Below are positions 1-60,026 of a DNA stretch of 60,026 nt, one piece after another. The stretch is from a phage. Location of the stretch: the sequence record PV806339.1; one strand, given 5' to 3'. The notes beneath the pieces were generated by a model. The model was not told the DNA's origin. It did not search any database and saw only the letters and a list, made by a program, of their open reading frames with translations. Position numbers and translations under genes: made by a program. Numbering within the stretch: the first letter of the stretch is position 1; each line of letters begins with the position of its first letter.

Positions 1-288
1 ATGGCCGAGCCGATAATCAGAGAATCGAAGGTCGAAAAGCGCTGCTGCGAATACGCGCAGGGGCGCGGGTGGTGGGTGTCAAAATTCACCTCCCCCGGCA
101 AAAAAGCCGTCCCGGATCGCGTGCTGATCCGTGGCGGCATTGTGCTTTTTATCGAATTCAAACGCCCCGGCGAAGAACCAACGGCGCAGCAGTATCACCG
201 CCACAAGGAAATGCGTAAGGCCGGGGCTAACGTGACATGGGTGGACAATTTTGCAGACTTTAAAAACTACATTATCGCCTTTGAGTAG
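1..288 (+). CDS. VRR-NUC family nuclease
   Basis: 95-aa ORF. The core VPDRVLI...LFIEFKRPG looks like the PD-(D/E)xK motif of VRR-NUC domains. It follows the polymerase gene across the window junction. Confidence 0.8.
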   Translation: MAEPIIRESKVEKRCCEYAQGRGWWVSKFTSPGKKAVPDRVLIRGGIVLFIEFKRPGEEPTAQQYHRHKEMRKAGANVTWVDNFADFKNYIIAFE

Positions 289-334
289 AGCGCTCGCGTA
301 CTGCCTGCGGACGGTTAAACTGAACCGCAGCGAC

Positions 335-1810
335 ATGCACGACTATCAGGACGAAGGCGTCCAGTTCATCAAAGACCATCCGTACTGCGGCATGTTCGTA
401 GACCTCGGCTTGGGTAAGACTGTCATGACCGGGACGGCCATGCTAGACCTGATCGCGGACGGCGAAATCAACAAAGTCCTCGTCGTCGCGCCGAAGCGAG
501 TGGCCCGTACCGGGTGGCCGACGGAATTCGACGAGTGGGGGCATCTGTGCTTCTACAAGATGTCGATTATCGCCGGAAACGCCAAAGAGCGCGCAGCGGC
601 CGCGAGTAAGGACTGTCACTTCTACACGATCAGCGTGGATAACATCGCGTGGCTATGTGAGCACTTCAAGACGAAATGGCCGTTCGACGCCGTGGTGCTG
701 GACGAGTCGAGCATGTTCAAATCCCACACCTCGCAGCGCTTCAAACTGCTGCGCCGGGTGCGGAAGTACATCAAACGGATCGTCGAGTTGACGGCCACGC
801 CTGCGGCCGAAGGGTACATGGGTATCTTCTCGCAAATTTACCTGCTGGACGAAGGCGAGCGCTTTGGCTCCACCATCGGCGGTTATCAGGAAAACTACTT
901 CACGCAGAACCGCTACAACTTCAAATGGAAACTTCGCCCCGGTGCGGAAGACGAGATTATTCGGAAGATTTCTGATATATGTTTAGTCATGAAAGCGGAA
1001 GACTACCTTGACATGCACGAACCGAATTTCGTTCCTGTCCCGGTCGAGTTAGACGGGGAGACGGCCGAGCGGTACCGCATGATGGAGGAAGAGAGCCTCG
1101 TCGAGATTATGCCGGACGATTTCGATGAACATCTGGATGACCCAATCGTGATCGAAGCGGAGCAGGCCGCGTCTTTGCAGTCGAAGCTATTGCAGATGTG
1201 CTCAGGCTTCATCTACGACACGAAAATCGTTGGCATAACGCAAGACGACAAGGTCATTAAGCAGAAGGACACGTACAGGCTGCACGACCTGAAATTCGAT
1301 GCACTGGAAGAACTACTGGAAACCACGCTGGCCGATAAAAACGTGCTGATCGCCTATCACTTCAAGCCGACCCTCGAACGACTGAAAGAGCGGTTTAAAG
1401 ATCTGGTGGTCATGGATGATGACGGTAAGTGCATCAAGAAGTGGAACGCCGGAAAGATTCGACTGCTGGCCGCGCACCCTCAGTCAGCGGGACACGGTTT
1501 AAACCTCCAGCATGGCGGCCACGTCATCGTCTACATCGACAATCCGTGGTCACTCGAACGCTTCCTGCAATTCAATGGCCGATTGCACCGTCAGGGGCAG
1601 AAGTACCCGGTTACGATCTACCAGTTCAAAGCCATGCTGCGAACACCGAACGGGCTTCTGGCCGAGACGGCGGACGACGTAGTCATACAGGCGCTGGTCG
1701 AAAAGGAAGACGTGCAGGACGCGTTCTTCGAACTGCTCGAACGTATCAAAGGGCGCATCAAACGCCGCAAGAAATCGAAAAATAAAGGGGTATGGGATGA
1801 CGAAGAGTAA
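335..1810 (+). CDS. SNF2-family helicase/ATPase
   Basis: DYQ..G region, Walker A GLGKTV, DExx box VLDESSMFK, C-terminal helicase motif HPQSAGHGLNLQ. The ORF opens at 251 but overlaps VRR-NUC. The first ATG after that gene's stop is 335, so the start is uncertain. Ends ...VWDDEE. Confidence 0.85.
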   Translation: MHDYQDEGVQFIKDHPYCGMFVDLGLGKTVMTGTAMLDLIADGEINKVLVVAPKRVARTGWPTEFDEWGHLCFYKMSIIAGNAKERAAAASKDCHFYTISVDNIAWLCEHFKTKWPFDAVVLDESSMFKSHTSQRFKLLRRVRKYIKRIVELTATPAAEGYMGIFSQIYLLDEGERFGSTIGGYQENYFTQNRYNFKWKLRPGAEDEIIRKISDICLVMKAEDYLDMHEPNFVPVPVELDGETAERYRMMEEESLVEIMPDDFDEHLDDPIVIEAEQAASLQSKLLQMCSGFIYDTKIVGITQDDKVIKQKDTYRLHDLKFDALEELLETTLADKNVLIAYHFKPTLERLKERFKDLVVMDDDGKCIKKWNAGKIRLLAAHPQSAGHGLNLQHGGHVIVYIDNPWSLERFLQFNGRLHRQGQKYPVTIYQFKAMLRTPNGLLAETADDVVIQALVEKEDVQDAFFELLERIKGRIKRRKKSKNKGVWDDEE

Positions 1811-2366
1811 TGCGCCACTGGCAACCCGGAATCGCCGCTCTAATGCGCCGGACGCCGATACCGAAGCGATGATCTTTCAGGGCTGCAACATCACGCAACT
1901 GGCGAAGCTGTTTCGCATGGAGCGCCGGGACATCACGCCGAAAATCATGGATGTCCCGCCTGTCGGCGAGCGTGGCGGGTACCCGATCTACGCGGTTCAC
2001 GAAGTGGCCCCGTACCTCGTTAAGCCGCTGTACGATGTCGAGACGTACCTGCGCCGCATGAATTTCAAGGATCTGCCGAAGGAGTTGTCGAAAGAGTTTT
2101 GGGCCGGGCAGCGTGCAAAGCAGGACTTCGACATCAAAGCGGGAAACCTGTGGGAAACCGAGAAGGTGATCGAGCACTTCGGCGAGGCGGTGAAGGTGCT
2201 GCGCATGTCGATGTTGCTCATTCCCGACACGCTGGCGCGTCAGGCCGGACTCAGCGAGCCGCAACGTCAGGTCATCACGTCATCCATTGACGCCATGCTG
2301 AACGACCTGTCGAGCGCGCTGATCGATAAGTTCAACGGCGACGAGGTGGATGACGATGAAGTTTAA
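1797..2366 (+). CDS. terminase small subunit, lambda Nu1-like
   Basis: The N-terminal winged-HTH-like segment NITQLAKLFRMERRDITPKIMDVPPVGERGGYPIYAVHEVAPYL parallels the lambda Nu1 N-terminus. It overlaps the start of the large terminase gene. Ends DDDEV. Confidence 0.7.
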   Translation: MTKSNAPLATRNRRSNAPDADTEAMIFQGCNITQLAKLFRMERRDITPKIMDVPPVGERGGYPIYAVHEVAPYLVKPLYDVETYLRRMNFKDLPKELSKEFWAGQRAKQDFDIKAGNLWETEKVIEHFGEAVKVLRMSMLLIPDTLARQAGLSEPQRQVITSSIDAMLNDLSSALIDKFNGDEVDDDEV

Positions 2367-4431
2367 GAGCATCGGGCAGATTATCAGTTCGGTGGCCGAG
2401 CAGTTACGGCCGCCAATGCGCATGACGGTGGCCGACGCGGCCGCCAAGTATCGCTACGTCAACCAACCCGGCGCATACGTCGGGGATTGGCTTAACTCGA
2501 CGACGCCGTACATGGTCGAGCCGATGAACATGATGAACAGCCGGGCGTACGACAAGATGGCCTTTGTCGGCCCGGCGCAGTCCGGTAAAACCGATGCGCT
2601 GATCCTGAATAGCATTGTCTATTCGGTGAAAGTTGACCCGATGGATCTGATGGTCTACTGCCCGACGTCAACGGCCGCGCGCGACTTCTCGATGCGACGT
2701 GTAGACCGTCTTCACCGCCATAGCCCGAAGGTGGGCGAAATGCTGATGAAGAACCGCGACGCCGACAACAAATTCGACAAACACTACGTCACAGGCATCA
2801 TCCTGACGTTGAGTTATCCGTCAGTAACCGAACTGGCCGGGCGTCCCGTTGGCCGCATCATCATCACCGACTACGACCGTATTGACGACGACATCGGTGG
2901 CGACGGTAACGCCTTCGACCTCGCATCAAAACGTACGACGACCTTCGGGTCGTTTGCCATGTGTGCAGCCGAGTCATCACCATCGCGCCCGATTAAAGAC
3001 CCAAGCTGGATTAAGCGCACGCCCCACGAAGCCCCGCCGTGTGACGGGATTGTCGGCCTGTACAACCGAGGCGACCGCCGCCGCTGGAAATGGCCGTGTC
3101 CGCATTGCGACCAGTATTTCGAAGGTACCTTCCAGCTTTTGAAGTGGAACACGAAAGACGCCGATGGCAACCCTCTAACCAACCTCGAAAAGTCGGAGAC
3201 AGTGCGCATGGCCTGTCCACACTGCGGCTGCGAAATAGACCCGGTTGATAAGTATGAAATGAACCTGTGGGGGATGTGGGTGCCGGAAGGCTGTCATGTC
3301 AACGAGTTGGGCCAACTGGCCGGGGTACCGATGCGCTCGTCGTTCGCGTCCTTCTGGCTTCGCGGAACGGCGGCCGCATTCATCACATGGCAGAAACTGG
3401 TTCTGAACTACCTCGATGCGATGGATGACTACGAGCGTACGATGTCCGAAGAGTCCTTGAAGAAATTCTGGAACAACGACATGGGCGAACCGTACGTGCC
3501 GAAGGCGATCGAGACGGTACGCGTTCCGGAAGCGCTGAAAGCCCGCGCCGAGAAGTGGCCGGAACAGACGGTGCCGAAGAATGTGCGGTTCTTGGCGGCC
3601 ACGGTGGACGTGCAGAAGCATAGCTTTGAAGTGTCGGTGCATGGCGTGGCCCCCGGCTACCCATTCGACACCTACCTGATCGACCGCTTCAACATCACGA
3701 AATCGCGCCGACTCGATGACGATGGCGACCCGAAAATCCTGCACCCGGGCGCGTACCTCGAAGATTGGGATCTCATTGAAACCGAAGTGATGAACAAGAC
3801 GTATCCGCTGTCCGATAATTCGGGCCGTTCGCTGCCGATCAAGATGACCGCGTGCGACTCCGGTGGTGAAGCCGGGGTAACGGGCAACGCGTACGAATTC
3901 TTCCGGAAACTGCGGAAGGAAGGGAAAACCGGGCGCTTCTGTCTGGTGAAGGGCGACCCGAAAGCGAACAACCCGCGCACCCGTGTAGCGCTACCGGACT
4001 CCAACCAGAAAGACAAGAAAGCCATCGCACGCGGCGACGTTCCGGTGCTGATGATTAACTCGAACGTGATGAAAGACAGCCTGAACGGCCGACTGGACGT
4101 CGTGGAGCCGGGCAAAGGCATGTACCACATCCCGGACTGGATGGGCGACGCGGTATTCGCCGAACTGTGTACGGAGACGCGTGACGAGAAAGGCTGGCAC
4201 AACCCATCCCACGCCCGAAACGAAACGTGGGACTTGGCATATTATTTATTGGGAATTTGCGTCAGTGGCCGCGTGCTCGGGATTGAGCAGATAGATTGGG
4301 ATAACCCGCCATCATGGGCGGCCGAGTGGGACGATAACAGCATGGTTATTTTACCGCAGAGCGATGAACCTATTGATGCACCGAAAGATACCGAATACAG
4401 TTTCGAGAAACTCGCAATGGCGTTAGCATAG
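2350..4431 (+). CDS. terL: terminase large subunit, lambda gpA-like
   Basis: 693 aa. Walker A VGPAQSGKT, paired CPHC motifs (CPHCDQYF, CPHCGCEI), and position between the TerS-like and W/portal-like genes. Confidence 0.9.
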   Translation: MTMKFKSIGQIISSVAEQLRPPMRMTVADAAAKYRYVNQPGAYVGDWLNSTTPYMVEPMNMMNSRAYDKMAFVGPAQSGKTDALILNSIVYSVKVDPMDLMVYCPTSTAARDFSMRRVDRLHRHSPKVGEMLMKNRDADNKFDKHYVTGIILTLSYPSVTELAGRPVGRIIITDYDRIDDDIGGDGNAFDLASKRTTTFGSFAMCAAESSPSRPIKDPSWIKRTPHEAPPCDGIVGLYNRGDRRRWKWPCPHCDQYFEGTFQLLKWNTKDADGNPLTNLEKSETVRMACPHCGCEIDPVDKYEMNLWGMWVPEGCHVNELGQLAGVPMRSSFASFWLRGTAAAFITWQKLVLNYLDAMDDYERTMSEESLKKFWNNDMGEPYVPKAIETVRVPEALKARAEKWPEQTVPKNVRFLAATVDVQKHSFEVSVHGVAPGYPFDTYLIDRFNITKSRRLDDDGDPKILHPGAYLEDWDLIETEVMNKTYPLSDNSGRSLPIKMTACDSGGEAGVTGNAYEFFRKLRKEGKTGRFCLVKGDPKANNPRTRVALPDSNQKDKKAIARGDVPVLMINSNVMKDSLNGRLDVVEPGKGMYHIPDWMGDAVFAELCTETRDEKGWHNPSHARNETWDLAYYLLGICVSGRVLGIEQIDWDNPPSWAAEWDDNSMVILPQSDEPIDAPKDTEYSFEKLAMALA

Positions 4432-4441
4432 GAGAACCACC

Positions 4442-4696
4442 ATGACACCCGAAGAATGCCGCGCGCAATATCGCCTCATGCTCAAAGAAGCGATGGATGC
4501 GTACCACCAATTAAACCTCGGCGGCTCGGTGCGCGTCGTGGTGGATCAGAACAGTGAACGCGTGGAATATACCGCAGCGAACCGACAAAGCCTATGGGCC
4601 TACATCGTTCGACTGCAAAACGCGATTAATTCGGACAACCCTTGCGCGGCCTTCATGGGCCTACCAAGTTCACCAGCAGGATTCTTATTCCCATGA
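4442..4696 (+). CDS. head-tail joining protein, lambda gpW-like
   Basis: 84 aa. The pattern ...GGSVRVVVDQNSERVEYTAANRQSLWAYIVRLQ parallels gpW (...[25 protein letters not shown]). Sits between terL and the portal gene. Confidence 0.65.
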   Translation: MTPEECRAQYRLMLKEAMDAYHQLNLGGSVRVVVDQNSERVEYTAANRQSLWAYIVRLQNAINSDNPCAAFMGLPSSPAGFLFP

Positions 4697-6372
4697 CCGA
4701 GAAAAAGAGAAGCACTACACAACGGGCGAAGAAAGCGGCAAAGACCGCCGACGTCGCTACGTTGGACGCCACGCCGCAGAATCCTTCGGCACTCGGTGGC
4801 GGCTTAGAGGGGGCTGAACGGAACACGCGTGAAATGTTCCGCTGGACGCCTGCCATCATTTCACCAGACCAGCAGATCGCCCAAGACGGTACGCTGGCGC
4901 TTTCGCGTGCGCAGGACATCGTACAGAACGATGGCTACGCATTTGGCGCGGTGGCGATTCACCGTGACAGCGTCGTCGGCTCGCAGTACAAACTCAACTC
5001 GAAACCGAATTCGCTGGTGCTCGGCGCGCCGGAAGGTTGGGCGGATGAATTTCAGGAGGTAGTCGAGGCGCGCTTCAACATGGTGGCCGAGTCTCCTGAA
5101 AACTGGTTCGATGCCCGCCGGATGAACACGCTGACCGGGCTTGTCCGTCTGGCCGTTGGCGGCTTCATCATGACCGGGGAAGTTCTGGCGTCATGCGAGT
5201 GGATGAAGCCGAAGGGAACCCGTATGCAGCGCCGTCCGTTCGGCACTGCGATCCAGATGATTTCGCCGTACCGTCTGTCCAACCCGGACAACATCATGGA
5301 CGACAAGTATCTGCGCTCCGGCGTCAAACTGGATGAAATGGGCGCTCCGATCGGCTACTGGCTGCGTAAAGCGTTCCCGGGCGACCCGACTGACCTCGAA
5401 CAATGGCGATGGGAATACCAGCCCGCTCGCTTCGATTGGGGCCGACGTCGGATGATCCACATCATCGAAGCGCTGCTGCCGGGCCAGACTCGCGGTATCA
5501 GTGAAATGGTCGCAGCGTTGAAGCAGATGAAGATGACCCGAAACTTTCAGGAAGTCACGCTGCAAAACGCCATCGTCAACGCGACCTACGCGGCCGCCAT
5601 CGAATCAGAATTGCCGTCTGACGTGGTCTTCAATCAGATGGGGATGGGACAGACGCCGTTCGGCGACATCCTGAAAACCTACATGGGGAGTCTGGCCGAG
5701 TACATCGCCGGATCGAAAAACATCGCAATCGACGGGGCGAAAATCCCGCACCTGTTCCCCGGTACGAAACTGAAAATGCAGCCCGCAGGAACGCCGGGCG
5801 GAGTCGGAACCGATTATGAAGAATCGTTGCTCAGGAACATCGCCGCATCACTCGGCCTTTCGTACGAGCAGTTCAGCCGCGACTATACGAAAACGAACTA
5901 CTCTTCTGCCCGCGCTTCGATGGCTGAAACGTGGAAGTACATGGAAAGCCGTAAAAAGCTGGTAGCCGACCGTTTCGCGTCGATGATTTATACGTTGTGG
6001 TTGGAAGAAGAGGTTAACGCTGGTAATGTTCCACTGCCGCCGGGCTTCACTTGGCGCGACTTCTACGACCCGATGAAACGTGACGCGCTTTGCAACGCAG
6101 AATGGATCGGCGCGAGTCGCGGCCAGATCGACGAGAAGAAAGAAACCGAAGCCGCTATCCTTCGCATCAAGAATGGCCTGTCAACGTACGAAGCAGAAAT
6201 CGCCCGCCTCGGTGGGGACTTCCGCGAAGTATTCAAACAGCGCGCCCGCGAAGAAGGCATCATCAAAGATTTGGGCCTTGATTTCTCCGGCAAGATGGTC
6301 GAAGGGACGGAGGCAAGCGGTTCAACTGGCAGCACTGGCTCGGACAACAACGAAGAGGATACGAAGGAATGA
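4693..6372 (+). CDS. portal protein, lambda gpB-like
   Basis: About 560 aa, placed after the W-like gene and before the S49 protease gene, as in lambda. Start taken at the ATGA overlap with the W-like stop (the ORF opens at 4642). Confidence 0.8.
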   Translation: MTEKKRSTTQRAKKAAKTADVATLDATPQNPSALGGGLEGAERNTREMFRWTPAIISPDQQIAQDGTLALSRAQDIVQNDGYAFGAVAIHRDSVVGSQYKLNSKPNSLVLGAPEGWADEFQEVVEARFNMVAESPENWFDARRMNTLTGLVRLAVGGFIMTGEVLASCEWMKPKGTRMQRRPFGTAIQMISPYRLSNPDNIMDDKYLRSGVKLDEMGAPIGYWLRKAFPGDPTDLEQWRWEYQPARFDWGRRRMIHIIEALLPGQTRGISEMVAALKQMKMTRNFQEVTLQNAIVNATYAAAIESELPSDVVFNQMGMGQTPFGDILKTYMGSLAEYIAGSKNIAIDGAKIPHLFPGTKLKMQPAGTPGGVGTDYEESLLRNIAASLGLSYEQFSRDYTKTNYSSARASMAETWKYMESRKKLVADRFASMIYTLWLEEEVNAGNVPLPPGFTWRDFYDPMKRDALCNAEWIGASRGQIDEKKETEAAILRIKNGLSTYEAEIARLGGDFREVFKQRAREEGIIKDLGLDFSGKMVEGTEASGSTGSTGSDNNEEDTKE

Positions 6373-7685
6373 GCAACCACGTAAGAGCGAGCGTCTCAAT
6401 GGCGCTCAGTCGAATGAACGGCCAGCCGATCGCCATTCGCGAGAATGACCCGACGCTGCTGACCAACATGCAGCAGATGATGTCCTGCGATGACGAAGAT
6501 TTTCAGGAGCGCGCTGAACAGCAGATGCGCGAAAACCTGTGTGCAGCGTACGGCGTTGGCCGACCGTCTGCGGACAAGCCTTTCGCCTTCTCGAACGGCC
6601 TCGCCATCATCCCGATTCACGGCACCCTGATTAACCGCTATGGCGGGTATTACTACGGCTACGTGACGGGCTACAATTTTATCCGCAGTCAGCGTAATGC
6701 AGCGCTGGCCGACCCAGATGTCGAGGCTATCATCTACGACGTTAACTCGAACGGCGGGGAAGCAGCAGGCTGTTTCGAGCTGTCACAGGAAATGTTTGAT
6801 ACACGCGGCGAGAAACCTTCGCTGGCGGTTGTCGATTCAAACTGCTATTCTGCGGCATATGCGTTGGCGAGCGCAGCGGATAAAATCGTTGTAACGCCGT
6901 CCGGCGGTGCCGGAAGCATCGGTGTTATCGCCCTCCACATCGACATGTCGAAGATGTTGGCGGACATCGGTATCACCGTGAATATCATCAAGTCCGGGGA
7001 GCACAAAGCCGACGGCAACCCGTACGAACCAATGAGCGATGAAGTACGAGCAGACTGGCAAGCGAGCGTAGATTCAATGCGTACCGACTTCGTCAATCTT
7101 GTCGCTCAAAACAGGGATTTAGATCCGAAAGTGGTGCGCGACACCGAAGCGATGTGCTATAACGCTGGTGAAGCGATGTCAATCGGTCTAATTGACGCGG
7201 TATCAACGCCTTCGAAGGCTGTTACCGAATTCCTCAACGGGCCGTCCGATAACAGCCCGGATCACTCAGGAGCGAACGCAATGAGCTTTACGCAAGAAGA
7301 AATGGACGCAGCCCGCGCAGAGGCGGCGACCAACGAACGAACCCGCATTGCCGGGATCATGGGCTGTGATGCAGCGGCTAACCGTACCAAACTGGCAAAC
7401 CACATCGCCTTCAACACGAATATGTCCGTTGAAGACGCGACTGCAATGCTGACCAATTCCGCCGAAGAACCGAAAGCCGCTGTTACGACTACCGTCGTTG
7501 ACGCTGCTGCGCCGGGTAAAACCGGAACCGAAGCGAAGGGTGACAGCCCGTTCGATTCAGTGATGGCAAGCGCGGAACATCCTAACGCTGGTGCCGATGC
7601 AGGCAACGAGCAGGAAGGCGCGAAAGAAACGGCTGGCCTGATGGCGGCAATGACCGCTGTCGCTGGCAACAACATGGCTAAGTAA
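6369..7685 (+). CDS. prohead protease, S49/SppA family, lambda gpC-like
   Basis: ClpP/SppA-type segments IIYDVNSNGGEAAG and SAAYALASAADKIVVTPSGGAGSIGV. ATGA overlap with the portal gene. The C-terminal third is Ala/Glu-rich. Confidence 0.85.
   Translation: MSNHVRASVSMALSRMNGQPIAIRENDPTLLTNMQQMMSCDDEDFQERAEQQMRENLCAAYGVGRPSADKPFAFSNGLAIIPIHGTLINRYGGYYYGYVTGYNFIRSQRNAALADPDVEAIIYDVNSNGGEAAGCFELSQEMFDTRGEKPSLAVVDSNCYSAAYALASAADKIVVTPSGGAGSIGVIALHIDMSKMLADIGITVNIIKSGEHKADGNPYEPMSDEVRADWQASVDSMRTDFVNLVAQNRDLDPKVVRDTEAMCYNAGEAMSIGLIDAVSTPSKAVTEFLNGPSDNSPDHSGANAMSFTQEEMDAARAEAATNERTRIAGIMGCDAAANRTKLANHIAFNTNMSVEDATAMLTNSAEEPKAAVTTTVVDAAAPGKTGTEAKGDSPFDSVMASAEHPNAGADAGNEQEGAKETAGLMAAMTAVAGNNMAK
7281..7685 (+). 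CDS. nested in-frame scaffolding protein (lambda Nu3-like arrangement)
   Basis: Internal in-frame ATG at 7281, preceded by AGGAG (7268-7272) at 8-nt spacing. It encodes the Ala/Glu-rich C-terminal part of the protease ORF, mirroring lambda C/Nu3. Confidence 0.5.
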   Translation: MSFTQEEMDAARAEAATNERTRIAGIMGCDAAANRTKLANHIAFNTNMSVEDATAMLTNSAEEPKAAVTTTVVDAAAPGKTGTEAKGDSPFDSVMASAEHPNAGADAGNEQEGAKETAGLMAAMTAVAGNNMAK

Positions 7686-7699
7686 TAGGGGATCTTCGG

Positions 7700-8119
7700 A
7701 TGAATCTTTTGACTATGATGGCCGCCTCCAGCCTGCCTAACTATCTGGCTGGAAACGGCGACCTCGGCTCTTGGGAGCCAACCCAAATCTTCGCAGGTGA
7801 AGCGGATATTGTGACCGAAGGCGGTGCCGCTGGCGCTGACATCGAGATCTATCAGGTTATCGCGAAGAACGCCGCTGGCGCTATGGTGCCACATGACCCG
7901 ACTGCGACCACTGGCACGTCTCCGGACGAAGTACCAGCACCGCAGTCTGTGGCTATCGGTATCGCAGCGCAGCCCGCGAAGTCCGGCCAGAACGTGCCGT
8001 ACTACATCGGTGGTGTATTCAACCACGCTGCCCTCGGTTGGCACGCGTCGCTTGATACGCTGGCAAAACGTCAGGCGGTCTTCGACCGTACTAACATCCA
8101 CATCGGCAATCTGTACTAA
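7700..8119 (+). CDS. head decoration protein, lambda gpD-like
   Basis: 139 aa between the protease and capsid genes. The C-terminal pattern VAIGIAAQ...YYIGGVFNHAALGW...AVFDRTNIHIG parallels gpD. Confidence 0.7.
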   Translation: MNLLTMMAASSLPNYLAGNGDLGSWEPTQIFAGEADIVTEGGAAGADIEIYQVIAKNAAGAMVPHDPTATTGTSPDEVPAPQSVAIGIAAQPAKSGQNVPYYIGGVFNHAALGWHASLDTLAKRQAVFDRTNIHIGNLY

Positions 8120-8131
8120 GGAGCAGCGCAA

Positions 8132-9196
8132 ATGGCTGGACTTTACACTACTTACCAACTGCTCGAAGTACAGCGCAAGCTGAAAACGCTGCCTGCGTTC
8201 TTCCTGCAATGGTTCCCGCGCCAGATTAACTTTCAGGAAGACATGATTGCCTTCGATAAAGTTATTCAGGACGTAACCCGCGTCGCTCCGTTCGTTGCAC
8301 CCAACGTACAGGGCCGCGTGATCAAAGAAAGCGGCTACAACACGAAGACTTTTAAACCTGCCTACGTGAAGCCGAAACATGTCATCGACCCTAACATGAT
8401 CATCCCGCGTCAGCCGGGTGAAGCGTTGGGTACTGGCACCCTGTCTATCGCGCAGCGCCGCGACCGTGTCATCGCATATCTGCTGATGAAACACCGCGCC
8501 ATGCACGAAAATACGTGGGAATGGATGGCGGCGCAGGCTGCGCAATACGGTTACGTTGACGTTCAGGGTCAGGACTACCCGCTGGTGCGTGTAGACTTCG
8601 GCCGTGATGCAGCGCTGACCATGACAACCGACTGGACTGCCAGCGGCGTCACCCTGATGGACATGATTGCTGACCTGCGTGACGGTCAACGTCTGGTGTC
8701 CGATAAGTCCATGTCCGGCACCGTGATCCGCGACTACGTCTTCGGCGGCGACGCTTGGGATCAGTTCGTCAAGGTCGGCGGTAAAGAACTGTGGGGCAAA
8801 GACGGCCTGATGGACTCAACCATCCGTGGGTCTGAAACCAACGTTACCCGCCTGTGGGACGACGTGGAAGGCGTTCAGTACATGGGCGAACTGGTAGGGG
8901 CTAACGGTGCTGGCCGTATGCGTATTTGGGTGAACACTCAGAAATACCGCGACCAGAACGACCAAGAACAGTTCCTGATGAAGCAGAAGGCGGTAATGGG
9001 TATTTCCTCGGCGATCGAGGGCGTACGTTGCTTCGGCGCGATTCTGGACAAAGGTGCGGGCTATCAGGCGCTTGATTACTTCCCGAAAATGTGGGATCAG
9101 GAAGACCCGAGTGTGGAATACCTGATGTCTCAGGGCGCACCACTGATGGTTCCGGCCGACCCGAACGCGTCGTTCCTGCTGACCGTGATGTCCTAA
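8132..9196 (+). CDS. major capsid protein, lambda gpE-like
   Basis: 354 aa. The N-terminus TYQLLEVQRKLKTLPAFFLQWFP...FDKV is characteristic of the lambda E family. Position fits. Confidence 0.9.
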   Translation: MAGLYTTYQLLEVQRKLKTLPAFFLQWFPRQINFQEDMIAFDKVIQDVTRVAPFVAPNVQGRVIKESGYNTKTFKPAYVKPKHVIDPNMIIPRQPGEALGTGTLSIAQRRDRVIAYLLMKHRAMHENTWEWMAAQAAQYGYVDVQGQDYPLVRVDFGRDAALTMTTDWTASGVTLMDMIADLRDGQRLVSDKSMSGTVIRDYVFGGDAWDQFVKVGGKELWGKDGLMDSTIRGSETNVTRLWDDVEGVQYMGELVGANGAGRMRIWVNTQKYRDQNDQEQFLMKQKAVMGISSAIEGVRCFGAILDKGAGYQALDYFPKMWDQEDPSVEYLMSQGAPLMVPADPNASFLLTVMS

Positions 9197-9226
9197 TAAC
9201 CCGTAATTCAAACCTACGATCCGCCT

Positions 9227-9256
9227 GTACCGGGCGGGTCGCTTTGAGGAAAGAGC
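9227..9256 (+). terminator. weak hairpin after the capsid gene (attenuator or RNA stabiliser)
   Basis: cgatccgcctg-tac-cgggcgggtcg forms an 11-bp stem with two G-U pairs, followed by only a short cttt tract. Confidence 0.35.
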
Positions 9257-9257
9257 C

Positions 9258-9551
9258 ATGCCAAAACGTAAAGTTCTCCAGACCGTCATCGTTTACCGCG
9301 ACGGCGCGCGTATCAAACCGTCCATCGGCGAGATCTTCGATTTCAAACAAGCCGAACTGGACAGCATCAACAAAATCAACCCGGATGCCATCGGCCGCCC
9401 GGTGATGGAAGTTGACGTTGAAAATCAGGCTGCACAGGAAGCCGCAGCGCAGCAGGCGAAAGCTGACGCGTCCAAAAAAGACGAGAAGGCTGACGGTGCT
9501 AAGAAAAACGCCAAAGACGATAAAAAGTCTGGCGCGGAAGATGAAGTCTAA
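9258..9551 (+). CDS. hypothetical head/packaging-associated protein (occupies the lambda FI position)
   Basis: 97 aa with an AGGA-type SD. The C-terminal half is Lys/Ala/Asp-rich and probably disordered. Ends ...SGAEDEV. Confidence 0.75.
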   Translation: MPKRKVLQTVIVYRDGARIKPSIGEIFDFKQAELDSINKINPDAIGRPVMEVDVENQAAQEAAAQQAKADASKKDEKADGAKKNAKDDKKSGAEDEV

Positions 9552-9553
9552 TC

Positions 9554-9919
9554 ATGGCTTCTAACTTCGCCGCAATTAAAGCGAAGGCTCGCAGGGACGT
9601 ACATGCGTCCCTGTCTGTCGCTGCTCGCTATGAGAATTATGCGCAGGATGTCATCGTAGACGACATTAGCGTCCGCTGGCACAACAAGATCGCCATCATG
9701 GGCGACTTGGAAAACGGTGGTTACGCTAACGTTATCGAGGGCATCGAGCGCATCATTTTTATGCGTGACGAGTTAAATGCAAAAGGGATCATGCTGTCCG
9801 AAGGCGATAGCATCATCATGACGGCCGAGGGGTACGAGAACGCCCGTTTGGTACTCAAAACGCAGGAACCTATCGTCGGGCCAGTGGAAATCGTCTGGCA
9901 GGTGGCGAGGGCCGACTGA
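9554..9919 (+). CDS. head-tail adaptor, lambda FII-like
   Basis: 121 aa. Assigned by size, position and a C-terminal pattern (IFMRDEL...GDSIIM...VWQV) similar to gpFII. Confidence 0.5.
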   Translation: MASNFAAIKAKARRDVHASLSVAARYENYAQDVIVDDISVRWHNKIAIMGDLENGGYANVIEGIERIIFMRDELNAKGIMLSEGDSIIMTAEGYENARLVLKTQEPIVGPVEIVWQVARAD

Positions 9920-10545
9920 TGCCTGTTAACGTGTTAGCGATCGGCTCCGACGAGTTGAAAGGGTATCTGGAACAGGTACCGGAAATCGCTAACAATTCGA
10001 TCCGCATGGCGATTAATAGCGTGGCTGCTGGCAAGGGCATGACCCTTATCAAGAAGTCGATGACCGACGAGATTGCCTTCCCAACCGGGTATCTCAACGC
10101 AGACCGCCTCAAGCTGACTAAGCGCGCCACCACATCCAACCTCGAAGCTGTCATTGTCGGCCGTAAGCGCGCCACCAGCCTCGCCCGTTTCGTTACAGGC
10201 GGCGCAATGGTGACGAATAGCAAACGGCCCGGCGGTGTACAGGTGCGGGTGAAGAAGGGCAAGACGACGTACCTGAAAAATGCGTTTCTTGTGCGGCTAA
10301 ACAAAGGCGCGAGCCTCACCGAAGACCAGTATAACGTCGGTCTGGCCGTGCGACTTTCTGCCGGGGAATCCCTGTCCAATAAACGCTCGCAGCACAAATC
10401 ATGGCTCGTACCGGGCCGGGTGGCATTGCTGTACGGGCCGTCCGTGGATCAGGTCTTTGCGGAAGTGTCCGGCACCGTCGCGCCGAAGATTGGCGACATG
10501 GTGGCCGCTGAATTCCATCGTAACTTTGCGAGGCTGTCTAAATGA
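9919..10545 (+). CDS. minor tail protein, lambda gpZ-like
   Basis: 208 aa. The N-terminal IRMAINSVAAGKG parallels gpZ AAMAINRVASS. TGATG overlap with the previous gene. Confidence 0.55.
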   Translation: MPVNVLAIGSDELKGYLEQVPEIANNSIRMAINSVAAGKGMTLIKKSMTDEIAFPTGYLNADRLKLTKRATTSNLEAVIVGRKRATSLARFVTGGAMVTNSKRPGGVQVRVKKGKTTYLKNAFLVRLNKGASLTEDQYNVGLAVRLSAGESLSNKRSQHKSWLVPGRVALLYGPSVDQVFAEVSGTVAPKIGDMVAAEFHRNFARLSK

Positions 10546-11045
10546 GTCAAAGGCTTGACATTCTTAAAGCATTGACAGCGCACCTTGAACAGATCACCAT
10601 TGAGAACGGATACGCCTACGACCTGAAAGGTAAAGTGTATCGCGGGCGCGACCGATTCGGCGCGGACTTCACGTCCAAACTGCCAATCGTGTCGATCCTC
10701 GAAGCGAAGGCCACGGACTACGGAGCCTTTGCCAACGAGGAACAGACCGTACGAATGGACGATTGGGTGCTGCTGGTGCAGGGGTGGGTCAAAGATGACC
10801 CGAGAAACCCGACCGACCCGGCGTACGAACTGCTGGCCGAGGTGGAAAAGCGACTGGCGATGTTGGTGGCGAAGGACGAGAACGGACAACCGATGTATCC
10901 GGCCCTCTACCGCTTGGGTGGGAAGATTGCTAAACTCACACTCGCGCAGCCCGTTGTCAGGCCACCCGAAGACGGCTTGTCCGATACAGCGTTTTTCTTC
11001 CTACCTGTTAGGGTAGGACTCAAAGTGGACATTAGGAATCCTTAA
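10542..11045 (+). CDS. tail terminator/completion protein (gpU-like position)
   Basis: 167 aa, ATGA-coupled to the previous gene, immediately upstream of the major tail gene. Confidence 0.5.
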   Translation: MSQRLDILKALTAHLEQITIENGYAYDLKGKVYRGRDRFGADFTSKLPIVSILEAKATDYGAFANEEQTVRMDDWVLLVQGWVKDDPRNPTDPAYELLAEVEKRLAMLVAKDENGQPMYPALYRLGGKIAKLTLAQPVVRPPEDGLSDTAFFFLPVRVGLKVDIRNP

Positions 11046-11058
11046 CAGGAGAAACAGA

Positions 11059-12198
11059 ATGAACGATAACTACCAAAACAACTACGTGGTAGGTCGCGGA
11101 ACGGTCTACTTTGACCGATTCCAAGACGGCACTAACCGTAAGACGGGTGAAATGTATTTCGGTAACACGCCGGAATTCACCATCAACACCGATTCCGAAA
11201 CGCTGGATCACTACTCTTCCGATCACGGTATGCGCGTGATGGATGCGTCCGTCCTGCTGGAAGCGTCTCAGGGCGGTACCTTTACCTGTGACAACATCAA
11301 CGCGGATAACCTCGCGCTGTGGTTCCTCGGTGAAGTATCGAACACCACTCAGACGCAGCAGACCGACGCGAAAGAAGTGTTCAACCCGATCATGCGCGGC
11401 CGTTACTATCAACTCGGCACCACTGACGATAACCCGACGGGTGTTCGCAGCGTGACTAACTTCCAGATGGTCAAGGCTGACGCGTCCATCGCAATTTCCG
11501 TTGGTACAGGCGACATCACTTCTATCGTGGGTGCCACTGTCGTTAACCCGGCGGGTAACTACGAAATTGATCTGGAAGCTGGCCGTATCTACATCGAGCC
11601 GGATTCAGCCGACCTCGCGGGCAACGTGCAGATCGCGGTTCAGTACGACGTTGATGCGCAGAAACGTACGCTGGTCATCGGCAAGTCCAACATGGTGTAT
11701 GGCGCGCTGCGCATGATCTCCGATAACCCGGTGGGTCTGAACAAGAACTACTACTTCCCGAAAGTGTCCATCGCGCCGGACGGCGATTATGCACTGAAAG
11801 GCGACGACTGGCAGGTCATGTCCTTCACCTTCAAGGCCATGCAGCTTAACAACATCACGCAGCGCGTCTACATCGACATCGTCGAAGCGGCCGCAGCGGT
11901 TGACCCGACCACGCAACGCACCATCGAGATTTCGCCTGCATCGACCTCGGCCGCATCCGGTGGCGCAGGTGTCGTTTGTACGGTGACTGTCCGTGACGGC
12001 ACTGGCACAGCAGTTCAGGGCGATGCAGTGACGTTTACCACCGTTTCCGGTGCGACCGTTACGCCTAACAGCGCGACGACCGGGTCTACCGGGACGGCGA
12101 CCACCACCGTCAACCGTGCCGCCGCTGGTACCGCGACTGTCACCGCCACGCTGGCGAACGGCAAAGCGGCCACGACTGGCACCATTACCTTCTCGTAA
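11059..12198 (+). CDS. major tail protein with C-terminal Ig-like domain
   Basis: 379 aa. The C-terminal ~90 aa are Thr/Ala/Gly/Val-rich beta-type repeats (VTVRDGTGTAVQGDAVTFTTVSGATVTP...), typical of bacterial Ig-like domains on tail tube proteins. Followed by a strong terminator. Confidence 0.8.
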   Translation: MNDNYQNNYVVGRGTVYFDRFQDGTNRKTGEMYFGNTPEFTINTDSETLDHYSSDHGMRVMDASVLLEASQGGTFTCDNINADNLALWFLGEVSNTTQTQQTDAKEVFNPIMRGRYYQLGTTDDNPTGVRSVTNFQMVKADASIAISVGTGDITSIVGATVVNPAGNYEIDLEAGRIYIEPDSADLAGNVQIAVQYDVDAQKRTLVIGKSNMVYGALRMISDNPVGLNKNYYFPKVSIAPDGDYALKGDDWQVMSFTFKAMQLNNITQRVYIDIVEAAAAVDPTTQRTIEISPASTSAASGGAGVVCTVTVRDGTGTAVQGDAVTFTTVSGATVTPNSATTGSTGTATTTVNRAAAGTATVTATLANGKAATTGTITFS

Positions 12199-12214
12199 TA
12201 CATGCCAAACTGAT

Positions 12215-12240
12215 AAAGCGCCTTCGGGCGCTTTTCTTTT
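12215..12240 (+). terminator. rho-independent terminator after the major tail gene
   Basis: AGCGCC-TTCG-GGCGCT hairpin followed by TTTTCTTTT. Confidence 0.85.
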
Positions 12241-12294
12241 ATCTGCAAGTATGTGCTACATTAACGACGGATTAGCGCAAAGGAGATCCGTCAA

Positions 12295-12756
12295 ATGTCA
12301 TTAGCAGATTACGCACCAGAAATCGAAGAAATCACCATCCCGGCCAGACACGGTAAAAAGGCTGGCTCGTTTAACGTCCGTGGGCTTTCCTTCCACGACA
12401 TTTCCAAAATCATCCGCGTCCACTATCACGACCTTGATGGCCTGTTCGACCTGTATCAGAAGACTGCCGGGGAAGACCTGACGGCCATCGCTACGGGGCG
12501 ATTCGCCGTGTCGCTGGTATCGGACGCGCCGGGGCTGGTGGCACATGTCATCGCGCTGGCCGCAGACGAAGAAGCCGAACTGGAAAAGGTACAGACGCTG
12601 CCGCTTCTGGTGCAGTTCGACGCCTTGAAAAAGATTGCTGGTCTGACGTTCTCGGACGTTGAAGAAGTAAAAAAGATGTTCGCTCAGGTAATGGAGCAGA
12701 TCGGCAAGATGAAGGGCGAAGAGGCGGGGTCGAAACCCGGTCAAAGCGCGAAATAG
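12295..12756 (+). CDS. tail assembly chaperone (gpG-like)
   Basis: 153 aa, immediately upstream of the tape measure gene. Contains the slippery heptamer. Confidence 0.8.
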   Translation: MSLADYAPEIEEITIPARHGKKAGSFNVRGLSFHDISKIIRVHYHDLDGLFDLYQKTAGEDLTAIATGRFAVSLVSDAPGLVAHVIALAADEEAELEKVQTLPLLVQFDALKKIAGLTFSDVEEVKKMFAQVMEQIGKMKGEEAGSKPGQSAK

Positions 12757-12998
12757 TTCTCGACTTCCACAATAACCTTCGTGCCACGGTGTCCTTCCTC
12801 ATGTCCGAGGGACACCCGGCCGCCCGGCATTACCCGTTAGGATATTTGTGGTCAGAAACGAAAATCGCGAAGCGCCGGGTAAACGCGGGTTATGTCACCC
12901 AAAGTTTACTGATGCAGTCCTGTATCGGCGCTGTACTCAACGGCAAGAAAGGCGGGAAAGAGTATAAAAAACTAATCAAGGAATTATCTGATGGCTAA
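12295..12998 (+). CDS. tail assembly chaperone G-T fusion made by a -1 frameshift at 12669-12675
   Basis: Conserved G/GT architecture of long-tailed phages. The T part (12675-12998) has no convincing initiation context of its own. Confidence 0.7.
12669..12675 (+). promoter_or_regulatory. -1 programmed frameshift slippery site A_AAA_AAG
   Basis: In the G frame the codons are GTA AAA AAG (V K K). The -1 frame is open from 12663 to 12998 and ends by overlapping the tape-measure start. Confidence 0.75.
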
Positions 12999-15900
12999 CA
13001 GTAAAGACGTCGAGCTACGAATCCGGGCGAGGGACTACAGCCAGAAGCCCCTAAAGGCTGTGACCAGTGCCATCGAGCAGATGGCGAAGGCGCAGGACGA
13101 ACAGCGTAAAGCAGCCGAGCGCGGTGAAGTCTCGACGCGTGATCTGGAAGCCGCATACAAAAAGCTGGAAAGTGCCGGGAACCAACTGCTTAAACTCAAC
13201 TCGCTGATCGAGGTGTTCAAACGGCAGAATCAGGCCATGACGGAGGCGACGGCCAAGACCGAAGGACTCCGCCAGAAACAGGCCGATCTCCAGAAGACCT
13301 ACGATTCCACCGAGAAGGTTACGCAGAAACAGGAACGGGCGCTGGCCCGGGTAACACGTCAGGTTGAAGCCGCAACCCGCGCGGAAGCGAATCAGGCCGA
13401 GCGCGTGTCCCGGGCTACCCGCGACCTCGAACGATACGGGATCGAGACGTCGAAAGTTGGGGCGGCCCAAGCGGGTATCGTCACCAGCGTCGCGCAGGTC
13501 AACCGTGTCCTCGAACGTCAGGACGAAATCATTTCAACGTCTGCCGCTGCGGCCGCACAAGCGAAGGTCATTCGTGGATTGCAGCAGCAGGCTGATCAGG
13601 CGATGGCGACGGCGCGCGGGTACCAAACCCTCGGCCGCGTGGTGCAGCAGGCAACCGGGCAACTCGGGCCGCTTGGCACGCAGATCCAGACTATCGTCAG
13701 CCCGGCAGAAGCGGCGCGCCGCACGCTGTCCGGCCTTGAGAATCAGGTACACGGCGTTACTACCGAACTGGCCCGTAACAGTAAGGAAGTGGAAAACGTC
13801 GCTCAGAAAGTCCGAATGCTCAACGAGGCGAATAAAACCGTCTCGGCGCTGGCGCAGCAAATCGACCTGTACCGCCAGCAGGTGTCAACCCTTCGGAACG
13901 CCCGCACTGAATACCAACAAGCGCGACAAGACGTCATCAAGTTAGCACAGCAGATGCGCACCGCGACAACTGATACGGGCGCTTTAGGTATTCAGATGCA
14001 GGCCGCCCAACAACGGCTTTCCGCAGCCGCGACGGCCATGCGAAACACGGCCACGGCCGCCCGGTCTACCCAAGCCGCGTTACGAGCGGCGCAGGTGGAC
14101 ACGCGTAACCTGTCCGATGCGGAAGCCCGGCTGATCTCCACCAGCCAACAATCGGCCGCAGCGCTTAACACGCTGTCCACCGCGACGAACCGGAACAGCC
14201 AAGCGGCGCGCGACGGCTCGAAGGCGTGGTCACTGTTCCGAGACGAGGGCCGTACCACGCTGTCCTTCCTGCAACGTATTCGCGGTGAAGTGCTGGCGCT
14301 GACGACCACTTACATCGGTTTTCAGGGGGCTATCAATCTGGCGGGAGGCGCGATCGACGCGTACAAGAACCGTCAGCAGGCGATGGTCAAAATTGCGAAC
14401 GTGGTGGGTAACAGCCAAGCGGCCATCAACAAAGAGTGGGAATACATGGTCGGTCTGGCGAATACGCTCGGGATCGACATCACCACCCTGTCACAGTCGT
14501 ACACGAAATTCGCCGTATCCGCGAAGGCGGTCGGCCTGTCATTGCAGGACTCAAAGTTCATCTTCGAAAGCGTAGCGAAAGCGGGCCGCGTCTTCCACCT
14601 GTCACAAGATGACATGGAAGGCGTATTCCGCGCGCTGGAACAGATGTTGTCGAAGGGTCAGGTGTATGCGGAAGAACTGCGCGGCCAATTGGGTGAACGT
14701 CTCCCGGCGGCCTTCGCGCTGTTCGCAAAAGGCATGGACATGACCACCGCCGAACTGATGAAGGCGATGGAAAACGGGGAAGTCACTGGCGAGGCGGTTA
14801 TCAACTTCGCCCGCGAGCAGGCCAAAGCGATTGACGCTCAACTCGCCACGGCGCAGAAAGGTGTCGATGCGATGGAAGCGCGCGCCCGCAACGCCATGAA
14901 CGCGTTTCAACTGGCATTGGCCGACGCAGGCTTTATCGAAGCGTACGTGCAGATGCTTAACAAGATCACCGACTTCCTGAACAGCGAGGATGGTCGGGCG
15001 GCCGCCGTTAAACTCGGCGAGGCGTTCGGCACGTTGGCCGACGCTGTGACGTGGTGCATCGAGAACGTGGACACGCTGATCACCGCGTTAAGCGTTCTGG
15101 CCGGGCTGAAAGTGGTGCAGTTCATCGGCGGCATGATTTCGGGCCTTAAAAACCTGCTGCCGCTGTTCAGCACGCTCGGTAAAATCGGCGATGGCATTAT
15201 CACGATGCTAGAAGGTGTCGCGGCCAGAATGATTGCGGCACAAGGGGCCGTAGGGCTTCTCGGCATCGCGTTGAAAGGGCTGACCCGGTTAATCCCGATT
15301 GTCGGATGGGCGCTGCTGGCGTACGACATCGGTGCCATCATGTACGACCAGTCGCAGACCTTCCGCGAGGCGGTCAACGCGATCATCCGGGACTTCAAGA
15401 ACCTCGGGAATCAACTGGCAGCCGTCGTCGAGTCCATCCCGGCGCTGCTGTACGATCTGGCGGTATCGGTGCTGCGCCCTATTACCACGATGTTCGCCGA
15501 CACCACGCAGGCGATTATTAAGTGGATCGCGGATGTCCTGAAACTGATCCCGGGCGTTGGTCAAGGGCTGTCCGAGTGGGCCATGTCCATTGGCGACGAC
15601 CTGACGAAAGAGCAGCGTGGCTTCCTCGAATCGACTGGCCGCATTTGGGACAACGTCAATAAACAGTGGGTGAAACTGAACGACGAAATGGTCGCGAAGA
15701 ACGCCGATGCGACTGACAAGATTCGCGGGCAGGTCAACCAACTGGCCGCCGACATGGCCGCTATCACGAAGGGCGAAGGCTTCCAGTTCACCCAAGACCC
15801 GGGAACAGGCGTCACGAAGCGCAGCCGCGAGATCGCGGGCCTGACGAAAGAGTTAGGCAAGATGGAAGAGGCGGCCAAGAAGGCGGACGTTGCGTCGCGT

Positions 15901-17286
15901 AAAGCGGAACAGCGGAAAAGCCTGTCCGGACGCCTTGCCATTATCGACGAGGAATTCGCGCCGCAGTACGCCCGCGCTAAGTCGATCGGCGGCTCGGAGG
16001 GTGATGCCCTTACCAAACGTCTCGACGCCGTTGTGGCCGCGCGCAAGAAGGCAGAAACGACCCTCTTCAACTCGCAGCAACGTACGACGGGTGGTATCAA
16101 GAAACAGGAAAACGCATTACAGGCGCTGATCAACAAGTACAACGAGTTGAATGCCGCCGTCGGCGTGAAGGAAGTTAAGATTGACCCGAATGCCACGTTT
16201 GACGACCGTCTGGCCGCTAAACTGGCCGCTGTCAATACGCAGTACGATCAGCTGATCGCCAAGTCGAAGAAACTCGGGACTGGCGGGCAGAATCTGGCCG
16301 GGCAGTTCGAAGACCTTCGCAAACGCAATCTGGAATACGCGACCACGCAGGCCAAACTCGAAGAACTGAAACGCATTGAGGATCAGTTAAACTCGCAGCA
16401 GGAGACGAAGAAAAACCTGCTGGACGAAATCAATGCCAAACGGCAGGCCGGGGTTATCTCCGAAAATGAAGCCGTCGCGCAGACGGTAGCCTTGTATCAG
16501 AACATGAATACGGGCATCGCGTCGTCAGCCGAGCAGCTTGACGCCTTCGCGCAGAAGATTAAAGACACGATGTCGCCGGAAGAATTCAGCCGCATCATGG
16601 CGCAGATTGCATCCGTCAAAGCCGGGCTGGTGGACGTCACAGGCACCTTCACGACGATGGACACGACTGTCGTTCAGGGCGTGCTGGACGGAATGAGCAC
16701 GGCGCTGTCATCCATCGTTGACGAAATGGCGTTGGTCGTGGCCGGGTCGCAAAGCATTGGCGATGCGTTCTCAAACCTCGGCGTGGCCGTGGCACGGTTC
16801 TTCGCGGACTTCTTGCAGAAGATCGCAATGGCAATCTTGCAGCAGATGGCGCTCAACGCACTGGCCTCTATGGGGGGTGGCATCGGTTCGGCGGCCGTTG
16901 CATTAGGCGGCACCGTGGCGAAACACAATGGCGGCACCGTCGGCAGTAAGACAACTGGCGGCACGCAGATGAAGGGCGGCATCAGCCCGGCCATGTTCGC
17001 GAATGCCCCGCGCTTCCACGACGGCGGTCTGCCGGGCTTGCGTTCTGACGAGGTTCCGACCATTCTGCAAAAAGGCGAACAGGTGCTGTCGAAGGATGAC
17101 CCGAACAACGTGCTTAACCAATCACGCGGAGGCGGCCAGACGGCGCAGTCGCCACAAGGTCTTCGCTTCGTGCTGGTGGATGATAGGTCGAAAGTGCCGG
17201 AAGCCATGAACACGCCGGAAGGAGAAAAGGCGGTGATGCAGATTCTTCAACGCAACGTACCGACGTTGAAAAACTTAGTGGGATAA
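12991..17286 (+). CDS. tape measure protein
   Basis: 1431 aa. Ala/Gln/Arg-rich coiled-coil N-terminal half, hydrophobic central segments, position after G/GT. Confidence 0.9.
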   Translation: MANSKDVELRIRARDYSQKPLKAVTSAIEQMAKAQDEQRKAAERGEVSTRDLEAAYKKLESAGNQLLKLNSLIEVFKRQNQAMTEATAKTEGLRQKQADLQKTYDSTEKVTQKQERALARVTRQVEAATRAEANQAERVSRATRDLERYGIETSKVGAAQAGIVTSVAQVNRVLERQDEIISTSAAAAAQAKVIRGLQQQADQAMATARGYQTLGRVVQQATGQLGPLGTQIQTIVSPAEAARRTLSGLENQVHGVTTELARNSKEVENVAQKVRMLNEANKTVSALAQQIDLYRQQVSTLRNARTEYQQARQDVIKLAQQMRTATTDTGALGIQMQAAQQRLSAAATAMRNTATAARSTQAALRAAQVDTRNLSDAEARLISTSQQSAAALNTLSTATNRNSQAARDGSKAWSLFRDEGRTTLSFLQRIRGEVLALTTTYIGFQGAINLAGGAIDAYKNRQQAMVKIANVVGNSQAAINKEWEYMVGLANTLGIDITTLSQSYTKFAVSAKAVGLSLQDSKFIFESVAKAGRVFHLSQDDMEGVFRALEQMLSKGQVYAEELRGQLGERLPAAFALFAKGMDMTTAELMKAMENGEVTGEAVINFAREQAKAIDAQLATAQKGVDAMEARARNAMNAFQLALADAGFIEAYVQMLNKITDFLNSEDGRAAAVKLGEAFGTLADAVTWCIENVDTLITALSVLAGLKVVQFIGGMISGLKNLLPLFSTLGKIGDGIITMLEGVAARMIAAQGAVGLLGIALKGLTRLIPIVGWALLAYDIGAIMYDQSQTFREAVNAIIRDFKNLGNQLAAVVESIPALLYDLAVSVLRPITTMFADTTQAIIKWIADVLKLIPGVGQGLSEWAMSIGDDLTKEQRGFLESTGRIWDNVNKQWVKLNDEMVAKNADATDKIRGQVNQLAADMAAITKGEGFQFTQDPGTGVTKRSREIAGLTKELGKMEEAAKKADVASRKAEQRKSLSGRLAIIDEEFAPQYARAKSIGGSEGDALTKRLDAVVAARKKAETTLFNSQQRTTGGIKKQENALQALINKYNELNAAVGVKEVKIDPNATFDDRLAAKLAAVNTQYDQLIAKSKKLGTGGQNLAGQFEDLRKRNLEYATTQAKLEELKRIEDQLNSQQETKKNLLDEINAKRQAGVISENEAVAQTVALYQNMNTGIASSAEQLDAFAQKIKDTMSPEEFSRIMAQIASVKAGLVDVTGTFTTMDTTVVQGVLDGMSTALSSIVDEMALVVAGSQSIGDAFSNLGVAVARFFADFLQKIAMAILQQMALNALASMGGGIGSAAVALGGTVAKHNGGTVGSKTTGGTQMKGGISPAMFANAPRFHDGGLPGLRSDEVPTILQKGEQVLSKDDPNNVLNQSRGGGQTAQSPQGLRFVLVDDRSKVPEAMNTPEGEKAVMQILQRNVPTLKNLVG

Positions 17287-17291
17287 TAACA

Positions 17292-18980
17292 ATGGCTTTG
17301 AGCGGACTGCGCCCCGCGCGCGAACAGTTTAACCAAGCAATCTACGACGCCCTTAACGGGGCGTACCAGCTTTACGTTCAGGACGTCTTCGGTCAGGCTG
17401 CGGCCAACCAGACGTACTACATGGCGAAGTGGATGAAGTTGAAGGCCGGGTCTTATACGGCGGTCATGTATGTCGATGACTCCGGCACCCTGTCTATCGA
17501 TCATGCCGTCGTCGCGACTGCGGCCATCGGCACCAATCCGAACAGCGGGGAGTTTACGATCTCCGCCGACGGCGTGTACCGCTTTGACTGCATCTACTCC
17601 AACGTCCCGGCCGACACCCCGGCGTACATGGCATTCCAGCTAATCCTTGACGGCCAGACCGTCGAGGTTAGCCGGGCCAACGACTTTATCGCGGACATCG
17701 TGCCGATCCCGGATAAGGCATTGGGGCCGAAGCCGCCATACTCCGACGACGTCCGCCTGACGTACCCGGTGTTCCTGCCGCTGCCGAACTGGAAAGACGG
17801 CGTCACCGAGCGCATCGAGTGGCAAACTGACGTCATGATTTCCGAGTCCGGCGCAGAACAGCGACGCCCGATCCGCCTGCACCCTCGCCGCTCATTCGAA
17901 GCGACGTTCCTGCGTTGGGAAGAAAAGCGTACGCTGCTCGATACGACCATCGCGGGCGTCGGCCAGTCTCCGTTACTCCTGCCTTTGTGGCACGACATGA
18001 CAGCCACGGAAAACGATGCGCCAGCCGGGTCGGTGGACATCTTCGGCCAGTTCCGGGTGAAAGACTTCAACGTGGGTGACGTGGTCATGTTCAACCGTGG
18101 CACGACGTGGGACTATGAGACGAACATCATCGCCGGGCTGGACATTGACGCCGGGCATATGACGCTGACGTTTGGCCTCCAGTCGGACACGCCGCGAGGC
18201 ACGCGCCTGTATCCGGTTCGCGTTGCGCAGATCCGGGAGGCGATGAACGGCCAGCAGATGACCGATAGCGTGTCACAGACCCAAGTCCGGTTCTTCTGCA
18301 CCGAGAACTATGACCTGACGCCATCGTGGTCAGACTTCCCTGTCTACACCCGTACCGGGCTGCACATCTTCGTCCTGCCGGAAGATTGGGGATCGTCCAA
18401 TGAAATCACGTCTGACCGCCTGACCTACAATTTCGATAACCAGTCCGGCCCGGTGGTCATTGTTGACCCGGGCGGCCAGAACTACGGCACCGTGAAGAAG
18501 TCGTACACCATTAACGGCCGCACAGCGGATCGGCAGTTCCGGCAGATCCTGTTCGCGCTCCGTGGCCGCACCAAGACTTTCCACCTGCCGCTCGATACGA
18601 ATGACTTCATTCTGTCCCGCGACATCAACCCGGCCGACGGCGCGCTCGTAGTCCGGCGCTGCGGTTATACTCAGTACATCGGCGGGACGCAGGAAACGAA
18701 ACGTGACATCATGGTCGAACTGTACGACGGCACCAGAATCCCGACCACCATCATTTCGAGTCGTATCGTTGGGGATGAAGAGTGGCTATTCCTGTCACAG
18801 TCCATCCCGGCGACGTCCAGAAACGACGTCCGGCGCATCGGATATATCCCCGTAGCGCGATTAGATGTTGACGGAATCGAAATAAAACGGTTGACTGACT
18901 CGGCGGGCGTAAGTCAAGTTTCTCTGACCTTCAAGTTTTTCGACGATCGGAGGATTGCAACGCCCTTACCATTATCATAA
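17292..18980 (+). CDS. distal tail / tail-tip protein (GTA g12 / DUF2460-like)
   Basis: 562 aa. The segment ERIEWQTDVMISESGAEQRRPIRLHPRRSFEATF...LLLPLWHD resembles the family found upstream of BR0599-type genes. Confidence 0.5.
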   Translation: MALSGLRPAREQFNQAIYDALNGAYQLYVQDVFGQAAANQTYYMAKWMKLKAGSYTAVMYVDDSGTLSIDHAVVATAAIGTNPNSGEFTISADGVYRFDCIYSNVPADTPAYMAFQLILDGQTVEVSRANDFIADIVPIPDKALGPKPPYSDDVRLTYPVFLPLPNWKDGVTERIEWQTDVMISESGAEQRRPIRLHPRRSFEATFLRWEEKRTLLDTTIAGVGQSPLLLPLWHDMTATENDAPAGSVDIFGQFRVKDFNVGDVVMFNRGTTWDYETNIIAGLDIDAGHMTLTFGLQSDTPRGTRLYPVRVAQIREAMNGQQMTDSVSQTQVRFFCTENYDLTPSWSDFPVYTRTGLHIFVLPEDWGSSNEITSDRLTYNFDNQSGPVVIVDPGGQNYGTVKKSYTINGRTADRQFRQILFALRGRTKTFHLPLDTNDFILSRDINPADGALVVRRCGYTQYIGGTQETKRDIMVELYDGTRIPTTIISSRIVGDEEWLFLSQSIPATSRNDVRRIGYIPVARLDVDGIEIKRLTDSAGVSQVSLTFKFFDDRRIATPLPLS

Positions 18981-18989
18981 GAGGGCATT

Positions 18990-19808
18990 ATGTCTTACAA
19001 CATTATCGAGACGTCCAACGACAACGGCAGGCCCGTATTTATGTACGAGTTTCGCCTGCTGGATAAATACTGGCGTTATACCTCCGCAGACGCTAAAGTA
19101 AGTGCGCTGGGGAGCATTTGGGAACCGATGGGAGTGTCCGACGACGGGATTAAACAAACGGGCGAGGCTAAGACGGATGCGCTAAATCTGACGCTGCCAA
19201 ACTCGAATCCCGTCGTCGGCCTCTTCATCGGGACTCCCCCCGGCTCCCCCGTAACCCTGACTATCCGACGGATGCACCTTGACGATAACGACCCGGTGGT
19301 CTGTTATGTCGGCACCGTCGATAGCATCAATCAGGGCGAAAACCCTACCGTAGCAACTGTCACCTGTTCAACCCTGTCGGCCACGATGGACAGAAATGGT
19401 CTGCGCCTGTCGTGGAGCCGTGGTTGTCCGCACGCGCTGTATGACGGCCAATGCCGCGTTAACAAAGAAGCCTTCCGCGTGGATGCCACGATCCTTACCG
19501 TTGGCGCGGGTACCGTTACGGCTGCTGCATACGCCACACGGCCAGATGGGTATTTCGCAGGCGGCTTCATCGAGTGGATAGATCCGGTGTACGGCGTGGA
19601 ACGTCGCGGCATCGAAACCCATACCGGGAATACCATTACCATCTTTGGTACCGTAGACGGCTTGGCCGGGGGCTACATCCTCAAGACTTACCCGGGATGC
19701 CCGCGCACCAGTACGGCCTGTGATACCATCTTCAACAATCTGGCGAACTTCGGCGGTATCCCGTCGCTGCCAGACCGTTCCCCGTTCGACGGCAACCCAA
19801 TCTTTTAA
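18990..19808 (+). CDS. tail-tip protein, DUF2163 / BR0599 family
   Basis: 272 aa. Characteristic C-terminus GCPRTSTACDTIFNNLANFGGIPSLPDRSPFDGNPIF and an N-terminal ...WRYTSAD... motif. Confidence 0.75.
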   Translation: MSYNIIETSNDNGRPVFMYEFRLLDKYWRYTSADAKVSALGSIWEPMGVSDDGIKQTGEAKTDALNLTLPNSNPVVGLFIGTPPGSPVTLTIRRMHLDDNDPVVCYVGTVDSINQGENPTVATVTCSTLSATMDRNGLRLSWSRGCPHALYDGQCRVNKEAFRVDATILTVGAGTVTAAAYATRPDGYFAGGFIEWIDPVYGVERRGIETHTGNTITIFGTVDGLAGGYILKTYPGCPRTSTACDTIFNNLANFGGIPSLPDRSPFDGNPIF

Positions 19809-19819
19809 GGAGAATCGCT

Positions 19820-20050
19820 ATGTGGTGGGCGTTAGCTATGCTGGTGGCCTCGGTGCTGATCAACGCGGCCCTCGCGCCGAAGCCTGCATCGGCAAAACCA
19901 GCAACAATTCAGGACTTCGACATCCCGCAGGTGAAGGAAGGCACGCCGCAGTCCGTGGTATTCGGCGAGGTGTGGACAGCCGACTGGCAGGTATTGGGCT
20001 TCGGCAACTTCCGAACCAAAGCAGTTAAAGCGAAACAGGCGAAAAAATAA
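19820..20050 (+). CDS. small membrane protein resembling the detached N-terminus of J/g15-type tail proteins
   Basis: 76 aa. An N-terminal TMD, then QDFDIPQVKEGTPQSVVFGEVW...GFGNFRT...KAKQAKK. This pattern normally forms the first ~80 aa of a single large host-specificity protein. Confidence 0.7.
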   Translation: MWWALAMLVASVLINAALAPKPASAKPATIQDFDIPQVKEGTPQSVVFGEVWTADWQVLGFGNFRTKAVKAKQAKK

Positions 20051-20289
20051 TGAGCAGACACGACGAGCCGCAGGATCAGCCGCGCATCTTTATGCGCCAT
20101 GCCCGGAAACTCGGGTATTGCAAAAACGGGTCGGAGCGCTTGGCCGAGCGCTTCGGAATCACCTTCGAACAATTCCTACGGGAAGGCTACCCGGTAGCGG
20201 AAGCCATGAAGTCCGCAAACCCGCTGCTGCGTAAAGCCGCAGCCGTGGCCCAACAAGAATGGGACGAGGCGCACGCACATGGGAAGTAA
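20050..20289 (+). CDS. hypothetical 79-aa protein inserted between the two parts of the J-like gene
   Basis: TAATG coupling to the upstream ORF and an 11-nt overlap with the downstream ORF. Probably helical; no family recognised. Confidence 0.65.
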   Translation: MSRHDEPQDQPRIFMRHARKLGYCKNGSERLAERFGITFEQFLREGYPVAEAMKSANPLLRKAAAVAQQEWDEAHAHGK

Positions 20290-23200
20290 AGCCAAGAAGA
20301 TTACGGTTGGGTACAAATACTACATGGGCCTGTTTATGGGCCTTTTCCGTGGCCCGGTGAATGAGATTGTCGAGATCCGCGTGGGCGACCGTACCGCGTG
20401 GACAGGCTCAATCACTGGCAACACAACCATCCAGATTAACCGCGAAGACTTGTTCGGCGGCACGAAGGCGGAAGGCGGCATTGATGGCCCGCTAGAACTG
20501 TACATGGGCGCGCCGACGCAGACCGTCAGCCAGAAGTTAAAGAACATGCTCGGTGGCCGCCAGCCGGAATTCCGTGGTGTCGTTACCGCGTATTTCGACG
20601 GCCTGATCTGCGCCATGAACCCATACCCGAAGCAGTGGAAATTCAAGGCCCGCCGCTCTACGGCCGGGTGGACTGGCGGCGTCTGGTATCCGGAAAAATG
20701 TCTGGTCAAGATGCAGGGGTACGACGGTCAGGGCAATCAGCACGAAATCCATGCCATGAACCCTGCGCACATCCTGTATGAGTGCCAGTCGAACTTCGAA
20801 TGGGGCCGTGGCCTGTCACGCTCGCTTATCGACGATACGACGTTCCGCCTTGTGGCCGACACCCTGTTTAACGAGAACTTCGGCCTTTGCATCCGATGGA
20901 ACCGTCAGGACACGCTCGAATCGTTCATGCAGCTTATCCTCGACCACATTGGCGGTGCGATGTACGTCAGCAAAGTGACGGGCAAACTGTCCCTGCGGTT
21001 GATCCGGAAGGACTACGACTTCGACACGCTGCCGATCTTCGACACGGATTCCGGGCTGCTGTCCATTCAGGAAGCGACCAACGCGTCTCCGGCCAATCTG
21101 GTTAACGAAGTGGTCGTGACCTACCACAACCCGATCATGGACGAAGACCAGCAGGTGCGTAGCCACAACCTCGCGCAGATCCAGAATCAGGGCTGTCTGA
21201 ACAGCAACACGATTGAATACCTCGGCATCCCTACCGGGAAACTGGCGATGCAGGTGGCACAGCGTGACTTGCGCGCCGCGTCTACCAACGTCCGCCGTTT
21301 CACCGTGATCTGTGACCGCCGGGCATGGAACGTGCAGCCGGGCGACGTGCTGAAAGTGCGTGACCCGAAACAGCGCGGCCTGACCGAAGTTGTTATCCGC
21401 GTCGGTACCGTTGAAGATGGCACGCTGCCGGACGGCAAGATCAAGATTGTCGCGCTGCAAGACCAGTTCGCCTTCCAGTTAAACACGTTCAACCAAGTCG
21501 AGCCACCATCCGGATACGAGCCTGACCTGACTCCCGCGATTGCCCGCCGTATCGTGTACGAAATGCCGTACGTGGATCTGGTGCAGCAGCTACCGGACGG
21601 CGAACTGAACGCCGTTGGCCCGAACGATGCGTTCATCAACTCGCAGGCCGAGAAGCCGACTGACATGTCCGCCGCGTATGACATGGGTATCATGGCCGAA
21701 GGTGAATCGGGCTTCGACATCCGTGGCAACGGTGACTTCGGCGCGTTCGGATCACTGGCCGCCGACATCGACTACCTGTCAACGCAAATCGTTCTGTCCG
21801 AAATGACCGACATGTGGGACGACGTGCAGCCCGGATTTGTGGCGCGCATCGCCAAGCCTGTTCTTGACGGCCAACGCACGCAGATGGAAATCGCGGAAGA
21901 GTTTGTCCGCATCGACGCCATCAATGGCAACGTGATTACCGTGGCGCGCGGCGTACTTGACACCATCCCATTCCGCCACCAGAAAAGCGAAATGCTTTGG
22001 GTGACGACGTACGACGGCGGTACCGACTGGCAGAAATACGCGGGCAACGAGTCCATCGACATCAAGATTCTGCCGTGGACATTGGGCGGTGGCCGCTTCC
22101 CGATTGAAGATGCGCCGATTGATCATCTGGACATGGACTTCCGCCAGATCCGCCCATACCCGCCGGGCAACGTGCAGCACTATCTCGCTTCGACGTCAAC
22201 GCTGCAACGCTGGTATGTCCCGTCCGCGCTTACCTACACGGCCAACGCCGGGGAAACGCCTGACACGTACACCCTGACTTGGGCGCACCGCGACCGTATC
22301 CTGCAAGCGGATAAGCCTGTGCCGCACACCGACGGCGACATCGGGCCAGAACCGGGTACCACGTACACCATCCGCGTCTACAATCAGGAAGGCACGTTAG
22401 TTCGCACCGAATCCGGCATCAACGGCACGTCGTGGAATTGGCCGTACGCAACCGCAGCGGCTGACATGAATGTCGAAGCCAGTCTGTTCGACCCGGTGCT
22501 CGCGACGCTCCGCCTGACGTCTGTCCGCAGTGGCCGCGAAAGTTGGGAATACTACGAAATGAAGGTCAGCGTTTATAAAAAGCCGCCGCAGTTCGTGTAT
22601 GACGCCAGCCTGATGCAGTTCGCCGCGCAGCCGTACAACGCCGCCAGTGATCCTAACCCGCCAACGCCACCGATGGACGGCCCGTATGTTTCGTCCCTGA
22701 TGCAGTTCGCCGCGCAGCCGGATGGTAGCGGTGATTTCGGCGAAGCAGATAGCATGAGTGGCCCGAACGTGGCGCTGCTGCCGCACCAAGTTACGCAGAC
22801 GTCGTCCATCATTACGCCGCTCGATACGCTGCTGTACGAAACACCGTACATCCAGTTATCCCGCGACGGCCGTGACCTGAACACGTCGAAAGTCAGCGCG
22901 TACGTGGCGCGTTCGTCCGACCGTACCGTCGATTCGTATACCCTGTTCACCAAGCATGAAGCCGATGCGGATTACGCTTCCGCCGGGACTCAGCCGTGGA
23001 CACCGTGGGGCATGACAACCGTCGGCCTCGGCTTCTTCACGGACGAAGTGACGATTGACCCGACGTCGGATAAAGACGGCGTTCCTATCGCGGGCGCGCA
23101 GGTGGGCGATCTTCTGCTTATCGATCAGGAATTGATGTCCATCACCGCCATCAACGGCCGCACGTACAAGATTGGGCGTGGCGTGGCTGACACCATTCCG

Positions 23201-24169
23201 GCGCAGCACTACAGCCGCCGTCCGGTCTGGCTGATCTCCGTGGGCTTCGGCTACTCCGACATGGCATTCGGCGATAACGAAAAGGCGATGGTCATCGTCC
23301 GCCCGGATACCTACGGCACCGACATCCCGCTGAACAAGCTGTACCCGCTCCAGTTGCAGATGCAGTACCGCCCGAAACGTCCATACCCGCCGGGCCTGAT
23401 GATGATTGGCGGCCAACCGTTCTTCAACACCGCGAGCGGACTGGCAGACGATTTCAACCCGTACAACAACCTGAAAGCGAAAGACGTGGCCTGCACGTAC
23501 GCCCACCGCAACCGCGTAACTCAGGCAAACACGGCGCGCGACCATTTCGCCGTCGGTATCAACCCGGAACCGGGCGTGAAGTACCGCGTGCGTATCGGCT
23601 ATGCGTACTGGTCGCAGTCCGGCAGTGGATTCTCGCTGCTGTCTCAGTTCGACACGGAAGACGCGGGCTTCATCATGCGCGCGGCCGACCTTGAACGTTG
23701 GGGCCGTCAGGCGGGCTATGCGCAAGACGCTGGCGGATACTCCACGTTAAACGTGACCGTCAACGCGATTCGTGATGGAATGCTGAACTGGCAGGGATAC
23801 ACGATGACCGTGCGCGTGCCGTCCTTCCCGCTTCCTCCGGGTCAGAAACCGGGCGGTGGCGATGGGCCGTGGAACCCGCCGGGCGGAGGCAATACAGGCG
23901 GTACCACGCCACCTACGGAGCCGCCGGATCGTCCAGACCCGAGCGAGCCGGGTACAACCGACCCATCCGAGCCGACCAAGCCGGACGAACCGGAAGATCC
24001 GCAACCGCCTGTAGACCCGGAAGACCCGGATACTGATCCGCCGACTCCGCCAGACCCGCCGATCGACCCGACCAACGTGCCGGGCTGGTCATTGAGTTGG
24101 GATCACGGTTGGGCGATGACGCTGCCAGATTTCCGATACGTTCCACCAGCAGAAGAGGAACCTGAATAA
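20279..24169 (+). CDS. central tail fibre / host specificity protein (lambda J / GTA g15-like)
   Basis: 1296 aa. The N-terminus KKITVGYKYYMGLFMGLFRGPVNEIVEIRVGDRTAW...LFGG is typical of this family. It carries an ~90-aa Pro/Asp/Glu/Thr-rich C-terminal linker. Confidence 0.85.
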   Translation: MGSKAKKITVGYKYYMGLFMGLFRGPVNEIVEIRVGDRTAWTGSITGNTTIQINREDLFGGTKAEGGIDGPLELYMGAPTQTVSQKLKNMLGGRQPEFRGVVTAYFDGLICAMNPYPKQWKFKARRSTAGWTGGVWYPEKCLVKMQGYDGQGNQHEIHAMNPAHILYECQSNFEWGRGLSRSLIDDTTFRLVADTLFNENFGLCIRWNRQDTLESFMQLILDHIGGAMYVSKVTGKLSLRLIRKDYDFDTLPIFDTDSGLLSIQEATNASPANLVNEVVVTYHNPIMDEDQQVRSHNLAQIQNQGCLNSNTIEYLGIPTGKLAMQVAQRDLRAASTNVRRFTVICDRRAWNVQPGDVLKVRDPKQRGLTEVVIRVGTVEDGTLPDGKIKIVALQDQFAFQLNTFNQVEPPSGYEPDLTPAIARRIVYEMPYVDLVQQLPDGELNAVGPNDAFINSQAEKPTDMSAAYDMGIMAEGESGFDIRGNGDFGAFGSLAADIDYLSTQIVLSEMTDMWDDVQPGFVARIAKPVLDGQRTQMEIAEEFVRIDAINGNVITVARGVLDTIPFRHQKSEMLWVTTYDGGTDWQKYAGNESIDIKILPWTLGGGRFPIEDAPIDHLDMDFRQIRPYPPGNVQHYLASTSTLQRWYVPSALTYTANAGETPDTYTLTWAHRDRILQADKPVPHTDGDIGPEPGTTYTIRVYNQEGTLVRTESGINGTSWNWPYATAAADMNVEASLFDPVLATLRLTSVRSGRESWEYYEMKVSVYKKPPQFVYDASLMQFAAQPYNAASDPNPPTPPMDGPYVSSLMQFAAQPDGSGDFGEADSMSGPNVALLPHQVTQTSSIITPLDTLLYETPYIQLSRDGRDLNTSKVSAYVARSSDRTVDSYTLFTKHEADADYASAGTQPWTPWGMTTVGLGFFTDEVTIDPTSDKDGVPIAGAQVGDLLLIDQELMSITAINGRTYKIGRGVADTIPAQHYSRRPVWLISVGFGYSDMAFGDNEKAMVIVRPDTYGTDIPLNKLYPLQLQMQYRPKRPYPPGLMMIGGQPFFNTASGLADDFNPYNNLKAKDVACTYAHRNRVTQANTARDHFAVGINPEPGVKYRVRIGYAYWSQSGSGFSLLSQFDTEDAGFIMRAADLERWGRQAGYAQDAGGYSTLNVTVNAIRDGMLNWQGYTMTVRVPSFPLPPGQKPGGGDGPWNPPGGGNTGGTTPPTEPPDRPDPSEPGTTDPSEPTKPDEPEDPQPPVDPEDPDTDPPTPPDPPIDPTNVPGWSLSWDHGWAMTLPDFRYVPPAEEEPE
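22609..22720 (+). repeat. 25-nt perfect direct repeat inside the J-like gene
   Basis: cctgatgcagttcgccgcgcagccg occurs at 22609-22633 and again at 22696-22720, encoding SLMQFAAQP twice. Confidence 0.9.
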
Positions 24170-24909
24170 TGCCGAAAAAGACAGCCCCGAATCAGGGGCT
24201 ACCCTACGGGTGGATTCGCGGGGAAGACTATTGGGGTGGCCCGATGTCCGACTCGCAAATCTTCCTCGACACCACGCTATTCCTGACACTGGAATCGCTG
24301 ACCTTCTCCGCTCCGCCGCCTAACGCGGTGGACGGGGCCACCTACGTCGTCGCGGCCAACCCGACGGGGGCGTGGGCCGGGCATGAAGGCGATGTGGCCG
24401 TGTACGTGGAAAAGGTCTGGACGTTTTACACGCCTCGCTACGGGTGGCGCGCTCGCGTTCGTTCGTACGAGAAGTTCTTGTGGTTCAATGGCACGACGTG
24501 GATTGACGAGGCGACCGGGGAAGACCCGGTCAACCCTGACCCTGACCCAAGCGTTAAGCCGAAATGGTACGACATCGGGGTGACGGTGTCGGACAGCATG
24601 TACGCGAATGAGCCTGTCGTGCATCTGCCGATCCTTGACCCGATGTACCTGCCCGCCAACATGGTAGGATCTCAGTTTGACATGGCCGACGGTGCAAGCC
24701 CGGCCTATTATCAATTCCGCGTGCAGCGCAACGGCCAGAACGTCGCAACGATGACCGTGGAAATCGGAAACTTCAACGCGTCGTTTACCACTACCGGGGG
24801 CAACCCGATTTCCTTCGCGGCCGGGGATCGCATGACGGTTCGCGCGCAGCAGGAAGCCGTCGCCGGGATGAAAAACTTTGGCTTCGTAATTCGCATGGGA
24901 CTGGTCTAA
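24169..24909 (+). CDS. DUF2793-type tail/fibre protein
   Basis: 246 aa. GLPYG...FLDT at the N-terminus and DGATYVVAANPTGAWAGHEGDVAVY...WTFYTPRYGW match the DUF2793 pattern seen next to J/g15-like genes. Confidence 0.65.
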   Translation: MPKKTAPNQGLPYGWIRGEDYWGGPMSDSQIFLDTTLFLTLESLTFSAPPPNAVDGATYVVAANPTGAWAGHEGDVAVYVEKVWTFYTPRYGWRARVRSYEKFLWFNGTTWIDEATGEDPVNPDPDPSVKPKWYDIGVTVSDSMYANEPVVHLPILDPMYLPANMVGSQFDMADGASPAYYQFRVQRNGQNVATMTVEIGNFNASFTTTGGNPISFAAGDRMTVRAQQEAVAGMKNFGFVIRMGLV

Positions 24910-24918
24910 GGGGATCAC

Positions 24919-25926
24919 ATGGCAAGTTATTTTGATGGATATGAGCAGTTCCGGTCTACGGACAAGTCTAACCCGGGAACCTTTATGCGGCTCGCCGGGT
25001 ACACGGTTCGCGGTGCAATCTCCGCAGGTCTTGGTCGCCTCCAGACGAGCATCGGCCTGTACACACTGAACAGCGCCTACGAGCGCGATTGGACGTGGGG
25101 CGGTGACACCCTTACCATCGGCTTCGCGTGCAAGCAGCAGGCGCGTGGCGCGCTATTTGGGCTAAAGGTCGGTGACGCCACTGGCCGCGATGTTCCGCAT
25201 GTCGTTGTCTACACTGACCCGGTGTCGGCGCTCGTCACCATCCAGACCGGGCCAGACCAGTCGGAAGTCGGGTATGTCACGCCGATCCCGACACGCTGGT
25301 ATTACTATGAAGTCGTGATGAACCGCGCCACGAAGGTTATCGAGGTGTTTGTCAACGGGAAATCGGACGTAGCCTATACACTGCCGGACGTCCTTGCGGC
25401 GTCGGCCGTCGTGCGCATGGTCTTCAACCCGTTCGACATGCTGCCATCGTTCCCGGCCGACGCGGAGTACACGGAAGACACGAAGGTATTCGACGACATG
25501 TACGCGCAGGACGGCGGCCGCTTAGGGGCCATCCAGATCAGCGGACGTCTGCCGGACGGCGACCGCGATACCGAATGGGGCGTGGCCGGGCCTAACCCAA
25601 CGGCCGCACATAACCAGATGGTCGGCCGACTGCCGCCAGACATGGCAAACAAGTACATCTACACTGGCACGAATGACCGTCACGACTCGTTTATCTCGAC
25701 GAACAAACTGCCGGATAACGGGGCCATTCTGGCGCAGGGTCTGATCGCCTTAGTCCGGAAGGCCACGGCCGACCCGGTGTCGATTATCGCGAACATTGAC
25801 AGCCACACTGTTACCCTGTCGAATATCGGCCGTAATTGGGAATATCGTTACGCGCAATTCACCACAAGCGGTTATGATCAGGCCGCCATTGAAGCCGCCG
25901 AATTCGGTGTGCGTTCAGTTCTATAA
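24919..25926 (+). CDS. tail fibre/receptor-binding candidate, paralogue 1 (jelly-roll/LamG-like)
   Basis: 335 aa. Shares N-terminal F-DG-(Y/F)-(D/E), central WYYYEVV..., the (I/V)EV(F/Y)VNG block and C-terminal FG(V/I) with the next two genes. Confidence 0.75.
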   Translation: MASYFDGYEQFRSTDKSNPGTFMRLAGYTVRGAISAGLGRLQTSIGLYTLNSAYERDWTWGGDTLTIGFACKQQARGALFGLKVGDATGRDVPHVVVYTDPVSALVTIQTGPDQSEVGYVTPIPTRWYYYEVVMNRATKVIEVFVNGKSDVAYTLPDVLAASAVVRMVFNPFDMLPSFPADAEYTEDTKVFDDMYAQDGGRLGAIQISGRLPDGDRDTEWGVAGPNPTAAHNQMVGRLPPDMANKYIYTGTNDRHDSFISTNKLPDNGAILAQGLIALVRKATADPVSIIANIDSHTVTLSNIGRNWEYRYAQFTTSGYDQAAIEAAEFGVRSVL

Positions 25927-25936
25927 AGGGGTTACT

Positions 25937-26899
25937 ATGCTGAAATTTATGGACGGTTTTGACCAGCTACGCGGCTGGTCTGACGTTACGGATGGGCTGA
26001 CCAAATGCGGGTACACCGTGTCTGGCACGCCCACGTTAGAAGAAGGACGCGTGGCTACGCAGATGGCGGTATCACTGCCGGACACGGCCAGCCTGAAACG
26101 CGTGTTCACCTCCGGGGCCACGAAAGTCGTGTTTGGCTTTGCCTTCCGGGCCATCGGTCTGCGCCACACCCTGATCACCATCAAAGATGTCGTGACGATT
26201 ACGTGGAGCGAGACGGACGGGAAGATCACGGCCGCTGGCGGTACCGGAACGGCGGTGCTGCTGCTGGACTTGTGGTACTACATCGAAGTGGTTCTGGACA
26301 AGACCACCAGCACGATCGAGGTGTACGTGAACAACGGGCTGGACATCACCGCGCCATCGCCGTCGAGCGCTAACCCGGTCACTAACTATGAAGTCACATG
26401 GGCGGGCGTTGCCACGGCGCAGTACCTTCTCGACGACCTCCAGTTCATCGACAATCAGCCGGGCAAGTATACCGGGCGCATCGGGCCTATCCAGATCACC
26501 AGTCGCTTGCCGATGGTGGACGTGGACAAAGAATGGTCGCCGTCATCCGGCAACGACCACTACCCGCTCGTCTACAATCAGCCGCCCGTCGAGGGGTCGT
26601 ACATCCAGTCGAACACGTCCGGCGCGACCGACACGTTTCTATCAAACACCGTCATCCCTGATACGCAAAACATTCTGGCCGTCGGCATGACCGTGCTGAA
26701 TAAAAAGTCAGACGTGGACAACCGTCAGTTAGGCATGGTCATCGGCCAAAAAGGCGACACGCAAAAAGAAGTTATCGACGCGGCGCTATCCACGACTGAA
26801 AAGTATAGTTATGCTGTGTTCGAGACGAACGCGGCCGGGCAAGACTGGAATGACGAACGACTCAGCGAAGCGCCGTTCGGCGTCATCGTAAGACCATAA
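25937..26899 (+). CDS. tail fibre/receptor-binding candidate, paralogue 2
   Basis: 320 aa. Start at the ATG 25937 with an AAAGGGG SD (the ORF opens at 25796 inside the previous gene). Shares motifs MLKFMDGFDQ, LWYYIEVVLDKTTSTIEVYVNN, YIQSNTSGATD. Confidence 0.75.
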   Translation: MLKFMDGFDQLRGWSDVTDGLTKCGYTVSGTPTLEEGRVATQMAVSLPDTASLKRVFTSGATKVVFGFAFRAIGLRHTLITIKDVVTITWSETDGKITAAGGTGTAVLLLDLWYYIEVVLDKTTSTIEVYVNNGLDITAPSPSSANPVTNYEVTWAGVATAQYLLDDLQFIDNQPGKYTGRIGPIQITSRLPMVDVDKEWSPSSGNDHYPLVYNQPPVEGSYIQSNTSGATDTFLSNTVIPDTQNILAVGMTVLNKKSDVDNRQLGMVIGQKGDTQKEVIDAALSTTEKYSYAVFETNAAGQDWNDERLSEAPFGVIVRP

Positions 26900-26912
26900 G
26901 GAGCATACCGAA

Positions 26913-27932
26913 ATGTTTAAATTCTGTGACGGGTACGACCACTATGCCGAAATCGGCGTGAAGGGTACGGCCCTACAAGGTTATCTGGAAGCCGCCGGGT
27001 ACGTGGTGCGTAATGCCAGCGATACGACGTTTTCCGTTGTCGAGGGCCGCCGGACAGGTGCGCGTGCGCTGAAATTCACCGTGGCCGCCAGTTCATCGGT
27101 CAACGCCTCGCTGTCATGGGGATTCACCACGACGGCCTCGTCAGTCGTCTTCGGATTTGCCATGAAAGCCGGGCTGTCCCGTATGCGTATCGCGCGTATC
27201 GAGAACATCGTGGATATCGAGTGGGACACCACGACCGGGAAAATCCGCGTAGGCGAGCAGTTAGGCGTCAACCCGCTGATCCTGAACGCATGGTACTACT
27301 TCGAAATCGAGATCGATAAGACGGCCAACACCGTCAAGGTCTACGCGAATAACGAATTGCAGTTAACCGTTACGCCATCGAGTGCGCCGACCACCACGTA
27401 CACAATCGTTTGGGGCCAGACGGGTACCGCACCTAATGCGGGCGAACAGACACTGGATGACTTCTACGTGATCGACGGTTCCGGTAGCCGCAACAACGCG
27501 CGCCTGACTCCGGTCGAAGTGACCAGCCGTATGCCGACGGCCGACGTTTCTACGCAGTGGGACGTTGTGAACGCCTCGTCCTCCACGCCGCACTATCAGA
27601 TCGTGTCACAGCTTTCCCCGGGCGGCGAGTCGAAGCCATACCTGCAATCGAACACCGCAGGGGCCACGGATATGTACCGTTCGAACGTGACGCTGCCGAA
27701 CAATAACCAGATCTTCGCCGTATCTGTTATCGCGTACGCCCGTAAAGGCGACCTTGATGATCGTAAACTCGGTCTGGTGGTCAACACGGAAGGCGGTACG
27801 CCGACTGAAATTCAGGTGCCGCTTACCGAGTCGTATAAGTATTATCAGGCATCGTTCGAGCAAGCGCCGGGCGGAAGTGACTGGAACCAGAACAACGTCG
27901 AATCTTTGCAATTCGGCATCATCACGCGATAA
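26913..27932 (+). CDS. tail fibre/receptor-binding candidate, paralogue 3
   Basis: 339 aa. MFKFCDGYDHY, AWYYFEIEIDKTANTVKVYANN, YLQSNTAGATD. Clearly paralogous to 25937-26899. Confidence 0.75.
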   Translation: MFKFCDGYDHYAEIGVKGTALQGYLEAAGYVVRNASDTTFSVVEGRRTGARALKFTVAASSSVNASLSWGFTTTASSVVFGFAMKAGLSRMRIARIENIVDIEWDTTTGKIRVGEQLGVNPLILNAWYYFEIEIDKTANTVKVYANNELQLTVTPSSAPTTTYTIVWGQTGTAPNAGEQTLDDFYVIDGSGSRNNARLTPVEVTSRMPTADVSTQWDVVNASSSTPHYQIVSQLSPGGESKPYLQSNTAGATDMYRSNVTLPNNNQIFAVSVIAYARKGDLDDRKLGLVVNTEGGTPTEIQVPLTESYKYYQASFEQAPGGSDWNQNNVESLQFGIITR

Positions 27933-27946
27933 GGGAGGGACACACT

Positions 27947-29176
27947 ATGCCTGTAGTATGGCACTGCGGTTTTAATGGTTTTATCAACAATACGTCGGGG
28001 CAGGGTCAGTCGAACCTGTTTATCAACACAAACGATACCGGGACGGTGAGCCATGCCCTCTCCGCCGACAATTTAATTAATAACGTTTTTGGTCGTGGCG
28101 GAAACGGCTACCAAAACGGCGGCTTTCTCCCTTTGATCACTTACTACGGACGTAAATGGTCGTCGTCCGGGTCGTACGGGTCGTCTTATGTTTTTGGTCG
28201 TGTTAAGCCGTCTTTCTTTGATAACTCCGTGCCATGTCTAAGCACCGAACAATACCAACCTGCTAACACTTCCGACTGGTGGGGAGGGTGGCAGTTCCGT
28301 ATCGATTTGTGCTGGCCCTCGGCGGAACGCCTGACGACGTCGTGGCGCATGGGCTTCCGTATTGGCCGCGCAACACACCCCACATACAATATTGGTTATC
28401 AAGTCTATATCTGCCCGGCGGGTATTAACGAAGCAAACGGCCAAGACTTGTATCGTATCTCGATCTCTGCGGGTCAGGACGAGAAGTATATGGAGGTGGA
28501 ATGGTTGGCGGACAGCAAGACCCTTAACATCTATCTGAACGACGAACTTGTCTCGACCCGCACCAACTATACTGCCAACGATATGTCGTACGGCCTTATT
28601 TTGATGTGCGAACATTTCGTTGGCACTAACACTAGCTCCACACCGTTCTTCGGTTTTGAACTGCGGGACATGTATGTCCAGAAAATCGTTTCAGATGCAG
28701 ATCAACGCCTCGGGTCTTCGACGAAAGTATATGCGTTCAATCCCGTTAATGACGATGTTGTACAGTTCTCTCGGCCAGACGCATATTCGTCAAACGCCGC
28801 CGTCGCGGTAACGCCGATCGCTCCCGGGGGTATCACCCCGACGCCGTCGCAATCTCCCGCAATTCTCGGGGCGGACGTGGTCGGACAGCAAGACCTGTAT
28901 AACATTGACATTTCCAAAGTCAGCACACGTCTGGCGTCGATTGAAGCGGTCAACGTCCGGACGATGGCCCGAAATCCGTTGCTTGGAAATAGACAATCTG
29001 CCGCGATCGCTAAATCCGGGGCGACCCAAACCCAAAGCGAGAACACATCGACGCTCGAACAAGGCGGCCTGTGGCGTTTCAACACGTTGCAGATGGTGTC
29101 TGACCCGGCGGACGGCGCACGTTGGAACCTTACAAAACTGGCCGGGCTTAAAGTCGGTACCAAATTCGTCGCGTAA
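27947..29176 (+). CDS. tail fibre/receptor-binding candidate, divergent paralogue 4
   Basis: 409 aa. It retains the central ...YMEVEWLADSKTLNIYLNDEL... block and a C-terminal W-N...L..LK(V/F)G pattern. Its N-terminal region is different and Gly/Asn/Ser-rich. Confidence 0.65.
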   Translation: MPVVWHCGFNGFINNTSGQGQSNLFINTNDTGTVSHALSADNLINNVFGRGGNGYQNGGFLPLITYYGRKWSSSGSYGSSYVFGRVKPSFFDNSVPCLSTEQYQPANTSDWWGGWQFRIDLCWPSAERLTTSWRMGFRIGRATHPTYNIGYQVYICPAGINEANGQDLYRISISAGQDEKYMEVEWLADSKTLNIYLNDELVSTRTNYTANDMSYGLILMCEHFVGTNTSSTPFFGFELRDMYVQKIVSDADQRLGSSTKVYAFNPVNDDVVQFSRPDAYSSNAAVAVTPIAPGGITPTPSQSPAILGADVVGQQDLYNIDISKVSTRLASIEAVNVRTMARNPLLGNRQSAAIAKSGATQTQSENTSTLEQGGLWRFNTLQMVSDPADGARWNLTKLAGLKVGTKFVA

Positions 29177-29185
29177 GGGGGCCAT

Positions 29186-31381
29186 GTGGCTGATGAAGAC
29201 GTAGGTATCAGCGCGGCCAAGTTGGTCGGCGAAGCCTTGCAGTGGAATGGCGAGAAGCCCAAACTCACATACCTGTCCCGGTGTGTAGGGGAAGCGTTAG
29301 CCATTTCCGCATTGAACATGGACGCGGCGAAAAACTTCGGGGAGGTTTTGCAGTGGGACGGTAAATTGCCGTCCATCTTCCGCGCCTCCAGACTGGTCGG
29401 CGAAGTGCTGGCGATTCAAAAGATGGAGATCCGCGCATCGTCAATGATTTGCGAAGCGCTGGTCAAAGAGCCGCAATTTATGGCGGCCGAAATGATCTGC
29501 GAGGCTATCGGTCAGGCGGCCACGGAACGGCCACCGCTTTACGCAGATGCGGTGTATGAGTATGTCACGCAGCACGACGTCGTACCGCCTTTGTCGGAAG
29601 TCATTTCTCCGGAAAGTCTGTACACGTTGTGGAATTACGCCATTGTCCAGCGGCCGATCGATGACCCGATTTCCTACAACATCGTGAAGCAGGCGGTGAC
29701 GCTGTCCGTTCTGGCGTCGCCTATCGTGACCATTTCGTACGACAAGGTGAAGACCGCGTGGTCGTATGCTGTGGTGTCCGCGACGCTCGGTGACTTCCCG
29801 CTGCCGGATGAAATGTGGTCGAAGATCAGCACGAAGCAGGTCTGGAATCTGGTATTGCAGTCGATCGACATCCCGTACGTCCCGACGTCTGGTGTGTTCG
29901 TTCGTCATGAATCGACGCTGGTGGTTCAGGCCCATCCGCTGCCGATGTACACGACGCCTGCGTCCGTGAAGTCGAACGCGGTTCTGGCCGCGCAGAAGCG
30001 CCCGGTTGAACGACTCCCGCGCTCAATGACTCGCGTGGCGCAGGGATTATCGCAGGCCGTTACCGCGCTGCCGATCCCGATGCCACGGTCTGACGTGTTC
30101 GCCGCGCAGATGCTGTCACAGGCTGTAATCCCGGCCGACTTCGTTGACCCGACTGTCGGCGTCGAGCACGCGGCCGCAGTGACGTCGTACGCCGTTTGCG
30201 AGTATCAGGTGTCGCTTCCTATCAGTTACACGCGCGCGAAGTCCCTGACGCCGCTGGTGCTGCAATTTAGCGATAACCAACGAGTCATTCCGCTGTCCAC
30301 GATGCGCACCAAACATGTTTCGTCTCAGTTCTTGGTCAAGTCTGACTTGCTCCCGGTGCTGTCCACGATGCGCACCGAACATGTTTCGTCTCAGTTCTTG
30401 GTCAAGTCTGACTTGCTCCCGGTGCTGTCTCGGACGCGCGTTAAACAGGTACGCGGCTATGCAGTGCGGGCGGAAGAGTACACGCCTCCGATTAACCTGC
30501 TGGTGTGGTCGCGCGCTGACGCTGTTCGCATGTCGGTGGTGCAGCAGGCAACGGACTACCCTGACCCGGGAATCCCTACAACGTCGGCCATCGTCAGCGC
30601 GGCCACGGCGTACCACGTCATGAAAGCGCTGGACTACGAAGATCCGAACGACATGTGGGAGGCGAGCAAGGTTCAGATCGTGCCGCAGTTCTTAGAGAAG
30701 GTGGTGAAAGCCCAACCGCTGCGGCTCCCGATCTCGTACGCTCCGCTGGCGCAATTTGTTGAACTGGTGACGCGGTACCAGTACATGCCGCCTCCGGGCG
30801 AAGTCGCCGAGTCCGGTATCCATGTTCGTCAGGTGATGCAGCCAGTGGCGTTCCGCGCGACGTACCCTGACCCGACTGTCCCGGTATCCCACCTGACGGT
30901 CAATCAGGTGCTGGAGCACATCGCGATCCCGGCCGACTATCCGGACGTCCACCTGCCGACGTCGGACGCGATTGTAAATCAGGTATTGGAACACGTTGCG
31001 CAGATTGACGATTTCCCTGATCCCGGTACCATGTTCCGGCCGCTTATTGTCAGCCAGATCATTCAGCAGGCGGCACAGGATGCGTCTTACCCGGATTGGA
31101 GCACACTGCATAAACCGCTTGCGGTTCAGCAGGTAATTCAGCATGTATCAATGACGGCGGAATACCCTGACAAGGACGTCCCGCAATCATTTGCAAAAGT
31201 GTCTCAAGTTTTGCAGCACTATGCCGATAAAGCTAATTACCCAGACAAAGATGCTCCCCAATCCACGCTACGAGTCCGTCAGGTACTTGAGCAGGTAATG
31301 ATGCGCGACAAGTCGATGTACGAAATGCCGCAGCCACCACGGAAACATCGGGTGCAAATCACTTGCCGCTTTGTGTACTGA
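29186..31381 (+). CDS. 731-aa repeat protein, probable tail fibre
   Basis: GTG start with an AAGGGGG SD. Built almost entirely of degenerate ~22-24-aa repeats (e.g. YPD(P/K)xxPxSxxxVxQVL(E/Q)Hxxxxxx). Last structural gene before a strong terminator. Confidence 0.8.
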   Translation: MADEDVGISAAKLVGEALQWNGEKPKLTYLSRCVGEALAISALNMDAAKNFGEVLQWDGKLPSIFRASRLVGEVLAIQKMEIRASSMICEALVKEPQFMAAEMICEAIGQAATERPPLYADAVYEYVTQHDVVPPLSEVISPESLYTLWNYAIVQRPIDDPISYNIVKQAVTLSVLASPIVTISYDKVKTAWSYAVVSATLGDFPLPDEMWSKISTKQVWNLVLQSIDIPYVPTSGVFVRHESTLVVQAHPLPMYTTPASVKSNAVLAAQKRPVERLPRSMTRVAQGLSQAVTALPIPMPRSDVFAAQMLSQAVIPADFVDPTVGVEHAAAVTSYAVCEYQVSLPISYTRAKSLTPLVLQFSDNQRVIPLSTMRTKHVSSQFLVKSDLLPVLSTMRTEHVSSQFLVKSDLLPVLSRTRVKQVRGYAVRAEEYTPPINLLVWSRADAVRMSVVQQATDYPDPGIPTTSAIVSAATAYHVMKALDYEDPNDMWEASKVQIVPQFLEKVVKAQPLRLPISYAPLAQFVELVTRYQYMPPPGEVAESGIHVRQVMQPVAFRATYPDPTVPVSHLTVNQVLEHIAIPADYPDVHLPTSDAIVNQVLEHVAQIDDFPDPGTMFRPLIVSQIIQQAAQDASYPDWSTLHKPLAVQQVIQHVSMTAEYPDKDVPQSFAKVSQVLQHYADKANYPDKDAPQSTLRVRQVLEQVMMRDKSMYEMPQPPRKHRVQITCRFVY
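30293..30424 (+). repeat. 66-bp tandem duplication (2 copies, 1 mismatch) inside the repeat-protein gene
   Basis: Units 30293-30358 and 30359-30424 differ only by aaacat/gaacat. They encode LSTMRT(K/E)HVSSQFLVKSDLLPV twice. Confidence 0.95.
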
Positions 31382-31401
31382 CAATTGACGGGTTAATATT
31401 C

Positions 31402-31428
31402 TTAGCGGGCTTGTCCCGCTAATTTTTT
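31402..31428 (+). terminator. rho-independent terminator after the structural genes
   Basis: TTAGCGGG-cttgt-CCCGCTAA followed by TTTTTT. Confidence 0.9.
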
Positions 31429-31443
31429 GTGAGGAAGCACCCA

Positions 31444-31782
31444 ATGAGCGAAATGGAACGGGAACGGCCGGGGGATAACTCCGGCGGCATCAAGTTAGAC
31501 TTGTCTGTCAATCTCCCCACGATTCTGACGATGGCTTCGATGCTGGTGGCGGCGGTACTGTACGTCAACAACCGCTTCGCCGACCTATCAAACCAGAACA
31601 CGCAGACGGACACCCGGCTTACCAACGTCGAGAAACGTCAGGACTCCACTGACGCGGCGTTCACGGTTCTCCGGGCCGAAACCGTCTCGCAAAACTCCGC
31701 CCTTCGTTCAGACCTTCGCGCCGACATGCGCGACCTGAAACAAAGCGTGGATACCCTATCTTCCCAAATGATGAGGAAATAA
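31444..31782 (+). CDS. putative holin / XhlA-like single-TMD lysis protein
   Basis: 112 aa from the ATG 31444 (GAGGA SD). One TMD (LPTILTMASMLVAAVLYV) followed by a coiled-coil-like C-terminus. First gene of the lysis cassette. Confidence 0.5.
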   Translation: MSEMERERPGDNSGGIKLDLSVNLPTILTMASMLVAAVLYVNNRFADLSNQNTQTDTRLTNVEKRQDSTDAAFTVLRAETVSQNSALRSDLRADMRDLKQSVDTLSSQMMRK

Positions 31783-31785
31783 CCG

Positions 31786-32499
31786 ATGGCTAAACAGAAG
31801 CCGCGCGGGATTCGCAATAACAACCCGGGCAACATCGAGTGGGGGTCGCCGTGGCAAGGGCTGATCCCGCGCAGTGAAGCGACGGACAGCCGCTTCGCAC
31901 AGTTCAAAGACCCGGCATCCGGCATCCGCGCCATTGCCGTCACTCTGACCACCTACTACGACAAGCGCAAAGCGAATGACGGTAGCAAAATCGACTCGGT
32001 GCGAGAAGTTATCGAGCGGTGGGCACCCGCCGTTGAGAACAACGTATCGGCCTACGCTAAACAGGTTGCCGCCGTTCTGGCCGTTGACCCGAATAGCGAA
32101 ACGCTGAACCTCCACGACTACGACACCATGCGCGGTCTGGTGGAAGGCATCATCCGCCACGAAAACGGGAACCCGGAAGCGTTCGGCCTGACGTCGTACA
32201 GCAACGCGAATACGTGGTACTCGGACGAAGTGATCGAGGAAGGTCTGCGCCGGGCGGGCATCGTTAAGGCGGCCAAGCCTGTTAACCGTACCACCGTGGC
32301 CGCGACAAGCGTGGCAGGACTCGGCGCGGCGCAACTGGTTGACATGGTACAGCCCGTCAAGGCTGCGATGGACAGCGCCCACGGTGATATTTCTTCCGGT
32401 GATTGGGTACGCATCGCATTCGGCGCGGCCACAATCGCGATTGGCCTGTACATGGGATGGGTCGCGTACCGGAAGCATCGGGCCGGGGCCGCTGCATGA
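31786..32499 (+). CDS. endolysin candidate (RGIRNNNPGNI-motif peptidoglycan hydrolase family) with a C-terminal TMD
   Basis: 237 aa. The N-terminal GIRNNNPGNIEW motif is one I recall from phage muralytic proteins. The C-terminus has WVRIAFGAATIAIGLYMGWVAY followed by RKHR. Confidence 0.6.
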   Translation: MAKQKPRGIRNNNPGNIEWGSPWQGLIPRSEATDSRFAQFKDPASGIRAIAVTLTTYYDKRKANDGSKIDSVREVIERWAPAVENNVSAYAKQVAAVLAVDPNSETLNLHDYDTMRGLVEGIIRHENGNPEAFGLTSYSNANTWYSDEVIEEGLRRAGIVKAAKPVNRTTVAATSVAGLGAAQLVDMVQPVKAAMDSAHGDISSGDWVRIAFGAATIAIGLYMGWVAYRKHRAGAAA

Positions 32500-32750
32500 C
32501 GGGGCTACTCGCCCGGATTAAGACGGGCGTCCTTGCGGCGCTCGTTTTCGTTGTGGCCCTCTTCGGCGTCTGGCGGGCAGGACGCACGAAGGGCAAACAG
32601 GATCAGATTAATAACCAGAACAATGACACGTTGCGGGAACAGGCAAACGCGGATAAAAATGTGGCCGAGGTGCATAATGAAATCAATAAACTCCCTGATG
32701 GTGGCGCTAACGATCTGCTTCGCCGTAAGTGGATGCGTCGAAAGGATTAA
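32496..32750 (+). CDS. i-spanin (Rz-like)
   Basis: 84 aa. ATGA overlap with the endolysin stop, an N-terminal TMD (VLAALVFVVALFGV), then a charged periplasmic region. Confidence 0.7.
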   Translation: MTGLLARIKTGVLAALVFVVALFGVWRAGRTKGKQDQINNQNNDTLREQANADKNVAEVHNEINKLPDGGANDLLRRKWMRRKD

Positions 32751-32880
32751 CCCTGCGCCGTCTTTCTGTTCTGTCGCGCGCGCCATCTACATCGGTGAGG
32801 AAGACGTGCTGACAGATGAAACCGCACGGCAGATCGCCACCCACGATGAAATCGGCGAACGGCTATGCGGCTGGAAATAG
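32677..32880 (+). CDS. o-spanin (Rz1-like lipoprotein), overlapping the i-spanin gene out of frame
   Basis: 67 aa. Signal peptide plus lipobox (LTICFAVSGC). The start lies inside the 3' end of the i-spanin gene. Confidence 0.7.
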   Translation: MKSINSLMVALTICFAVSGCVERINPAPSFCSVARAIYIGEEDVLTDETARQIATHDEIGERLCGWK

Positions 32881-33342
32881 TTAAATGGTCGGGTGGGTGA
32901 TAACCACCGTACGTTCACCCTCGATTGTCTGGTGGTACCGCAGTGAGGACACCAGATGATCGAGGTTATTGAAGACCGGGATATTCAGCCGCTTCGCCTC
33001 TTCCACCTCCGCGCGGGTACCTGAACTGCGCATCGCGTCTTCACCAATCAGCAGAACCGCGTCACAGCGGCGCATCAATTCCATCGTGCATTCCAGCCAA
33101 TATTCATCCGGTATCTCGCCCTCGGTCTTGTACTCGAAGTTGGCCGTGTTCAGGTGCGGCGTGACCGGGAACATCTTGTGGACGTAGAGTTGATCGACAA
33201 CCGACACGGCCGTCTCTTCGGCTTTCAGGATGTTGACCTTCGTCGGAACGGTGCAGCCAGAACCGATGATGTACGGGCGGTACGGCCCGGCCAGATAGAT
33301 CATGACGGGCTTGGCCGCCGGGTTACACATATTCACGTTCAT
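32881..33342 (-). CDS. nucleoside 2-deoxyribosyltransferase-like protein (DUF1937/DUF4406-like)
   Basis: 153 aa. VMIYLAGPYRP near the N-terminus, PVTPHL, and RCDAVLLIGEDAMRSSGTRAEVEEAKRLNIPVF match the hallmark pattern of that superfamily. Confidence 0.6.
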   Translation of the reverse strand: MNVNMCNPAAKPVMIYLAGPYRPYIIGSGCTVPTKVNILKAEETAVSVVDQLYVHKMFPVTPHLNTANFEYKTEGEIPDEYWLECTMELMRRCDAVLLIGEDAMRSSGTRAEVEEAKRLNIPVFNNLDHLVSSLRYHQTIEGERTVVITHPTI

Positions 33343-33623
33343 ATTAAGCCTCGGTTATATTCGTCCACGTATTTTTCATTTTCAGGAGATCGGTCTACCT
33401 GATTAATCTCGCTGAACTCGCAGGAAATAATATCCCCGCTAGGCAGGCGCACCCGCCAAAAAATATCCTCTTCACGCGGCCCGGTGCGTTCCCATTCGAG
33501 CACGGTTCCGTAGTATTTATGCCCGTTGAATCGGTCAGTGAAATGCACGGAGTCGCCTTTAATCGGCCAGCCCGGTTTTATCTTGGCACGGTATTTCCGT
33601 TTTATAGCCTCAACGTCGATCAT
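33339..33623 (-). CDS. hypothetical protein
   Basis: 94 aa. ATGA overlaps at both ends, within the operon. Confidence 0.7.
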   Translation of the reverse strand: MIDVEAIKRKYRAKIKPGWPIKGDSVHFTDRFNGHKYYGTVLEWERTGPREEDIFWRVRLPSGDIISCEFSEINQVDRSPENEKYVDEYNRGLI

Positions 33624-34519
33624 ACTTCATCGTCCTCGAAGTCTTCGTCAAAAAGGTCAGACTGGAACGGCTCACATGATGATGTGCAGCCATCGCCGTC
33701 GTCCGGGTTAGTGCGGGTCAGGTACAGCAGGCGCTGGCGGTCTTCCAGTCCGGCGTCGGCCATAAGCTGATCCGTGTTTCGTTTGCCACGGAACCATGTG
33801 TGGCCGTCTTCCGCTTTAACGTGGCCGTACTGGATTTCCATGTCGCGGTTCCACGTAAACCATTCAGGGTGTTCGTGGGCTATCAGGTACAGCTTTGCAT
33901 TGCTCTTTTTAAAGCAGGTCAGGCAGTTCCCGTAATGCGGCGGGATGTTCAGTTTGAACGGCATGGCATCCCAATAATCGTTCACGTCCTGCTTATCGAA
34001 ACTCCCCCAATGGCAAAGGGGGTACACCAGATTGAATTTCTTGGCCGACGCTTTGTTCGGGTCAGCCCGCTCCGGCTCGTCCGACCGCATTCCGATGGCC
34101 GTCTTGGCACTCCACCCCCGGCGCGCAAGACCATTGCTGCGCATCCAGTGGCGAATCGTCTGCGTTTTCAGATAGTCGCTGCACTTCTGGCGCGATATGT
34201 TCGGGATGCCCTCGACGCTGATCAGGCTTTCAAACGGTTCGCCCTTCCGTGCGGCCGTCTCGAAACTGACGACCCGGTGGCGCATCCCGACACCGTGTTC
34301 CGGACTGGCGTAGCCCTCCAGCCACACCAGATTCAGGCCGAAGTGTTTATCCACCTTGTCGGCGAATATCAGTGTTTCTTCGTGCTCCCGGCCAGTATTG
34401 GCGAACACGAAACGCAGGTCATATTTGTGGCCGTAATTCTCGATCAGGTATGCACAAAGAAAGCCGGACGACTGGCCGCCGGAAAAGCTGACGACAAGCG
34501 GCTCTTTGTTAGTTGGCAT
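33620..34519 (-). CDS. PP-loop ATPase, PAPS-reductase-like family
   Basis: The PP-loop VVSFSGGQSSGFL follows directly after the start MPTNKEP (the ORF opens at 34603 but overlaps the upstream gene). Cys-rich C-terminus (GNCLTCFK...CTSSC). Ends ...FEDDEV. Confidence 0.7.
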   Translation of the reverse strand: MPTNKEPLVVSFSGGQSSGFLCAYLIENYGHKYDLRFVFANTGREHEETLIFADKVDKHFGLNLVWLEGYASPEHGVGMRHRVVSFETAARKGEPFESLISVEGIPNISRQKCSDYLKTQTIRHWMRSNGLARRGWSAKTAIGMRSDEPERADPNKASAKKFNLVYPLCHWGSFDKQDVNDYWDAMPFKLNIPPHYGNCLTCFKKSNAKLYLIAHEHPEWFTWNRDMEIQYGHVKAEDGHTWFRGKRNTDQLMADAGLEDRQRLLYLTRTNPDDGDGCTSSCEPFQSDLFDEDFEDDEV

Positions 34520-35222
34520 CGGTTGAATCCTCGCATAATGGTATGAAGTCCTTCGGGCCGTCGCCTGAACCGGGGAAGCGCCGGAAGACCATTTCGTCTT
34601 CAATGGTCAGTTTATCCTTGCTGTTCCCGCGACGATAGAAGTCGGCCATGCCGCTGCCGTACGTGCGGTCAATCCCGGCACCATACGGATCTTGCGGGCA
34701 AAGTTCCAGCGCCAGCACTTCTCGCCAGTCCGGCCGATCGATGCGGCTGACGATGCGATGGTTATTCGACACCCGGCAGTACCCCGAGGCTATCAGCGTT
34801 TCCACCAGCCGGGCCTGTTCCTTGCCACGCATCGTTTTCGCGCGCTTGACGTCCTCTTTCCTTGCCCGGGCGAAATACTCCCGCGAGAAGCGGCTACCGA
34901 CGTTCTCCGCGAAGATGCGCAGGTCTTTGATGACCATGCCCCATTTCCGTCGGCTACCTTCTTCCACGTATCGAATGGCCCCGGCGTAGCGCAGCAGCAT
35001 TGCATCGGTCAGGCGGGCATTCTTCGGGTCTTTGGCCTTCCACCAGCCGTACACTTCCACCATGCGGGCCATCGCCTTGTCGCTGTACCATAGCTCGGCG
35101 TGGCTGGTGGGCGAGTATTCCGGGTAACACTTCGCTCCGCCGTCAAACGCCCGGTAGCAGTACCAGATCCCGCCGCTGTACTGGAAGTGCGGTATCTTGT
35201 GTCGCTCTTTCATCGTAGCCAT
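34509..35222 (-). CDS. hypothetical protein
   Basis: 237 aa, tightly packed in the operon. Confidence 0.75.
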   Translation of the reverse strand: MATMKERHKIPHFQYSGGIWYCYRAFDGGAKCYPEYSPTSHAELWYSDKAMARMVEVYGWWKAKDPKNARLTDAMLLRYAGAIRYVEEGSRRKWGMVIKDLRIFAENVGSRFSREYFARARKEDVKRAKTMRGKEQARLVETLIASGYCRVSNNHRIVSRIDRPDWREVLALELCPQDPYGAGIDRTYGSGMADFYRRGNSKDKLTIEDEMVFRRFPGSGDGPKDFIPLCEDSTDAN

Positions 35223-35223
35223 G

Positions 35224-35676
35224 TCAGCCCTCGGCCAGTTCAGGATTAATGGTAAACCGCAGCCCGTACTTAAAATCGTTTACGGACAGCAGATGGATGA
35301 TGTCGTCCGAGTTTTCTATCTTGATGCCCTTCGCGGCCAGCGCTTCCCTCGGCGGAAGCCACGGATCGATAGTCAACTGGCGGTATACCGGGGCCATGTG
35401 TATCGGCGAGCCTTCGCGCACGATGAATGGCAGCGGGTACGGACGGCCAGACCGGGCGTGGATACGACGTGGCACGGGCGAACGGGTAATACCGTAGAAC
35501 GATGCCATAACGTCGGTCAGCCCTTTGCCGTACATCGAGCGTATGACTTCTTCGTCGCCGCGCAGGAGCCGCTTAACGATATGCCGGACAAACGGGTACA
35601 GATCCCACTTCGCGCGTTGGCGGATGACCGAAGCCTGTCGGCGGGCCTCCTGCTGGAATAATGATCCGCGTTTCAT
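35224..35676 (-). CDS. hypothetical protein
   Basis: 150 aa. ATGA overlap with the upstream gene. Confidence 0.75.
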   Translation of the reverse strand: MKRGSLFQQEARRQASVIRQRAKWDLYPFVRHIVKRLLRGDEEVIRSMYGKGLTDVMASFYGITRSPVPRRIHARSGRPYPLPFIVREGSPIHMAPVYRQLTIDPWLPPREALAAKGIKIENSDDIIHLLSVNDFKYGLRFTINPELAEG

Positions 35677-35984
35677 TTTTTATATTTATCCTCTTCGTTG
35701 AAATTACGGACAGGCACGCCGTCCCAAATGCGTACGATGCCCGGGTGCGCCTCGCGCCACGATCCGAGCAGGTGGTCAGCCCACTCCTTCAAGTCTTCGC
35801 TGTATGCGGCCAGAAGTCGGTCTTCAATGGACTGGCGTTCCGCTGCGGACATCGGCCCGACCTGATGGATGATGTCAAACCAGATCTCGTCGTGGACACC
35901 GTTGACGGCCACCAGATAGCCTTTTGCTTCCAGATCTGCGATGACGGCGTGGGTGCGGTCGGCTTTCATGCGCATGTAATTCAT
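35673..35984 (-). CDS. hypothetical protein
   Basis: 103 aa when started at the ATGA overlap (35984). The ORF opens at 36020. Confidence 0.65.
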   Translation of the reverse strand: MNYMRMKADRTHAVIADLEAKGYLVAVNGVHDEIWFDIIHQVGPMSAAERQSIEDRLLAAYSEDLKEWADHLLGSWREAHPGIVRIWDGVPVRNFNEEDKYKK

Positions 35985-36262
35985 GCGGCGGCCCTCCCCC
36001 ATAAGATTTGTAGGGTGCATGGCGGCTCGTCCGGGTCGGAATAGATTTCGAACCCGGCGTCCTTGATCCAGCCGATAAGCATGGCGCGGGATTTATCGGA
36101 CAGCGGGTGGTCGTTGTGTAACAGCGCGACCGTAGTGGTGGTCAGCCCGGCCGATGCGGCCCGGCGGATAAGACGCTCTACCTCGCCACGTACTTCAATC
36201 GCTTCGGCGGTGTGGTGATCGGTAGCAGCTTTATACATTTCATCGGCAGTGATAGTCAGCAT
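35981..36262 (-). CDS. hypothetical protein (first gene of leftward operon 4)
   Basis: 93 aa. AGGGGG SD 5 nt upstream of the start, downstream of promoter 36306-36335. Confidence 0.75.
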   Translation of the reverse strand: MLTITADEMYKAATDHHTAEAIEVRGEVERLIRRAASAGLTTTTVALLHNDHPLSDKSRAMLIGWIKDAGFEIYSDPDEPPCTLQILWGRAAA

Positions 36263-36275
36263 GTTGCCCCCTAAA

Positions 36276-36305
36276 GTAAAAATCCCCGTTGTTGCCTTCG
36301 GGGAT
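36276..36305 (-). terminator. hairpin plus U-tract overlapping the discriminator of the adjacent promoter
   Basis: Minus strand reads ATCCCCG-aaggcaacaa-CGGGGAT-TTTTT. The 5' arm (36305-36299) begins immediately after the -10 element. Confidence 0.6.
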
Positions 36306-36335
36306 AATATAGGTTATACACGCGACGTATGTCAA
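36306..36335 (-). promoter_or_regulatory. sigma70-type early promoter, leftward operon 4
   Basis: Minus strand reads TTGACA-TACGTCGCGTGTATAACC-TATATT (18-bp spacer). The spacer carries the conserved box. Confidence 0.7.
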
Positions 36336-36342
36336 ACAGTTT

Positions 36343-36855
36343 CTAAGACTTTCTTTTCCGGGCGTGCTCCAGTCGATCACCGTGGCCCTTCTCGACCATG
36401 AAATCGCGGGTCTGTTTGTGCAGGTTGGCGATCGTCTCCTTCGTTTTCCGCCAGCGCGCCACTAACCCTTCGCGCACTTCCCGTTCGCGGAACAGGACGG
36501 CCAAGTCCGTCGCGGTGATGTCGTACCCTTCGCACGCGGCCAAAACTCCGGCCTTGAATTCGTAGAACAGGCTTTGGATCTCCCGGAATTCGGCCTCGGT
36601 TACGATCTCGATATTGACCGTTTTCCCTTCACCGATGTCGTCCTCGGTAAACAGGCACCCGGCTTCGCCAATGGCGCGGCCATCGTCCTTCCGGTAGCGC
36701 GTATTCCCTACGATGATCTGCGTCGGCGTGGTGCGCTCTACGCGTCGTTTCACGGCGAAGGTTACTTCCGGGCTGTACCCGATACGAATGCTGTTACGCT
36801 CCAGTGTCATGTCGCCAGTTTCGAGGTGTCCGAATCTCAATTTTTTATCGGCCAT
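36343..36855 (-). CDS. hypothetical protein
   Basis: 170 aa, last gene of leftward operon 3. Confidence 0.75.
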   Translation of the reverse strand: MADKKLRFGHLETGDMTLERNSIRIGYSPEVTFAVKRRVERTTPTQIIVGNTRYRKDDGRAIGEAGCLFTEDDIGEGKTVNIEIVTEAEFREIQSLFYEFKAGVLAACEGYDITATDLAVLFREREVREGLVARWRKTKETIANLHKQTRDFMVEKGHGDRLEHARKRKS

Positions 36856-37091
36856 TCTGCGTATTCTCCCTTCGGTAATTCGTCAGTCACGTCGCGCTCG
36901 GCCCATTTCAGGAACGCTTCGCGGGTGCAACTTGGATAGTGTCGGCCAAAGCCTACGACCGGGCCGTCATACTGGATGTGCGTGGCACCGATGTACAGGA
37001 TGGTGCGGTCGTTCACCAGTCCGCTGCGGTTCTGCGGCCGTTTACCGCGATAGGTGCGGCCGACTTTAAGTTTTAACGCTTCATCGGCCAT
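36837..37091 (-). CDS. hypothetical protein
   Basis: 84 aa, within the operon. Confidence 0.65.
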   Translation of the reverse strand: MADEALKLKVGRTYRGKRPQNRSGLVNDRTILYIGATHIQYDGPVVGFGRHYPSCTREAFLKWAERDVTDELPKGEYAEWPIKN

Positions 37092-37302
37092 CGGTGTCCA
37101 CCTCGACTTCGAACGTGCGCGGAACGGTCATGGTCAGCACGTCATTCTCGGTGAACGGTGACAGCGGTTCGTCGCCCGGCTGGAAGCGCAGCGTCACGCT
37201 GCCGACGTTGTGATACGTGATATAGCGAAGGCGGAACTGCTCGCCGAAGATGGTCGCGAGTACGCCCGGCTTAACGTCTCCTGCGGGAATTTTCATGGTC
37301 AT
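37081..37302 (-). CDS. hypothetical protein
   Basis: 73 aa when started at the ATGA overlap (37302). The ORF opens at 37326. Confidence 0.6.
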   Translation of the reverse strand: MTMKIPAGDVKPGVLATIFGEQFRLRYITYHNVGSVTLRFQPGDEPLSPFTENDVLTMTVPRTFEVEVDTDGR

Positions 37303-37493
37303 AGTCTCCAGTCTAACGGCTCCCATTGGCCGTCTCGTTTGATGTAGCAGCCGCTTAACGGGCTGTATTTGGTTGGTAGTTCGGTCTGGACGCTGACGTC
37401 GTTACACCCGATCGCCGCGCCCACACGGCCAATAACAAACAGCACACCGCAGATAATCAATACAAACAGCGTTAGCGCAGCGATCTTCTTCAT
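37299..37493 (-). CDS. small membrane protein
   Basis: 64 aa with an N-terminal TMD (IAALTLFVLIICGVLFVIG). Confidence 0.65.
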   Translation of the reverse strand: MKKIAALTLFVLIICGVLFVIGRVGAAIGCNDVSVQTELPTKYSPLSGCYIKRDGQWEPLDWRL

Positions 37494-37503
37494 GGTGGCC
37501 CCT

Positions 37504-38322
37504 TTATTCCTTCGGTGGATTTGATTGGTGGCGATTTAGCCAGATGACAATCCCGGCAGTATAATTGATCACGCCGAGCAACTCCCTAACCCTTTGGTCA
37601 TGCGTTGGCAGGTTGACGCCTTCTACGACCTTCTTGCACACCTGATAGACCAAGCCGAGCGGGCTACCGATCAGGTCGGAAATAGCGTTCATCGGCTGCT
37701 GGTGGAAAGGCAGGTCGTTTGCGTGGCGTTCCCGCCCTTTACCATACGCGGCTTGCGTCAGCGCATCATGCAGCACTTTGACTAATTCGGAATAATCGTT
37801 GCTGTCTTTGACGTCCCGGAATTCGTATTTCCATGACCGGGGGGCCGAAGGTGCCACGGCTTCCGGCGCGACGAGGGCTTCGTTAAGCGGCCAGCCCTGC
37901 GCGAAGGAGAACATGATGTAATTCATTGCGTCGATGTACTGATTCTCTTCGAGACAACGACGAATGGCGTCGGAACATTGCTTCGGCCAGTCCGGCTGCA
38001 TCCATCCCAATTCCAGTCCCGGGTTTTTGCGCTCGAACTGCACCAGACGGTCAAGCATGTAGCCGAAAGTCTTCTCGGCCTGTTCAACCGTTGGCGCGCT
38101 CAGTTTAGGGCGGCGCAGCACGATGACCGTCTCGGCGTCGGCGGCTTTCGGGATGGCGATCTGATTGTCCATCATGGAATTGATAAGTTCGAGAACGTGG
38201 TCGGTCGCGTCGTCGTCCGTTTCAAAGTCGTCCATGTCGAGGTTCAGTGCGTTCATCACTGAATTGCGGAAACGCTGCGCGGATGGCTTGCCAGCGTGCT
38301 TTTGTTTTGATGCGTCTACCAT
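37504..38322 (-). CDS. hypothetical protein (C-terminal YGKGRERH...INY motif, possibly all-alpha NTP-pyrophosphohydrolase-like)
   Basis: 272 aa, first gene after promoter 38362-38390. The family guess is weak and rests on the motif only. Confidence 0.7.
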   Translation of the reverse strand: MVDASKQKHAGKPSAQRFRNSVMNALNLDMDDFETDDDATDHVLELINSMMDNQIAIPKAADAETVIVLRRPKLSAPTVEQAEKTFGYMLDRLVQFERKNPGLELGWMQPDWPKQCSDAIRRCLEENQYIDAMNYIMFSFAQGWPLNEALVAPEAVAPSAPRSWKYEFRDVKDSNDYSELVKVLHDALTQAAYGKGRERHANDLPFHQQPMNAISDLIGSPLGLVYQVCKKVVEGVNLPTHDQRVRELLGVINYTAGIVIWLNRHQSNPPKE

Positions 38323-38324
38323 AA

Positions 38325-38360
38325 TAAAAAACTCCCGTTGGTGGATTAACCTTCGGGAGT
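38325..38360 (-). terminator. hairpin plus U-tract overlapping the initial transcribed region of the adjacent promoter
   Basis: Minus strand reads ACTCCCG-aaggttaatccaccaa-CGGGAGT-TTTTT. The 5' arm (38360-38354) starts 2 nt after the -10 element. The 3' arm contains the SD GGGAG of the next gene. Confidence 0.65.
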
Positions 38361-38361
38361 A

Positions 38362-38390
38362 ATATTAATTACACATGTCGCGTGTGTCAA
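38362..38390 (-). promoter_or_regulatory. sigma70-type early promoter, leftward operon 3
   Basis: Minus strand reads TTGACA-CACGCGACATGTGTAAT-TAATAT (17-bp spacer). The box is present in inverted orientation. Confidence 0.75.
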
Positions 38391-38399
38391 ACGCTTTCT

Positions 38400-39086
38400 T
38401 TAAATCTCGTCCCACATCTTGATCCAGCGGTTCCGGATCTTGGCCGATACGTTAGCCAGTGGCGCGCCGATTTCCAGTAGCGTTTCACGGTCGATATACT
38501 CGTTGGGGTGAATGCGGTCACTCTCCGGGTCGAAGATGTGGATGGCCGCGCCGAACCCGGCTGACGTGATTTCGCTGCTGCCTTCCTTCGGCCGGAACCA
38601 GACTGGCGGTTCAAACCCGATGCGCCCTTTGATGAAGATGGTACGCGTGGCGATAGCGTCCGGCCACCAGCTTTCTGATGTCGCGGACTTGGTCAGCCAG
38701 ATGGTTCCCGCACCTTTGGCCCGTTCTTCGTCGGCCTTGCGCATGATGTGCGTCATCCCGGTCAGGTGATCTTTCCCGGCGCGCTTCTGGCTGTAAGGGG
38801 GGTTAGCGTAGGCCCAAACGCGGGTCTTCTGGTCGAACCCGTCGCTGGCGTGGATCTCGGCCAGACGTTTTGACCAGTCCTGCTTTAACGCATTGTCTTC
38901 GGCGGTGAAGAAGCGCTGACATTTGGCGTTCTGGCCGTCGGTGAACAGGTCAAGCACGATTGGCCCGTACAGCTTGTTAATCGCTTGAAACAGCCATTCC
39001 GGCGTACGCCATTGGTCGCCGATCATCTTTGGTTCGTGTTCGTCCATGTTTTTCATGGCGTTGAGTGCATCAACATACTGGCTCAT
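38400..39086 (-). CDS. dam: DNA N6-adenine methyltransferase (phage Dam family)
   Basis: DQWRTPEWLF...LDLFT, the catalytic NPPYS motif and the C-terminal FIKGRIGF match the phage Dam (T1-type) family pattern. Confidence 0.8.
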   Translation of the reverse strand: MSQYVDALNAMKNMDEHEPKMIGDQWRTPEWLFQAINKLYGPIVLDLFTDGQNAKCQRFFTAEDNALKQDWSKRLAEIHASDGFDQKTRVWAYANPPYSQKRAGKDHLTGMTHIMRKADEERAKGAGTIWLTKSATSESWWPDAIATRTIFIKGRIGFEPPVWFRPKEGSSEITSAGFGAAIHIFDPESDRIHPNEYIDRETLLEIGAPLANVSAKIRNRWIKMWDEI

Positions 39087-40186
39087 TAAAACGTGTCTCC
39101 GTTAAGCAGGTCTTCGGCCTCGCGGTAGAAGGCTTCGTATTTGTCCTCCGACATCATTGTCAGCGAATGGACGCCTGCATATTTGCGGGTCAGATCGCTG
39201 AACGTGGACGCGCTCGCGAGGGAGTGGAGGCGGTTGATCATGTCTTTGACCATTTGCTGCGTGACCGTCTTCGGTGGCGGTGACAGCAGCAGGTTATCGC
39301 ACATCGCATGGATGAACGACGTTACTTGTGGCGGAAGCCCGACTACCAGATCTGCATCAATGCGATAGTGCGGGATTTCGAGGTATTCCGCCGCCTGTAA
39401 CGGGTATGTGTGGAAGGCGGACAGGACAACCATGCGAGCGGCCGTAAGGTCGATGGCCGCCAGTTCTTCCCATGCCGCGCGAACCGAGGCGGACTGTCGG
39501 GTGTACCGTACGTTATTCTGTAGTGACTTGATCGTGGCGCGCAGCTTAGTGATTTCCCGGTCGTGCTCGGTGTTATCGTCGGCGTGACGGCGGTGGGCCT
39601 CGGATAACTGGATTTGCAGACTGGTGACAGCGCTTTCAGCAGTATCGAGACGGCGGCCTTTGTCGTCCAGCGCTTCGCGTAGTGCAGCCAGTTCGCCCGG
39701 CGTGATGTTGGCGAGGCGCAGCGGTTCGAAGTCTTTCAGCGTCAGCGGGCCATCGCTGGTCATCTGTCCGGTCAGGCGCTGTATGTCCTGCATGGCGAGG
39801 CTTCCGGCCAGTTCGAGGCTGGTGGTGCCTGCAATCTTCGCGTATTTAGCGCGGGCGCGTACCGTTTCGAGGATGGTGCTCAGGATCTGCTGGCACTGCT
39901 CGCGCTCCCACTCGGTCACTTCGGCGGCCGTTGGCGTAACTGCGGACGGACGTTTAACCCGCGTCCAGTGAATGCGGATCTCCCGGGGCATCGCGTCACC
40001 GTCCACCTCGACTTCATCGACTGACTGGATGTTCCCTTCCGGAACGCCGCAGTTATCGAGAAGGTATTTATGCGCCACGCACAGGATATGATTCGGGGAT
40101 ATGCCGCCTTCCTGCTCGATAGCCATGACGAGGATGTCTTTCAGGCTTTTGTCGTCGGTGATGTAAGTGACTTTTGGTTCGCTCAT
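39086..40186 (-). CDS. hypothetical protein
   Basis: 366 aa. TAATG coupling to dam. Contains a coiled-coil-like central region. Confidence 0.8.
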   Translation of the reverse strand: MSEPKVTYITDDKSLKDILVMAIEQEGGISPNHILCVAHKYLLDNCGVPEGNIQSVDEVEVDGDAMPREIRIHWTRVKRPSAVTPTAAEVTEWEREQCQQILSTILETVRARAKYAKIAGTTSLELAGSLAMQDIQRLTGQMTSDGPLTLKDFEPLRLANITPGELAALREALDDKGRRLDTAESAVTSLQIQLSEAHRRHADDNTEHDREITKLRATIKSLQNNVRYTRQSASVRAAWEELAAIDLTAARMVVLSAFHTYPLQAAEYLEIPHYRIDADLVVGLPPQVTSFIHAMCDNLLLSPPPKTVTQQMVKDMINRLHSLASASTFSDLTRKYAGVHSLTMMSEDKYEAFYREAEDLLNGDTF

Positions 40187-40788
40187 TTGGATACCTTTAA
40201 GATGTTAGAGAATTCAACGATGTTGACGATTTTGTGCTGGCGGCCGCTGTTCGATCTGGCGAGGCTGGCCGACTCCATCACGCGAGGATTCATTTCAACG
40301 CGCGGCGTGCGCCCGGTACCGTATTGATCCATGCTGCTCATGCGGTCAACGCTGATGCTGTACATCTGGCTGGCCGTCATCCAGTTACCCATCGTATTGA
40401 TGAAAAATTCCATCGCCTGCAATGCGTCGAGCGCATAGACCAACGTGGACGCGTTGTCCGTGTACAGCACGTACGCGCCGACGGACGGCACAACCTTATC
40501 GACGCCGCTCATGTACTGCTCGATCCATTCTGGCGGCACTGGCGGCACGGCCAGACGTTCCCCGGTAGCCGGGCTGCCGTACGGATAGGCGAAAGCCGGG
40601 CTGGACGACACGCGACGTCCGGTAGGCGTGGTCGTCGCCATTGCTTTCGGCGCGTCGGACTCCGGCGCGGTGCATGGGGGTGGGTCGATGTCATTCGCAT
40701 CCCATGTCTTCTGGCAGTCCCGGCAATAGAATTGGTCACTATGCTGCACGACTGATAAGTGGCTTCCGCCAGTGGCTTCGATTCTCAT
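40183..40788 (-). CDS. hypothetical protein with an N-terminal CxxC motif
   Basis: About 201 aa when started at the ATGA overlap (40788). The ORF opens at 40851. Confidence 0.65.
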   Translation of the reverse strand: MRIEATGGSHLSVVQHSDQFYCRDCQKTWDANDIDPPPCTAPESDAPKAMATTTPTGRRVSSSPAFAYPYGSPATGERLAVPPVPPEWIEQYMSGVDKVVPSVGAYVLYTDNASTLVYALDALQAMEFFINTMGNWMTASQMYSISVDRMSSMDQYGTGRTPRVEMNPRVMESASLARSNSGRQHKIVNIVEFSNILKVSK

Positions 40789-41531
40789 ATCTCGACTTCC
40801 CCTTCGGTTAAAATGCGAAACGCGCCGCCGCCGACTTTCCAGCCCTGCCATACGTCGGCCAGAAGCGCCGCCCGGTACTTCCGGTGAAACACGTTATAAA
40901 TCATGTCCCAATTCTCACTCGGCAGGTCAGACGCGATACCGCCGCCCTCCCACGCCCAATCACGCGGCGACTGCGTCAGCCATTTCAGCGGAGGACGGGG
41001 GTAGGTGTACGGATTCGCCAGACCGCAGGCCACCAGCCCGCGTTTAATCCATGCACGTTGCCACCATAAATCGTGAACCGTCTTCCCGGCGATGAATTCT
41101 TCGTCCAGCATCGCGCACAGGATCGTCATGGCGGCCTTTTCTGCGTTCATGGGTACGCCAATGTCGTCCCAATCTTCCAGCGCCGCCCTGACGCCGTCAG
41201 CGCTGCCGTCGTCGTTGCTGGTGGATGAACGGTCATGCAGGATGACGTCGAACACCATGAACGGGAACACGACCTGTTCGCCGTTCCGCGTGTATTTCGG
41301 GTTAGGCTCGCTGAACATGGCCGAGTACAGGCGGCGGATGTGGTCTTCGAGATCCGGGACGAAGCCAGTCAGGTTTTCGGTGGTGTCGGCGTTAACGACT
41401 TCAAGGTCGGTTCCGTTGGTGCGGACAAGGCAGCGCGGCCCGTACGGCAGGGGGAACACGTACAGCACTTCTTTCCCGATCAACGCTTGGTTGAAAGGTA
41501 CGAATTTCATTACGTGGGTCTTCATCGGCAT
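40785..41531 (-). CDS. hypothetical protein (first gene of leftward operon 2)
   Basis: 248 aa. AAGGAG SD, downstream of promoter 41554-41582. Confidence 0.8.
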   Translation of the reverse strand: MPMKTHVMKFVPFNQALIGKEVLYVFPLPYGPRCLVRTNGTDLEVVNADTTENLTGFVPDLEDHIRRLYSAMFSEPNPKYTRNGEQVVFPFMVFDVILHDRSSTSNDDGSADGVRAALEDWDDIGVPMNAEKAAMTILCAMLDEEFIAGKTVHDLWWQRAWIKRGLVACGLANPYTYPRPPLKWLTQSPRDWAWEGGGIASDLPSENWDMIYNVFHRKYRAALLADVWQGWKVGGGAFRILTEGEVEI

Positions 41532-41553
41532 GACTCCTTTGTTATGGTACGGG

Positions 41554-41582
41554 AATATTAGTCGTACACGCGACGTACGTCA
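41554..41582 (-). promoter_or_regulatory. sigma70-type early promoter, leftward operon 2
   Basis: Minus strand reads TTGACG-TACGTCGCGTGTACGAC-TAATAT (17-bp spacer) with the conserved box. Confidence 0.75.
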
Positions 41583-41603
41583 ATAACTTTATTCGGGGCA
41601 AAA

Positions 41604-41634
41604 GAAAGCCCGCGTAAAGGGATTGCGGGCTTTT
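41604..41634. terminator. bidirectional rho-independent terminator ending leftward operon 1
   Basis: AAAGCCCGC-gtaaagggatt-GCGGGCTTT, with T-runs on both strands (the minus strand continues TTTCTTTT). Confidence 0.85.
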
Positions 41635-41720
41635 GGAAGGTGGCATCCGAAGATTACCACTGGCTTAAAGCGGACAACGCAGGAGCCGATAAGGAAGCAC
41701 TATGCCGAGTCCGCAGTTAA

Positions 41721-41999
41721 TCATATGTCGGGGTTACTGTAAATAAGATTCCAGTATTTGTACTCCTTCAAGTCCAGTTCGATGACGCATGGGTCATCCA
41801 GCGCGCTCAGGCAGGTGCCGTAGTCCTCGACAAAGACGCAGGAGGATTCCGGGTGATGCAGCAGGCGTACCCGGCGGTAGTTCAGGTGCCATTCCGGACT
41901 GAACACATGATCCTCCGGCTGGCGTATCAGCATGATCTGGCCTGTCGTTTTGACCTGCCAGTATTGGTCTACTTGGGGCGTGGCATAGGCTCCCATTTC
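41721..41999 (-). CDS. hypothetical protein
   Basis: 92 aa from the ATG 41999 with an AAGGAG SD. The longer ORF to 42128 overlaps the upstream gene. Confidence 0.65.
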   Translation of the reverse strand, partial: EMGAYATPQVDQYWQVKTTGQIMLIRQPEDHVFSPEWHLNYRRVRLLHHPESSCVFVEDYGTCLSALDDPCVIELDLKEYKYWNLIYSNPDI

Positions 42000-42000
42000 G

Positions 42001-42234
42001 TTACTCCTTTTTATCCGCTTTGTCCCGGTAAACGCGGGTACCCATCTTCCCGTAGATCTGGTCTTGCAACGTGAACCGGATGGACAGGCGGATGTTAAGC
42101 CGATAGCCCATTCGACGCAGATAGCCAAGATCCTGCGGCTTCACGCCTTCGATAAAGAACGAATCGCCGTCCTTCATCCCGAGCAGAAGTTTTTCGTGAG
42201 TTTCACGCACGCTTTTGTCGGTAGTCGCGGCCAT
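42001..42234 (-). CDS. hypothetical protein
   Basis: 77 aa, within the operon. Confidence 0.65.
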   Translation of the reverse strand: MAATTDKSVRETHEKLLLGMKDGDSFFIEGVKPQDLGYLRRMGYRLNIRLSIRFTLQDQIYGKMGTRVYRDKADKKE

Positions 42235-42236
42235 TG

Positions 42237-43313
42237 TTAAACCTCGTCGTCGTCTTCTTCGTCGTTCAGCGTTCCGGTGTACTCGACTACCTGCCCGGCC
42301 TCGTCCAGCACGCTGATCACCGCACGCAGGGACTTATCGAGTTGGAACAGGTTAGCCATCATGGTCAGGAACTGGCCGCCGTCGGTGCCGTAGCGTTCGA
42401 GCGTGGCGTCGTAGTTCGCATCAACGTCGGCCTCGCCGATGTGGATACCGGACAGGATGGCTTTGTCGGACAGGCGGAAGTACACGGTGTCGATGCCCGG
42501 GCATTGCGTATCGACTTCGAGATCCAGCGCGCGGACAGTCCAGTGACGTGACAGCAGGTCAACCACCGACTCGTCTTTGAAGATGTCCGTGTCCTTCATC
42601 TTGACGTCGTCGCCATCGTCGTGTTTCAGGTGGATAAACGCATCGCCCTTGATGCCGTCCTGCTGGCCGAGAACCGCGCGCTGCATTAACTGGCGCAGCT
42701 CATACTCGCTCGGCAGGAGGTGTTCGACGGGCCATGTGCCGAGCGCGGTACGGATCAGCGCGCTGCACTCTTCTGCCGTCTTCGCGCTCGACGTGAACAC
42801 GTACACGAACGGGGCGGACAGGATGACGTTGACGCGGGAAGGGCGGATAGGCGCGTGTTTCAGCATTTCCGCTTCCACGTCGTCCTTCATCTGCGCCCAA
42901 TCCTTGCGGTTCGGCTCCCAACCCTCGATCTCTTTCTCCCGCAACGCGGCCATGCGCTTCACGACTTCATTTCGTACGCTGACGCCGGGCAACACACGTT
43001 CGCGCTTCTCGATCTGGAAGACGATGGCGTTTGTTCCGGGGATGGCGAGGGCGAATTTACTTTCAACCTCTTCGCCGTACGCTGCAAAGCCCATTGTCTT
43101 GTAAGACGCCTCCGGCGGATCTGACACTTCATGCTTTTCGAGTGCATCGCTAAACGCTCCTTTCGCGAAAGCCGTTACGGCCTCTTCGTCAACGTTCGGC
43201 AGGTTCAGGATCAGGCGGTGCAGCGGCTTGACCTTCTCGTTACCGTCGTTGGCCGCGTCATACAGCGCGCCGAGGTGCAAGATAATGGCTTTCTCATAAC
43301 CCTTGATTTTCAT
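42237..43313 (-). CDS. RdgC-like recombination-associated protein
   Basis: 358 aa. The segment ERVLPGVSVRNEVVKRMAALREKE...VFTSSAKTAEECSALIRTALGTWPVEHL parallels E. coli RdgC (...[21 protein letters not shown]) as I recall it. Ends EEDDDEV. Confidence 0.5.
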   Translation of the reverse strand: MKIKGYEKAIILHLGALYDAANDGNEKVKPLHRLILNLPNVDEEAVTAFAKGAFSDALEKHEVSDPPEASYKTMGFAAYGEEVESKFALAIPGTNAIVFQIEKRERVLPGVSVRNEVVKRMAALREKEIEGWEPNRKDWAQMKDDVEAEMLKHAPIRPSRVNVILSAPFVYVFTSSAKTAEECSALIRTALGTWPVEHLLPSEYELRQLMQRAVLGQQDGIKGDAFIHLKHDDGDDVKMKDTDIFKDESVVDLLSRHWTVRALDLEVDTQCPGIDTVYFRLSDKAILSGIHIGEADVDANYDATLERYGTDGGQFLTMMANLFQLDKSLRAVISVLDEAGQVVEYTGTLNDEEDDDEV

Positions 43314-43656
43314 GCTCTATGGCTCCTACGTTAATTAAATTGGCTGGTGCTCCGTGGTACATCGACTGCGCAGCATGGAACATCGCGGCGCGTAGTGCTT
43401 CTTTGGCCGCCCGAAGGCCCGCCATTGATTCAGCGTACTGGTCGCTGACCGTGTTATACGCCGCCTCGTCGTTGTCCAGTGTGGCGAGGTCAAGCATTTT
43501 GGTACTGTGGGCCTGCACTTCGTCTTCCATGTCCTTGAAAAACGTCTCAAGGGCAGACAGTTTGCAGGTGATTTGGTCTAACCGGACTTTGCGCAGTTCT
43601 TGGAACTGCACGCGAACGAATTCAATGCCTTCCACCAGCCACCTCCACGACGACAT
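43294..43656 (-). CDS. hypothetical coiled-coil protein
   Basis: 120 aa, within the operon. Confidence 0.65.
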   Translation of the reverse strand: MSSWRWLVEGIEFVRVQFQELRKVRLDQITCKLSALETFFKDMEDEVQAHSTKMLDLATLDNDEAAYNTVSDQYAESMAGLRAAKEALRAAMFHAAQSMYHGAPANLINVGAIEHENQGL

Positions 43657-43957
43657 TCTGCACTTCCGGGCATGGCATATTCGTCATGGCCCAATCCAGA
43701 AACTTCACGATGTACATGCGCATGGCCGTGCATTCATCCGCGCCGCGAGCCTCGCCGTGCTTCGCGATGGCCGGGTCGCCAGACTGATAGAAGGTCACGC
43801 GGTGATTCGTGGCCGCCGACACCTTGATCCCGGTGTGCGTGGCATGGATGGTCACGCTGTAGATCCGCTCGATAGCGCGGAACGCCGGGACGACGTCGAT
43901 GCGGCCTTTCGGGTGCATGGCGTTGTTCACCATCAACGCGGTATTAGTCGGCTGCAT
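43622..43957 (-). CDS. hypothetical protein
   Basis: 111 aa. AGAGGA SD upstream of the ATG at 43957. Confidence 0.7.
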   Translation of the reverse strand: MQPTNTALMVNNAMHPKGRIDVVPAFRAIERIYSVTIHATHTGIKVSAATNHRVTFYQSGDPAIAKHGEARGADECTAMRMYIVKFLDWAMTNMPCPEVQNVVVEVAGGRH

Positions 43958-44384
43958 TCAGAGGTTCCTCTTTCAGACGGTAGGTGATGGTGTCCGGGCG
44001 AGTCGCGTCGATTTCCAGTTCAGGCATCTGCCCGGTGATCAGGCGGGACGGCGTAAGGACTGCGGTGCGCAGGCCATTCTCGAACATGATGTTGGCCGCC
44101 GTGACCAGCGAAATACTTTCGATGTGGTCTTGGGTCTGGTCGAGGCGGCGCTGTAACAGTTCGACCTTCTCCGCGTTCGTGTCCGGAATGTCGAAGGCAG
44201 ACCGCAAGCCATCGATCAACGCAATAGCGTCCGCGCGGGTCAGGGGGGTAACGATCTCGGTGTCGCCGTTGTCCTTCTCGATGTAGATCTCGCCGTCCTT
44301 CTGGCCGGGCTTCTTGTAGATAAAGGCCGTGCGGGTGATGTCGCGTACCGGACTCAGTTCAATAGGGTGGTGCGTGGTTTTCAT
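43944..44384 (-). CDS. hypothetical protein
   Basis: 146 aa, within the operon. Confidence 0.75.
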   Translation of the reverse strand: MKTTHHPIELSPVRDITRTAFIYKKPGQKDGEIYIEKDNGDTEIVTPLTRADAIALIDGLRSAFDIPDTNAEKVELLQRRLDQTQDHIESISLVTAANIMFENGLRTAVLTPSRLITGQMPELEIDATRPDTITYRLKEEPLNAAD

Positions 44385-44455
44385 CGGTGTGCGTCCTATA
44401 GGGTGTCAGGTCAAAAGGGTGGTACGCCATTTTTCAGGCGTGCCGTCCTACGTTT

Positions 44456-44827
44456 TTAAACTTCGTCGTCGTCCGAAACGTCGGTGTCAGTACAGGTCAC
44501 AACGGCCTGAATGAACATGCGGCCAGACGGGTAAGTCACCAGCGCGGATTCCATGCTGAACCGTTGGCCGTGGTGTTTCATGGCGTTCCGGATGGAAGAA
44601 TTAAGGCTGGCCCGCATCTTCGCTTTGAGGGCATTGGCCTCGTCCTGTACCTGCGAAAGCGTACGGTCAAGCGGGAGTTCTTGGGACAGGGTGTACACGC
44701 CACCGACTTCCAGCGCAATGAGGTTCCCCACGACGCTGTACACGCGCACGCGTGACGGCAGTTCAACATCCGGCTCGGTCGTCATCATTGCGCCAGTCAG
44801 TTCGGCCGGGCTTAGTTCTTTGCTCAT
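44456..44827 (-). CDS. hypothetical protein (first gene of leftward operon 1)
   Basis: 123 aa. TGGAG SD. Ends ...VSDDDEV. Confidence 0.75.
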   Translation of the reverse strand: MSKELSPAELTGAMMTTEPDVELPSRVRVYSVVGNLIALEVGGVYTLSQELPLDRTLSQVQDEANALKAKMRASLNSSIRNAMKHHGQRFSMESALVTYPSGRMFIQAVVTCTDTDVSDDDEV

Positions 44828-44869
44828 TGGGATGGCTCCAGTTGGTTCGTTAAATGTTACGTTCGGAGA

Positions 44870-44898
44870 ACAATAGTTCTACACGCGACGTATGTCAA
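44870..44898 (-). promoter_or_regulatory. sigma70-type early promoter, leftward operon 1
   Basis: Minus strand reads TTGACA-TACGTCGCGTGTAGAAC-TATTGT (17-bp spacer) with the conserved box. Confidence 0.7.
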
Positions 44899-44948
44899 TT
44901 CATTTCATCCAGTAATTATGATGACCGGGTGACACTCCAGTTTAGTTT

Positions 44949-45187
44949 CAGCCGGATGACTTTTTGAAGTAAGGCGGGTGGCCGGGCCGCCGGGCTTCAA
45001 CCGGGTAACTTTTTCAAGTAAGCGCGGAACGTCGCAACGACAACCGGACAGGTTTTTCAAGTAAGCCCGTCAGCCGGGTGAAATTGCCCCGACGCTGGTG
45101 GACAAAACCGTCAGCCGGGTAGGTTTTTGAAGTAAGAACTGGCCGCGTCGTTCAAAATTTTTCAACCGGGTAACTTTTTCAAGTAAG
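44949..45187 (+). repeat. five ~25-bp iterons CA(A/G)CCGG(G/A)(T/C)RNNTTTTT(C/G)AAGTAAG
   Basis: Copies at 44949-44973, 44998-45022, 45041-45065, 45112-45136 and 45163-45187. Copies 2 and 5 are identical. Partial copies lie at 44921-44940 and 45071-45085. Confidence 0.9.
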
Positions 45188-45493
45188 CCCGTCGGGAATT
45201 TTTATAGAGAAAGTCAGGCCCGGCGCGGCCTGCCGTTGTGGGCGGTTGTCGTTTTTGGCGGGATTTCGTACAAATCGTTATAAATCAACGGCTTAACCTA
45301 TGCGCCGATCGGCCTGTTTTGGCCCGGTTGGCGTCGGTTTTTCGTATAGAGTTCAAGTGTTTAGGACGTGGCGCGGTGTGCCGTTTGGCGGTGTGCCGGG
45401 GCGGGGGCCGTGGGGCGCGGCGGTGCAATGCGGCCCGGCGTGGCGATCGGTGGCGCTTTTATGTGCGGTTAATCAAATAATATGAAAAAAGAT

Positions 45494-45523
45494 TTGACGC
45501 ACGCCGCGTATATCATTTACATT
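45494..45523 (+). promoter_or_regulatory. sigma70-type promoter, rightward cassette 1
   Basis: TTGACG-CACGCCGCGTATATCATT-TACATT, followed by the leader hairpin CCC-TTCG-GGG. About 65 bp are shared with the promoter at 48128. Confidence 0.65.
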
Positions 45524-45587
45524 TAAATTCCCTTCGGGGGACGGGGCAAAAAGTCCCGGCGATAAACTAACTTTATGAGGTGTCACG

Positions 45588-45848
45588 ATGGAAAAGGTAT
45601 ACAACGCGATCAAGGGTCAGACGTTGCAACATTGGTTATCAATCGTTATTAAGCGCGACGAAAGCGGCACGGCAACGGTTGAACTGCATAGCACGATCCA
45701 CGTTAACCGGGTGAGCACGCTTTCTTTTTCATGGGGGAAGGAATTCACCGACGCCGATATTTTAAATGACAATGATTTATTACGCGTTATTTATCAGAAG
45801 TACGGCCGCGAAATTTTCACCGCCGAATATACCCGCGATTTCAAATAA
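45588..45848 (+). CDS. hypothetical protein
   Basis: 86 aa. GAGG SD. Confidence 0.7.
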   Translation: MEKVYNAIKGQTLQHWLSIVIKRDESGTATVELHSTIHVNRVSTLSFSWGKEFTDADILNDNDLLRVIYQKYGREIFTAEYTRDFK

Positions 45849-45861
45849 GAGGATCAACACA

Positions 45862-46401
45862 ATGCAAACTATCATTACCAAATATTCTAACGGTTCAATT
45901 ATGGCTAAATGCTGGAATGGTTGGACGCGTTCACAGTATGACGCTGAATTAAATAGCGAACAAAATCACCGCGCGGCCGCTGAAAAGTTGATCGCTAAAC
46001 TCAATGCGAATAAATCAGTTAGTTGGGGGATTGTTGCTAGTGCGCCATCCGTGCCGGGCGTGCGTGGTACGGATAATGGCTGGACGTTTATGATCGGTTA
46101 TATTCCAGAAGTCGCGCCGCTGGATATGTCGATCACTGTTAAATTCTGCCCGGCAACAAATAAAGGCCCGGCGTATATGCGCGTTTATTCGTGGTTAGTG
46201 CCGCGCGGGATCAAGGTTAACTATTCGCCACGCGTCGCCGACGGGTCAGACATTCAAGCCAATGCACGATACGCGGCCGGGATCATGTTAGAGCGAATTA
46301 ATGAAATATGCCGCGAGGGGGGCGATCTTTTAGGCTGGAAAATTGCGGACTATGTGCAATTGTACGACGGCGATCGCCTGTTCACACTGAAAGCTAATTA
46401 A
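45862..46401 (+). CDS. hypothetical protein
   Basis: 179 aa from the ATG 45862 with an AAGAGGA SD (the ORF opens at 45766). Confidence 0.75.
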   Translation: MQTIITKYSNGSIMAKCWNGWTRSQYDAELNSEQNHRAAAEKLIAKLNANKSVSWGIVASAPSVPGVRGTDNGWTFMIGYIPEVAPLDMSITVKFCPATNKGPAYMRVYSWLVPRGIKVNYSPRVADGSDIQANARYAAGIMLERINEICREGGDLLGWKIADYVQLYDGDRLFTLKAN

Positions 46402-46415
46402 TCCGGGGGCGCGTC

Positions 46416-46616
46416 ATGTTAATGGCTATTATCTTGATCGGTTATTCAATTATTGCGGCTGTTATATATCGTGACGCGCGGGCGGTGTGGCGTCGCTGTA
46501 AGGTTGAGCGCCGTTATTCTTTCGGGCGTAAAACTTTTTATTTACGCGAGCGTAAAACAGGCCGTTTGATCGGCTGTTCAAATAATTTTTTCACTCTTCT
46601 GTTACAAGGGGCTTAA
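46416..46616 (+). CDS. small membrane protein
   Basis: 66 aa. N-terminal TMD, then an Arg/Lys-rich tail. GGGGG SD. Confidence 0.55.
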   Translation: MLMAIILIGYSIIAAVIYRDARAVWRRCKVERRYSFGRKTFYLRERKTGRLIGCSNNFFTLLLQGA

Positions 46617-46618
46617 TC

Positions 46619-47101
46619 ATGAATCTTAATTCTATCAATAAAGATCAACGTTTATACGTCATGAAAGCGGGCGCGGGCTTTACCTGCTACGGGTTCGACG
46701 TGCTGAACAATAAAGCGCGCCGGGCGTTGGAATGGTTAAAGCGTCACGGCCGCGCGGCTGAAATGCTGTTAGGGGCAAAGGGGATCGACGTCATCGCGCT
46801 GGATATTCCCGCCCGCGTTGGTACTAAAAAACATTTTGCCGCGTGCAATAAGGTATTCGACGCCGCGCGGATCTATTCCATCGCGAGCGGCAATAAATGC
46901 GATGCGGAATATACACCGCAATTAATCGGCCTTGAGGGTCGCCGCGTGGAAGTGGTGGACGCATACGGGGAAACGCGCCGCTTTACCGTGGGGCGGTCAT
47001 CCGGCTGGATGCCTTGCCACCTTGAGATCGCCCGCCGCGATTCCAACGGCGGCCCGGCGGTGACGGGCGCGCCTTTTAAATCCGTATCCGTAATTAACTA
47101 A
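46619..47101 (+). CDS. hypothetical protein
   Basis: 160 aa, tightly packed against its neighbours. Confidence 0.75.
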   Translation: MNLNSINKDQRLYVMKAGAGFTCYGFDVLNNKARRALEWLKRHGRAAEMLLGAKGIDVIALDIPARVGTKKHFAACNKVFDAARIYSIASGNKCDAEYTPQLIGLEGRRVEVVDAYGETRRFTVGRSSGWMPCHLEIARRDSNGGPAVTGAPFKSVSVIN

Positions 47102-47112
47102 CCGGGGGATCT

Positions 47113-47316
47113 ATGGGTCATATGTATGGCGTTATCTTGTCAAATGGTACGCATTGCGACACGTCAACCACGGAAAAGGGCGCGAAAAATTACGCCACGC
47201 GCCACGGTTACAAGGAAGTAAGCCGCCGCCTGAATTGCGGCTATGACGTCGAAATCGTAGCACATCGCGCCGGGTCGAAATGGATCGACGGGCCTGCTAA
47301 CCACTCAACCAAATAA
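47113..47316 (+). CDS. hypothetical protein
   Basis: 67 aa. GGGGGA SD. Confidence 0.6.
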   Translation: MGHMYGVILSNGTHCDTSTTEKGAKNYATRHGYKEVSRRLNCGYDVEIVAHRAGSKWIDGPANHSTK

Positions 47317-47326
47317 GGGGATCACC

Positions 47327-47875
47327 ATGAAACTAAATATCACCGCGCCGGGCCTGTTCTTTAATCGTAGCGGCGACCGCGTCACCGTGGATCAAATCGT
47401 TTTAGAGAATAGCGCCGGGGCCGTCGTGTCATTCCCTGTTAAGGGCCGGATCTGGAAAATGTACCGGGGCGCTTATCGTCCGCGTGAGTTCAAGATCTGG
47501 ACGGCGGCGGGCAAGTTTTACGCGGGCGAACAATCCCGATCGCCGTGGGATATTGTCGGCGAGGTTGTCGCGGACGATGTGCGCCCGGTGTACTGGCAAG
47601 ATCTGACCGATGTCCAGAAAGCGCAAGCCGCCGCCAAATATCACAACGGGGAAGGCACGCCGGAAGATTATTTCACCTATACGCCGGATCAATTCATCCT
47701 GATTAATGGTGACGTTTACGATCTGGACGCCGACGCGGCCGTTTATGAGGTGGAAGGGTTAAAAGGTCATGTGCGCATACTGGAAAGCTCAAAGGCGGAC
47801 GGGGCCGCGTTGGCGGTGCAATGTGTGGACGGCTGGCAAGTAATAAGCGTTTACCGCGTACAGGTGGCATCATGA
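47327..47875 (+). CDS. hypothetical protein
   Basis: 182 aa. AGGGGA SD. Confidence 0.75.
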   Translation: MKLNITAPGLFFNRSGDRVTVDQIVLENSAGAVVSFPVKGRIWKMYRGAYRPREFKIWTAAGKFYAGEQSRSPWDIVGEVVADDVRPVYWQDLTDVQKAQAAAKYHNGEGTPEDYFTYTPDQFILINGDVYDLDADAAVYEVEGLKGHVRILESSKADGAALAVQCVDGWQVISVYRVQVAS

Positions 47876-48093
47876 ATAAAACCGGATTTTCGGGGAACGC
47901 CGCAAGGGCCGCGATCAAGTTTACCGCGTGCGGCGCGATCGTGGCGTTTATCGGGGCGGCGGTTATTTTCGGCGACAACGTCGGGCCATATAAAGTGTTT
48001 TTGTATACCGTCGCCGGGGGCGTATGTGTGCGCCTGATTTGGCCGACTCAAGACGAGGGCGACGCGCTTTTAAAACGGGATGACGGCCCGTAA
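47872..48093 (+). CDS. small two-TMD membrane protein
   Basis: 73 aa started at the ATGA overlap. Hydrophobic segments ACGAIVAFIGAAVIF and FLYTVAGGVCVRLIW. Confidence 0.6.
   Translation: MNKTGFSGNAARAAIKFTACGAIVAFIGAAVIFGDNVGPYKVFLYTVAGGVCVRLIWPTQDEGDALLKRDDGP
47878..47904 (+). repeat. 27-nt repeat, copy A (coding, 5' end of the membrane-protein gene)
   Basis: aaaaccggattttcggggaacgccgca matches 50543-50569 at 26 of 27 positions. Confidence 0.9.
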
Positions 48094-48127
48094 TGGTGAC
48101 GCGGCCGACGATTAAAGAGAAAAGTTA

Positions 48128-48157
48128 TTGACGCACGCCGCGTATATCATCTATTAT
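48128..48157 (+). promoter_or_regulatory. sigma70-type promoter, rightward cassette 2
   Basis: TTGACG-CACGCCGCGTATATCATC-TATTAT (18-bp spacer), followed by the same CCC-TTCG-GGG leader. Confidence 0.7.
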
Positions 48158-48218
48158 TAAATTCCCTTCGGGGGCCGGGGGCAATGGGGCCGACGGTTAT
48201 CAAAACAGGTACATAAAA

Positions 48219-49388
48219 ATGACTCACGATCAAATCGTTGCAATGGTTAACAAATACAGCATTAAAGCCGATCGCGCCGTTTCTTATAACTTTGATAAAT
48301 ATGGTTCGACGCAAGTCGAGATCCGCGAGATTGACGGCGGCTGTTTAGTGTGGCGCGCGTGGTCTTATGAAAGCAATTTTGAAAACGTGTTAGAAAGCGC
48401 GCTCGATCATTCCGGTGTACTGAAAACCGCCGACGAAATCGCAGAACAGGAAGCCGCCGCACGCGCTCAAAAGCTCCGCAATGACGCGATTTTCTTTGAG
48501 GTTCACGGCTTCGAAGATGATTTCATTCTTAACCTGTCCGACTTTACCCGCGCTGAAATCGAAGCGGAGATCATCGCGATGAATGCAGAATTAAACGCGG
48601 CAAGCGCCGACGCCGACGCGGCAACGTTTGACGCCGCCGATCATGTTTTACGCTCAACCAATCCGGCCGGGGAATATGTGTATTTAAAGCGCGGTTTCTG
48701 GATGTTAGATCTTGAGGACGCGGAGATCCTGAACGCGCGCCCGGATATACACTGGACAAGCCTTTACGATACCCCGATCGAATATGTGACCGTTGAGCAG
48801 GCCCGCAAGGATGACCCGGAAAGCGATTTCATCAAGCAAATGAAAGCGGGCTATGTGACCGCCCCGGCCGACTATGTCGATCGCGCGTGCGCCGCCGTTG
48901 AGCGTGGCAACGTTAACGCATCGGGGATCGTGCTGCATACCTTGCGCGACAAAATCGACGGCGAATTTTACGAAATCTCGACCCGTATTAGCCCGGCCGA
49001 ATATCAGGTTTATCGTGTGCGCGTTGTCGTGTCGTGCTGCATTGATGGCGCGTTTCATAACGTCATTGAACTGGATCGCGACGTCAACACGGTTGAACAC
49101 GTCCGCGACGTGGTGCGCGTCGGCTGCATGAAACAATACATCAAGCAAGCCCGCGCGACGTTTGCCGCGACCGGGGCCGCAACGCTGAACAATGACAAGA
49201 CGGCGACCCGTATCAAGATTAAAACCGTTGCGGGCATGACGTTGATCGCTAAAACCGAAGACGTGATTTTTTCAGAAAGCGGCCTGTTTTGCTCCGCGTG
49301 GTTAATGCGCCTTGATTTACTGGAAAACAAGACATACGCGCAAGCCGTCCTAACGTCGCAAATCAAATCAATCGAATTTATCAAATAA
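48219..49388 (+). CDS. hypothetical protein
   Basis: 389 aa, first gene of cassette 2. Confidence 0.8.
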   Translation: MTHDQIVAMVNKYSIKADRAVSYNFDKYGSTQVEIREIDGGCLVWRAWSYESNFENVLESALDHSGVLKTADEIAEQEAAARAQKLRNDAIFFEVHGFEDDFILNLSDFTRAEIEAEIIAMNAELNAASADADAATFDAADHVLRSTNPAGEYVYLKRGFWMLDLEDAEILNARPDIHWTSLYDTPIEYVTVEQARKDDPESDFIKQMKAGYVTAPADYVDRACAAVERGNVNASGIVLHTLRDKIDGEFYEISTRISPAEYQVYRVRVVVSCCIDGAFHNVIELDRDVNTVEHVRDVVRVGCMKQYIKQARATFAATGAATLNNDKTATRIKIKTVAGMTLIAKTEDVIFSESGLFCSAWLMRLDLLENKTYAQAVLTSQIKSIEFIK

Positions 49389-49398
49389 GGGGATCGCG

Positions 49399-49623
49399 AT
49401 GTTTTACACCGTGCTTTTAAACGCCGACTTCGAAGGGGCGACAAACGTCAAAATCTTTTACGTGGAAGGGGAAACGGTAGAAGACGCCGTGACCGCCGCG
49501 ATCGATGACATCAACGCGACCGAAGCGGAGATCGGCGGGGATGACTTCGAACCGTTAGCGCGTGACCAGTTCACGATCATTGCAGTTTTTCCGGGCTATC
49601 AGCCTAACGTGTGGGAGGGTTAA
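49399..49623 (+). CDS. small, highly acidic protein
   Basis: 74 aa. Many Asp/Glu and very few basic residues. AGGGGA SD. Confidence 0.65.
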   Translation: MFYTVLLNADFEGATNVKIFYVEGETVEDAVTAAIDDINATEAEIGGDDFEPLARDQFTIIAVFPGYQPNVWEG

Positions 49624-49626
49624 CCG

Positions 49627-49896
49627 ATGGAAATTAACGGCGTACAGGTCAAAAGCGTTGAGCGGTTCAGCAATTACGCGGAATGGTTAGCGCGTCAAAT
49701 GGTGGCGGGCGTGCCGTTGGCGTCGCACGCTTGCCCGCATTGCGGATCGGCGTTGCACGTCATCGCAAACGGTGACAAGGGCGATCAATGGGATTCTACT
49801 TGCGCTTGTCCGGTGTGCGCGGGCTTCTTTCATCGCTCAATCATTCACGGCGAAAAGCCGGAAATAACGATCGTTAAACTGGATCGAGGTTGGTAA
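49627..49896 (+). CDS. zinc-ribbon protein
   Basis: 89 aa with CPHCGS...CACPVC, i.e. four Cys in a ribbon-like arrangement. Confidence 0.7.
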   Translation: MEINGVQVKSVERFSNYAEWLARQMVAGVPLASHACPHCGSALHVIANGDKGDQWDSTCACPVCAGFFHRSIIHGEKPEITIVKLDRGW

Positions 49897-49898
49897 TT

Positions 49899-50036
49899 AT
49901 GGCGGGCTTATGGTTTTTAGTGGTGACGATGTGCGGCGCGGTTGGCGCTGATAATATGGCGGCCGATTGTCACGATTATGTTATTGACGCGGGGATCTCT
50001 TATGACGATTGCCGCGCGGCCGTGGCGAGGCGGTAG
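49899..50036 (+). CDS. possible 45-aa protein with a hydrophobic N-terminus (not in the supplied ORF track)
   Basis: ATG at 49899 preceded by GAGG, TAG stop at 50034-50036. It fills the gap between flanking genes. Translation: MAGLWFLVVTMCGAVGADN... Confidence 0.4.
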   Translation: MAGLWFLVVTMCGAVGADNMAADCHDYVIDAGISYDDCRAAVARR

Positions 50037-50048
50037 AAGGGGGCAACG

Positions 50049-50300
50049 ATGAATAAAGGCCAATACCGCGCCGCGCGTCGCCTGATACGTGATAACGGGA
50101 TCTATGCGTTGCGATGGCTGGACGATGACACCGCGCCGATTATGGACGTGTTAGCAAGCCAGCCGGATGACCAGTTAGAGACAAGGGCGGCGATCGTGGC
50201 GTACAGCGCCCGCGCCGGGCTTGCGTGCAATGTGCGTAAAACGGCGTCACTTGACCTTTTAGCGCGGTACCATGACCGCAAGGCGGCCGCGAATGGATAA
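50049..50300 (+). CDS. hypothetical protein
   Basis: 83 aa. AAGGGGG SD. Confidence 0.7.
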   Translation: MNKGQYRAARRLIRDNGIYALRWLDDDTAPIMDVLASQPDDQLETRAAIVAYSARAGLACNVRKTASLDLLARYHDRKAAANG

Positions 50301-50544
50301 GGCGCAACGCTTAACGGCCGCACGTATGGCGGCGGATCGGTATGCCGGGATCGCAAGGGCAAAAGGTTTTAAGCGTCATATTGATGGCGTGACGTTTACC
50401 CGGGCCGATGCGGATCTAACGTGGGATGACCGGGCGCGCGCTTTCCGTGTGACGCTGTACAAAATGGACGGGGCCGCGCGTCTTGCCGTTGCCACTGTAC
50501 GCGCTAACGCGATGCTTAACGTGCTGTTAAAAGCGTTTATCTAA
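50293..50544 (+). CDS. hypothetical protein
   Basis: 83 aa from the ATG 50293, with an 8-nt overlap with the upstream gene (the ORF opens at 50272). Confidence 0.65.
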   Translation: MDKAQRLTAARMAADRYAGIARAKGFKRHIDGVTFTRADADLTWDDRARAFRVTLYKMDGAARLAVATVRANAMLNVLLKAFI

Positions 50545-50569
50545 AACCGAATTTTCGGGGAACGCCGCA
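50543..50569 (+). repeat. 27-nt repeat, copy B (non-coding remnant)
   Basis: aaaaccgaattttcggggaacgccgca lies immediately after the last gene of cassette 2. There is no start codon, and a 1-nt indel lies just upstream of the repeat relative to copy A. Confidence 0.9.
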
Positions 50570-50610
50570 CGATCCCTTTTAACCTGTTTTGACATATTCC
50601 CCATGTATCA

Positions 50611-50640
50611 AAGGCCGCCTATCCGGGCGGCTTTTTTATT
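50611..50640 (+). terminator. rho-independent terminator ending rightward cassette 2
   Basis: GCCGCC-tatccg-GGCGGC followed by TTTTTTATT. Confidence 0.9.
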
Positions 50641-50647
50641 GCCTTTC

Positions 50648-50846
50648 TGATATACGCGGCGTGCGTTGGTGTGCCGTGTATCGGGCCTATGGTGCGCCGC
50701 TGTAGTTGATATACGCGGCGTGCGTATGGCGGCCCGTCCTGCTTTCTTCCTTCCTGATATACACGACGTGCATCAATGCGGCCTTATGTGCGCGCTATGC
50801 CGTATGGCGGCCCGCTATGGTGCTGCATGATATACGCGGCGTGCGT
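50648..50846 (+). repeat. four promoterless copies of the early-promoter spacer box
   Basis: TGATATACGCGGCGTGCGT at 50648-50666, 50707-50725 and 50828-50846, plus the variant TGATATACACGACGTGCAT at 50755-50773. No usable -10/-35 pair accompanies them. Confidence 0.9.
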
Positions 50847-51083
50847 TGGTGTGCGGCTGTATATGGCTATCTATTCCCCTTTCTATGGTATCCCCTGCTA
50901 TATGGTGTGACGGGGCGTTATTGTATGCCCTTATTTCGGCCGCTATGGGGGCTAGGCGGGGCGATCGTGGTGTAAGGTATGCCTACCTATTACGATCTAT
51001 CTTGCGAGGCGTGGCGGGCGGCTGAGAAAGAATTACGGTCACGATTTCAAAAAGGTACTTACCCGCCAGTCGGTCGGCCCGGG

Positions 51084-51095
51084 GGTGCGCAGAGC
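51084..51095 (+). other. candidate cohesive-end (cosN) dodecamer GGTGCGCAGAGC
   Basis: A GC-rich dodecamer containing the TGCGCA palindrome, in the largest non-coding region. It matches my unverified recollection of the 12-nt 5' cohesive end of chi-like phages. Confidence 0.3.
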
Positions 51096-51307
51096 CGCTT
51101 TCTCGGAAAATGGGCCGGATCTGCCATAGCCCCGCTTTGCGAAATCAATAACTTAGCCGAAAAACCGAATTTCTCCCGTAGGGAGTCTCCAAATCGCGGT
51201 GGTGACGGGGGTGCGGGCGGAACGGCGCTTTAGCCCCGCAATCGGTTGATTGTATTACTGTTTTACCCGGTGGGCGGGTGCTGACCAAGTCCACGGCAGC
51301 AGTATCA

Positions 51308-51587
51308 GGTTACAAGTTACAGACGGGTTACAAGTTTTTCGCTTTGTAACCTCTAACTATCTCACTGTTTTTACTGCGTTTTTCTCCTATAAAGTTACAA
51401 GTTACAAATAAAGTATAGTAATAGTCCAGAAATAGAGAAAACGAGGTAAAAATGTGAATTTTATATAGGGGGGAATTTTACCCGGGCGCTAAACCACTTC
51501 GGTTTGTAACCTGAATACCCGGATCGCTGAGAGCCGCGCCACCACTGGCCCGAACATGGTTACAAACGGCGAAAATGGTATGTAACC
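51308..51587 (+). repeat. array of GGTTACA(A/T) half-sites in direct and inverted arrangement
   Basis: ggttacaagttacag 51308-51322; GGTTACAAG-n7-CTTTGTAACC 51326-51351; gttacaagttacaaa 51394-51408; ggtttgtaacc 51501-51511; GGTTACAAAC-n9-GGTATGTAACC 51558-51587. Confidence 0.85.
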
Positions 51588-51620
51588 TTTTGCCCGTTTT
51601 GGCCGTTTTCTTGCGTTTCA

Positions 51621-51636
51621 ATAACAAATTTGTTAT
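51621..51636 (+). promoter_or_regulatory. perfect 16-bp palindrome ATAACAAATTTGTTAT (operator candidate)
   Basis: Lies just upstream of the putative promoter of the XRE gene. A further half-site TTTGTTAT lies at 51667-51674, just after the -10 element. Confidence 0.6.
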
Positions 51637-51654
51637 ACGTCTTGCCCCGAATCC

Positions 51655-51663
51655 TGCTATAAT
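51655..51663 (+). promoter_or_regulatory. extended -10 promoter TGcTATAAT for the XRE-family gene
   Basis: TGCTATAAT lies 34 nt upstream of the ATG at 51697. The -35 element is poor. Confidence 0.45.
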
Positions 51664-51696
51664 TTATTTGTTATAAACAGCAAAAATAGGTCAAAA

Positions 51697-51984
51697 ATGC
51701 AGCACGATGAATGCCGTGAAACGTTGATGGATTTCAAACGACAATTACAGACACATTTGAAGGCGATTTTACGTCGTCAGGGGGTCACACAGAGCGCGCT
51801 TGCGACGATGATCGGCGTACACCAGTCAAGATTAAGTTTCATGCTTAACAGTGACGCAGACAGAGTTTCGATCGATAAACTCATTGAAGCGATAGTGAAA
51901 CTGGACGGCGTGTTTATGGTGAAAATCGGAGATCAAACAGACATAAATCGAGTGCGGTACAAGGAGTGCGAAGACAACGTTTGA
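51697..51984 (+). CDS. XRE-family HTH DNA-binding protein
   Basis: 95 aa. HTH segment VTQSALATMIGVHQSRLSFMLN. Confidence 0.75.
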   Translation: MQHDECRETLMDFKRQLQTHLKAILRRQGVTQSALATMIGVHQSRLSFMLNSDADRVSIDKLIEAIVKLDGVFMVKIGDQTDINRVRYKECEDNV

Positions 51985-51990
51985 CAGACA

Positions 51991-52021
51991 AAAATAAGGC
52001 CGGATTTCCCGGCCTTTTTAT
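51991..52021. terminator. bidirectional terminator between convergent genes
   Basis: AAGGCCGG-atttc-CCGGCCTT, flanked by an A-run upstream and a T-run downstream. Confidence 0.85.
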
Positions 52022-52024
52022 CGA

Positions 52025-54610
52025 CTAAACTTCGTCTTCATCGTCAAACGGGTCTGGCTTTTTGCCGACCAGTTTTTCGACTTCTGCGTCATGCCGTTTT
52101 AACGTAGTCTGCACCCACGACGAGTTAAGTTTCCCCGCGTCGTCGAATGCCCCTTTGACCCGCTTCCTGACATAAACGCGGCCAGATTCGCCGCCAAATT
52201 TGACCACGCCGCCCGGCTTGAAGCCCAATTCCATAAGCATGTTTTTCAGGCGGTTCGTCTTCGGCATTTCCACGTCTGTCATTTCGAGGAATGCGTTTTT
52301 CAGGGACGGCACGAAGATGACGTCGCGGTGTACGCCCGGCGTCGTTCCGTCACGAAGCATTTGTGCGATTGCGCCTTCCACGCCATCGTCAGACGCGTCG
52401 GCCATGACCGCGAATGCTTCGGTGTCCTGCGGTGCGTGTCCTTTGGCATCGAAATCCTTTCCGATCTCCCAATCGAGGAACCACTTTTTGATAGCAGGTG
52501 CGTGGTTTTCGATTGCCCGGTACACGTTTTTGAAGAAGCGCGCGCGTTCAGTCTTCGACCCGTAAACCCGCTCCATGTCCAGATGATTTTCTGCCTGCGT
52601 GGACACCACCAGATAACGACGCTGGTTTTCATCGAGTGGCAATGCGTTGAAGTGGTTGGTGAACATCATTTTGCTGCTGGTGTTCACGACTTCCTTCGGC
52701 TTGCGGCCCTTTGGCTCAATCTGGAAGCGATCGTTTGTGATGAATTCCTTCTGGCGTTCCACCGCGCTGTACCGATCGCCTTTGTCGTAGATCTCTTCCA
52801 CGATTTTCAGGATGTGGCCCTCGGCCCAATCGCTGAAACGGCCATTCATCACGGTGTTTGACACATAGCCCACGTTCGACGCGCCGAGCATCCGCGACAT
52901 GATGATGCCGAGCGTCGTTTTACCAGAACCATGCGCACCACGGATCAGAAGCGAGTAGTTGATGCGTTTCGTTGGGTGCTGAATAACCCACGCCATCCAG
53001 TCCAGAACATAGCGGCGTTCCTTCTCGTTCGGGAAAAGCACGATGAAGAAGTCTTTGATGATCTCCAGCGCCTTTTTGTCGTACGGAGAAAGGTCAGTCG
53101 CGGCCTCCGGAATGGATTCAGGGTCAAAAGAGTTCAGCCACGTACGCCCACGGTCGTCAATAAAGAATTCCGGCCCGATCACCCCCTCTTTCGGCTTCCA
53201 CACAGATTCCGGCATGTCACCGTGCATCGCCGGGTAGTACATCGCGTCCCAAACGATAGGAACCGGGCGGACTACCGACGCATAGTGGACAGGCTTGAAG
53301 GCTTCTTCCTCAAACACGCATTTTTTCGCAAAAGCGACGTCGAAAGCGCCTTTTGTGATGTAATCGCCCGTGGTTTTTTCGATAAAACTGTCATTTGCCT
53401 TCGAGAAAACGAAGTTTTTCAGCCACTGCGGAGTCTCTTTTGACCCGTAATCGAAGCCCAAAAGCTCCCTTTTGTCACCAGCAGTGAGGCGGAAGTTGTT
53501 GATCCTGCGGTATGCTTCGGCCGCAATCTGGACGATGGCCTTGCGGGTAAGCCCGAAAATCTGCGCTTTTTTGAATGATTCGGCCCACGCATTCCAGTCA
53601 TTCGCCTCGGTACACTCGGCGAAAGCCTCGCGGTACTCGATGGCGCGTTCTTCCTGCTCGGCTTTCTCGATGTCCTGCACTTCTTTGATGATGGTGCCGA
53701 GCGTGATCAGTCGAGTCGAGTTGTGCGCGAAGCCCTTATCCCACTTGTATTCGAAATCACCTTCGTCGAAGTTGTGTGCCTGCATGGCCCATTCGCGGGC
53801 AATGGCCTTCGCCTCGTCCTGATCGCGGCAGGAAATTTGCAGCGCGGCCAGTACGGTGATGTAGTTCTCGTAATCTTCCGGGTTCGGGTATTTCAGGACG
53901 ATGTCGCGCAGTTCATCGTACGTGCCGTCCCACTTTTTGACGTCAGACAGCGCGGCCCAATCGTCATCGTCTGCCGAACCGATAGACTCATAACCGTTCA
54001 TTGGCCGTTTGACCATTGTCCAGCCCAAGTCCTTCGCGTATCGGTCGAATTCGGCGGCGATCTCGCGAGCGGTATCGAGGCTGATCTCTTCGAGGTCAAG
54101 GTCGGCGGCGTTGTTCAGCGGATTCTCGCCATCAATCCAGTAATAGTCGCGCTTGGTGTCCGGGTGGATACCGTACGCAACGAACTGCTGGCCGTCGGCG
54201 AGGATTTCAACTGCATGGCGCTGGCCGAAGTCGTCTTCCCACACGCCGGATTTCACTTTGGCGAACGGGTTTTCGGTTCGGTACAGGTAGAGTTTCTTCG
54301 GCTCCCGGCCGATACGACATGGCGCTGCACCGACGTTCTCGGCGATCCAGTCTGCCATGTGCGCCACGGCGTCTTCATCGTAAACGTCGATGTCAACCGC
54401 CGGGGTGTATTTGGTCAGAATCCCGATGCCGTTATTCGTATAGCGTTTCGCCCAACGCTGGATCTGCTCCTTATCATTGATTGTTCGTTCCCAATCTTCA
54501 CCGATAGGGCGTTTGCCCGCACCCTTCTTATCGGCGTCCGGGGCGTAGATAGGTACGATGGTGTACCCATTCCCCCAAAGCGTTTCGCCGTACTCTTGCC
54601 AGTAGTTCAT
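52025..54610 (-). CDS. bifunctional primase-polymerase / P-loop helicase (prim-pol plus P4/D5-type NTPase)
   Basis: 861 aa. N-terminal prim-pol-like region (GYTIVPIY...GKRPIGEDW), Walker A GAHGSGKTTLG, Walker B-like ILKIVEE. Ends FDDEDEV. Confidence 0.85.
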   Translation of the reverse strand: MNYWQEYGETLWGNGYTIVPIYAPDADKKGAGKRPIGEDWERTINDKEQIQRWAKRYTNNGIGILTKYTPAVDIDVYDEDAVAHMADWIAENVGAAPCRIGREPKKLYLYRTENPFAKVKSGVWEDDFGQRHAVEILADGQQFVAYGIHPDTKRDYYWIDGENPLNNAADLDLEEISLDTAREIAAEFDRYAKDLGWTMVKRPMNGYESIGSADDDDWAALSDVKKWDGTYDELRDIVLKYPNPEDYENYITVLAALQISCRDQDEAKAIAREWAMQAHNFDEGDFEYKWDKGFAHNSTRLITLGTIIKEVQDIEKAEQEERAIEYREAFAECTEANDWNAWAESFKKAQIFGLTRKAIVQIAAEAYRRINNFRLTAGDKRELLGFDYGSKETPQWLKNFVFSKANDSFIEKTTGDYITKGAFDVAFAKKCVFEEEAFKPVHYASVVRPVPIVWDAMYYPAMHGDMPESVWKPKEGVIGPEFFIDDRGRTWLNSFDPESIPEAATDLSPYDKKALEIIKDFFIVLFPNEKERRYVLDWMAWVIQHPTKRINYSLLIRGAHGSGKTTLGIIMSRMLGASNVGYVSNTVMNGRFSDWAEGHILKIVEEIYDKGDRYSAVERQKEFITNDRFQIEPKGRKPKEVVNTSSKMMFTNHFNALPLDENQRRYLVVSTQAENHLDMERVYGSKTERARFFKNVYRAIENHAPAIKKWFLDWEIGKDFDAKGHAPQDTEAFAVMADASDDGVEGAIAQMLRDGTTPGVHRDVIFVPSLKNAFLEMTDVEMPKTNRLKNMLMELGFKPGGVVKFGGESGRVYVRKRVKGAFDDAGKLNSSWVQTTLKRHDAEVEKLVGKKPDPFDDEDEV

Positions 54611-54888
54611 TCAAGGATTTCCCCTGTTTCGCTGTCCGTTTTGATCCATGAAGGGTTAGTCAGCCAATGCGGACGGATGCCGCAGTGAGGGACAGCTTTG
54701 CAAACTTTTTCGGCCACGCTGCTCGTTACGTTGTTCTGCACGGCCCATAACAATGTCGGGTAACTGATCTTCGCTGCCTTCGCCAGTTCGGCCATTCTGG
54801 CGTTCGGGTCTACCTCCAAAGCCGCTTGCATCATGAGAAATTTGACCCGCATCCGGTCGTCGTTTAAAGCCCAATCTGGAAATCGCAT
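54607..54888 (-). CDS. Cro/YdaS-like HTH protein
   Basis: 93 aa. HTH-like MAELAKAAKISYPTLLWAVQN. GAGGG SD. ATGA-coupled to the primase gene. Confidence 0.65.
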   Translation of the reverse strand: MRFPDWALNDDRMRVKFLMMQAALEVDPNARMAELAKAAKISYPTLLWAVQNNVTSSVAEKVCKAVPHCGIRPHWLTNPSWIKTDSETGEILE

Positions 54889-54930
54889 AGTGATGCCCTC
54901 GCGTAATGTGCGCGTGTTATAGATTTGCGG

Positions 54931-54959
54931 ATATTATATCCGGGCTTGACATCTGTCAA
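54931..54959 (-). promoter_or_regulatory. sigma70-type promoter for the HTH-primase operon
   Basis: Minus strand reads TTGACA-GATGTCAAGCCCGGATA-TAATAT (17-bp spacer). The -35 element is part of the palindrome CTTGACAtcTGTCAAG. Confidence 0.7.
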
Positions 54960-54968
54960 GTTGGCCAG

Positions 54969-55029
54969 TTATTCGGGTACCAAAGGCGCTTTATGTCCGG
55001 AAAACAAAGGGCTTGCGGTACCCGAATAA
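54969..55029. repeat. 13-bp perfect inverted repeat TTATTCGGGTACC (35 nt) GGTACCCGAATAA
   Basis: Arms at 54969-54981 and 55017-55029, between the divergent promoters. Confidence 0.9.
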
Positions 55030-55048
55030 AAAATTTCTAAAAAAGTGT

Positions 55049-55078
55049 TTGACAGTGATTCGGCGTTTGGGCCATACT
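55049..55078 (+). promoter_or_regulatory. sigma70-type promoter for the rightward replication/structural block
   Basis: TTGACA-GTGATTCGGCGTTTGGGC-CATACT (18-bp spacer), 53 nt upstream of the ATG at 55131. Confidence 0.55.
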
Positions 55079-55130
55079 TCATCCCGTCAACACGACACGA
55101 CCTTTTAAACACTTAACGGAGTAGAAAATT

Positions 55131-55547
55131 ATGTCTGGTATCTTCGAACAACTGCTGGCTGAACAACAAAAAACCAACACCCTGCTGGAAGGCGTTCTGG
55201 CAGCACTGAAAGGCGGCGCGGTGAACACTTCCGCTGACGCTGGTAGCGAAACTACTGAAAAAACCACCACCACCAAAGGCGGTGCTAAGGGCGGCGCGAA
55301 AGGCGGTGCAGGTAAAACCGAAACTAAAGCGGTCAAGCCTAAACACACCAAAGACGAAGTAGTCGCGGCTGTCGTTGCGGTTAAAGACGCGTTCGGCGCG
55401 CCGGAAGCCAAGAAAATCACCGCACACTTCGGCCTCGCCAAAGTCGCGGAAGCGAAGGAAGAACACTTCGACGAAATCGTCGAAATGTGTGAAGCCAAAC
55501 TGGCTGAAAAAGATGAAGGCGGTAACGGCGAAGAAGACGACGTTTAA
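55131..55547 (+). CDS. hypothetical protein with a Lys/Gly/Thr-rich low-complexity centre
   Basis: 138 aa. GGAG SD. First gene after the rightward promoter and followed directly by a terminator. Ends GEEDDV. Confidence 0.75.
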   Translation: MSGIFEQLLAEQQKTNTLLEGVLAALKGGAVNTSADAGSETTEKTTTTKGGAKGGAKGGAGKTETKAVKPKHTKDEVVAAVVAVKDAFGAPEAKKITAHFGLAKVAEAKEEHFDEIVEMCEAKLAEKDEGGNGEEDDV

Positions 55548-55562
55548 TCTTTCGCCCCGCAT

Positions 55563-55587
55563 CGGCTCCCTTCGGGGGGCCGTTTTT
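55563..55587 (+). terminator. rho-independent terminator (UUCG loop) after the first rightward gene
   Basis: CGGCTCCC-TTCG-GGGGGCCG followed by TTTTT. Confidence 0.85.
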
Positions 55588-55608
55588 CACACCAACGGAG
55601 AGGCAATT

Positions 55609-55938
55609 GTGACCAGCATTACTTTCACCAACGTAGCAACATCCGGCGGCGCAGTTCTCGCGCGCACTTGGGCGGAGTTTCGTTTTCAAATCGGTGATCG
55701 CGATGTGCTGTTCAGAGTTACTTCACCTGTTTCGAAACACGAAGCGCCGCTGCTCGTAACCCATGCTGCATCGGGCTATCGAGTGTGCGACGTCTGGTGG
55801 GACGACGTGGCGAAGACTCGCTTTAACGCAGGCCGCAATAATTACAGCGGGGCAGGCGCTAGGGCATTGGTAGCGACGATTGAGCGAGTCGGCGAACACC
55901 GATTCCTCAATGCGATAAAGGCGTATCCGAATGAGTAG
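55609..55938 (+). CDS. hypothetical protein
   Basis: 109 aa from the GTG 55609, preceded by GGAGAGG. The longer ORF from 55375 overlaps the upstream gene and the terminator. Confidence 0.6.
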   Translation: MTSITFTNVATSGGAVLARTWAEFRFQIGDRDVLFRVTSPVSKHEAPLLVTHAASGYRVCDVWWDDVAKTRFNAGRNNYSGAGARALVATIERVGEHRFLNAIKAYPNE

Positions 55939-57268
55939 TAAGTCACTGTTAGTCCGCATCATGCGGGAATTCGGCGGTGGCGGCCACTCAATCTTCGCGC
56001 CTTCTGCGTCAGCGCGTTGGATCGCATGTTCTGGAAGCCTGATAGCCGGGCTTTTCGAGCATGACGAAACCATCTACGAGGCGGCGGAAGGCACGGTGGC
56101 CCACGGAATCGCCGAACAATGGCTGCGAACGGATGTCCGGCCAACCCATTTAATCGGTACGGTCGAGACGATCACGGAAGGCGGTGTCAGCCATGACATC
56201 CCCATTACTCGGTCAATGCTCGACTCGGTTCAGGAGTACGTTGACTGGTGCCGATTTGAAGAGGGTGAAATGTTCACGGAAATCCGGGTCTGGTTTACCG
56301 ACCTGATGCCGCGAGCGAACCCGGATGAACCTGACGAAGACCCGATCGAGTTTGTCGCTCAGGGCGGAACGGCGGATAATATCATCATCCGCGACCGAAC
56401 CTTGATCGTGACCGACCTGAAATACGGGACTGGCGTTCAGGTTTTCGCGGAAGGGAACCCGCAGGCGCTACTTTACGCGTACGGTGCGTACCGCGCTTTC
56501 TCGGATGAATACGAGTTTGACCGTATTGTCATCCGGATCGCGCAGCCGAGGCTCGACCATTTCGATACGTGGGAAATCACGATTGACGAATTGTTAGAGT
56601 TCGCGGAGTATGCCCGGGAGCGAATTGCAGCGGCATGGAGCCTTACCGCGCCGCGCCGCGCATCCCTGAAAGGGTGTCGCTTTTGCCGGGCAGCACATAA
56701 CTGCGCAGCGATAGCGTACATGATGGAATGCGCAGTGGGCGGGGACGTGGAATTCCTTGAAGCTGAATTCGGGGAGGAAGAAATGTCAGTATTGCGTGAT
56801 GCGCTGGCGCAGGAATATAAGTTCCGGCGTGCGCAGTTCGGAAACCTGACAACCGAGCAGATGGCGAAGATCCTGCCATACCGCAAGGTGGTCGAAAACT
56901 GGTTCTCGCGCCTTGACTTCGAACTGGAACGCCGCGCAATGAACGGCGAGAAGGTACCGGGTCAAAAGCTGGTGGAGTCGCGGACAAACCGTAAATTCGC
57001 CAACGAGAAAGATGCGATCGCGCTGTTCCGGTTCCTCGATATTGACGAGGACAAGTACATCGAACGCAAACTGCGTACCCCGGCGCAGATGGAAGAAGTG
57101 CTTAGGGATGAATTGGGCGTGTCCCGGGCTGGCGCGCCGAACATCATCGCGGGGATCGTCTACAAGCCGGAAGGCAAGCCGACACTGGCACCGCTGACCG
57201 ATAAGCGGCCACCACTGGACGGCAAGTATTCCGGGGCGTGGGACGACGAAGATGATGACGAAGTGTAA
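55931..57268 (+). CDS. PD-(D/E)xK nuclease, DUF2800 / Cas4-like
   Basis: 445 aa. PSASARWIACSGS and AAEGTVAH at the N-terminus, the VTDLKYGTG catalytic motif, and the Cys cluster CRFCRAAHNCAA. Ends WDDEDDDEV. Confidence 0.85.
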   Translation: MSSKSLLVRIMREFGGGGHSIFAPSASARWIACSGSLIAGLFEHDETIYEAAEGTVAHGIAEQWLRTDVRPTHLIGTVETITEGGVSHDIPITRSMLDSVQEYVDWCRFEEGEMFTEIRVWFTDLMPRANPDEPDEDPIEFVAQGGTADNIIIRDRTLIVTDLKYGTGVQVFAEGNPQALLYAYGAYRAFSDEYEFDRIVIRIAQPRLDHFDTWEITIDELLEFAEYARERIAAAWSLTAPRRASLKGCRFCRAAHNCAAIAYMMECAVGGDVEFLEAEFGEEEMSVLRDALAQEYKFRRAQFGNLTTEQMAKILPYRKVVENWFSRLDFELERRAMNGEKVPGQKLVESRTNRKFANEKDAIALFRFLDIDEDKYIERKLRTPAQMEEVLRDELGVSRAGAPNIIAGIVYKPEGKPTLAPLTDKRPPLDGKYSGAWDDEDDDEV

Positions 57269-57311
57269 ACCCGTAAAACCGTAGAAAGTAAACCCGTAAA
57301 ACAGTAAACCG
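57265..57311 (+). repeat. GTAAACCCGTAAAAC direct repeats in the SSB 5' UTR
   Basis: Copies at 57265-57279 and 57288-57302, plus the partial copy agtaaaccg at 57303-57311. They end 12 nt before the SSB ATG. Confidence 0.9.
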
Positions 57312-57322
57312 AGGATATTAAG

Positions 57323-57919
57323 ATGGCCGAGAAATTAGTCCCTGCGAAAAAAGTCAAGAATGGCGTGCTGTACAAATCTGGTCACATCAAGATTTCTAAC
57401 GTACGTGCTTCTTACCCGCACCTCGATAAGCCGTACGGCGGTGAAGACGGCGGCGAGCCGAAATACTCGCTGACGCTTTTGATGCCGAAAGACAGCCACG
57501 GCGAGATCGAGAAAATCATCCGTGAGCAGATCGAAGTCACCAAGAAGAACCACAAGACAGGCGCGCTGAAAGTCGCCCCGTCCATGTTGTTCATCAAAGA
57601 CGGTGATACCGATTTTCCGGATAAACCGGAATGCGAAGGGATGTGGGTTATCTCCGCACGCGAAAGCAAACGCCCGGATGTGTATAACATCGAGCGCGAA
57701 GAGTTGACTACCTCTTCCGAAATTCTGGAAGAGATCTACGGTGGTTGTTGGGTGTCGGTTGTCATCCGTCCGTGGTCGCAGGAAAACAAATTCGGCAAAC
57801 GCGTTAACGCCAACCTGATTTCCGTTCTGAAACGCAAAGACGACGAGCCGTTCGGTGAAGGTCGTGTGGACACGTCCGACGCGTGGGATGAAGACGAAGA
57901 TTGGGAAGACGAAGTGTAA
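57323..57919 (+). CDS. single-stranded DNA-binding protein, DUF2815 type
   Basis: 198 aa. ISNVRASYPHLDKPYGG...KYSLTLLMPKD matches the DUF2815 pattern. Sits between the DUF2800 gene and polA. Acidic tail ends WEDEV. Confidence 0.8.
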   Translation: MAEKLVPAKKVKNGVLYKSGHIKISNVRASYPHLDKPYGGEDGGEPKYSLTLLMPKDSHGEIEKIIREQIEVTKKNHKTGALKVAPSMLFIKDGDTDFPDKPECEGMWVISARESKRPDVYNIEREELTTSSEILEEIYGGCWVSVVIRPWSQENKFGKRVNANLISVLKRKDDEPFGEGRVDTSDAWDEDEDWEDEV

Positions 57920-57942
57920 TGTACGCCCTCGGGCGGTAATAC

Positions 57943-57968
57943 AAGGCCCGCCGCGTGCGGGCTTTTTT
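57943..57968 (+). terminator. rho-independent terminator after the SSB gene
   Basis: GCCCGC-cgcgt-GCGGGC followed by TTTTTT. Confidence 0.9.
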
Positions 57969-57985
57969 CATACAGGAGCGTTAAC

Positions 57986-60025
57986 GTGACCGATTGCATT
58001 AATCTGGACTATGAATCCCGAAGCCGGGTGAACCTTAAAACGAACGGATTCGACCGATATTCGAACGACGAATCGACTAAAATTCTGATGGGCGCATGGT
58101 CTATCAATGGCGGAGCGGTGCAGCACATCGACCTTCACCGAGGGAAGAAGTTGCCCGGCGAACTGCGTGAAGCGCTGGAAGACCCGGCCGTCGAGAAGTG
58201 GGCCTTTAACGCGCAGTTCGAACGCGTAATGACCCGCCGGGTGCTCGGCATCAAGACGCCGTATAAATCGTGGCGCTGTACGATGGCGCTGGCGTACATG
58301 CTCGGCTTTGCTGGCGACCTTCTGGCCGTCGGCACGCAGATCGGCTTGCCGGAAGAGAAACTGAAAGACCCGGAAGGCAAGCGCCTGATCGACCTGTTCA
58401 GCAAGCCGCAGCGTGTCACGAAGAAAAACCCGTTTGAGTGGCGCAATGAAGCGACCGACCCGGAAGACTGGTGGCACTTCTGCAAATATAACGTGCGGGA
58501 CGTTGAAACCGAACTGGCGATTAAAGCCCGCCTGATGCGGTACCCGGTTCTGGATGCCGAATGGGACATGTACGCGCTGGATCAGTTCATCAACGATACA
58601 GGCGTGATGATTGACCGCGAATTCGCGTACTCGGCGCTGGCGCTCGCAGAGGCGCGCAAACCGCAGATTATCGAAGAAATGGCCGACATCACTGGCCTGA
58701 ACAACCCCAATTCCCCGGCTCAGTTAACACCGTGGCTCAAAGAGCGCGGCTATCCGTTCAGCGACCTTCGCAGTGACACCGTCAACAAGGTCATTCGCGA
58801 AGCCGATGAAAACGGCGTTGACCCGGATGCGATCCGCGTGCTGCGGATGCGCCTGAATAGCGCGAAAAACTCCCTGTCAAAATATCAGACCATGATTGAC
58901 GCGGCTGGCGAAGATGGCCGATTCCGCTTCTCGCTGCAATTCGCCGGGGCAAGCCGCACGAACCGTTGGGCTGGCCGCCGTATTCAGACTCAAAACCTGC
59001 CGAGAACGCCGAAGCTGATCGAGGACGTGACCGACCTGTCCATCGTTAACAAGATGATCCACCAGCGCGACCTTGATGCGTTGACGCTGTATGTGGGCGA
59101 GCCGATGGACGCGCTGGTGGGCTGCATTCGCTCCGCCTTCATCCCGACGCCGGGCCACAAGTTCATCGTTGCCGACCTGTCGTCCATCGAATCCGTGGTC
59201 ATCGGGTGGCTGACAAACTGCAAATGGTTCATGGACACGCTGGCGGCCAAGCACGACCTTTACCGTTCATTCGCGGCTCACTGGCTGCACCTGCCGTACG
59301 AAGAAACGAAGCCACACCGCCCGAAAGCCAAACCTGCTACCCTCGGCGCGGGCTATCGCCTCGGCGGCGGCCACATGGACGAGAATGGCAAGAAGACCGG
59401 ACTGTGGGGCTACGCCGAAAACATGGGCGTACACATGACGCAGAAAGAGGCAGAAGAGTCGGTACAGGCGTTCCGCGACCTTTGCCCGGAAATTGTGCGC
59501 GCATGGTATGACCTCGAAAACGCGGTATTCAAGGTTATCCGTACCCGTCAGGCCGTCGTATGGGGCTGTCTGATCATCGAATACACAAAACCTTTCCTGA
59601 CCATCCGTCTGCCGTCTGGCCGCAAAATGTATTACTTCCGTCCGCGTCTGGTCGAGCGCCAGATGACCGTTCAGAAAGGGCCGAAGAAGGGTGAGAAGTA
59701 CACAAAGACCAACTTCCAGTACGAAGGCAAGGTGGAAGGCAGCGGCACCAAGTGGGGCAAGATTTACAGCCACGGCGGTAAGCTGGTGGAAAACATCGTT
59801 CAGGCGCTGGCGCGCGACGTGCTCGCCGAAGGTCTGAAAAAGGCGCACCGCATGGGCTTCCGGATCGTCATGCACATCCACGATGAAATCGTAACCGAAG
59901 TGCCGGAAGACAGCCCGCTGACCGTGGACGACCTTATTTCCTGCATGGCGGCCGAACTACCGTGGGCCGAAGGGCTACCGCTTGGCGCTGCCGGGTGGGA
60001 AGGCTATTTCTACCGTAAGGATTAA
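57986..60025 (+). CDS. family A DNA polymerase with 3'-5' exonuclease domain
   Basis: 679 aa from a GTG with an AGGAG SD. Exo I motif LDYES, motif A ADLSSIESVV, motif B KPATLGAGYRLGG, motif C HIHDEIV. Confidence 0.9.
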   Translation: MTDCINLDYESRSRVNLKTNGFDRYSNDESTKILMGAWSINGGAVQHIDLHRGKKLPGELREALEDPAVEKWAFNAQFERVMTRRVLGIKTPYKSWRCTMALAYMLGFAGDLLAVGTQIGLPEEKLKDPEGKRLIDLFSKPQRVTKKNPFEWRNEATDPEDWWHFCKYNVRDVETELAIKARLMRYPVLDAEWDMYALDQFINDTGVMIDREFAYSALALAEARKPQIIEEMADITGLNNPNSPAQLTPWLKERGYPFSDLRSDTVNKVIREADENGVDPDAIRVLRMRLNSAKNSLSKYQTMIDAAGEDGRFRFSLQFAGASRTNRWAGRRIQTQNLPRTPKLIEDVTDLSIVNKMIHQRDLDALTLYVGEPMDALVGCIRSAFIPTPGHKFIVADLSSIESVVIGWLTNCKWFMDTLAAKHDLYRSFAAHWLHLPYEETKPHRPKAKPATLGAGYRLGGGHMDENGKKTGLWGYAENMGVHMTQKEAEESVQAFRDLCPEIVRAWYDLENAVFKVIRTRQAVVWGCLIIEYTKPFLTIRLPSGRKMYYFRPRLVERQMTVQKGPKKGEKYTKTNFQYEGKVEGSGTKWGKIYSHGGKLVENIVQALARDVLAEGLKKAHRMGFRIVMHIHDEIVTEVPEDSPLTVDDLISCMAAELPWAEGLPLGAAGWEGYFYRKD

Positions 60026-60026
60026 C

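Follow-up and report, generated by a model that had tools for sequence, protein, structure and literature searches.

The left end of a chi-like phage genome

The window, that is, the whole 60,026-nt stretch of sequence record PV806339.1, comes from a chi-like Salmonella phage (Chivirus), a lytic siphovirus with a 60-kb genome. Published descriptions of chi and Utah report that these phages are lytic, and the cohesive end sequence of both has been determined experimentally (PMC4342425, PMC5374247). The published 12-nt 5′ cohesive end, GGTGCGCAGAGC, is found on the plus strand of the window at 51084–51095 (cosN), the left end of virion DNA, and the first base of the Utah record aligns with position 51084, showing that the candidate cos site of an earlier note, made from the sequence alone, is real. 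A cos-proximal block (51127–51239, plus strand), conserved in chi, YSD1, Seifer, and Stilesk, contains two direct copies of TAGCCCCGC (51127–51135 and 51231–51239), which lie 104 bp apart and are the sole exact copies in the window, as well as the sequence AATCAATAACTTA (51143–51155), which resembles the IHF consensus. Further to the right, past a dense array of GTTACA repeats, a small XRE-type gene of 95 aa (51697–51984, plus strand; Pfam HTH_37 and HTH_3) converges with an 861-aa primase-helicase gene (52025–54610, minus strand). The terminator-like hairpin between the two (51996–52016), called on the minus strand, may act in both directions, judging from its flanking arms. A 93-aa gene (54607–54888, minus strand) lies upstream of the primase gene, whose start it overlaps, and is annotated as a transcriptional regulator in some records; its product has no Pfam match.

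The hexamer GTTACA occurs 19 times in the whole window, a chance-level count, with nine copies inside 51309–51586 and the remaining 10 as scattered singles; there is no second cluster anywhere in the window. Six sites of the array lie on the plus strand (51309, 51316, 51327, 51394, 51401, and 51559) and three on the minus strand (51345, 51505, and 51581). GGTTACA accounts for six of the nine heptamers and AGTTACA for the other three, giving a site consensus of RGTTACAA. The dense half-site array described in the earlier note is therefore present, as are its two inverted pairs (51326–51351 and 51558–51587) and two tandem direct pairs (51308–51321 and 51393–51406), and every sequence quoted there was located where it had been placed. 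In 20,000 local shuffles that preserved dinucleotide composition, the mean was 0.30 copies and no shuffle had more than 4, compared with the nine copies in 300 nt seen here. In only 0.13% of local shuffles did the count of any hexamer reach nine, and the array is the densest hexamer cluster of the whole window.

From left to right, the array comprises a left cluster of four iterons on both strands (S1–S4, 51308–51351), in which S1 (51309, plus) and S2 (51316, plus) stand in tandem and S3 (51327, plus) and S4 (51345, minus) form the inverted pair GGTTACAAG-n7-CTTTGTAACC; an AT-rich core (51352–51500, 29–36% GC), a candidate DNA-unwinding element, which contains the tandem plus-strand iterons S5 and S6 (51393–51407, AGTTACAAGTTACAA); the minus-strand iteron S7 (51503–51511, TTTGTAACC, minus-strand reading GGTTACAAA); and a right pair, S8 (51559, plus) and S9 (51581, minus), of the form GGTTACAAAC-n9-GGTATGTAACC (51558–51587). 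The lowest-GC 120-nt segments of the entire 60-kb window (29–33% GC) start at 51301–51391, and the most AT-rich stretch of the genome is enclosed by GTTACA sites. In a five-phage alignment, 46 of 63 iteron columns are invariant vs. 54 of 235 spacer columns (Fisher p = 5e-13). S5 and S6 are invariant in 5/5 aligned phages, and in YSD1, Seifer, and Stilesk the sites S1–S4 keep their positions between diverging spacers. No DnaA box (TTATNCACA, up to one mismatch) was detected in 51300–51600; a one-mismatch match lies at 51671, and the count over the whole window is at chance level. GC skew gives no origin signal at the array and tracks gene orientation, and a search of 49500–52500 for known RNA families returned no match near any gathering score.

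The palindrome and half-site described in the earlier note form an element separate from the array. The perfect palindrome ATAACAAATTTGTTAT (51621–51636), a candidate operator for the HTH protein, is followed on the plus strand (51655–51674) by the extended −10 element TGCTATAAT (51655–51663) and a third half-site, TTTGTTAT (51667–51674), all of them present as reported. ATAACAAATTTGTTAT is the sole perfect 16-nt palindrome in the window, and a palindrome of this kind arises in only 1.6% of shuffles of the 600-nt intergenic region; since about 1.3 are expected genome-wide by chance, the palindrome taken alone is weak evidence. It is invariant in chi and Utah, with the 18-nt spacer that follows it varying at 5 positions, and TGCTATAAT and TTTGTTAT are invariant in three chi-type sequences. 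The HTH ortholog of ZCSE8 (32% identity) retains ATAAC-N6-GTTAT at −75 from the start codon, vs. −76 here, which makes it plausible that the palindrome is an operator for the HTH protein itself; different inverted repeats accompany the other HTH types. Searching IMG/VR for exact words from the region of the HTH start codon gave mostly chance matches. The HTH promoter is called from the extended −10 element, since a strict −35/−10 scan found no two-hexamer promoter in the 51655 region. The palindrome and the half-site flank this predicted promoter, which is the inverted-repeat arrangement sought for an autoregulated repressor, and the two together are plausibly the operator through which the XRE-type protein would repress its own extended −10 promoter.

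The small XRE-type gene is a variable cassette, uncoupled from the iteron word. The chi-type cassette was found in 34 phage records, all with at least 97% identity, and the same slot in other relatives holds unrelated HTH genes or nothing. Arrays are kept without an HTH gene in N137, L019, L020, PibeRecoleta, PatoteraRojo, L015, L100, L101, L104, and L106, and the GTTACA word is common to three HTH types (chi, YSD1/Seifer, and Stilesk) with at most 27% identity over local alignments.

Repeat words and the primase C-terminal domain in related phages

In related phages, the array occupies the same place and keeps the same order (tandem pair, inverted pair, tandem pair, AT-rich stretch, and more sites), with a word that varies among GTTACA, GTAACA, ATTACA, and GTAAGAAG; arrays of distant relatives have unrelated repeat words. 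The comparison across related genomes that the earlier note had put forward as a check thus bears out the layout of the array but not the GTTACA word itself, which is replaced in some. Three phages isolated on one Providencia rettgeri strain carry two different repeat words. The feature extends to the wider family: at least five copies of one heptamer are present no more than 600 nt past the primase stop in 23 of 61 distant primase relatives vs. 14 of 482 control segments. The distance from primase stop to array is about 440 bp in the window, and in PibeRecoleta, N137 (L019), and L106 the array lies within about 100–145 bp of the stop. The coding region of the primase C-terminal domain adjoins the array, and a single recombination patch could carry both without functional coupling.

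Pfam searches and a structure model indicate that the primase-helicase combines a primase, a helicase, and a C-terminal winged-helix-like domain in one polypeptide, with Prim-Pol at residues 13–168, PriCT_2 at 243–309, and DUF5906, described as an SF3/D5-like helicase, at 557–665. The C-terminal domain (residues 730–861; 52028–52423, minus strand) is winged-helix-like in an AlphaFold2 model (pLDDT 80, pTM 0.73) with the topology H-b-H-H-b-b-H, in which helix H3 and strands β2 and β3 span residues 785–815 (nt 52166–52258). Fold searches with this domain gave exclusively sub-threshold or weak matches, several of which are winged-helix DNA-binding domains. Its sequence is similar to no Pfam family and no PDB chain, and comparison with the origin-binding domain of P4 alpha (PDB 1KA8) revealed no similarity (hhalign probability 0.13%). 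Searched alone against a set of 5.8 billion proteins, the domain retrieved only two fragments, and a full-length search was used in its place.

In two pairs of near-identical phages, the divergent DNA begins at the array's left edge and ends where the C-terminal domain of the primase starts, at about residue 720–750. Stilesk (GTTACA) and PibeRecoleta (GTAACA), both isolated on one host strain, are 90–100% identical from cos+1 to +250, diverge from the first iteron, at +251, up to nt 1300, and are 98–100% identical beyond; residues 1–751 of their primases are identical. In N137 (ATTACA) and L018 (GTAACA), the left boundary of divergence lies at about cos+175, and their primases are 96–100% identical by segment over residues 1–720 and 59% identical over residues 721–861. 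The recombination boundaries coincide with the start of the C-terminal domain.

Other proteins do not follow the word. In Stilesk/Redjac and Seifer/N137, two pairs with different words, TerS is 98% and 99% identical, respectively, and TerL, polymerase, and helicase are 95–99% identical; the corresponding values for the primase are 54% and 61%. The 93-aa regulator is 98% identical between Stilesk and Redjac although their iterons differ, and in the part of its gene that was compared, Stilesk and PibeRecoleta have 100% identical DNA. DNA from cos−600 to about cos+150 to +250 is 75–100% identical, with conservation collapsing where the array starts, and the cos-proximal block (51127–51239) retains 75–98% identity in phage pairs with differing arrays. 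The window and Stilesk have arrays that are 74–84% identical and cos-proximal DNA (+50 to +130) that is merely 28–50% identical. A change of repeat word thus comes with a change of the primase C-terminal domain; TerS and the 93-aa regulator do not change with it.

Whole-genome comparison of the pairs revealed other mosaic patches, and the primase cassette was accordingly rejected as their sole difference. Stilesk and PibeRecoleta have five to six further small divergent patches, with differences at about 36.9–38.3, 42.7, 47.7–48.5, and 54.1–55.0 kb and at the right end, and for Seifer and N137 the differing share of the genome is 36%, with only 64% of Seifer at least 90% identical to N137.

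Individual residues of the C-terminal domain vary with individual bases of the word. Residue 802 tracks iteron base 3 and residue 804 tracks base 1 in 20/20 sequences of three word classes, strand β2 reading G-V-x-K with GTTACA (6 sequences), G-L-x-K with GTAACA (8 sequences), and G-V-x-C with ATTACA (6 sequences). The 22 covarying sequences are mutually related and represent few independent events (about three near-isogenic contrasts), and L015 and Redjac are exceptions to the simple V/L and K/C rule. Between YSD1/Seifer and L106, the sole differences in the helix-wing core are K804C and V814I, and iteron base 1 changes from G to A.

A putative replication origin and alternative readings of the array

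The locus displays three features of an iteron origin: a short word clustered in non-coding DNA, an adjacent AT-rich region, and a putative initiator, encoded nearby, whose predicted DNA-binding part covaries with the word. We propose that the GTTACA array (51308–51587) and its AT-rich core are probably a replication origin, with iterons recognised by the C-terminal domain of the primase-helicase; from the sequence comparisons, we infer binding of the domain to the sites, melting of the DNA in this region, and initiation of replication there. The origin-like element that the earlier note had listed among its options is supported by the swap pairs, the residue–base covariation, and the AT-rich core. 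In the proposed mechanism, C-terminal domains bound on either side of the 29–36% GC stretch would bring the helicase domains together, the melted DNA would be the assembly point for the helicase, and the first primers would be made by the N-terminal primase, after which the phage DNA polymerase I would take over. The lack of DnaA boxes suggests that initiation would be independent of host DnaA. A more tentative proposal, which we regard as possible though doubtful, is that chi-like phages have mutually exclusive origin/initiator pairs in which residue 802 (V/L) reads base 3 (T/A) and residue 804 (K/C) reads base 1 (G/A). Two residues on one winged-helix β-strand would then set specificity, and the cassette would be swapped among near-identical phages of the same host, so that co-infecting relatives would neither fire nor titrate one another's origins.

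An unlikely alternative to initiation at the array is that the primase domain binds there and replication begins elsewhere, the array being a crr-like enhancer or copy-control element, or a site of primase autoregulation or handcuffing. It draws on P4, in which the repeats directly after the alpha gene are crr and ori is 4.5 kb away, and on the fact that all of the covariation evidence concerns binding, not the start of synthesis. However, the 10 other copies of GTTACA in the window are single and form no second cluster, and the array encloses the most AT-rich segment of the genome, as an unwinding site would. The array might also be read by a host factor or by another phage DNA-binding protein whose gene lies in a different mosaic patch, with physical linkage accounting for the connection with the primase. 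The further patches in Stilesk/PibeRecoleta and the 36% of the genome over which Seifer and N137 differ give room for such a protein, which we nevertheless judge to be quite improbable: in both near-isogenic pairs the divergent patch ends in the primase gene near the start of the C-terminal domain, and the wing residues predicted to contact DNA track the iteron bases throughout the three word classes. The two words found among three phages isolated on a single Providencia rettgeri strain, and the absence of DnaA boxes, make a host factor in particular unlikely.

The earlier note had also considered cosB-like sites for TerS or a packaging accessory factor, which would position terminase at cosN as the lambda R sites do. 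The array is found 213–503 bp rightward of cosN, which was defined by experiment, and on the side where the terminase genes lie at a distance; with its short repeats and AT-rich, bendable DNA, it resembles lambda cosB. This option is contradicted by the near identity of TerS (98–99%) across phages with different words and by the conservation of the cos-flanking DNA to about cos+150 to +250, change beginning at the array; moreover, the window and Stilesk share the array with little identity in the cos-proximal DNA at +50 to +130. Cos-proximal DNA at 51127–51239, with its TAGCCCCGC pair and IHF-like site, is closer to cosN and a better cosB candidate than the GTTACA array. On these protein identities and DNA boundaries, we rejected TerS sites as a very improbable identity for the array. 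Operators of a small regulator, the XRE-type HTH protein or the 93-aa protein, are hardly any easier to support, even though a promoter with short inverted and tandem repeats beside it is a typical setting for operators and both regulator genes lie no more than 3.5 kb away. At least nine sequences with an array have no HTH gene, and the same GTTACA word is shared by phages with three different HTH proteins, at most 27% identical over local alignments. The 93-aa protein is nearly unchanged between Stilesk and Redjac, whose words differ, and its gene has the same DNA sequence in Stilesk and PibeRecoleta wherever the two were compared; the second-regulator option of the earlier note thus fails for both candidates, and we assign it very little likelihood. 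A centromere-like partition site is the most improbable identity, despite the fact that parS-like sites can be clustered short repeats in mixed orientation: no partition protein appears in the annotations of close relatives or in the list of open reading frames near the array, chi and Utah are described as lytic (PMC4342425, PMC5374247), and the link to the primase domain would be left unexplained.

Relation to known replicons and significance for chi-like phages

By analogy with known systems, the best reading is that the array would work like the ori and crr of P4 alpha, or like the pri-rep-ori region of PICIs. P4 alpha contains a primase, an SF3 helicase, and a C-terminal winged helix that binds origin repeats (PMC2777425, PMC4234260). 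The phage primase, as modelled, likewise has primase, helicase, and C-terminal DNA-binding domain in one protein, and in both systems short repeats of 7–8 bp are arranged in tandem pairs and in inverted orientation, in a set directly downstream of the initiator gene; this layout is identical in chi-like phages without the HTH cassette. In P4, crr (4291–4590) lies directly past the terminator of the alpha gene, which has its stop at 4636. Unlike the archaeo-eukaryotic Prim-Pol with PriCT_2 found here, the P4 primase is described as being of the bacterial (Toprim) type (PMC4234260). P4 also requires two loci, ori and crr, with the same repeats, whereas the phage has a single cluster; the repeat words differ (TGTTCACC in P4, RGTTACAA here), and the C-terminal domains share no detectable sequence similarity.

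The archaeal plasmid pRN1 (replication operon orf56/orf904) has Prim-Pol, SF3 helicase, and C-terminal winged helix in the same order, a small co-transcribed regulator gene just upstream, and an essential cis element directly 3′ of the replicase gene (PMC2777425, PMC4234260). Its origin, however, is a stem-loop of ~100 nt without recognisable iterons, for which sequence-specific binding could not be shown, whereas the phage array has the classic arrangement of iterons and AT-rich DNA, in a bacteriophage. In PICIs and SaPIs, island-specific iterons are paired with a divergent part of the Rep protein. One account of these islands describes two iteron sets that flank an AT-rich putative melting region by the primase and replicase genes (PMC6092414). 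These are satellite islands with separate pri and rep, in contrast to the fused primase-helicase of a 60-kb lytic siphovirus, in which the array is 0.2 kb from cos. Lambda cosB, with its R sites and IHF site I1, is similar to the array in being cosN-adjacent, AT-rich, bendable DNA, but the array is independent of TerS and is replaced separately from the cos-proximal DNA. In lambdoid phages, the DNA-binding domain of O and the iterons are exchanged as one specificity cassette among related phages, so that the two swap together there, as the primase C-terminal domain and the repeat word do in chi-like phages. The lambdoid iterons lie inside the O gene and O recruits the host DnaB helicase through P, whereas the chi-like iterons lie outside the gene and the putative initiator brings its own helicase and primase.

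The element is of an ordinary and expected kind and represents no new principle, but had been unannotated in the chi-like phage group: no replication origin is marked in the public records of chi-like phages (Casjensviridae) that we examined or described in the searchable literature, which also yielded neither biochemical data nor replication mapping for a chi-like phage. Chi is a classic flagellum-dependent phage, and locating a putative origin together with the likely initiator domain makes replication in its group directly testable. The origin reading would account for the mosaic exchanges that recur at a hotspot at the left end of the genome and would set the origin apart from the true cos-flanking packaging signals. 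The natural swaps among GTTACA, GTAACA, and ATTACA provide ready specificity variants with very few amino acid differences, which may be useful for studying DNA recognition by Prim-Pol/SF3 helicase initiators and for orthogonal replicons. If the proposal of origin/initiator pairs is true, these would be a compact, natural, and re-programmable protein–DNA code for a self-contained primase-helicase initiator.

Gene layout and the repeat array to the right of cos

Chi-like phages of Salmonella and Escherichia (Chivirus, Casjensviridae) match the region at 94–98% identity. In the alignment, window position 51084 corresponds to the first base of the phage Utah record, which places the 12-nt cohesive end GGTGCGCAGAGC, determined experimentally for chi and Utah (PMC4342425, PMC5374247), at 51084–51095. 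More than 10 kb separates cos from the terminase genes (PMC4342425), and the TerS gene lies at 1797–2366. Rightwards of cos come a 600-bp non-coding stretch, a plus-strand gene for a 95-aa HTH_37/HTH_3 protein (51697–51984) and, on the minus strand, the gene for an 861-aa primase-helicase (52025–54610) with Prim-Pol, PriCT_2 and DUF5906 (SF3-type helicase) domains, whose start codon is overlapped by a 93-aa gene without a Pfam match (54607–54888). A hairpin at 51996–52016 (AAGGCCGGGAAATCCGGCCTT; 9 pairs, 6 of them G-C, with T-runs on both sides) separates the HTH gene from the primase gene, which converge on it, and looks like a bidirectional terminator; relatives carry a comparable GC-rich hairpin at the primase 3′ end.

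The non-coding stretch contains the GGTTACA half-site array described in the earlier note, arranged as claimed there: nine GTTACA cores lie within 51309–51586, six on the plus and three on the minus strand, with the GGTTACA form in 6 of 9 and a site consensus of RGTTACAA. Local dinucleotide-preserving shuffles held a mean of 0.30 GTTACA copies (maximum 4 in 20,000 trials), and the array is the densest hexamer cluster of the window; the second densest, CCGCGC at 49800–50300 (6–7 copies per 300 nt), is found among the small genes left of cos. No 120-nt windows of the 60-kb sequence are more AT-rich than those enclosed by the array sites (29–33% GC). The GenBank records examined carry no annotation over this stretch, and the literature searched describes no origin or iterons in chi-like phages.

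In YSD1, the Klebsiella phage Seifer and the Providencia phage Stilesk, GTTACA sites occupy cos+210 to +540 with order and orientation unchanged. The proposed check for half-site conservation across related genomes bore the array out, with 46 of 63 iteron columns invariant in a five-phage alignment, compared with 54 of 235 in the spacers (p = 5e-13). The first tandem pair of YSD1 and Seifer (cos+225 to +240) reads GATACAAGATACAA, not GTTACAAGTTACA, while their other sites stay GTTACA, indicating that some sites tolerate a change at base 2. Other relatives likewise have a tandem pair, an inverted pair, a second tandem pair, an AT-rich stretch and more sites, in that order, and use other words: TATTACAAG in KPN N137 (N137), L100, L104 and L106, GGTAACAA in PibeRecoleta, PatoteraRojo, L016, L018, L101, L103 and ZCSE8, GTAACAGT in L015, and GTAAGAAG in Redjac. 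At least five copies of some lineage-specific heptamer occur within 600 nt past the primase stop in 23 of 61 distant primase relatives (IMG/VR), and in only 14 of 482 control segments.

Exchange of the word and of the primase C-terminal domain

Protein identities were compared in two within-genus pairs with different words, Seifer/N137 and Stilesk/Redjac. They are, respectively, 99% and 98% for TerS, 99% and 97% for TerL, 98% and 95% for DNA polymerase, 97% and 98% for the helicase, 98% and 94% for the portal, 99% and 97% for the major capsid protein, and 61% and 54% for the primase. The 93-aa regulator diverged with the N-terminal part of the primase in Seifer/N137 (52%), not in Stilesk/Redjac (98%). 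DNA profiles of both pairs show 72–98% identity from cos−600 to about cos+150 and a collapse from about cos+200, where the array begins; in Stilesk/Redjac, identity recovers to 96% precisely where the primase gene starts, at its start codon.

Two further pairs have sharper boundaries. Stilesk (GTTACA) and PibeRecoleta (GTAACA), which share the isolation host Providencia rettgeri B0142, are 90–100% identical from cos+1 to +250, diverge between +251, where the first iteron lies, and nt 1300, and are 98–100% identical beyond; their primases are identical over residues 1–751, with all differences later. N137 (ATTACA) and L018 (GTAACA) diverge from a left boundary at about cos+175, and their primases are 96–100% identical by segment over residues 1–720 and 59% identical over 721–861. 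In both pairs, the swapped cassette thus comprises the array, anything present in the HTH slot, and the C-terminal domain of the primase.

An AlphaFold2 model of primase residues 730–861 (41-sequence alignment; pLDDT 80, pTM 0.73) has the topology H1-b1-H2-H3-b2-b3-H4; as modelled, the domain resembles a winged helix with one more helix at its C terminus. By sequence it matches neither a Pfam family nor any PDB entry, and it shows no similarity to the domain with which P4 alpha binds its origin. Covariation of beta2 with the word was examined in 22 sequences, 20 of which fall into three word classes: G-V-x-K accompanies GTTACA (6 sequences), G-L-x-K GTAACA (8) and G-V-x-C ATTACA (6), with no exceptions inside these classes. 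In L015 and Redjac, both the beta2 sequence and the word are different again. Between YSD1/Seifer and L106, the helix-wing core differs only by K804C and V814I, and iteron base 1 changes from G to A.

Among the functions that the earlier note had left open, the joint exchange of word and primase C-terminal domain in natural recombinants favors the origin-like one, and an iteron origin is the most likely reading of the array. Terminase (cosB-like) sites are contradicted by TerS proteins 98–99% identical despite different words, and by DNA boundaries at which cos-proximal sequence is kept while the array is replaced. Operators of a second regulator fare no better: at least nine sequences with an array lack the HTH gene, and GTTACA co-occurs with three HTH proteins at most 27% identical in local alignments, while the 93-aa regulator is near-invariant (98%) in Stilesk/Redjac despite different words and the compared portion of its gene is identical in Stilesk and PibeRecoleta, whose words also differ. 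A host factor is unlikely to read the array, since sister phages from a single host strain have different words. The array may instead be an accessory element like the P4 crr repeats, with the start site elsewhere, or its reader may be a protein from another mosaic patch, as five to six further short patches differ between Stilesk and PibeRecoleta and just 64% of the Seifer genome reaches at least 90% identity to N137. On balance, the array is probably an origin of the iteron type, a known kind of element that had gone unannotated here, its likely initiator domain pinpointed by natural recombinants.

The palindrome, the HTH slot and cos-flanking repeats

The 16-nt palindrome (51621–51636), the TGCTATAAT element and the TTTGTTAT half-site (51667–51674) were all found as previously described. 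The window contains no second palindrome of this length; about 1.3 are expected by chance genome-wide and 1.6% of intergenic-region shuffles give one, so the significance of the palindrome lies in its position alone. Palindrome, TGCTATAAT and downstream half-site are invariant in three distinct chi-type sequences, in which the 18-nt spacer between the palindrome and TGCTATAAT/half-site has 5 variable positions. The chi-type HTH cassette occurs in 34 records, all at least 97% identical. ZCSE8, with GTAACAG iterons and an HTH protein 32% identical to that of the window, has ATAAC-TCATAG-GTTAT at −75 from the start codon and a further GTTAT downstream; the window has ATAAC-AAATTT-GTTAT at −76. 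The palindrome therefore tracks the HTH gene, not the iteron type. This one comparison supports the possible HTH autoregulation suggested in the earlier note, with the palindrome plausibly a separate operator of a variable XRE-type cassette. Its three half-sites (51621–51636, 51667–51674) read ATAACAA, the iteron word with A at positions 1 and 3, both variable among iteron classes; ZCSE8 shares ATAAC only, an argument for the HTH protein and against the primase as their reader.

The slot between array and primase 3′ end, compared in the window (51697–51984) and in L003 (YSD1), L004 (Seifer), L009, L016, L018, L021, L099 and L103, holds different small HTH genes by phage (82, 95, 97, 102 or 108–110 aa), elsewhere 189–204-aa ORFs, or is empty. 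Its behaviour is that of a variable cassette placed beside the probable origin.

Nearer cosN, TAGCCCCGC has only two exact copies in the window, direct and 104 bp apart (51127 and 51231, ending at 51239), with AATCAATAACTTA (51143–51155) between them, which resembles the IHF consensus. Of the relatives examined, chi, YSD1, Seifer, Stilesk, Redjac and N137 all conserve the 51127–51239 block and the Proteus phage DanisaurMW conserves part of it, making the pair with its IHF-like site a better cosB candidate than the array. At the right genome end, 230–440 bp left of cosN, TGATATACGCGGCGTGCG occurs in four direct copies (50648–50854; starts 50648, 50707, 50755 and 50828); ZCSE8 has TGGTATACGCGGCGTGCG four times at the matching place, and Redjac ACATACGCCGCGTATGT-like copies. 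The copies resemble extended −10 elements or protein-binding sites, and since their flank is conserved in pairs with 98–99% identical TerS, they could be packaging or promoter elements.

Relation to known replication systems

P4 is functionally the closest known system: its alpha protein combines primase, SF3 helicase and an octamer-repeat-binding winged helix (PMC2777425, PMC4234260). The P4 crr repeat set lies directly past the alpha gene terminator. In pRN1 ORF904, Prim-Pol, SF3 helicase and winged helix follow one another as in the chi-like primase with its modelled C-terminal domain, and the pRN1 gene is flanked by a small regulator upstream and a cis element downstream; the 93-aa gene/primase arrangement recalls the pRN1 orf56/orf904 repressor-replicase operon. 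PICI origins place an AT-rich region between two iteron sets (PMC6092414). Neither domain homology with P4 nor a second locus, which P4 requires, was found, and we therefore propose that the chi-like system works like P4, not that it is a member of that family. Although an iteron origin is an expected element in principle, this one would place the origin of an entire phage family and offer unusually clean natural specificity swaps.

Follow-up and report, generated by a model that had tools for sequence, protein, structure and literature searches.

Terminators and internal promoters along the 38-kb plus-strand block of a Chivirus genome

The plus-strand block and its first promoter

The window, by which we mean the whole stretch of DNA analysed (60,026 nucleotides), represents a complete Chivirus genome in circularly permuted form. 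Escherichia phage Kompetensportalen, a member of the same genus, is described under PV806339 with 60,026 bp (PMC12671086), and positions 54900-58000 are 100% identical to Salmonella phage vB_SenS_ER6. Terminal redundancy was not found in the window. The cos sequence GGTGCGCAGAGC is located at 51085-51096 and, therefore, the window junction is not a physical end of the genome. Every gene from 55131 via 60026/1 to 32880 is encoded on the plus strand, as an earlier note on this DNA had stated and as synteny with annotated relatives confirms. The length of about 36 kb given there is also correct for the distance from 55049 to the terminator end at 31428 (36.4 kb); up to 32880 the block measures 37.9 kb. 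Likewise, the overlap of terS (start at 1797) with the SNF2 helicase gene (end at 1810) was found as described, and it is kept in most relatives. The genes of the block are:

55131-55547, plus strand: first gene, Chi gp4 family (phrog_7721), 138 aa
55609-57268, plus strand: gp5 and a DUF2800/PD-(D/E)XK exonuclease
57269-57322, plus strand: unstructured leader of the SSB gene (-0.6 kcal/mol) with CCGTAAA(A/C) repeats that are kept in all genera
57323-57919, plus strand: SSB gene, Gp2.5-like/Enc34-type
57986-60026, plus strand: DNA polymerase gene, running into the nuclease gene at window position 1
1-4431, plus strand: VRR-NUC nuclease, SNF2 helicase, TerS and TerL, closely packed or overlapping
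4442-9196, plus strand: head genes (adaptor, portal, protease, decoration protein, major capsid protein)
9258-12198, plus strand: g18, neck and tail-completion genes, major tail protein gene
12295-31381, plus strand: tail chaperones (frameshift site 12661-12702), tape measure, tail tip and fibre genes
31444-32880, plus strand: lysis genes; the block stops at the convergent junction 32880/32881, where a terminator hairpin is missing

The codon adaptation index (CAI) is highest in the genome for the first gene (0.66), followed by g18 (0.62) and the genes encoding the capsid (0.56), SSB (0.51), tail tube (0.49) and decoration protein (0.48); all others have values of 0.43 or less. Upstream of the first gene, the following elements were found:

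55026-55078, plus strand: promoter P55049 with an A-rich UP-like element, TTGACA (55049-55054), 18-nt spacer, CATACT (55073-55078); matrix score 11.4
54931-54959, minus strand: divergent promoter of a 93-aa regulator and the primase operon, TTGACA-17-TAATAT; matrix score 14.4
54969-55029, no strand assigned: inverted repeat TTATTCGGGTACC ... GGTACCCGAATAA between the divergent promoters, with a GGTACC pair kept in most genera
55084-55097, plus strand: conserved CCGTCAACACGACA at or just past the predicted transcription start of P55049

P55049 is the only consensus-grade promoter of the block. Its -35 hexamer is identical in 6/6 genomes aligned over the promoter region, and hexamer and A-tract are kept in all aligned genera as well as in Proteus phage L008. 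The inverted repeat is probably an operator pair. CGTCnAnnCnnnA within the start motif is invariant in 7 genomes, and the motif itself has no second copy in the genome. The 5' UTR has a length of about 46 nt, and its conservation ends at approximately +15; among the aligned genomes it contains no conserved structure and no hairpin in register, and a boxA-like CCTTTTAAACA in it is not conserved either. A TAnnnT-type pause element was not evident on reading the sequence from 55085 to 55130 (+1 to +45).

Terminators and the requirement for read-through

Five hairpins were found within the block:

55563-55587, plus strand: intrinsic terminator tA, 8-bp stem (55563-55582), UUCG loop and UUUUU; -16.3 kcal/mol
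57924-57968, plus strand: small conserved hairpin (57924-57935), then intrinsic terminator tB (57943-57968) with UUUUUU; tB -14.6 kcal/mol
9217-9241, plus strand: conserved post-capsid hairpin, followed only by GCUUUG; -19.6 kcal/mol
12215-12244, plus strand: intrinsic terminator tD past the major tail gene (stem 12215-12234 plus UUUUCUUUU); -13.4 kcal/mol
31402-31428, plus strand: intrinsic terminator tE, separating the last fibre gene from the lysis genes (31402-31422 plus UUUUUU); -11.8 kcal/mol

The earlier note had placed strong terminators past the first gene, the SSB gene and the major tail gene; these fold with U-tracts and their positions are kept across genera. A G+C-rich stem with a U-tract is present in tA, tB, tD and tE but not at 9217-9241, where the U-tract is almost missing. 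The weak hairpin that had been noted past the capsid gene thus exists, but at 9217-9241 and not at 9227-9256; it probably acts as a weak terminator or stabilises the 3' end. For tB, a pattern scan reported the minus strand only, but hairpin and T-run on the plus strand are plain on reading. Each of the five hairpins recurs at its junction in at least six genera and also in the more distant Lavrentievavirus and FoX4. Their stem sequences vary at 4/5 junctions, the exception being tD, whose stem is invariant across 6 genera. The position of tA is kept in 6 genera and in L008, and depositors annotated tA in phage Soft and tB in both Soft and FoX4. The distance from stop codon to stem amounts to 15 nt (tA), 23 nt (tB, with the small hairpin 4 nt past the stop codon), 20 nt (capsid hairpin), 16 nt (tD) and 20 nt (tE) and is similar in relatives. 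Terminators or the hairpin lie directly 3' of genes with the highest CAI, i.e. those for gp4, SSB, capsid and tail tube.

The gap between tA and gp5 has only 22 nt and cannot accommodate a promoter; therefore, gp5, the exonuclease and SSB are reached solely by read-through of tA. By the same geometry, the genes for polymerase, nuclease, helicase, TerS and TerL can be expressed only if both tA and tB are read through, since the 17 nt between tB and the polymerase gene leave no room for a promoter. A literature search found no study in which transcript ends were mapped for Chi-like phages (Casjensviridae).

Promoters inside the block

Within the block, three further promoter-like elements and one 5' hairpin were found:

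4373-4401, plus strand: P_head, in the last 60 nt of the TerL gene, TTGATG (4373-4378), 17-nt spacer, TACAGT (4396-4401)
12254-12262, plus strand: P_tail, extended -10 promoter TGcTACATT (TGnTAnAnT), just past tD
12266-12292, plus strand: hairpin GACGGAT...ATCCGTC where the P_tail transcript is predicted to begin, its loop containing the Shine-Dalgarno GGAG; kept in 4/6 genera
31371-31399, plus strand: candidate P_lys, TTGTGT-17-TAATAT, with the -10 ending 2 nt ahead of the tE stem

P_head is located about 46 nt upstream of the ATG at 4442 of the adaptor gene, the first head gene. With a matrix score of 11.9 it equals P55049 (11.4), and each of its hexamers has 4/6 consensus matches. Since the matrix was built from general consensus frequencies and chance yields about 6 hits of at least 11 per strand, the case for P_head rests on conservation and not on the score. 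Indeed, the element (TTGnnn-17-TAnnnT) is kept across 51-63 distinct relatives, with both its position and the 17-nt spacer fixed. The best promoter score in 63 distinct TerL 3' ends had a median of 7.15, compared to 2.66 in 1092 background windows, and scores of at least 9 were found in 40% of these ends but in only 1.7% of the background windows. At two synonymous third positions, T is needed to complete the TTG and the TAnnnT; it was present there in 32/54 (9.4 expected) and 35/54 sequences (11.1 expected), which indicates strong selection at synonymous sites. The two are the top ones of 32 codon positions with z = 8.1 and 7.7, although these z values, like the p values, are inflated by the phylogenetic relatedness of the compared sequences. 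FoX4 carries TTGACG-17-TATTCT at the same place, written with different codons. In Yonseivirus P_head is weak, and Jacunavirus and Lavrentievavirus lack it; the head genes of these phages need another supply.

As negative control served the region upstream of terS, for which the earlier note had proposed a search for conserved motifs ahead of 1797 in related phages: a conserved promoter was not enriched there (median 3.68 versus 4.53). Consensus matches of at least 9/12 were found neither upstream of terS nor upstream of the head genes. The view that the packaging and head genes are not preceded by a sigma70-like promoter thus holds at the consensus level and for terS, but not for the head genes, where comparison uncovers P_head.

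P_tail is conserved in 5/5 genera. Across 13 divergent junctions, in which chaperone identity falls to 35%, TG-n-TA-n-A-n-T are the sole invariant columns between terminator and ATG. The element has no usable -35 (TTCTTT) and does not recur in the genome. P_lys is the weaker candidate, being kept only in four fairly close genera. No motif is common to the upstream regions of P_head, P_tail and P_lys. The block had been described as having only one recognisable promoter, which is true for the consensus grade of P55049 but overlooks the conserved P_head and P_tail; the unseen late promoters that were suspected as an alternative to an antiterminator are supported by these two, both of them sigma70-like and not devoid of consensus elements.

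Proposed nested transcription units and other explanations

The terminators, P_head and P_tail are conserved as sequence elements. We give a probability of roughly 0.5 to the reading that the 38-kb block is a chain of overlapping units transcribed by the host sigma70 polymerase and not one antiterminator-dependent operon; it is preferred over antitermination in the style of lambda N because there are at least two conserved internal promoters. P55049 would fire strongly and produce abundant first-gene mRNA that ends at tA. A minority of polymerases would pass tA to transcribe gp5, the exonuclease and SSB, with the SSB mRNA ending at tB, and a smaller fraction would pass tB and supply the catalytic genes for polymerase, nuclease, helicase, TerS and TerL. 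The head genes would be fed by P_head, the tail genes by P_tail and the lysis genes possibly by a fourth promoter (31371-31399). The terminators would act as partial stops and, at the same time, as 3' protective hairpins after the genes for bulk products (gp4, SSB, capsid, tail tube), and both effects together would set the protein ratios. We infer that read-through is ordinary leakiness, that no phage factor is required at the internal promoters and that late abundance results from template amplification. If the good-looking terminators tA, tB, tD and tE each stopped more than 90% of the polymerases, very little transcription would reach the polymerase and terminase genes.

Terminators directly behind genes for bulk proteins, with low-abundance genes served by read-through, are also found in Ff phages (f1/M13) and T7. 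In these, gradients arise from several promoters and few leaky terminators behind the gene of greatest abundance (gene VIII; T-phi after gene 10), and the upstream promoters add up at each terminator. In contrast, the phage studied here is a siphovirus that uses the host polymerase, its block spans 38 kb, one promoter lies within the terminase coding sequence, and the arrangement is predicted from sequence. Inefficient terminators have been cited as balancing expression in T7 (PMC9163698). In Pseudomonas phage LUZ7, ONT-cappable-seq revealed stepwise read-through that gives rise to nested transcription units, and more than 60% of the mapped terminators had a termination efficiency below 50% (PMC9163698). 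Unlike the phage studied here, LUZ7 is N4-like and has its own RNA polymerases, and its transcripts were mapped whereas the units of Chi-like phages are predicted. Temporal control, the start motif CCGTCAACACGACA and the small hairpin before tB are not accounted for by nested units.

The internal promoters could instead be activator-dependent late promoters whose timing is set by an activator and not by gene dosage, with an XRE-type HTH protein (51697-51984) or the 93-aa protein (54607-54888) as candidates. Both are small, conserved, putative DNA-binding proteins; in addition, P_tail is devoid of a usable -35, P_head reaches only four matches per hexamer, and all strong consensus promoters are located in the two early arms and have an operator-like spacer motif in common, which suggests class-specific regulation. 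However, a sigma70 promoter of the extended -10 type requires neither a -35 nor an activator, a shared upstream motif is missing, and the matrix score of P_head is no lower than that of P55049. We consider this explanation possible, but unlikely.

Alternatively, an unrecognised processive antiterminator of the phage may modify the host RNA polymerase from P55049 on, perhaps loading at CCGTCAACACGACA, so that tA, tB and the later terminators are ignored as by lambda Q at pR'-tR'. The earlier note had considered an antiterminator as one of two options, and read-through of tA and tB is indeed a logical requirement; the terminators are canonical and conserved, the element at the transcript start is conserved and unique in the genome, and most early ORFs have no known function. 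The order of a strong promoter, a short unit, an early terminator and a very long packaging, head, tail and lysis block resembles lambda pR'-tR'-Q as it is generally known, and the head genes are lambda-like, with a capsid protein about 30% identical to lambda E. Unlike in lambda, however, replication genes lie within the block, conserved internal promoters sit where an antiterminated operon would need none, and no pause element was seen past P55049. When about 59 ORFs, covering both early arms as well as the replication genes, were scanned against Pfam, no family of antiterminators (Q, N or other), sigma factors or RNA polymerases was identified, and Rfam gave no match at E ≤ 1. A put-like RNA with two stem-loops was not found past P55049, where the 5' UTR is too short and not conserved past about +15. 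Furthermore, terminators behind the genes of highest CAI fit attenuators better. Nothing points to a dedicated antiterminator, and we regard this explanation as improbable.

Translation could also drive read-through if a ribosome close behind the polymerase hindered hairpin formation, so that a translation-dependent fraction passes. The short stop-to-stem distances, which are similar in relatives, and the presumably dense translation of the upstream genes, which have the highest CAI, would agree with this, but 15-23 nt past the stop codon is as far as a terminating ribosome usually reaches, or farther, and an alternative pairing of the small hairpin with the 5' arm of tB comprises just 5 bp and is not conserved across genera. 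Such a coupling is improbable, and leaky terminators within nested units are favoured for the passage of tA and tB.

It is very unlikely that gp4 itself, the speculative candidate of the earlier note, is an N-like antiterminator that is made first and then takes the polymerase over tA and later terminators: the likeness to lambda pL-N-nutL-tL1 holds for the geometry, a promoter, a small, partly disordered first gene and an intrinsic terminator to be passed, in every genus examined, and the disordered Lys/Gly/Thr linker is locally basic (pI 9.3), but the protein has 0 Arg in 138 aa and hence no arginine-rich RNA-binding motif, is acidic overall (pI 5.04; N-terminal 28 residues pI 4.8), has a CAI that fits a bulk protein better than a regulator, contains a folded C-terminal domain and has no kinship to N in sequence or fold, and between P55049 and tA, with only 15 nt from the gp4 stop codon to tA, there is no nut site with a conserved boxA or boxB-like hairpin. 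Searches with gp4 gave no Pfam family, no match among PDB sequences and nothing at E ≤ 0.001 in a fold search, and the PHROG it matches is of unknown function. Arg is missing from almost all 20 aligned homologues. The protein starts with an N-terminal helix, continues with the linker and a C-terminal domain that is helical and conserved, and ends in an acidic tail ...EEDDV; the same architecture is found in the first genes of L008 and FoX4. The acidic tail is common to SSB, two nucleases, the primase and TerS and, together with the C-terminal domain, points to a putative role of gp4 in the replication or recombination machinery.

Layout of the plus-strand block and its terminators

The region at the start of the block (54900-58000) is 100% identical to Salmonella phage vB_SenS_ER6, and dozens of other Chivirus genomes match it at 95-99% identity. 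There is no terminal redundancy in the window, whose position 1 is the ATG of the VRR-NUC gene, the next gene after the DNA polymerase gene. The cohesive-end sequence of phage Chi, GGTGCGCAGAGC (PMC4342425), was found at 51085-51096, which makes the window junction an artefact of assembly rather than an end of the genome; in virion DNA, the block runs on without a break. The ORF map and the annotation of relatives confirm the unbroken run of plus-strand genes from 55131 through the junction to 32880 that the earlier note had described, but the length to 32880 is 37.9 kb rather than ~36 kb. The gene order is first gene, gp5, exonuclease, SSB, polymerase, nuclease and SNF2 helicase, then TerS, TerL, head, tail and lysis genes. 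The overlap of TerS with the helicase gene was also borne out and amounts to 14 nt. Only six gaps in the block are longer than 40 nt, and five of the six hold a hairpin.

Hairpins at gene junctions of the block
55563-55587, plus strand: tA, after the first gene; canonical intrinsic terminator with U-tract, -16.3 kcal/mol
57943-57968, plus strand: tB, after the SSB gene; canonical intrinsic terminator with U-tract, -14.6 kcal/mol
9217-9241, plus strand: capsid hairpin, nearly without U-tract, -19.6 kcal/mol
12215-12244, plus strand: tD, after the major tail gene; canonical intrinsic terminator with U-tract, -13.4 kcal/mol
31402-31428, plus strand: tE, after the last fibre gene; canonical intrinsic terminator with U-tract, -11.8 kcal/mol

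The terminators named before are thus real, but the capsid hairpin had been misplaced at 9227-9256. In Chi, Soft, Enc34, PibeRecoleta, XAP3 and SLP-22, which represent six Casjensviridae genera, all five hairpins were present at matching gene junctions in every genus; their stem sequences vary between genera at four junctions and are invariant at tD. Two genomes were added later to the comparison: tB and the capsid hairpin are present both in a Proteus phage (Lavrentievavirus) and in FoX4, an unassigned Xanthomonas phage, and the Proteus phage also has tA and tD. Further, the depositors of Soft and FoX4 had themselves annotated terminators at these junctions.

The codon adaptation index (CAI), calculated with Sharp-Li weights for E. 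coli, amounted to 0.66 for the first gene product (gp4), 0.62 for g18, 0.56 for the capsid, 0.51 for SSB, 0.49 for the tail tube and 0.48 for the decoration protein; every other gene had 0.43 or less. Thus gp4, SSB, capsid and tail tube, the four bulk proteins, are encoded directly before tA, tB, the capsid hairpin and tD, respectively, and the genes that can be reached solely by read-through of tA and tB encode enzymes needed in small numbers. This placement is the pattern expected if the terminators set protein ratios by stopping transcription in part and by stabilising 3' ends, a principle known from T7 and filamentous phages. Of the terminators mapped in phage LUZ7, more than 60% have efficiencies below 50% (PMC9163698).

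The gene with the second-highest CAI, g18 (9258-9551, DUF7443, 97 aa), lies just downstream of the capsid hairpin; its codon usage suggests an abundant virion or assembly protein and fits the U-poor capsid hairpin being a poor terminator. A small G+C-rich hairpin (57924-57935) starts 4 nt past the SSB stop codon, directly before tB, and is found in all genera, in FoX4 and in the Proteus phage. A three-hairpin attenuator at tB, in which GGCGG in the 3' arm of this small hairpin would pair with CCGCC of the 5' arm of the terminator, was dismissed: the pairing, possible in this phage, comprises only 5 bp and is not conserved. The SSB leader (57269-57322) is unstructured (-0.6 kcal/mol), consists of CCGTAAA(A/C) repeats and may be a translational operator or enhancer; all genera examined have similar repeats before the SSB gene.

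Promoters within the block

Promoters were searched with our own sigma70 weight-matrix script, the matrix being built from consensus frequencies. Some 6 matches scoring ≥11 per strand are expected by chance, so that the score alone cannot pick weaker promoters within the block, and conservation was used instead. At the consensus level and at intergenic positions of the block, the claim of a single recognisable promoter holds: the sole match of a consensus scan was P55049 at the start of the block (55049-55078, plus strand, TTGACA-18-CATACT, score 11.4). In relatives it has an A-rich upstream tract, an identical TTGACA (6/6 aligned genomes) and a consensus-like -10. Judged by their conservation, P55049 and the hairpins are functional elements and not chance matches. 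A promoter-like match within the exonuclease gene (56352, TTGTCG-17-GATAAT, score 10.5) is unconserved (0.6 in Enc34, 3.9 in Soft) and was rejected as chance. Coordinates of the blocks in seven genomes were related to each other by pairwise blastn maps.

To take the lack of a consensus promoter for the lack of any promoter was wrong: conserved promoters before the head genes (P_head) and the tail genes (P_tail) were found by comparison.

Predicted internal promoters of the block
4373-4401, plus strand: P_head, TTGATG-17-TACAGT, in the last 60 nt of TerL and 46 nt upstream of the first head gene
12254-12262, plus strand: P_tail, TGCTACATT, extended -10 promoter footprint after tD
31371-31399, plus strand: P_lys, candidate, TTGTGT-17-TAATAT, -10 ending 2 nt before the tE stem

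The -10 of P_head falls on the Tyr-Ser codons of a conserved C-terminal peptide and, therefore, the promoter was tested against protein constraint with 63 distinct TerL 3' ends, obtained from 80 loci by an adaptor-protein profile. Over the last 70 nt of TerL, the highest promoter score had a median of 7.15, compared to 2.66 in 1092 same-sized windows further up in TerL, and scores ≥9 were reached by 40% of the 3' ends but only 1.7% of the background windows. The place of the match is nearly constant: from the start of the -10 it is 36 nt to the end of the stop codon, and the -35 lies exactly 17 nt upstream. A synonymous T completing TTG was found in 32/54 sequences and one completing TAnnnT in 35/54, where 9.4 and 11.1, respectively, were expected from the codons that the same genes use for these amino acids; these two third positions had the highest excess among 32 codon positions (z = 8.1 and 7.7). 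FoX4 has TTGACG-17-TATTCT at this spot, made from other codons. The signal is weak in Yonseivirus and absent in Jacunavirus and Lavrentievavirus. The same test, applied as a negative control to 69 distinct helicase 3' ends upstream of terS, found no enrichment (median 3.68 vs 4.53), which confirms the earlier point that no separate promoter precedes the packaging genes.

P_tail lies in the 96-nt gap downstream of the major tail gene, which is conserved far above the flanking coding DNA. IMG/VR contigs with the same terminator and a chaperone homologue gave 15 distinct junctions, 13 of which were aligned, with chaperone identities down to 35%; between terminator and start codon, the only invariant columns in these 13 were T, G, T, A, A, T(A), arranged as TG-n-TA-n-A-n-T. 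The predicted transcript start is the foot of a hairpin (12266-12292) with the Shine-Dalgarno sequence within its loop, and the P_tail motif does not recur elsewhere in the genome. The candidate P_lys is conserved in four genera; a wider collection, scanned for the tE hairpin, yielded only close relatives.

A scan for synonymous constraint had its top peaks at the tail-chaperone frameshift site (12661-12702) and at three gene overlaps.

Overlaps in the constraint scan
256-286: nuclease/helicase
1781-1811: helicase/TerS
2337-2364: TerS/TerL

The peak at 256-286 contains the P_tail-like CTACATTATCG, but a hidden promoter before the helicase was rejected in favour of dual coding, as the peptide PLS[KR]A... 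is conserved: the helicase frame runs ~30 codons into the nuclease gene, and some helicase start sites in databases are probably too far downstream.

Transcription model and the question of antitermination

Taken together, the block would consist of four nested sigma70 transcription units with attenuating terminators, in which the packaging and replication enzymes would be fed by read-through of tA and tB, and the head and tail genes each by their own conserved promoters. Three steps of this model are inferred: how efficient the terminators are, that the internal promoters need no phage factor, and what sets the late timing. Read-through then calls for an explanation at tA and tB alone, where it concerns none but low-abundance enzymes.

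The minority possibility is an antitermination system of an unrecognised kind. A factor from one of the many early genes without known function, or a host Nus-type complex, would load at CCGTCAACACGACA (55084-55097), the predicted start of the P55049 transcript, and carry RNA polymerase past tA, tB and later terminators, with the internal promoters merely auxiliary; this would be an undescribed system of processive antitermination in Chi-like phages (Casjensviridae). The core of the start element, CGTCnAnnCnnnA, is invariant in seven genomes, the Proteus phage has a similar CGTGTCGAAACGAGACA, and the motif does not recur in the genome; conservation of the ~46-nt 5' UTR is limited to this core at its very start, and Rfam gave no match. 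Neither this element nor the conserved small hairpin before tB is explained by nested promoters and attenuating terminators. Pfam scans of ~59 ORFs (both early arms, the replication genes and some others) gave matches to XRE-type HTH, Dam, RdgC, PAPS-reductase-like, primase-polymerase and several DUF families and none to Q, N, sigma factor or RNA polymerase families, although the lack of a known antiterminator family does not prove lack of function. A boxA-like CCTTTTAAACA in the 5' UTR was discarded, being species-specific and absent as a conserved stretch in other genera. We consider such an antitermination system improbable.

The N-like candidate proposed before was gp4 (55131-55547, plus strand), and its likeness to lambda pL-N-tL1 stands for the layout alone. 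The protein, of 138 aa, has no arginine, a pI of 5.0 and the highest CAI of the genome, and it matched no Pfam family, no PDB sequence and no PDB fold (E ≤ 0.001). It belongs to a family confined to Chi-like phages. A conserved helix at the N-terminus is joined by a variable Lys/Gly/Thr linker to a helical C-terminal domain, which is strongly conserved, and the protein ends in an acidic tail (...EEDDV); the predicted structure has a mean pLDDT of 60 overall and of ~80 for the C-terminal domain. Proteins of the same build are encoded at this position in the Proteus phage and in FoX4, the latter with KPAA-type repeats in its linker. The acidic tail, ...D(D/E)(D/E)V*, is common to at least eight proteins, mostly replication and recombination enzymes, which points to a role of gp4 in that machinery.

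Proteins with the acidic tail
55131-55547, plus strand: first gene product
55931-57268, plus strand: exonuclease
57323-57919, plus strand: SSB
1797-2366, plus strand: TerS
42237-43313, minus strand: RdgC-like
52025-54610, minus strand: primase
44456-44827, minus strand: DUF7609
33620-34603, minus strand: PAPS-reductase-like

The three strongest copies are also a DNA repeat (family D12). By analogy to the tails of T7 gp2.5 and T7 gp4, the tail may serve these proteins to dock onto one common hub protein.

No transcriptome or promoter/transcription map of any Chi-like phage was found in the literature, and these flagellotropic phages are widely isolated for control of Salmonella, Klebsiella and E. 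coli. The map offered here comprises one strong early promoter, four conserved terminators after bulk-protein genes, a TerL-embedded promoter and an extended -10 after the major tail terminator; recoding of the TerL 3' end, or payloads at the intergenic hairpins, would be predicted to disturb expression. Should read-through of tA and tB turn out to depend on infection, a new antitermination factor could be sought in a small set of early genes.

Elements outside the block and at its borders

Strong intergenic promoters (score ≥13) were all located in the other 22 kb of the genome.

Strong intergenic promoters
54959, minus strand
44898, minus strand; shared -35 and spacer, 44880-44898
41583, minus strand; shared -35 and spacer, 41565-41583
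38390, minus strand
36335, minus strand; shared -35 and spacer, 36317-36335
45494, plus strand; shared -35 and spacer, 45494-45512
48128, plus strand; shared -35 and spacer, 48128-48146

Five of these early-arm promoters share TTGAC(G/A)-yACGyCGCGTrTA, a -35 hexamer with an operator-like spacer. Four more copies of the spacer motif without promoter hexamers (50651-50849, minus strand) adjoin the right cos end, and none was found within the 38-kb block; the motif is probably a binding site for a phage regulator. Between the divergent P54959 and P55049 lies a 13-bp inverted repeat, TTATTCGGGTACC (54969-54981) and GGTACCCGAATAA (55017-55029), with both GGTACC cores kept in most genera; the two arms are probably paired operators to which the neighbouring 93-aa protein binds. 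A search with the half-site CGGGTACC was uninformative, the pattern being too short.

At 32878-32883, the plus-strand block meets a convergent minus-strand block without a spacer. No terminator hairpin was found at this junction and the transcripts may overlap; phage Soft has a terminator annotated at the equivalent spot. Within the last tail-fibre gene (29186-31381), a 66-nt tandem duplication (30292-30423) has copies that are 98% identical.

The ORF spanning cos (50979-51233) is probably not a gene. Downstream of cos, a non-coding stretch (51290-51570) is rich in GTTACAA/TTGTAAC repeats, possible sites for terminase or a host factor, and an extended -10 promoter, TGCTATAAT (51655-51663), precedes an XRE-type HTH gene (51697-51984). 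The divergent gap between the minus and plus early arms holds five copies of a 31-nt repeat (TTCAACCGGGTAACTTTTTCAAGTAAG...) at 44947-45191, 43-71 nt apart, which are iteron-like and may constitute an origin or a regulator array.
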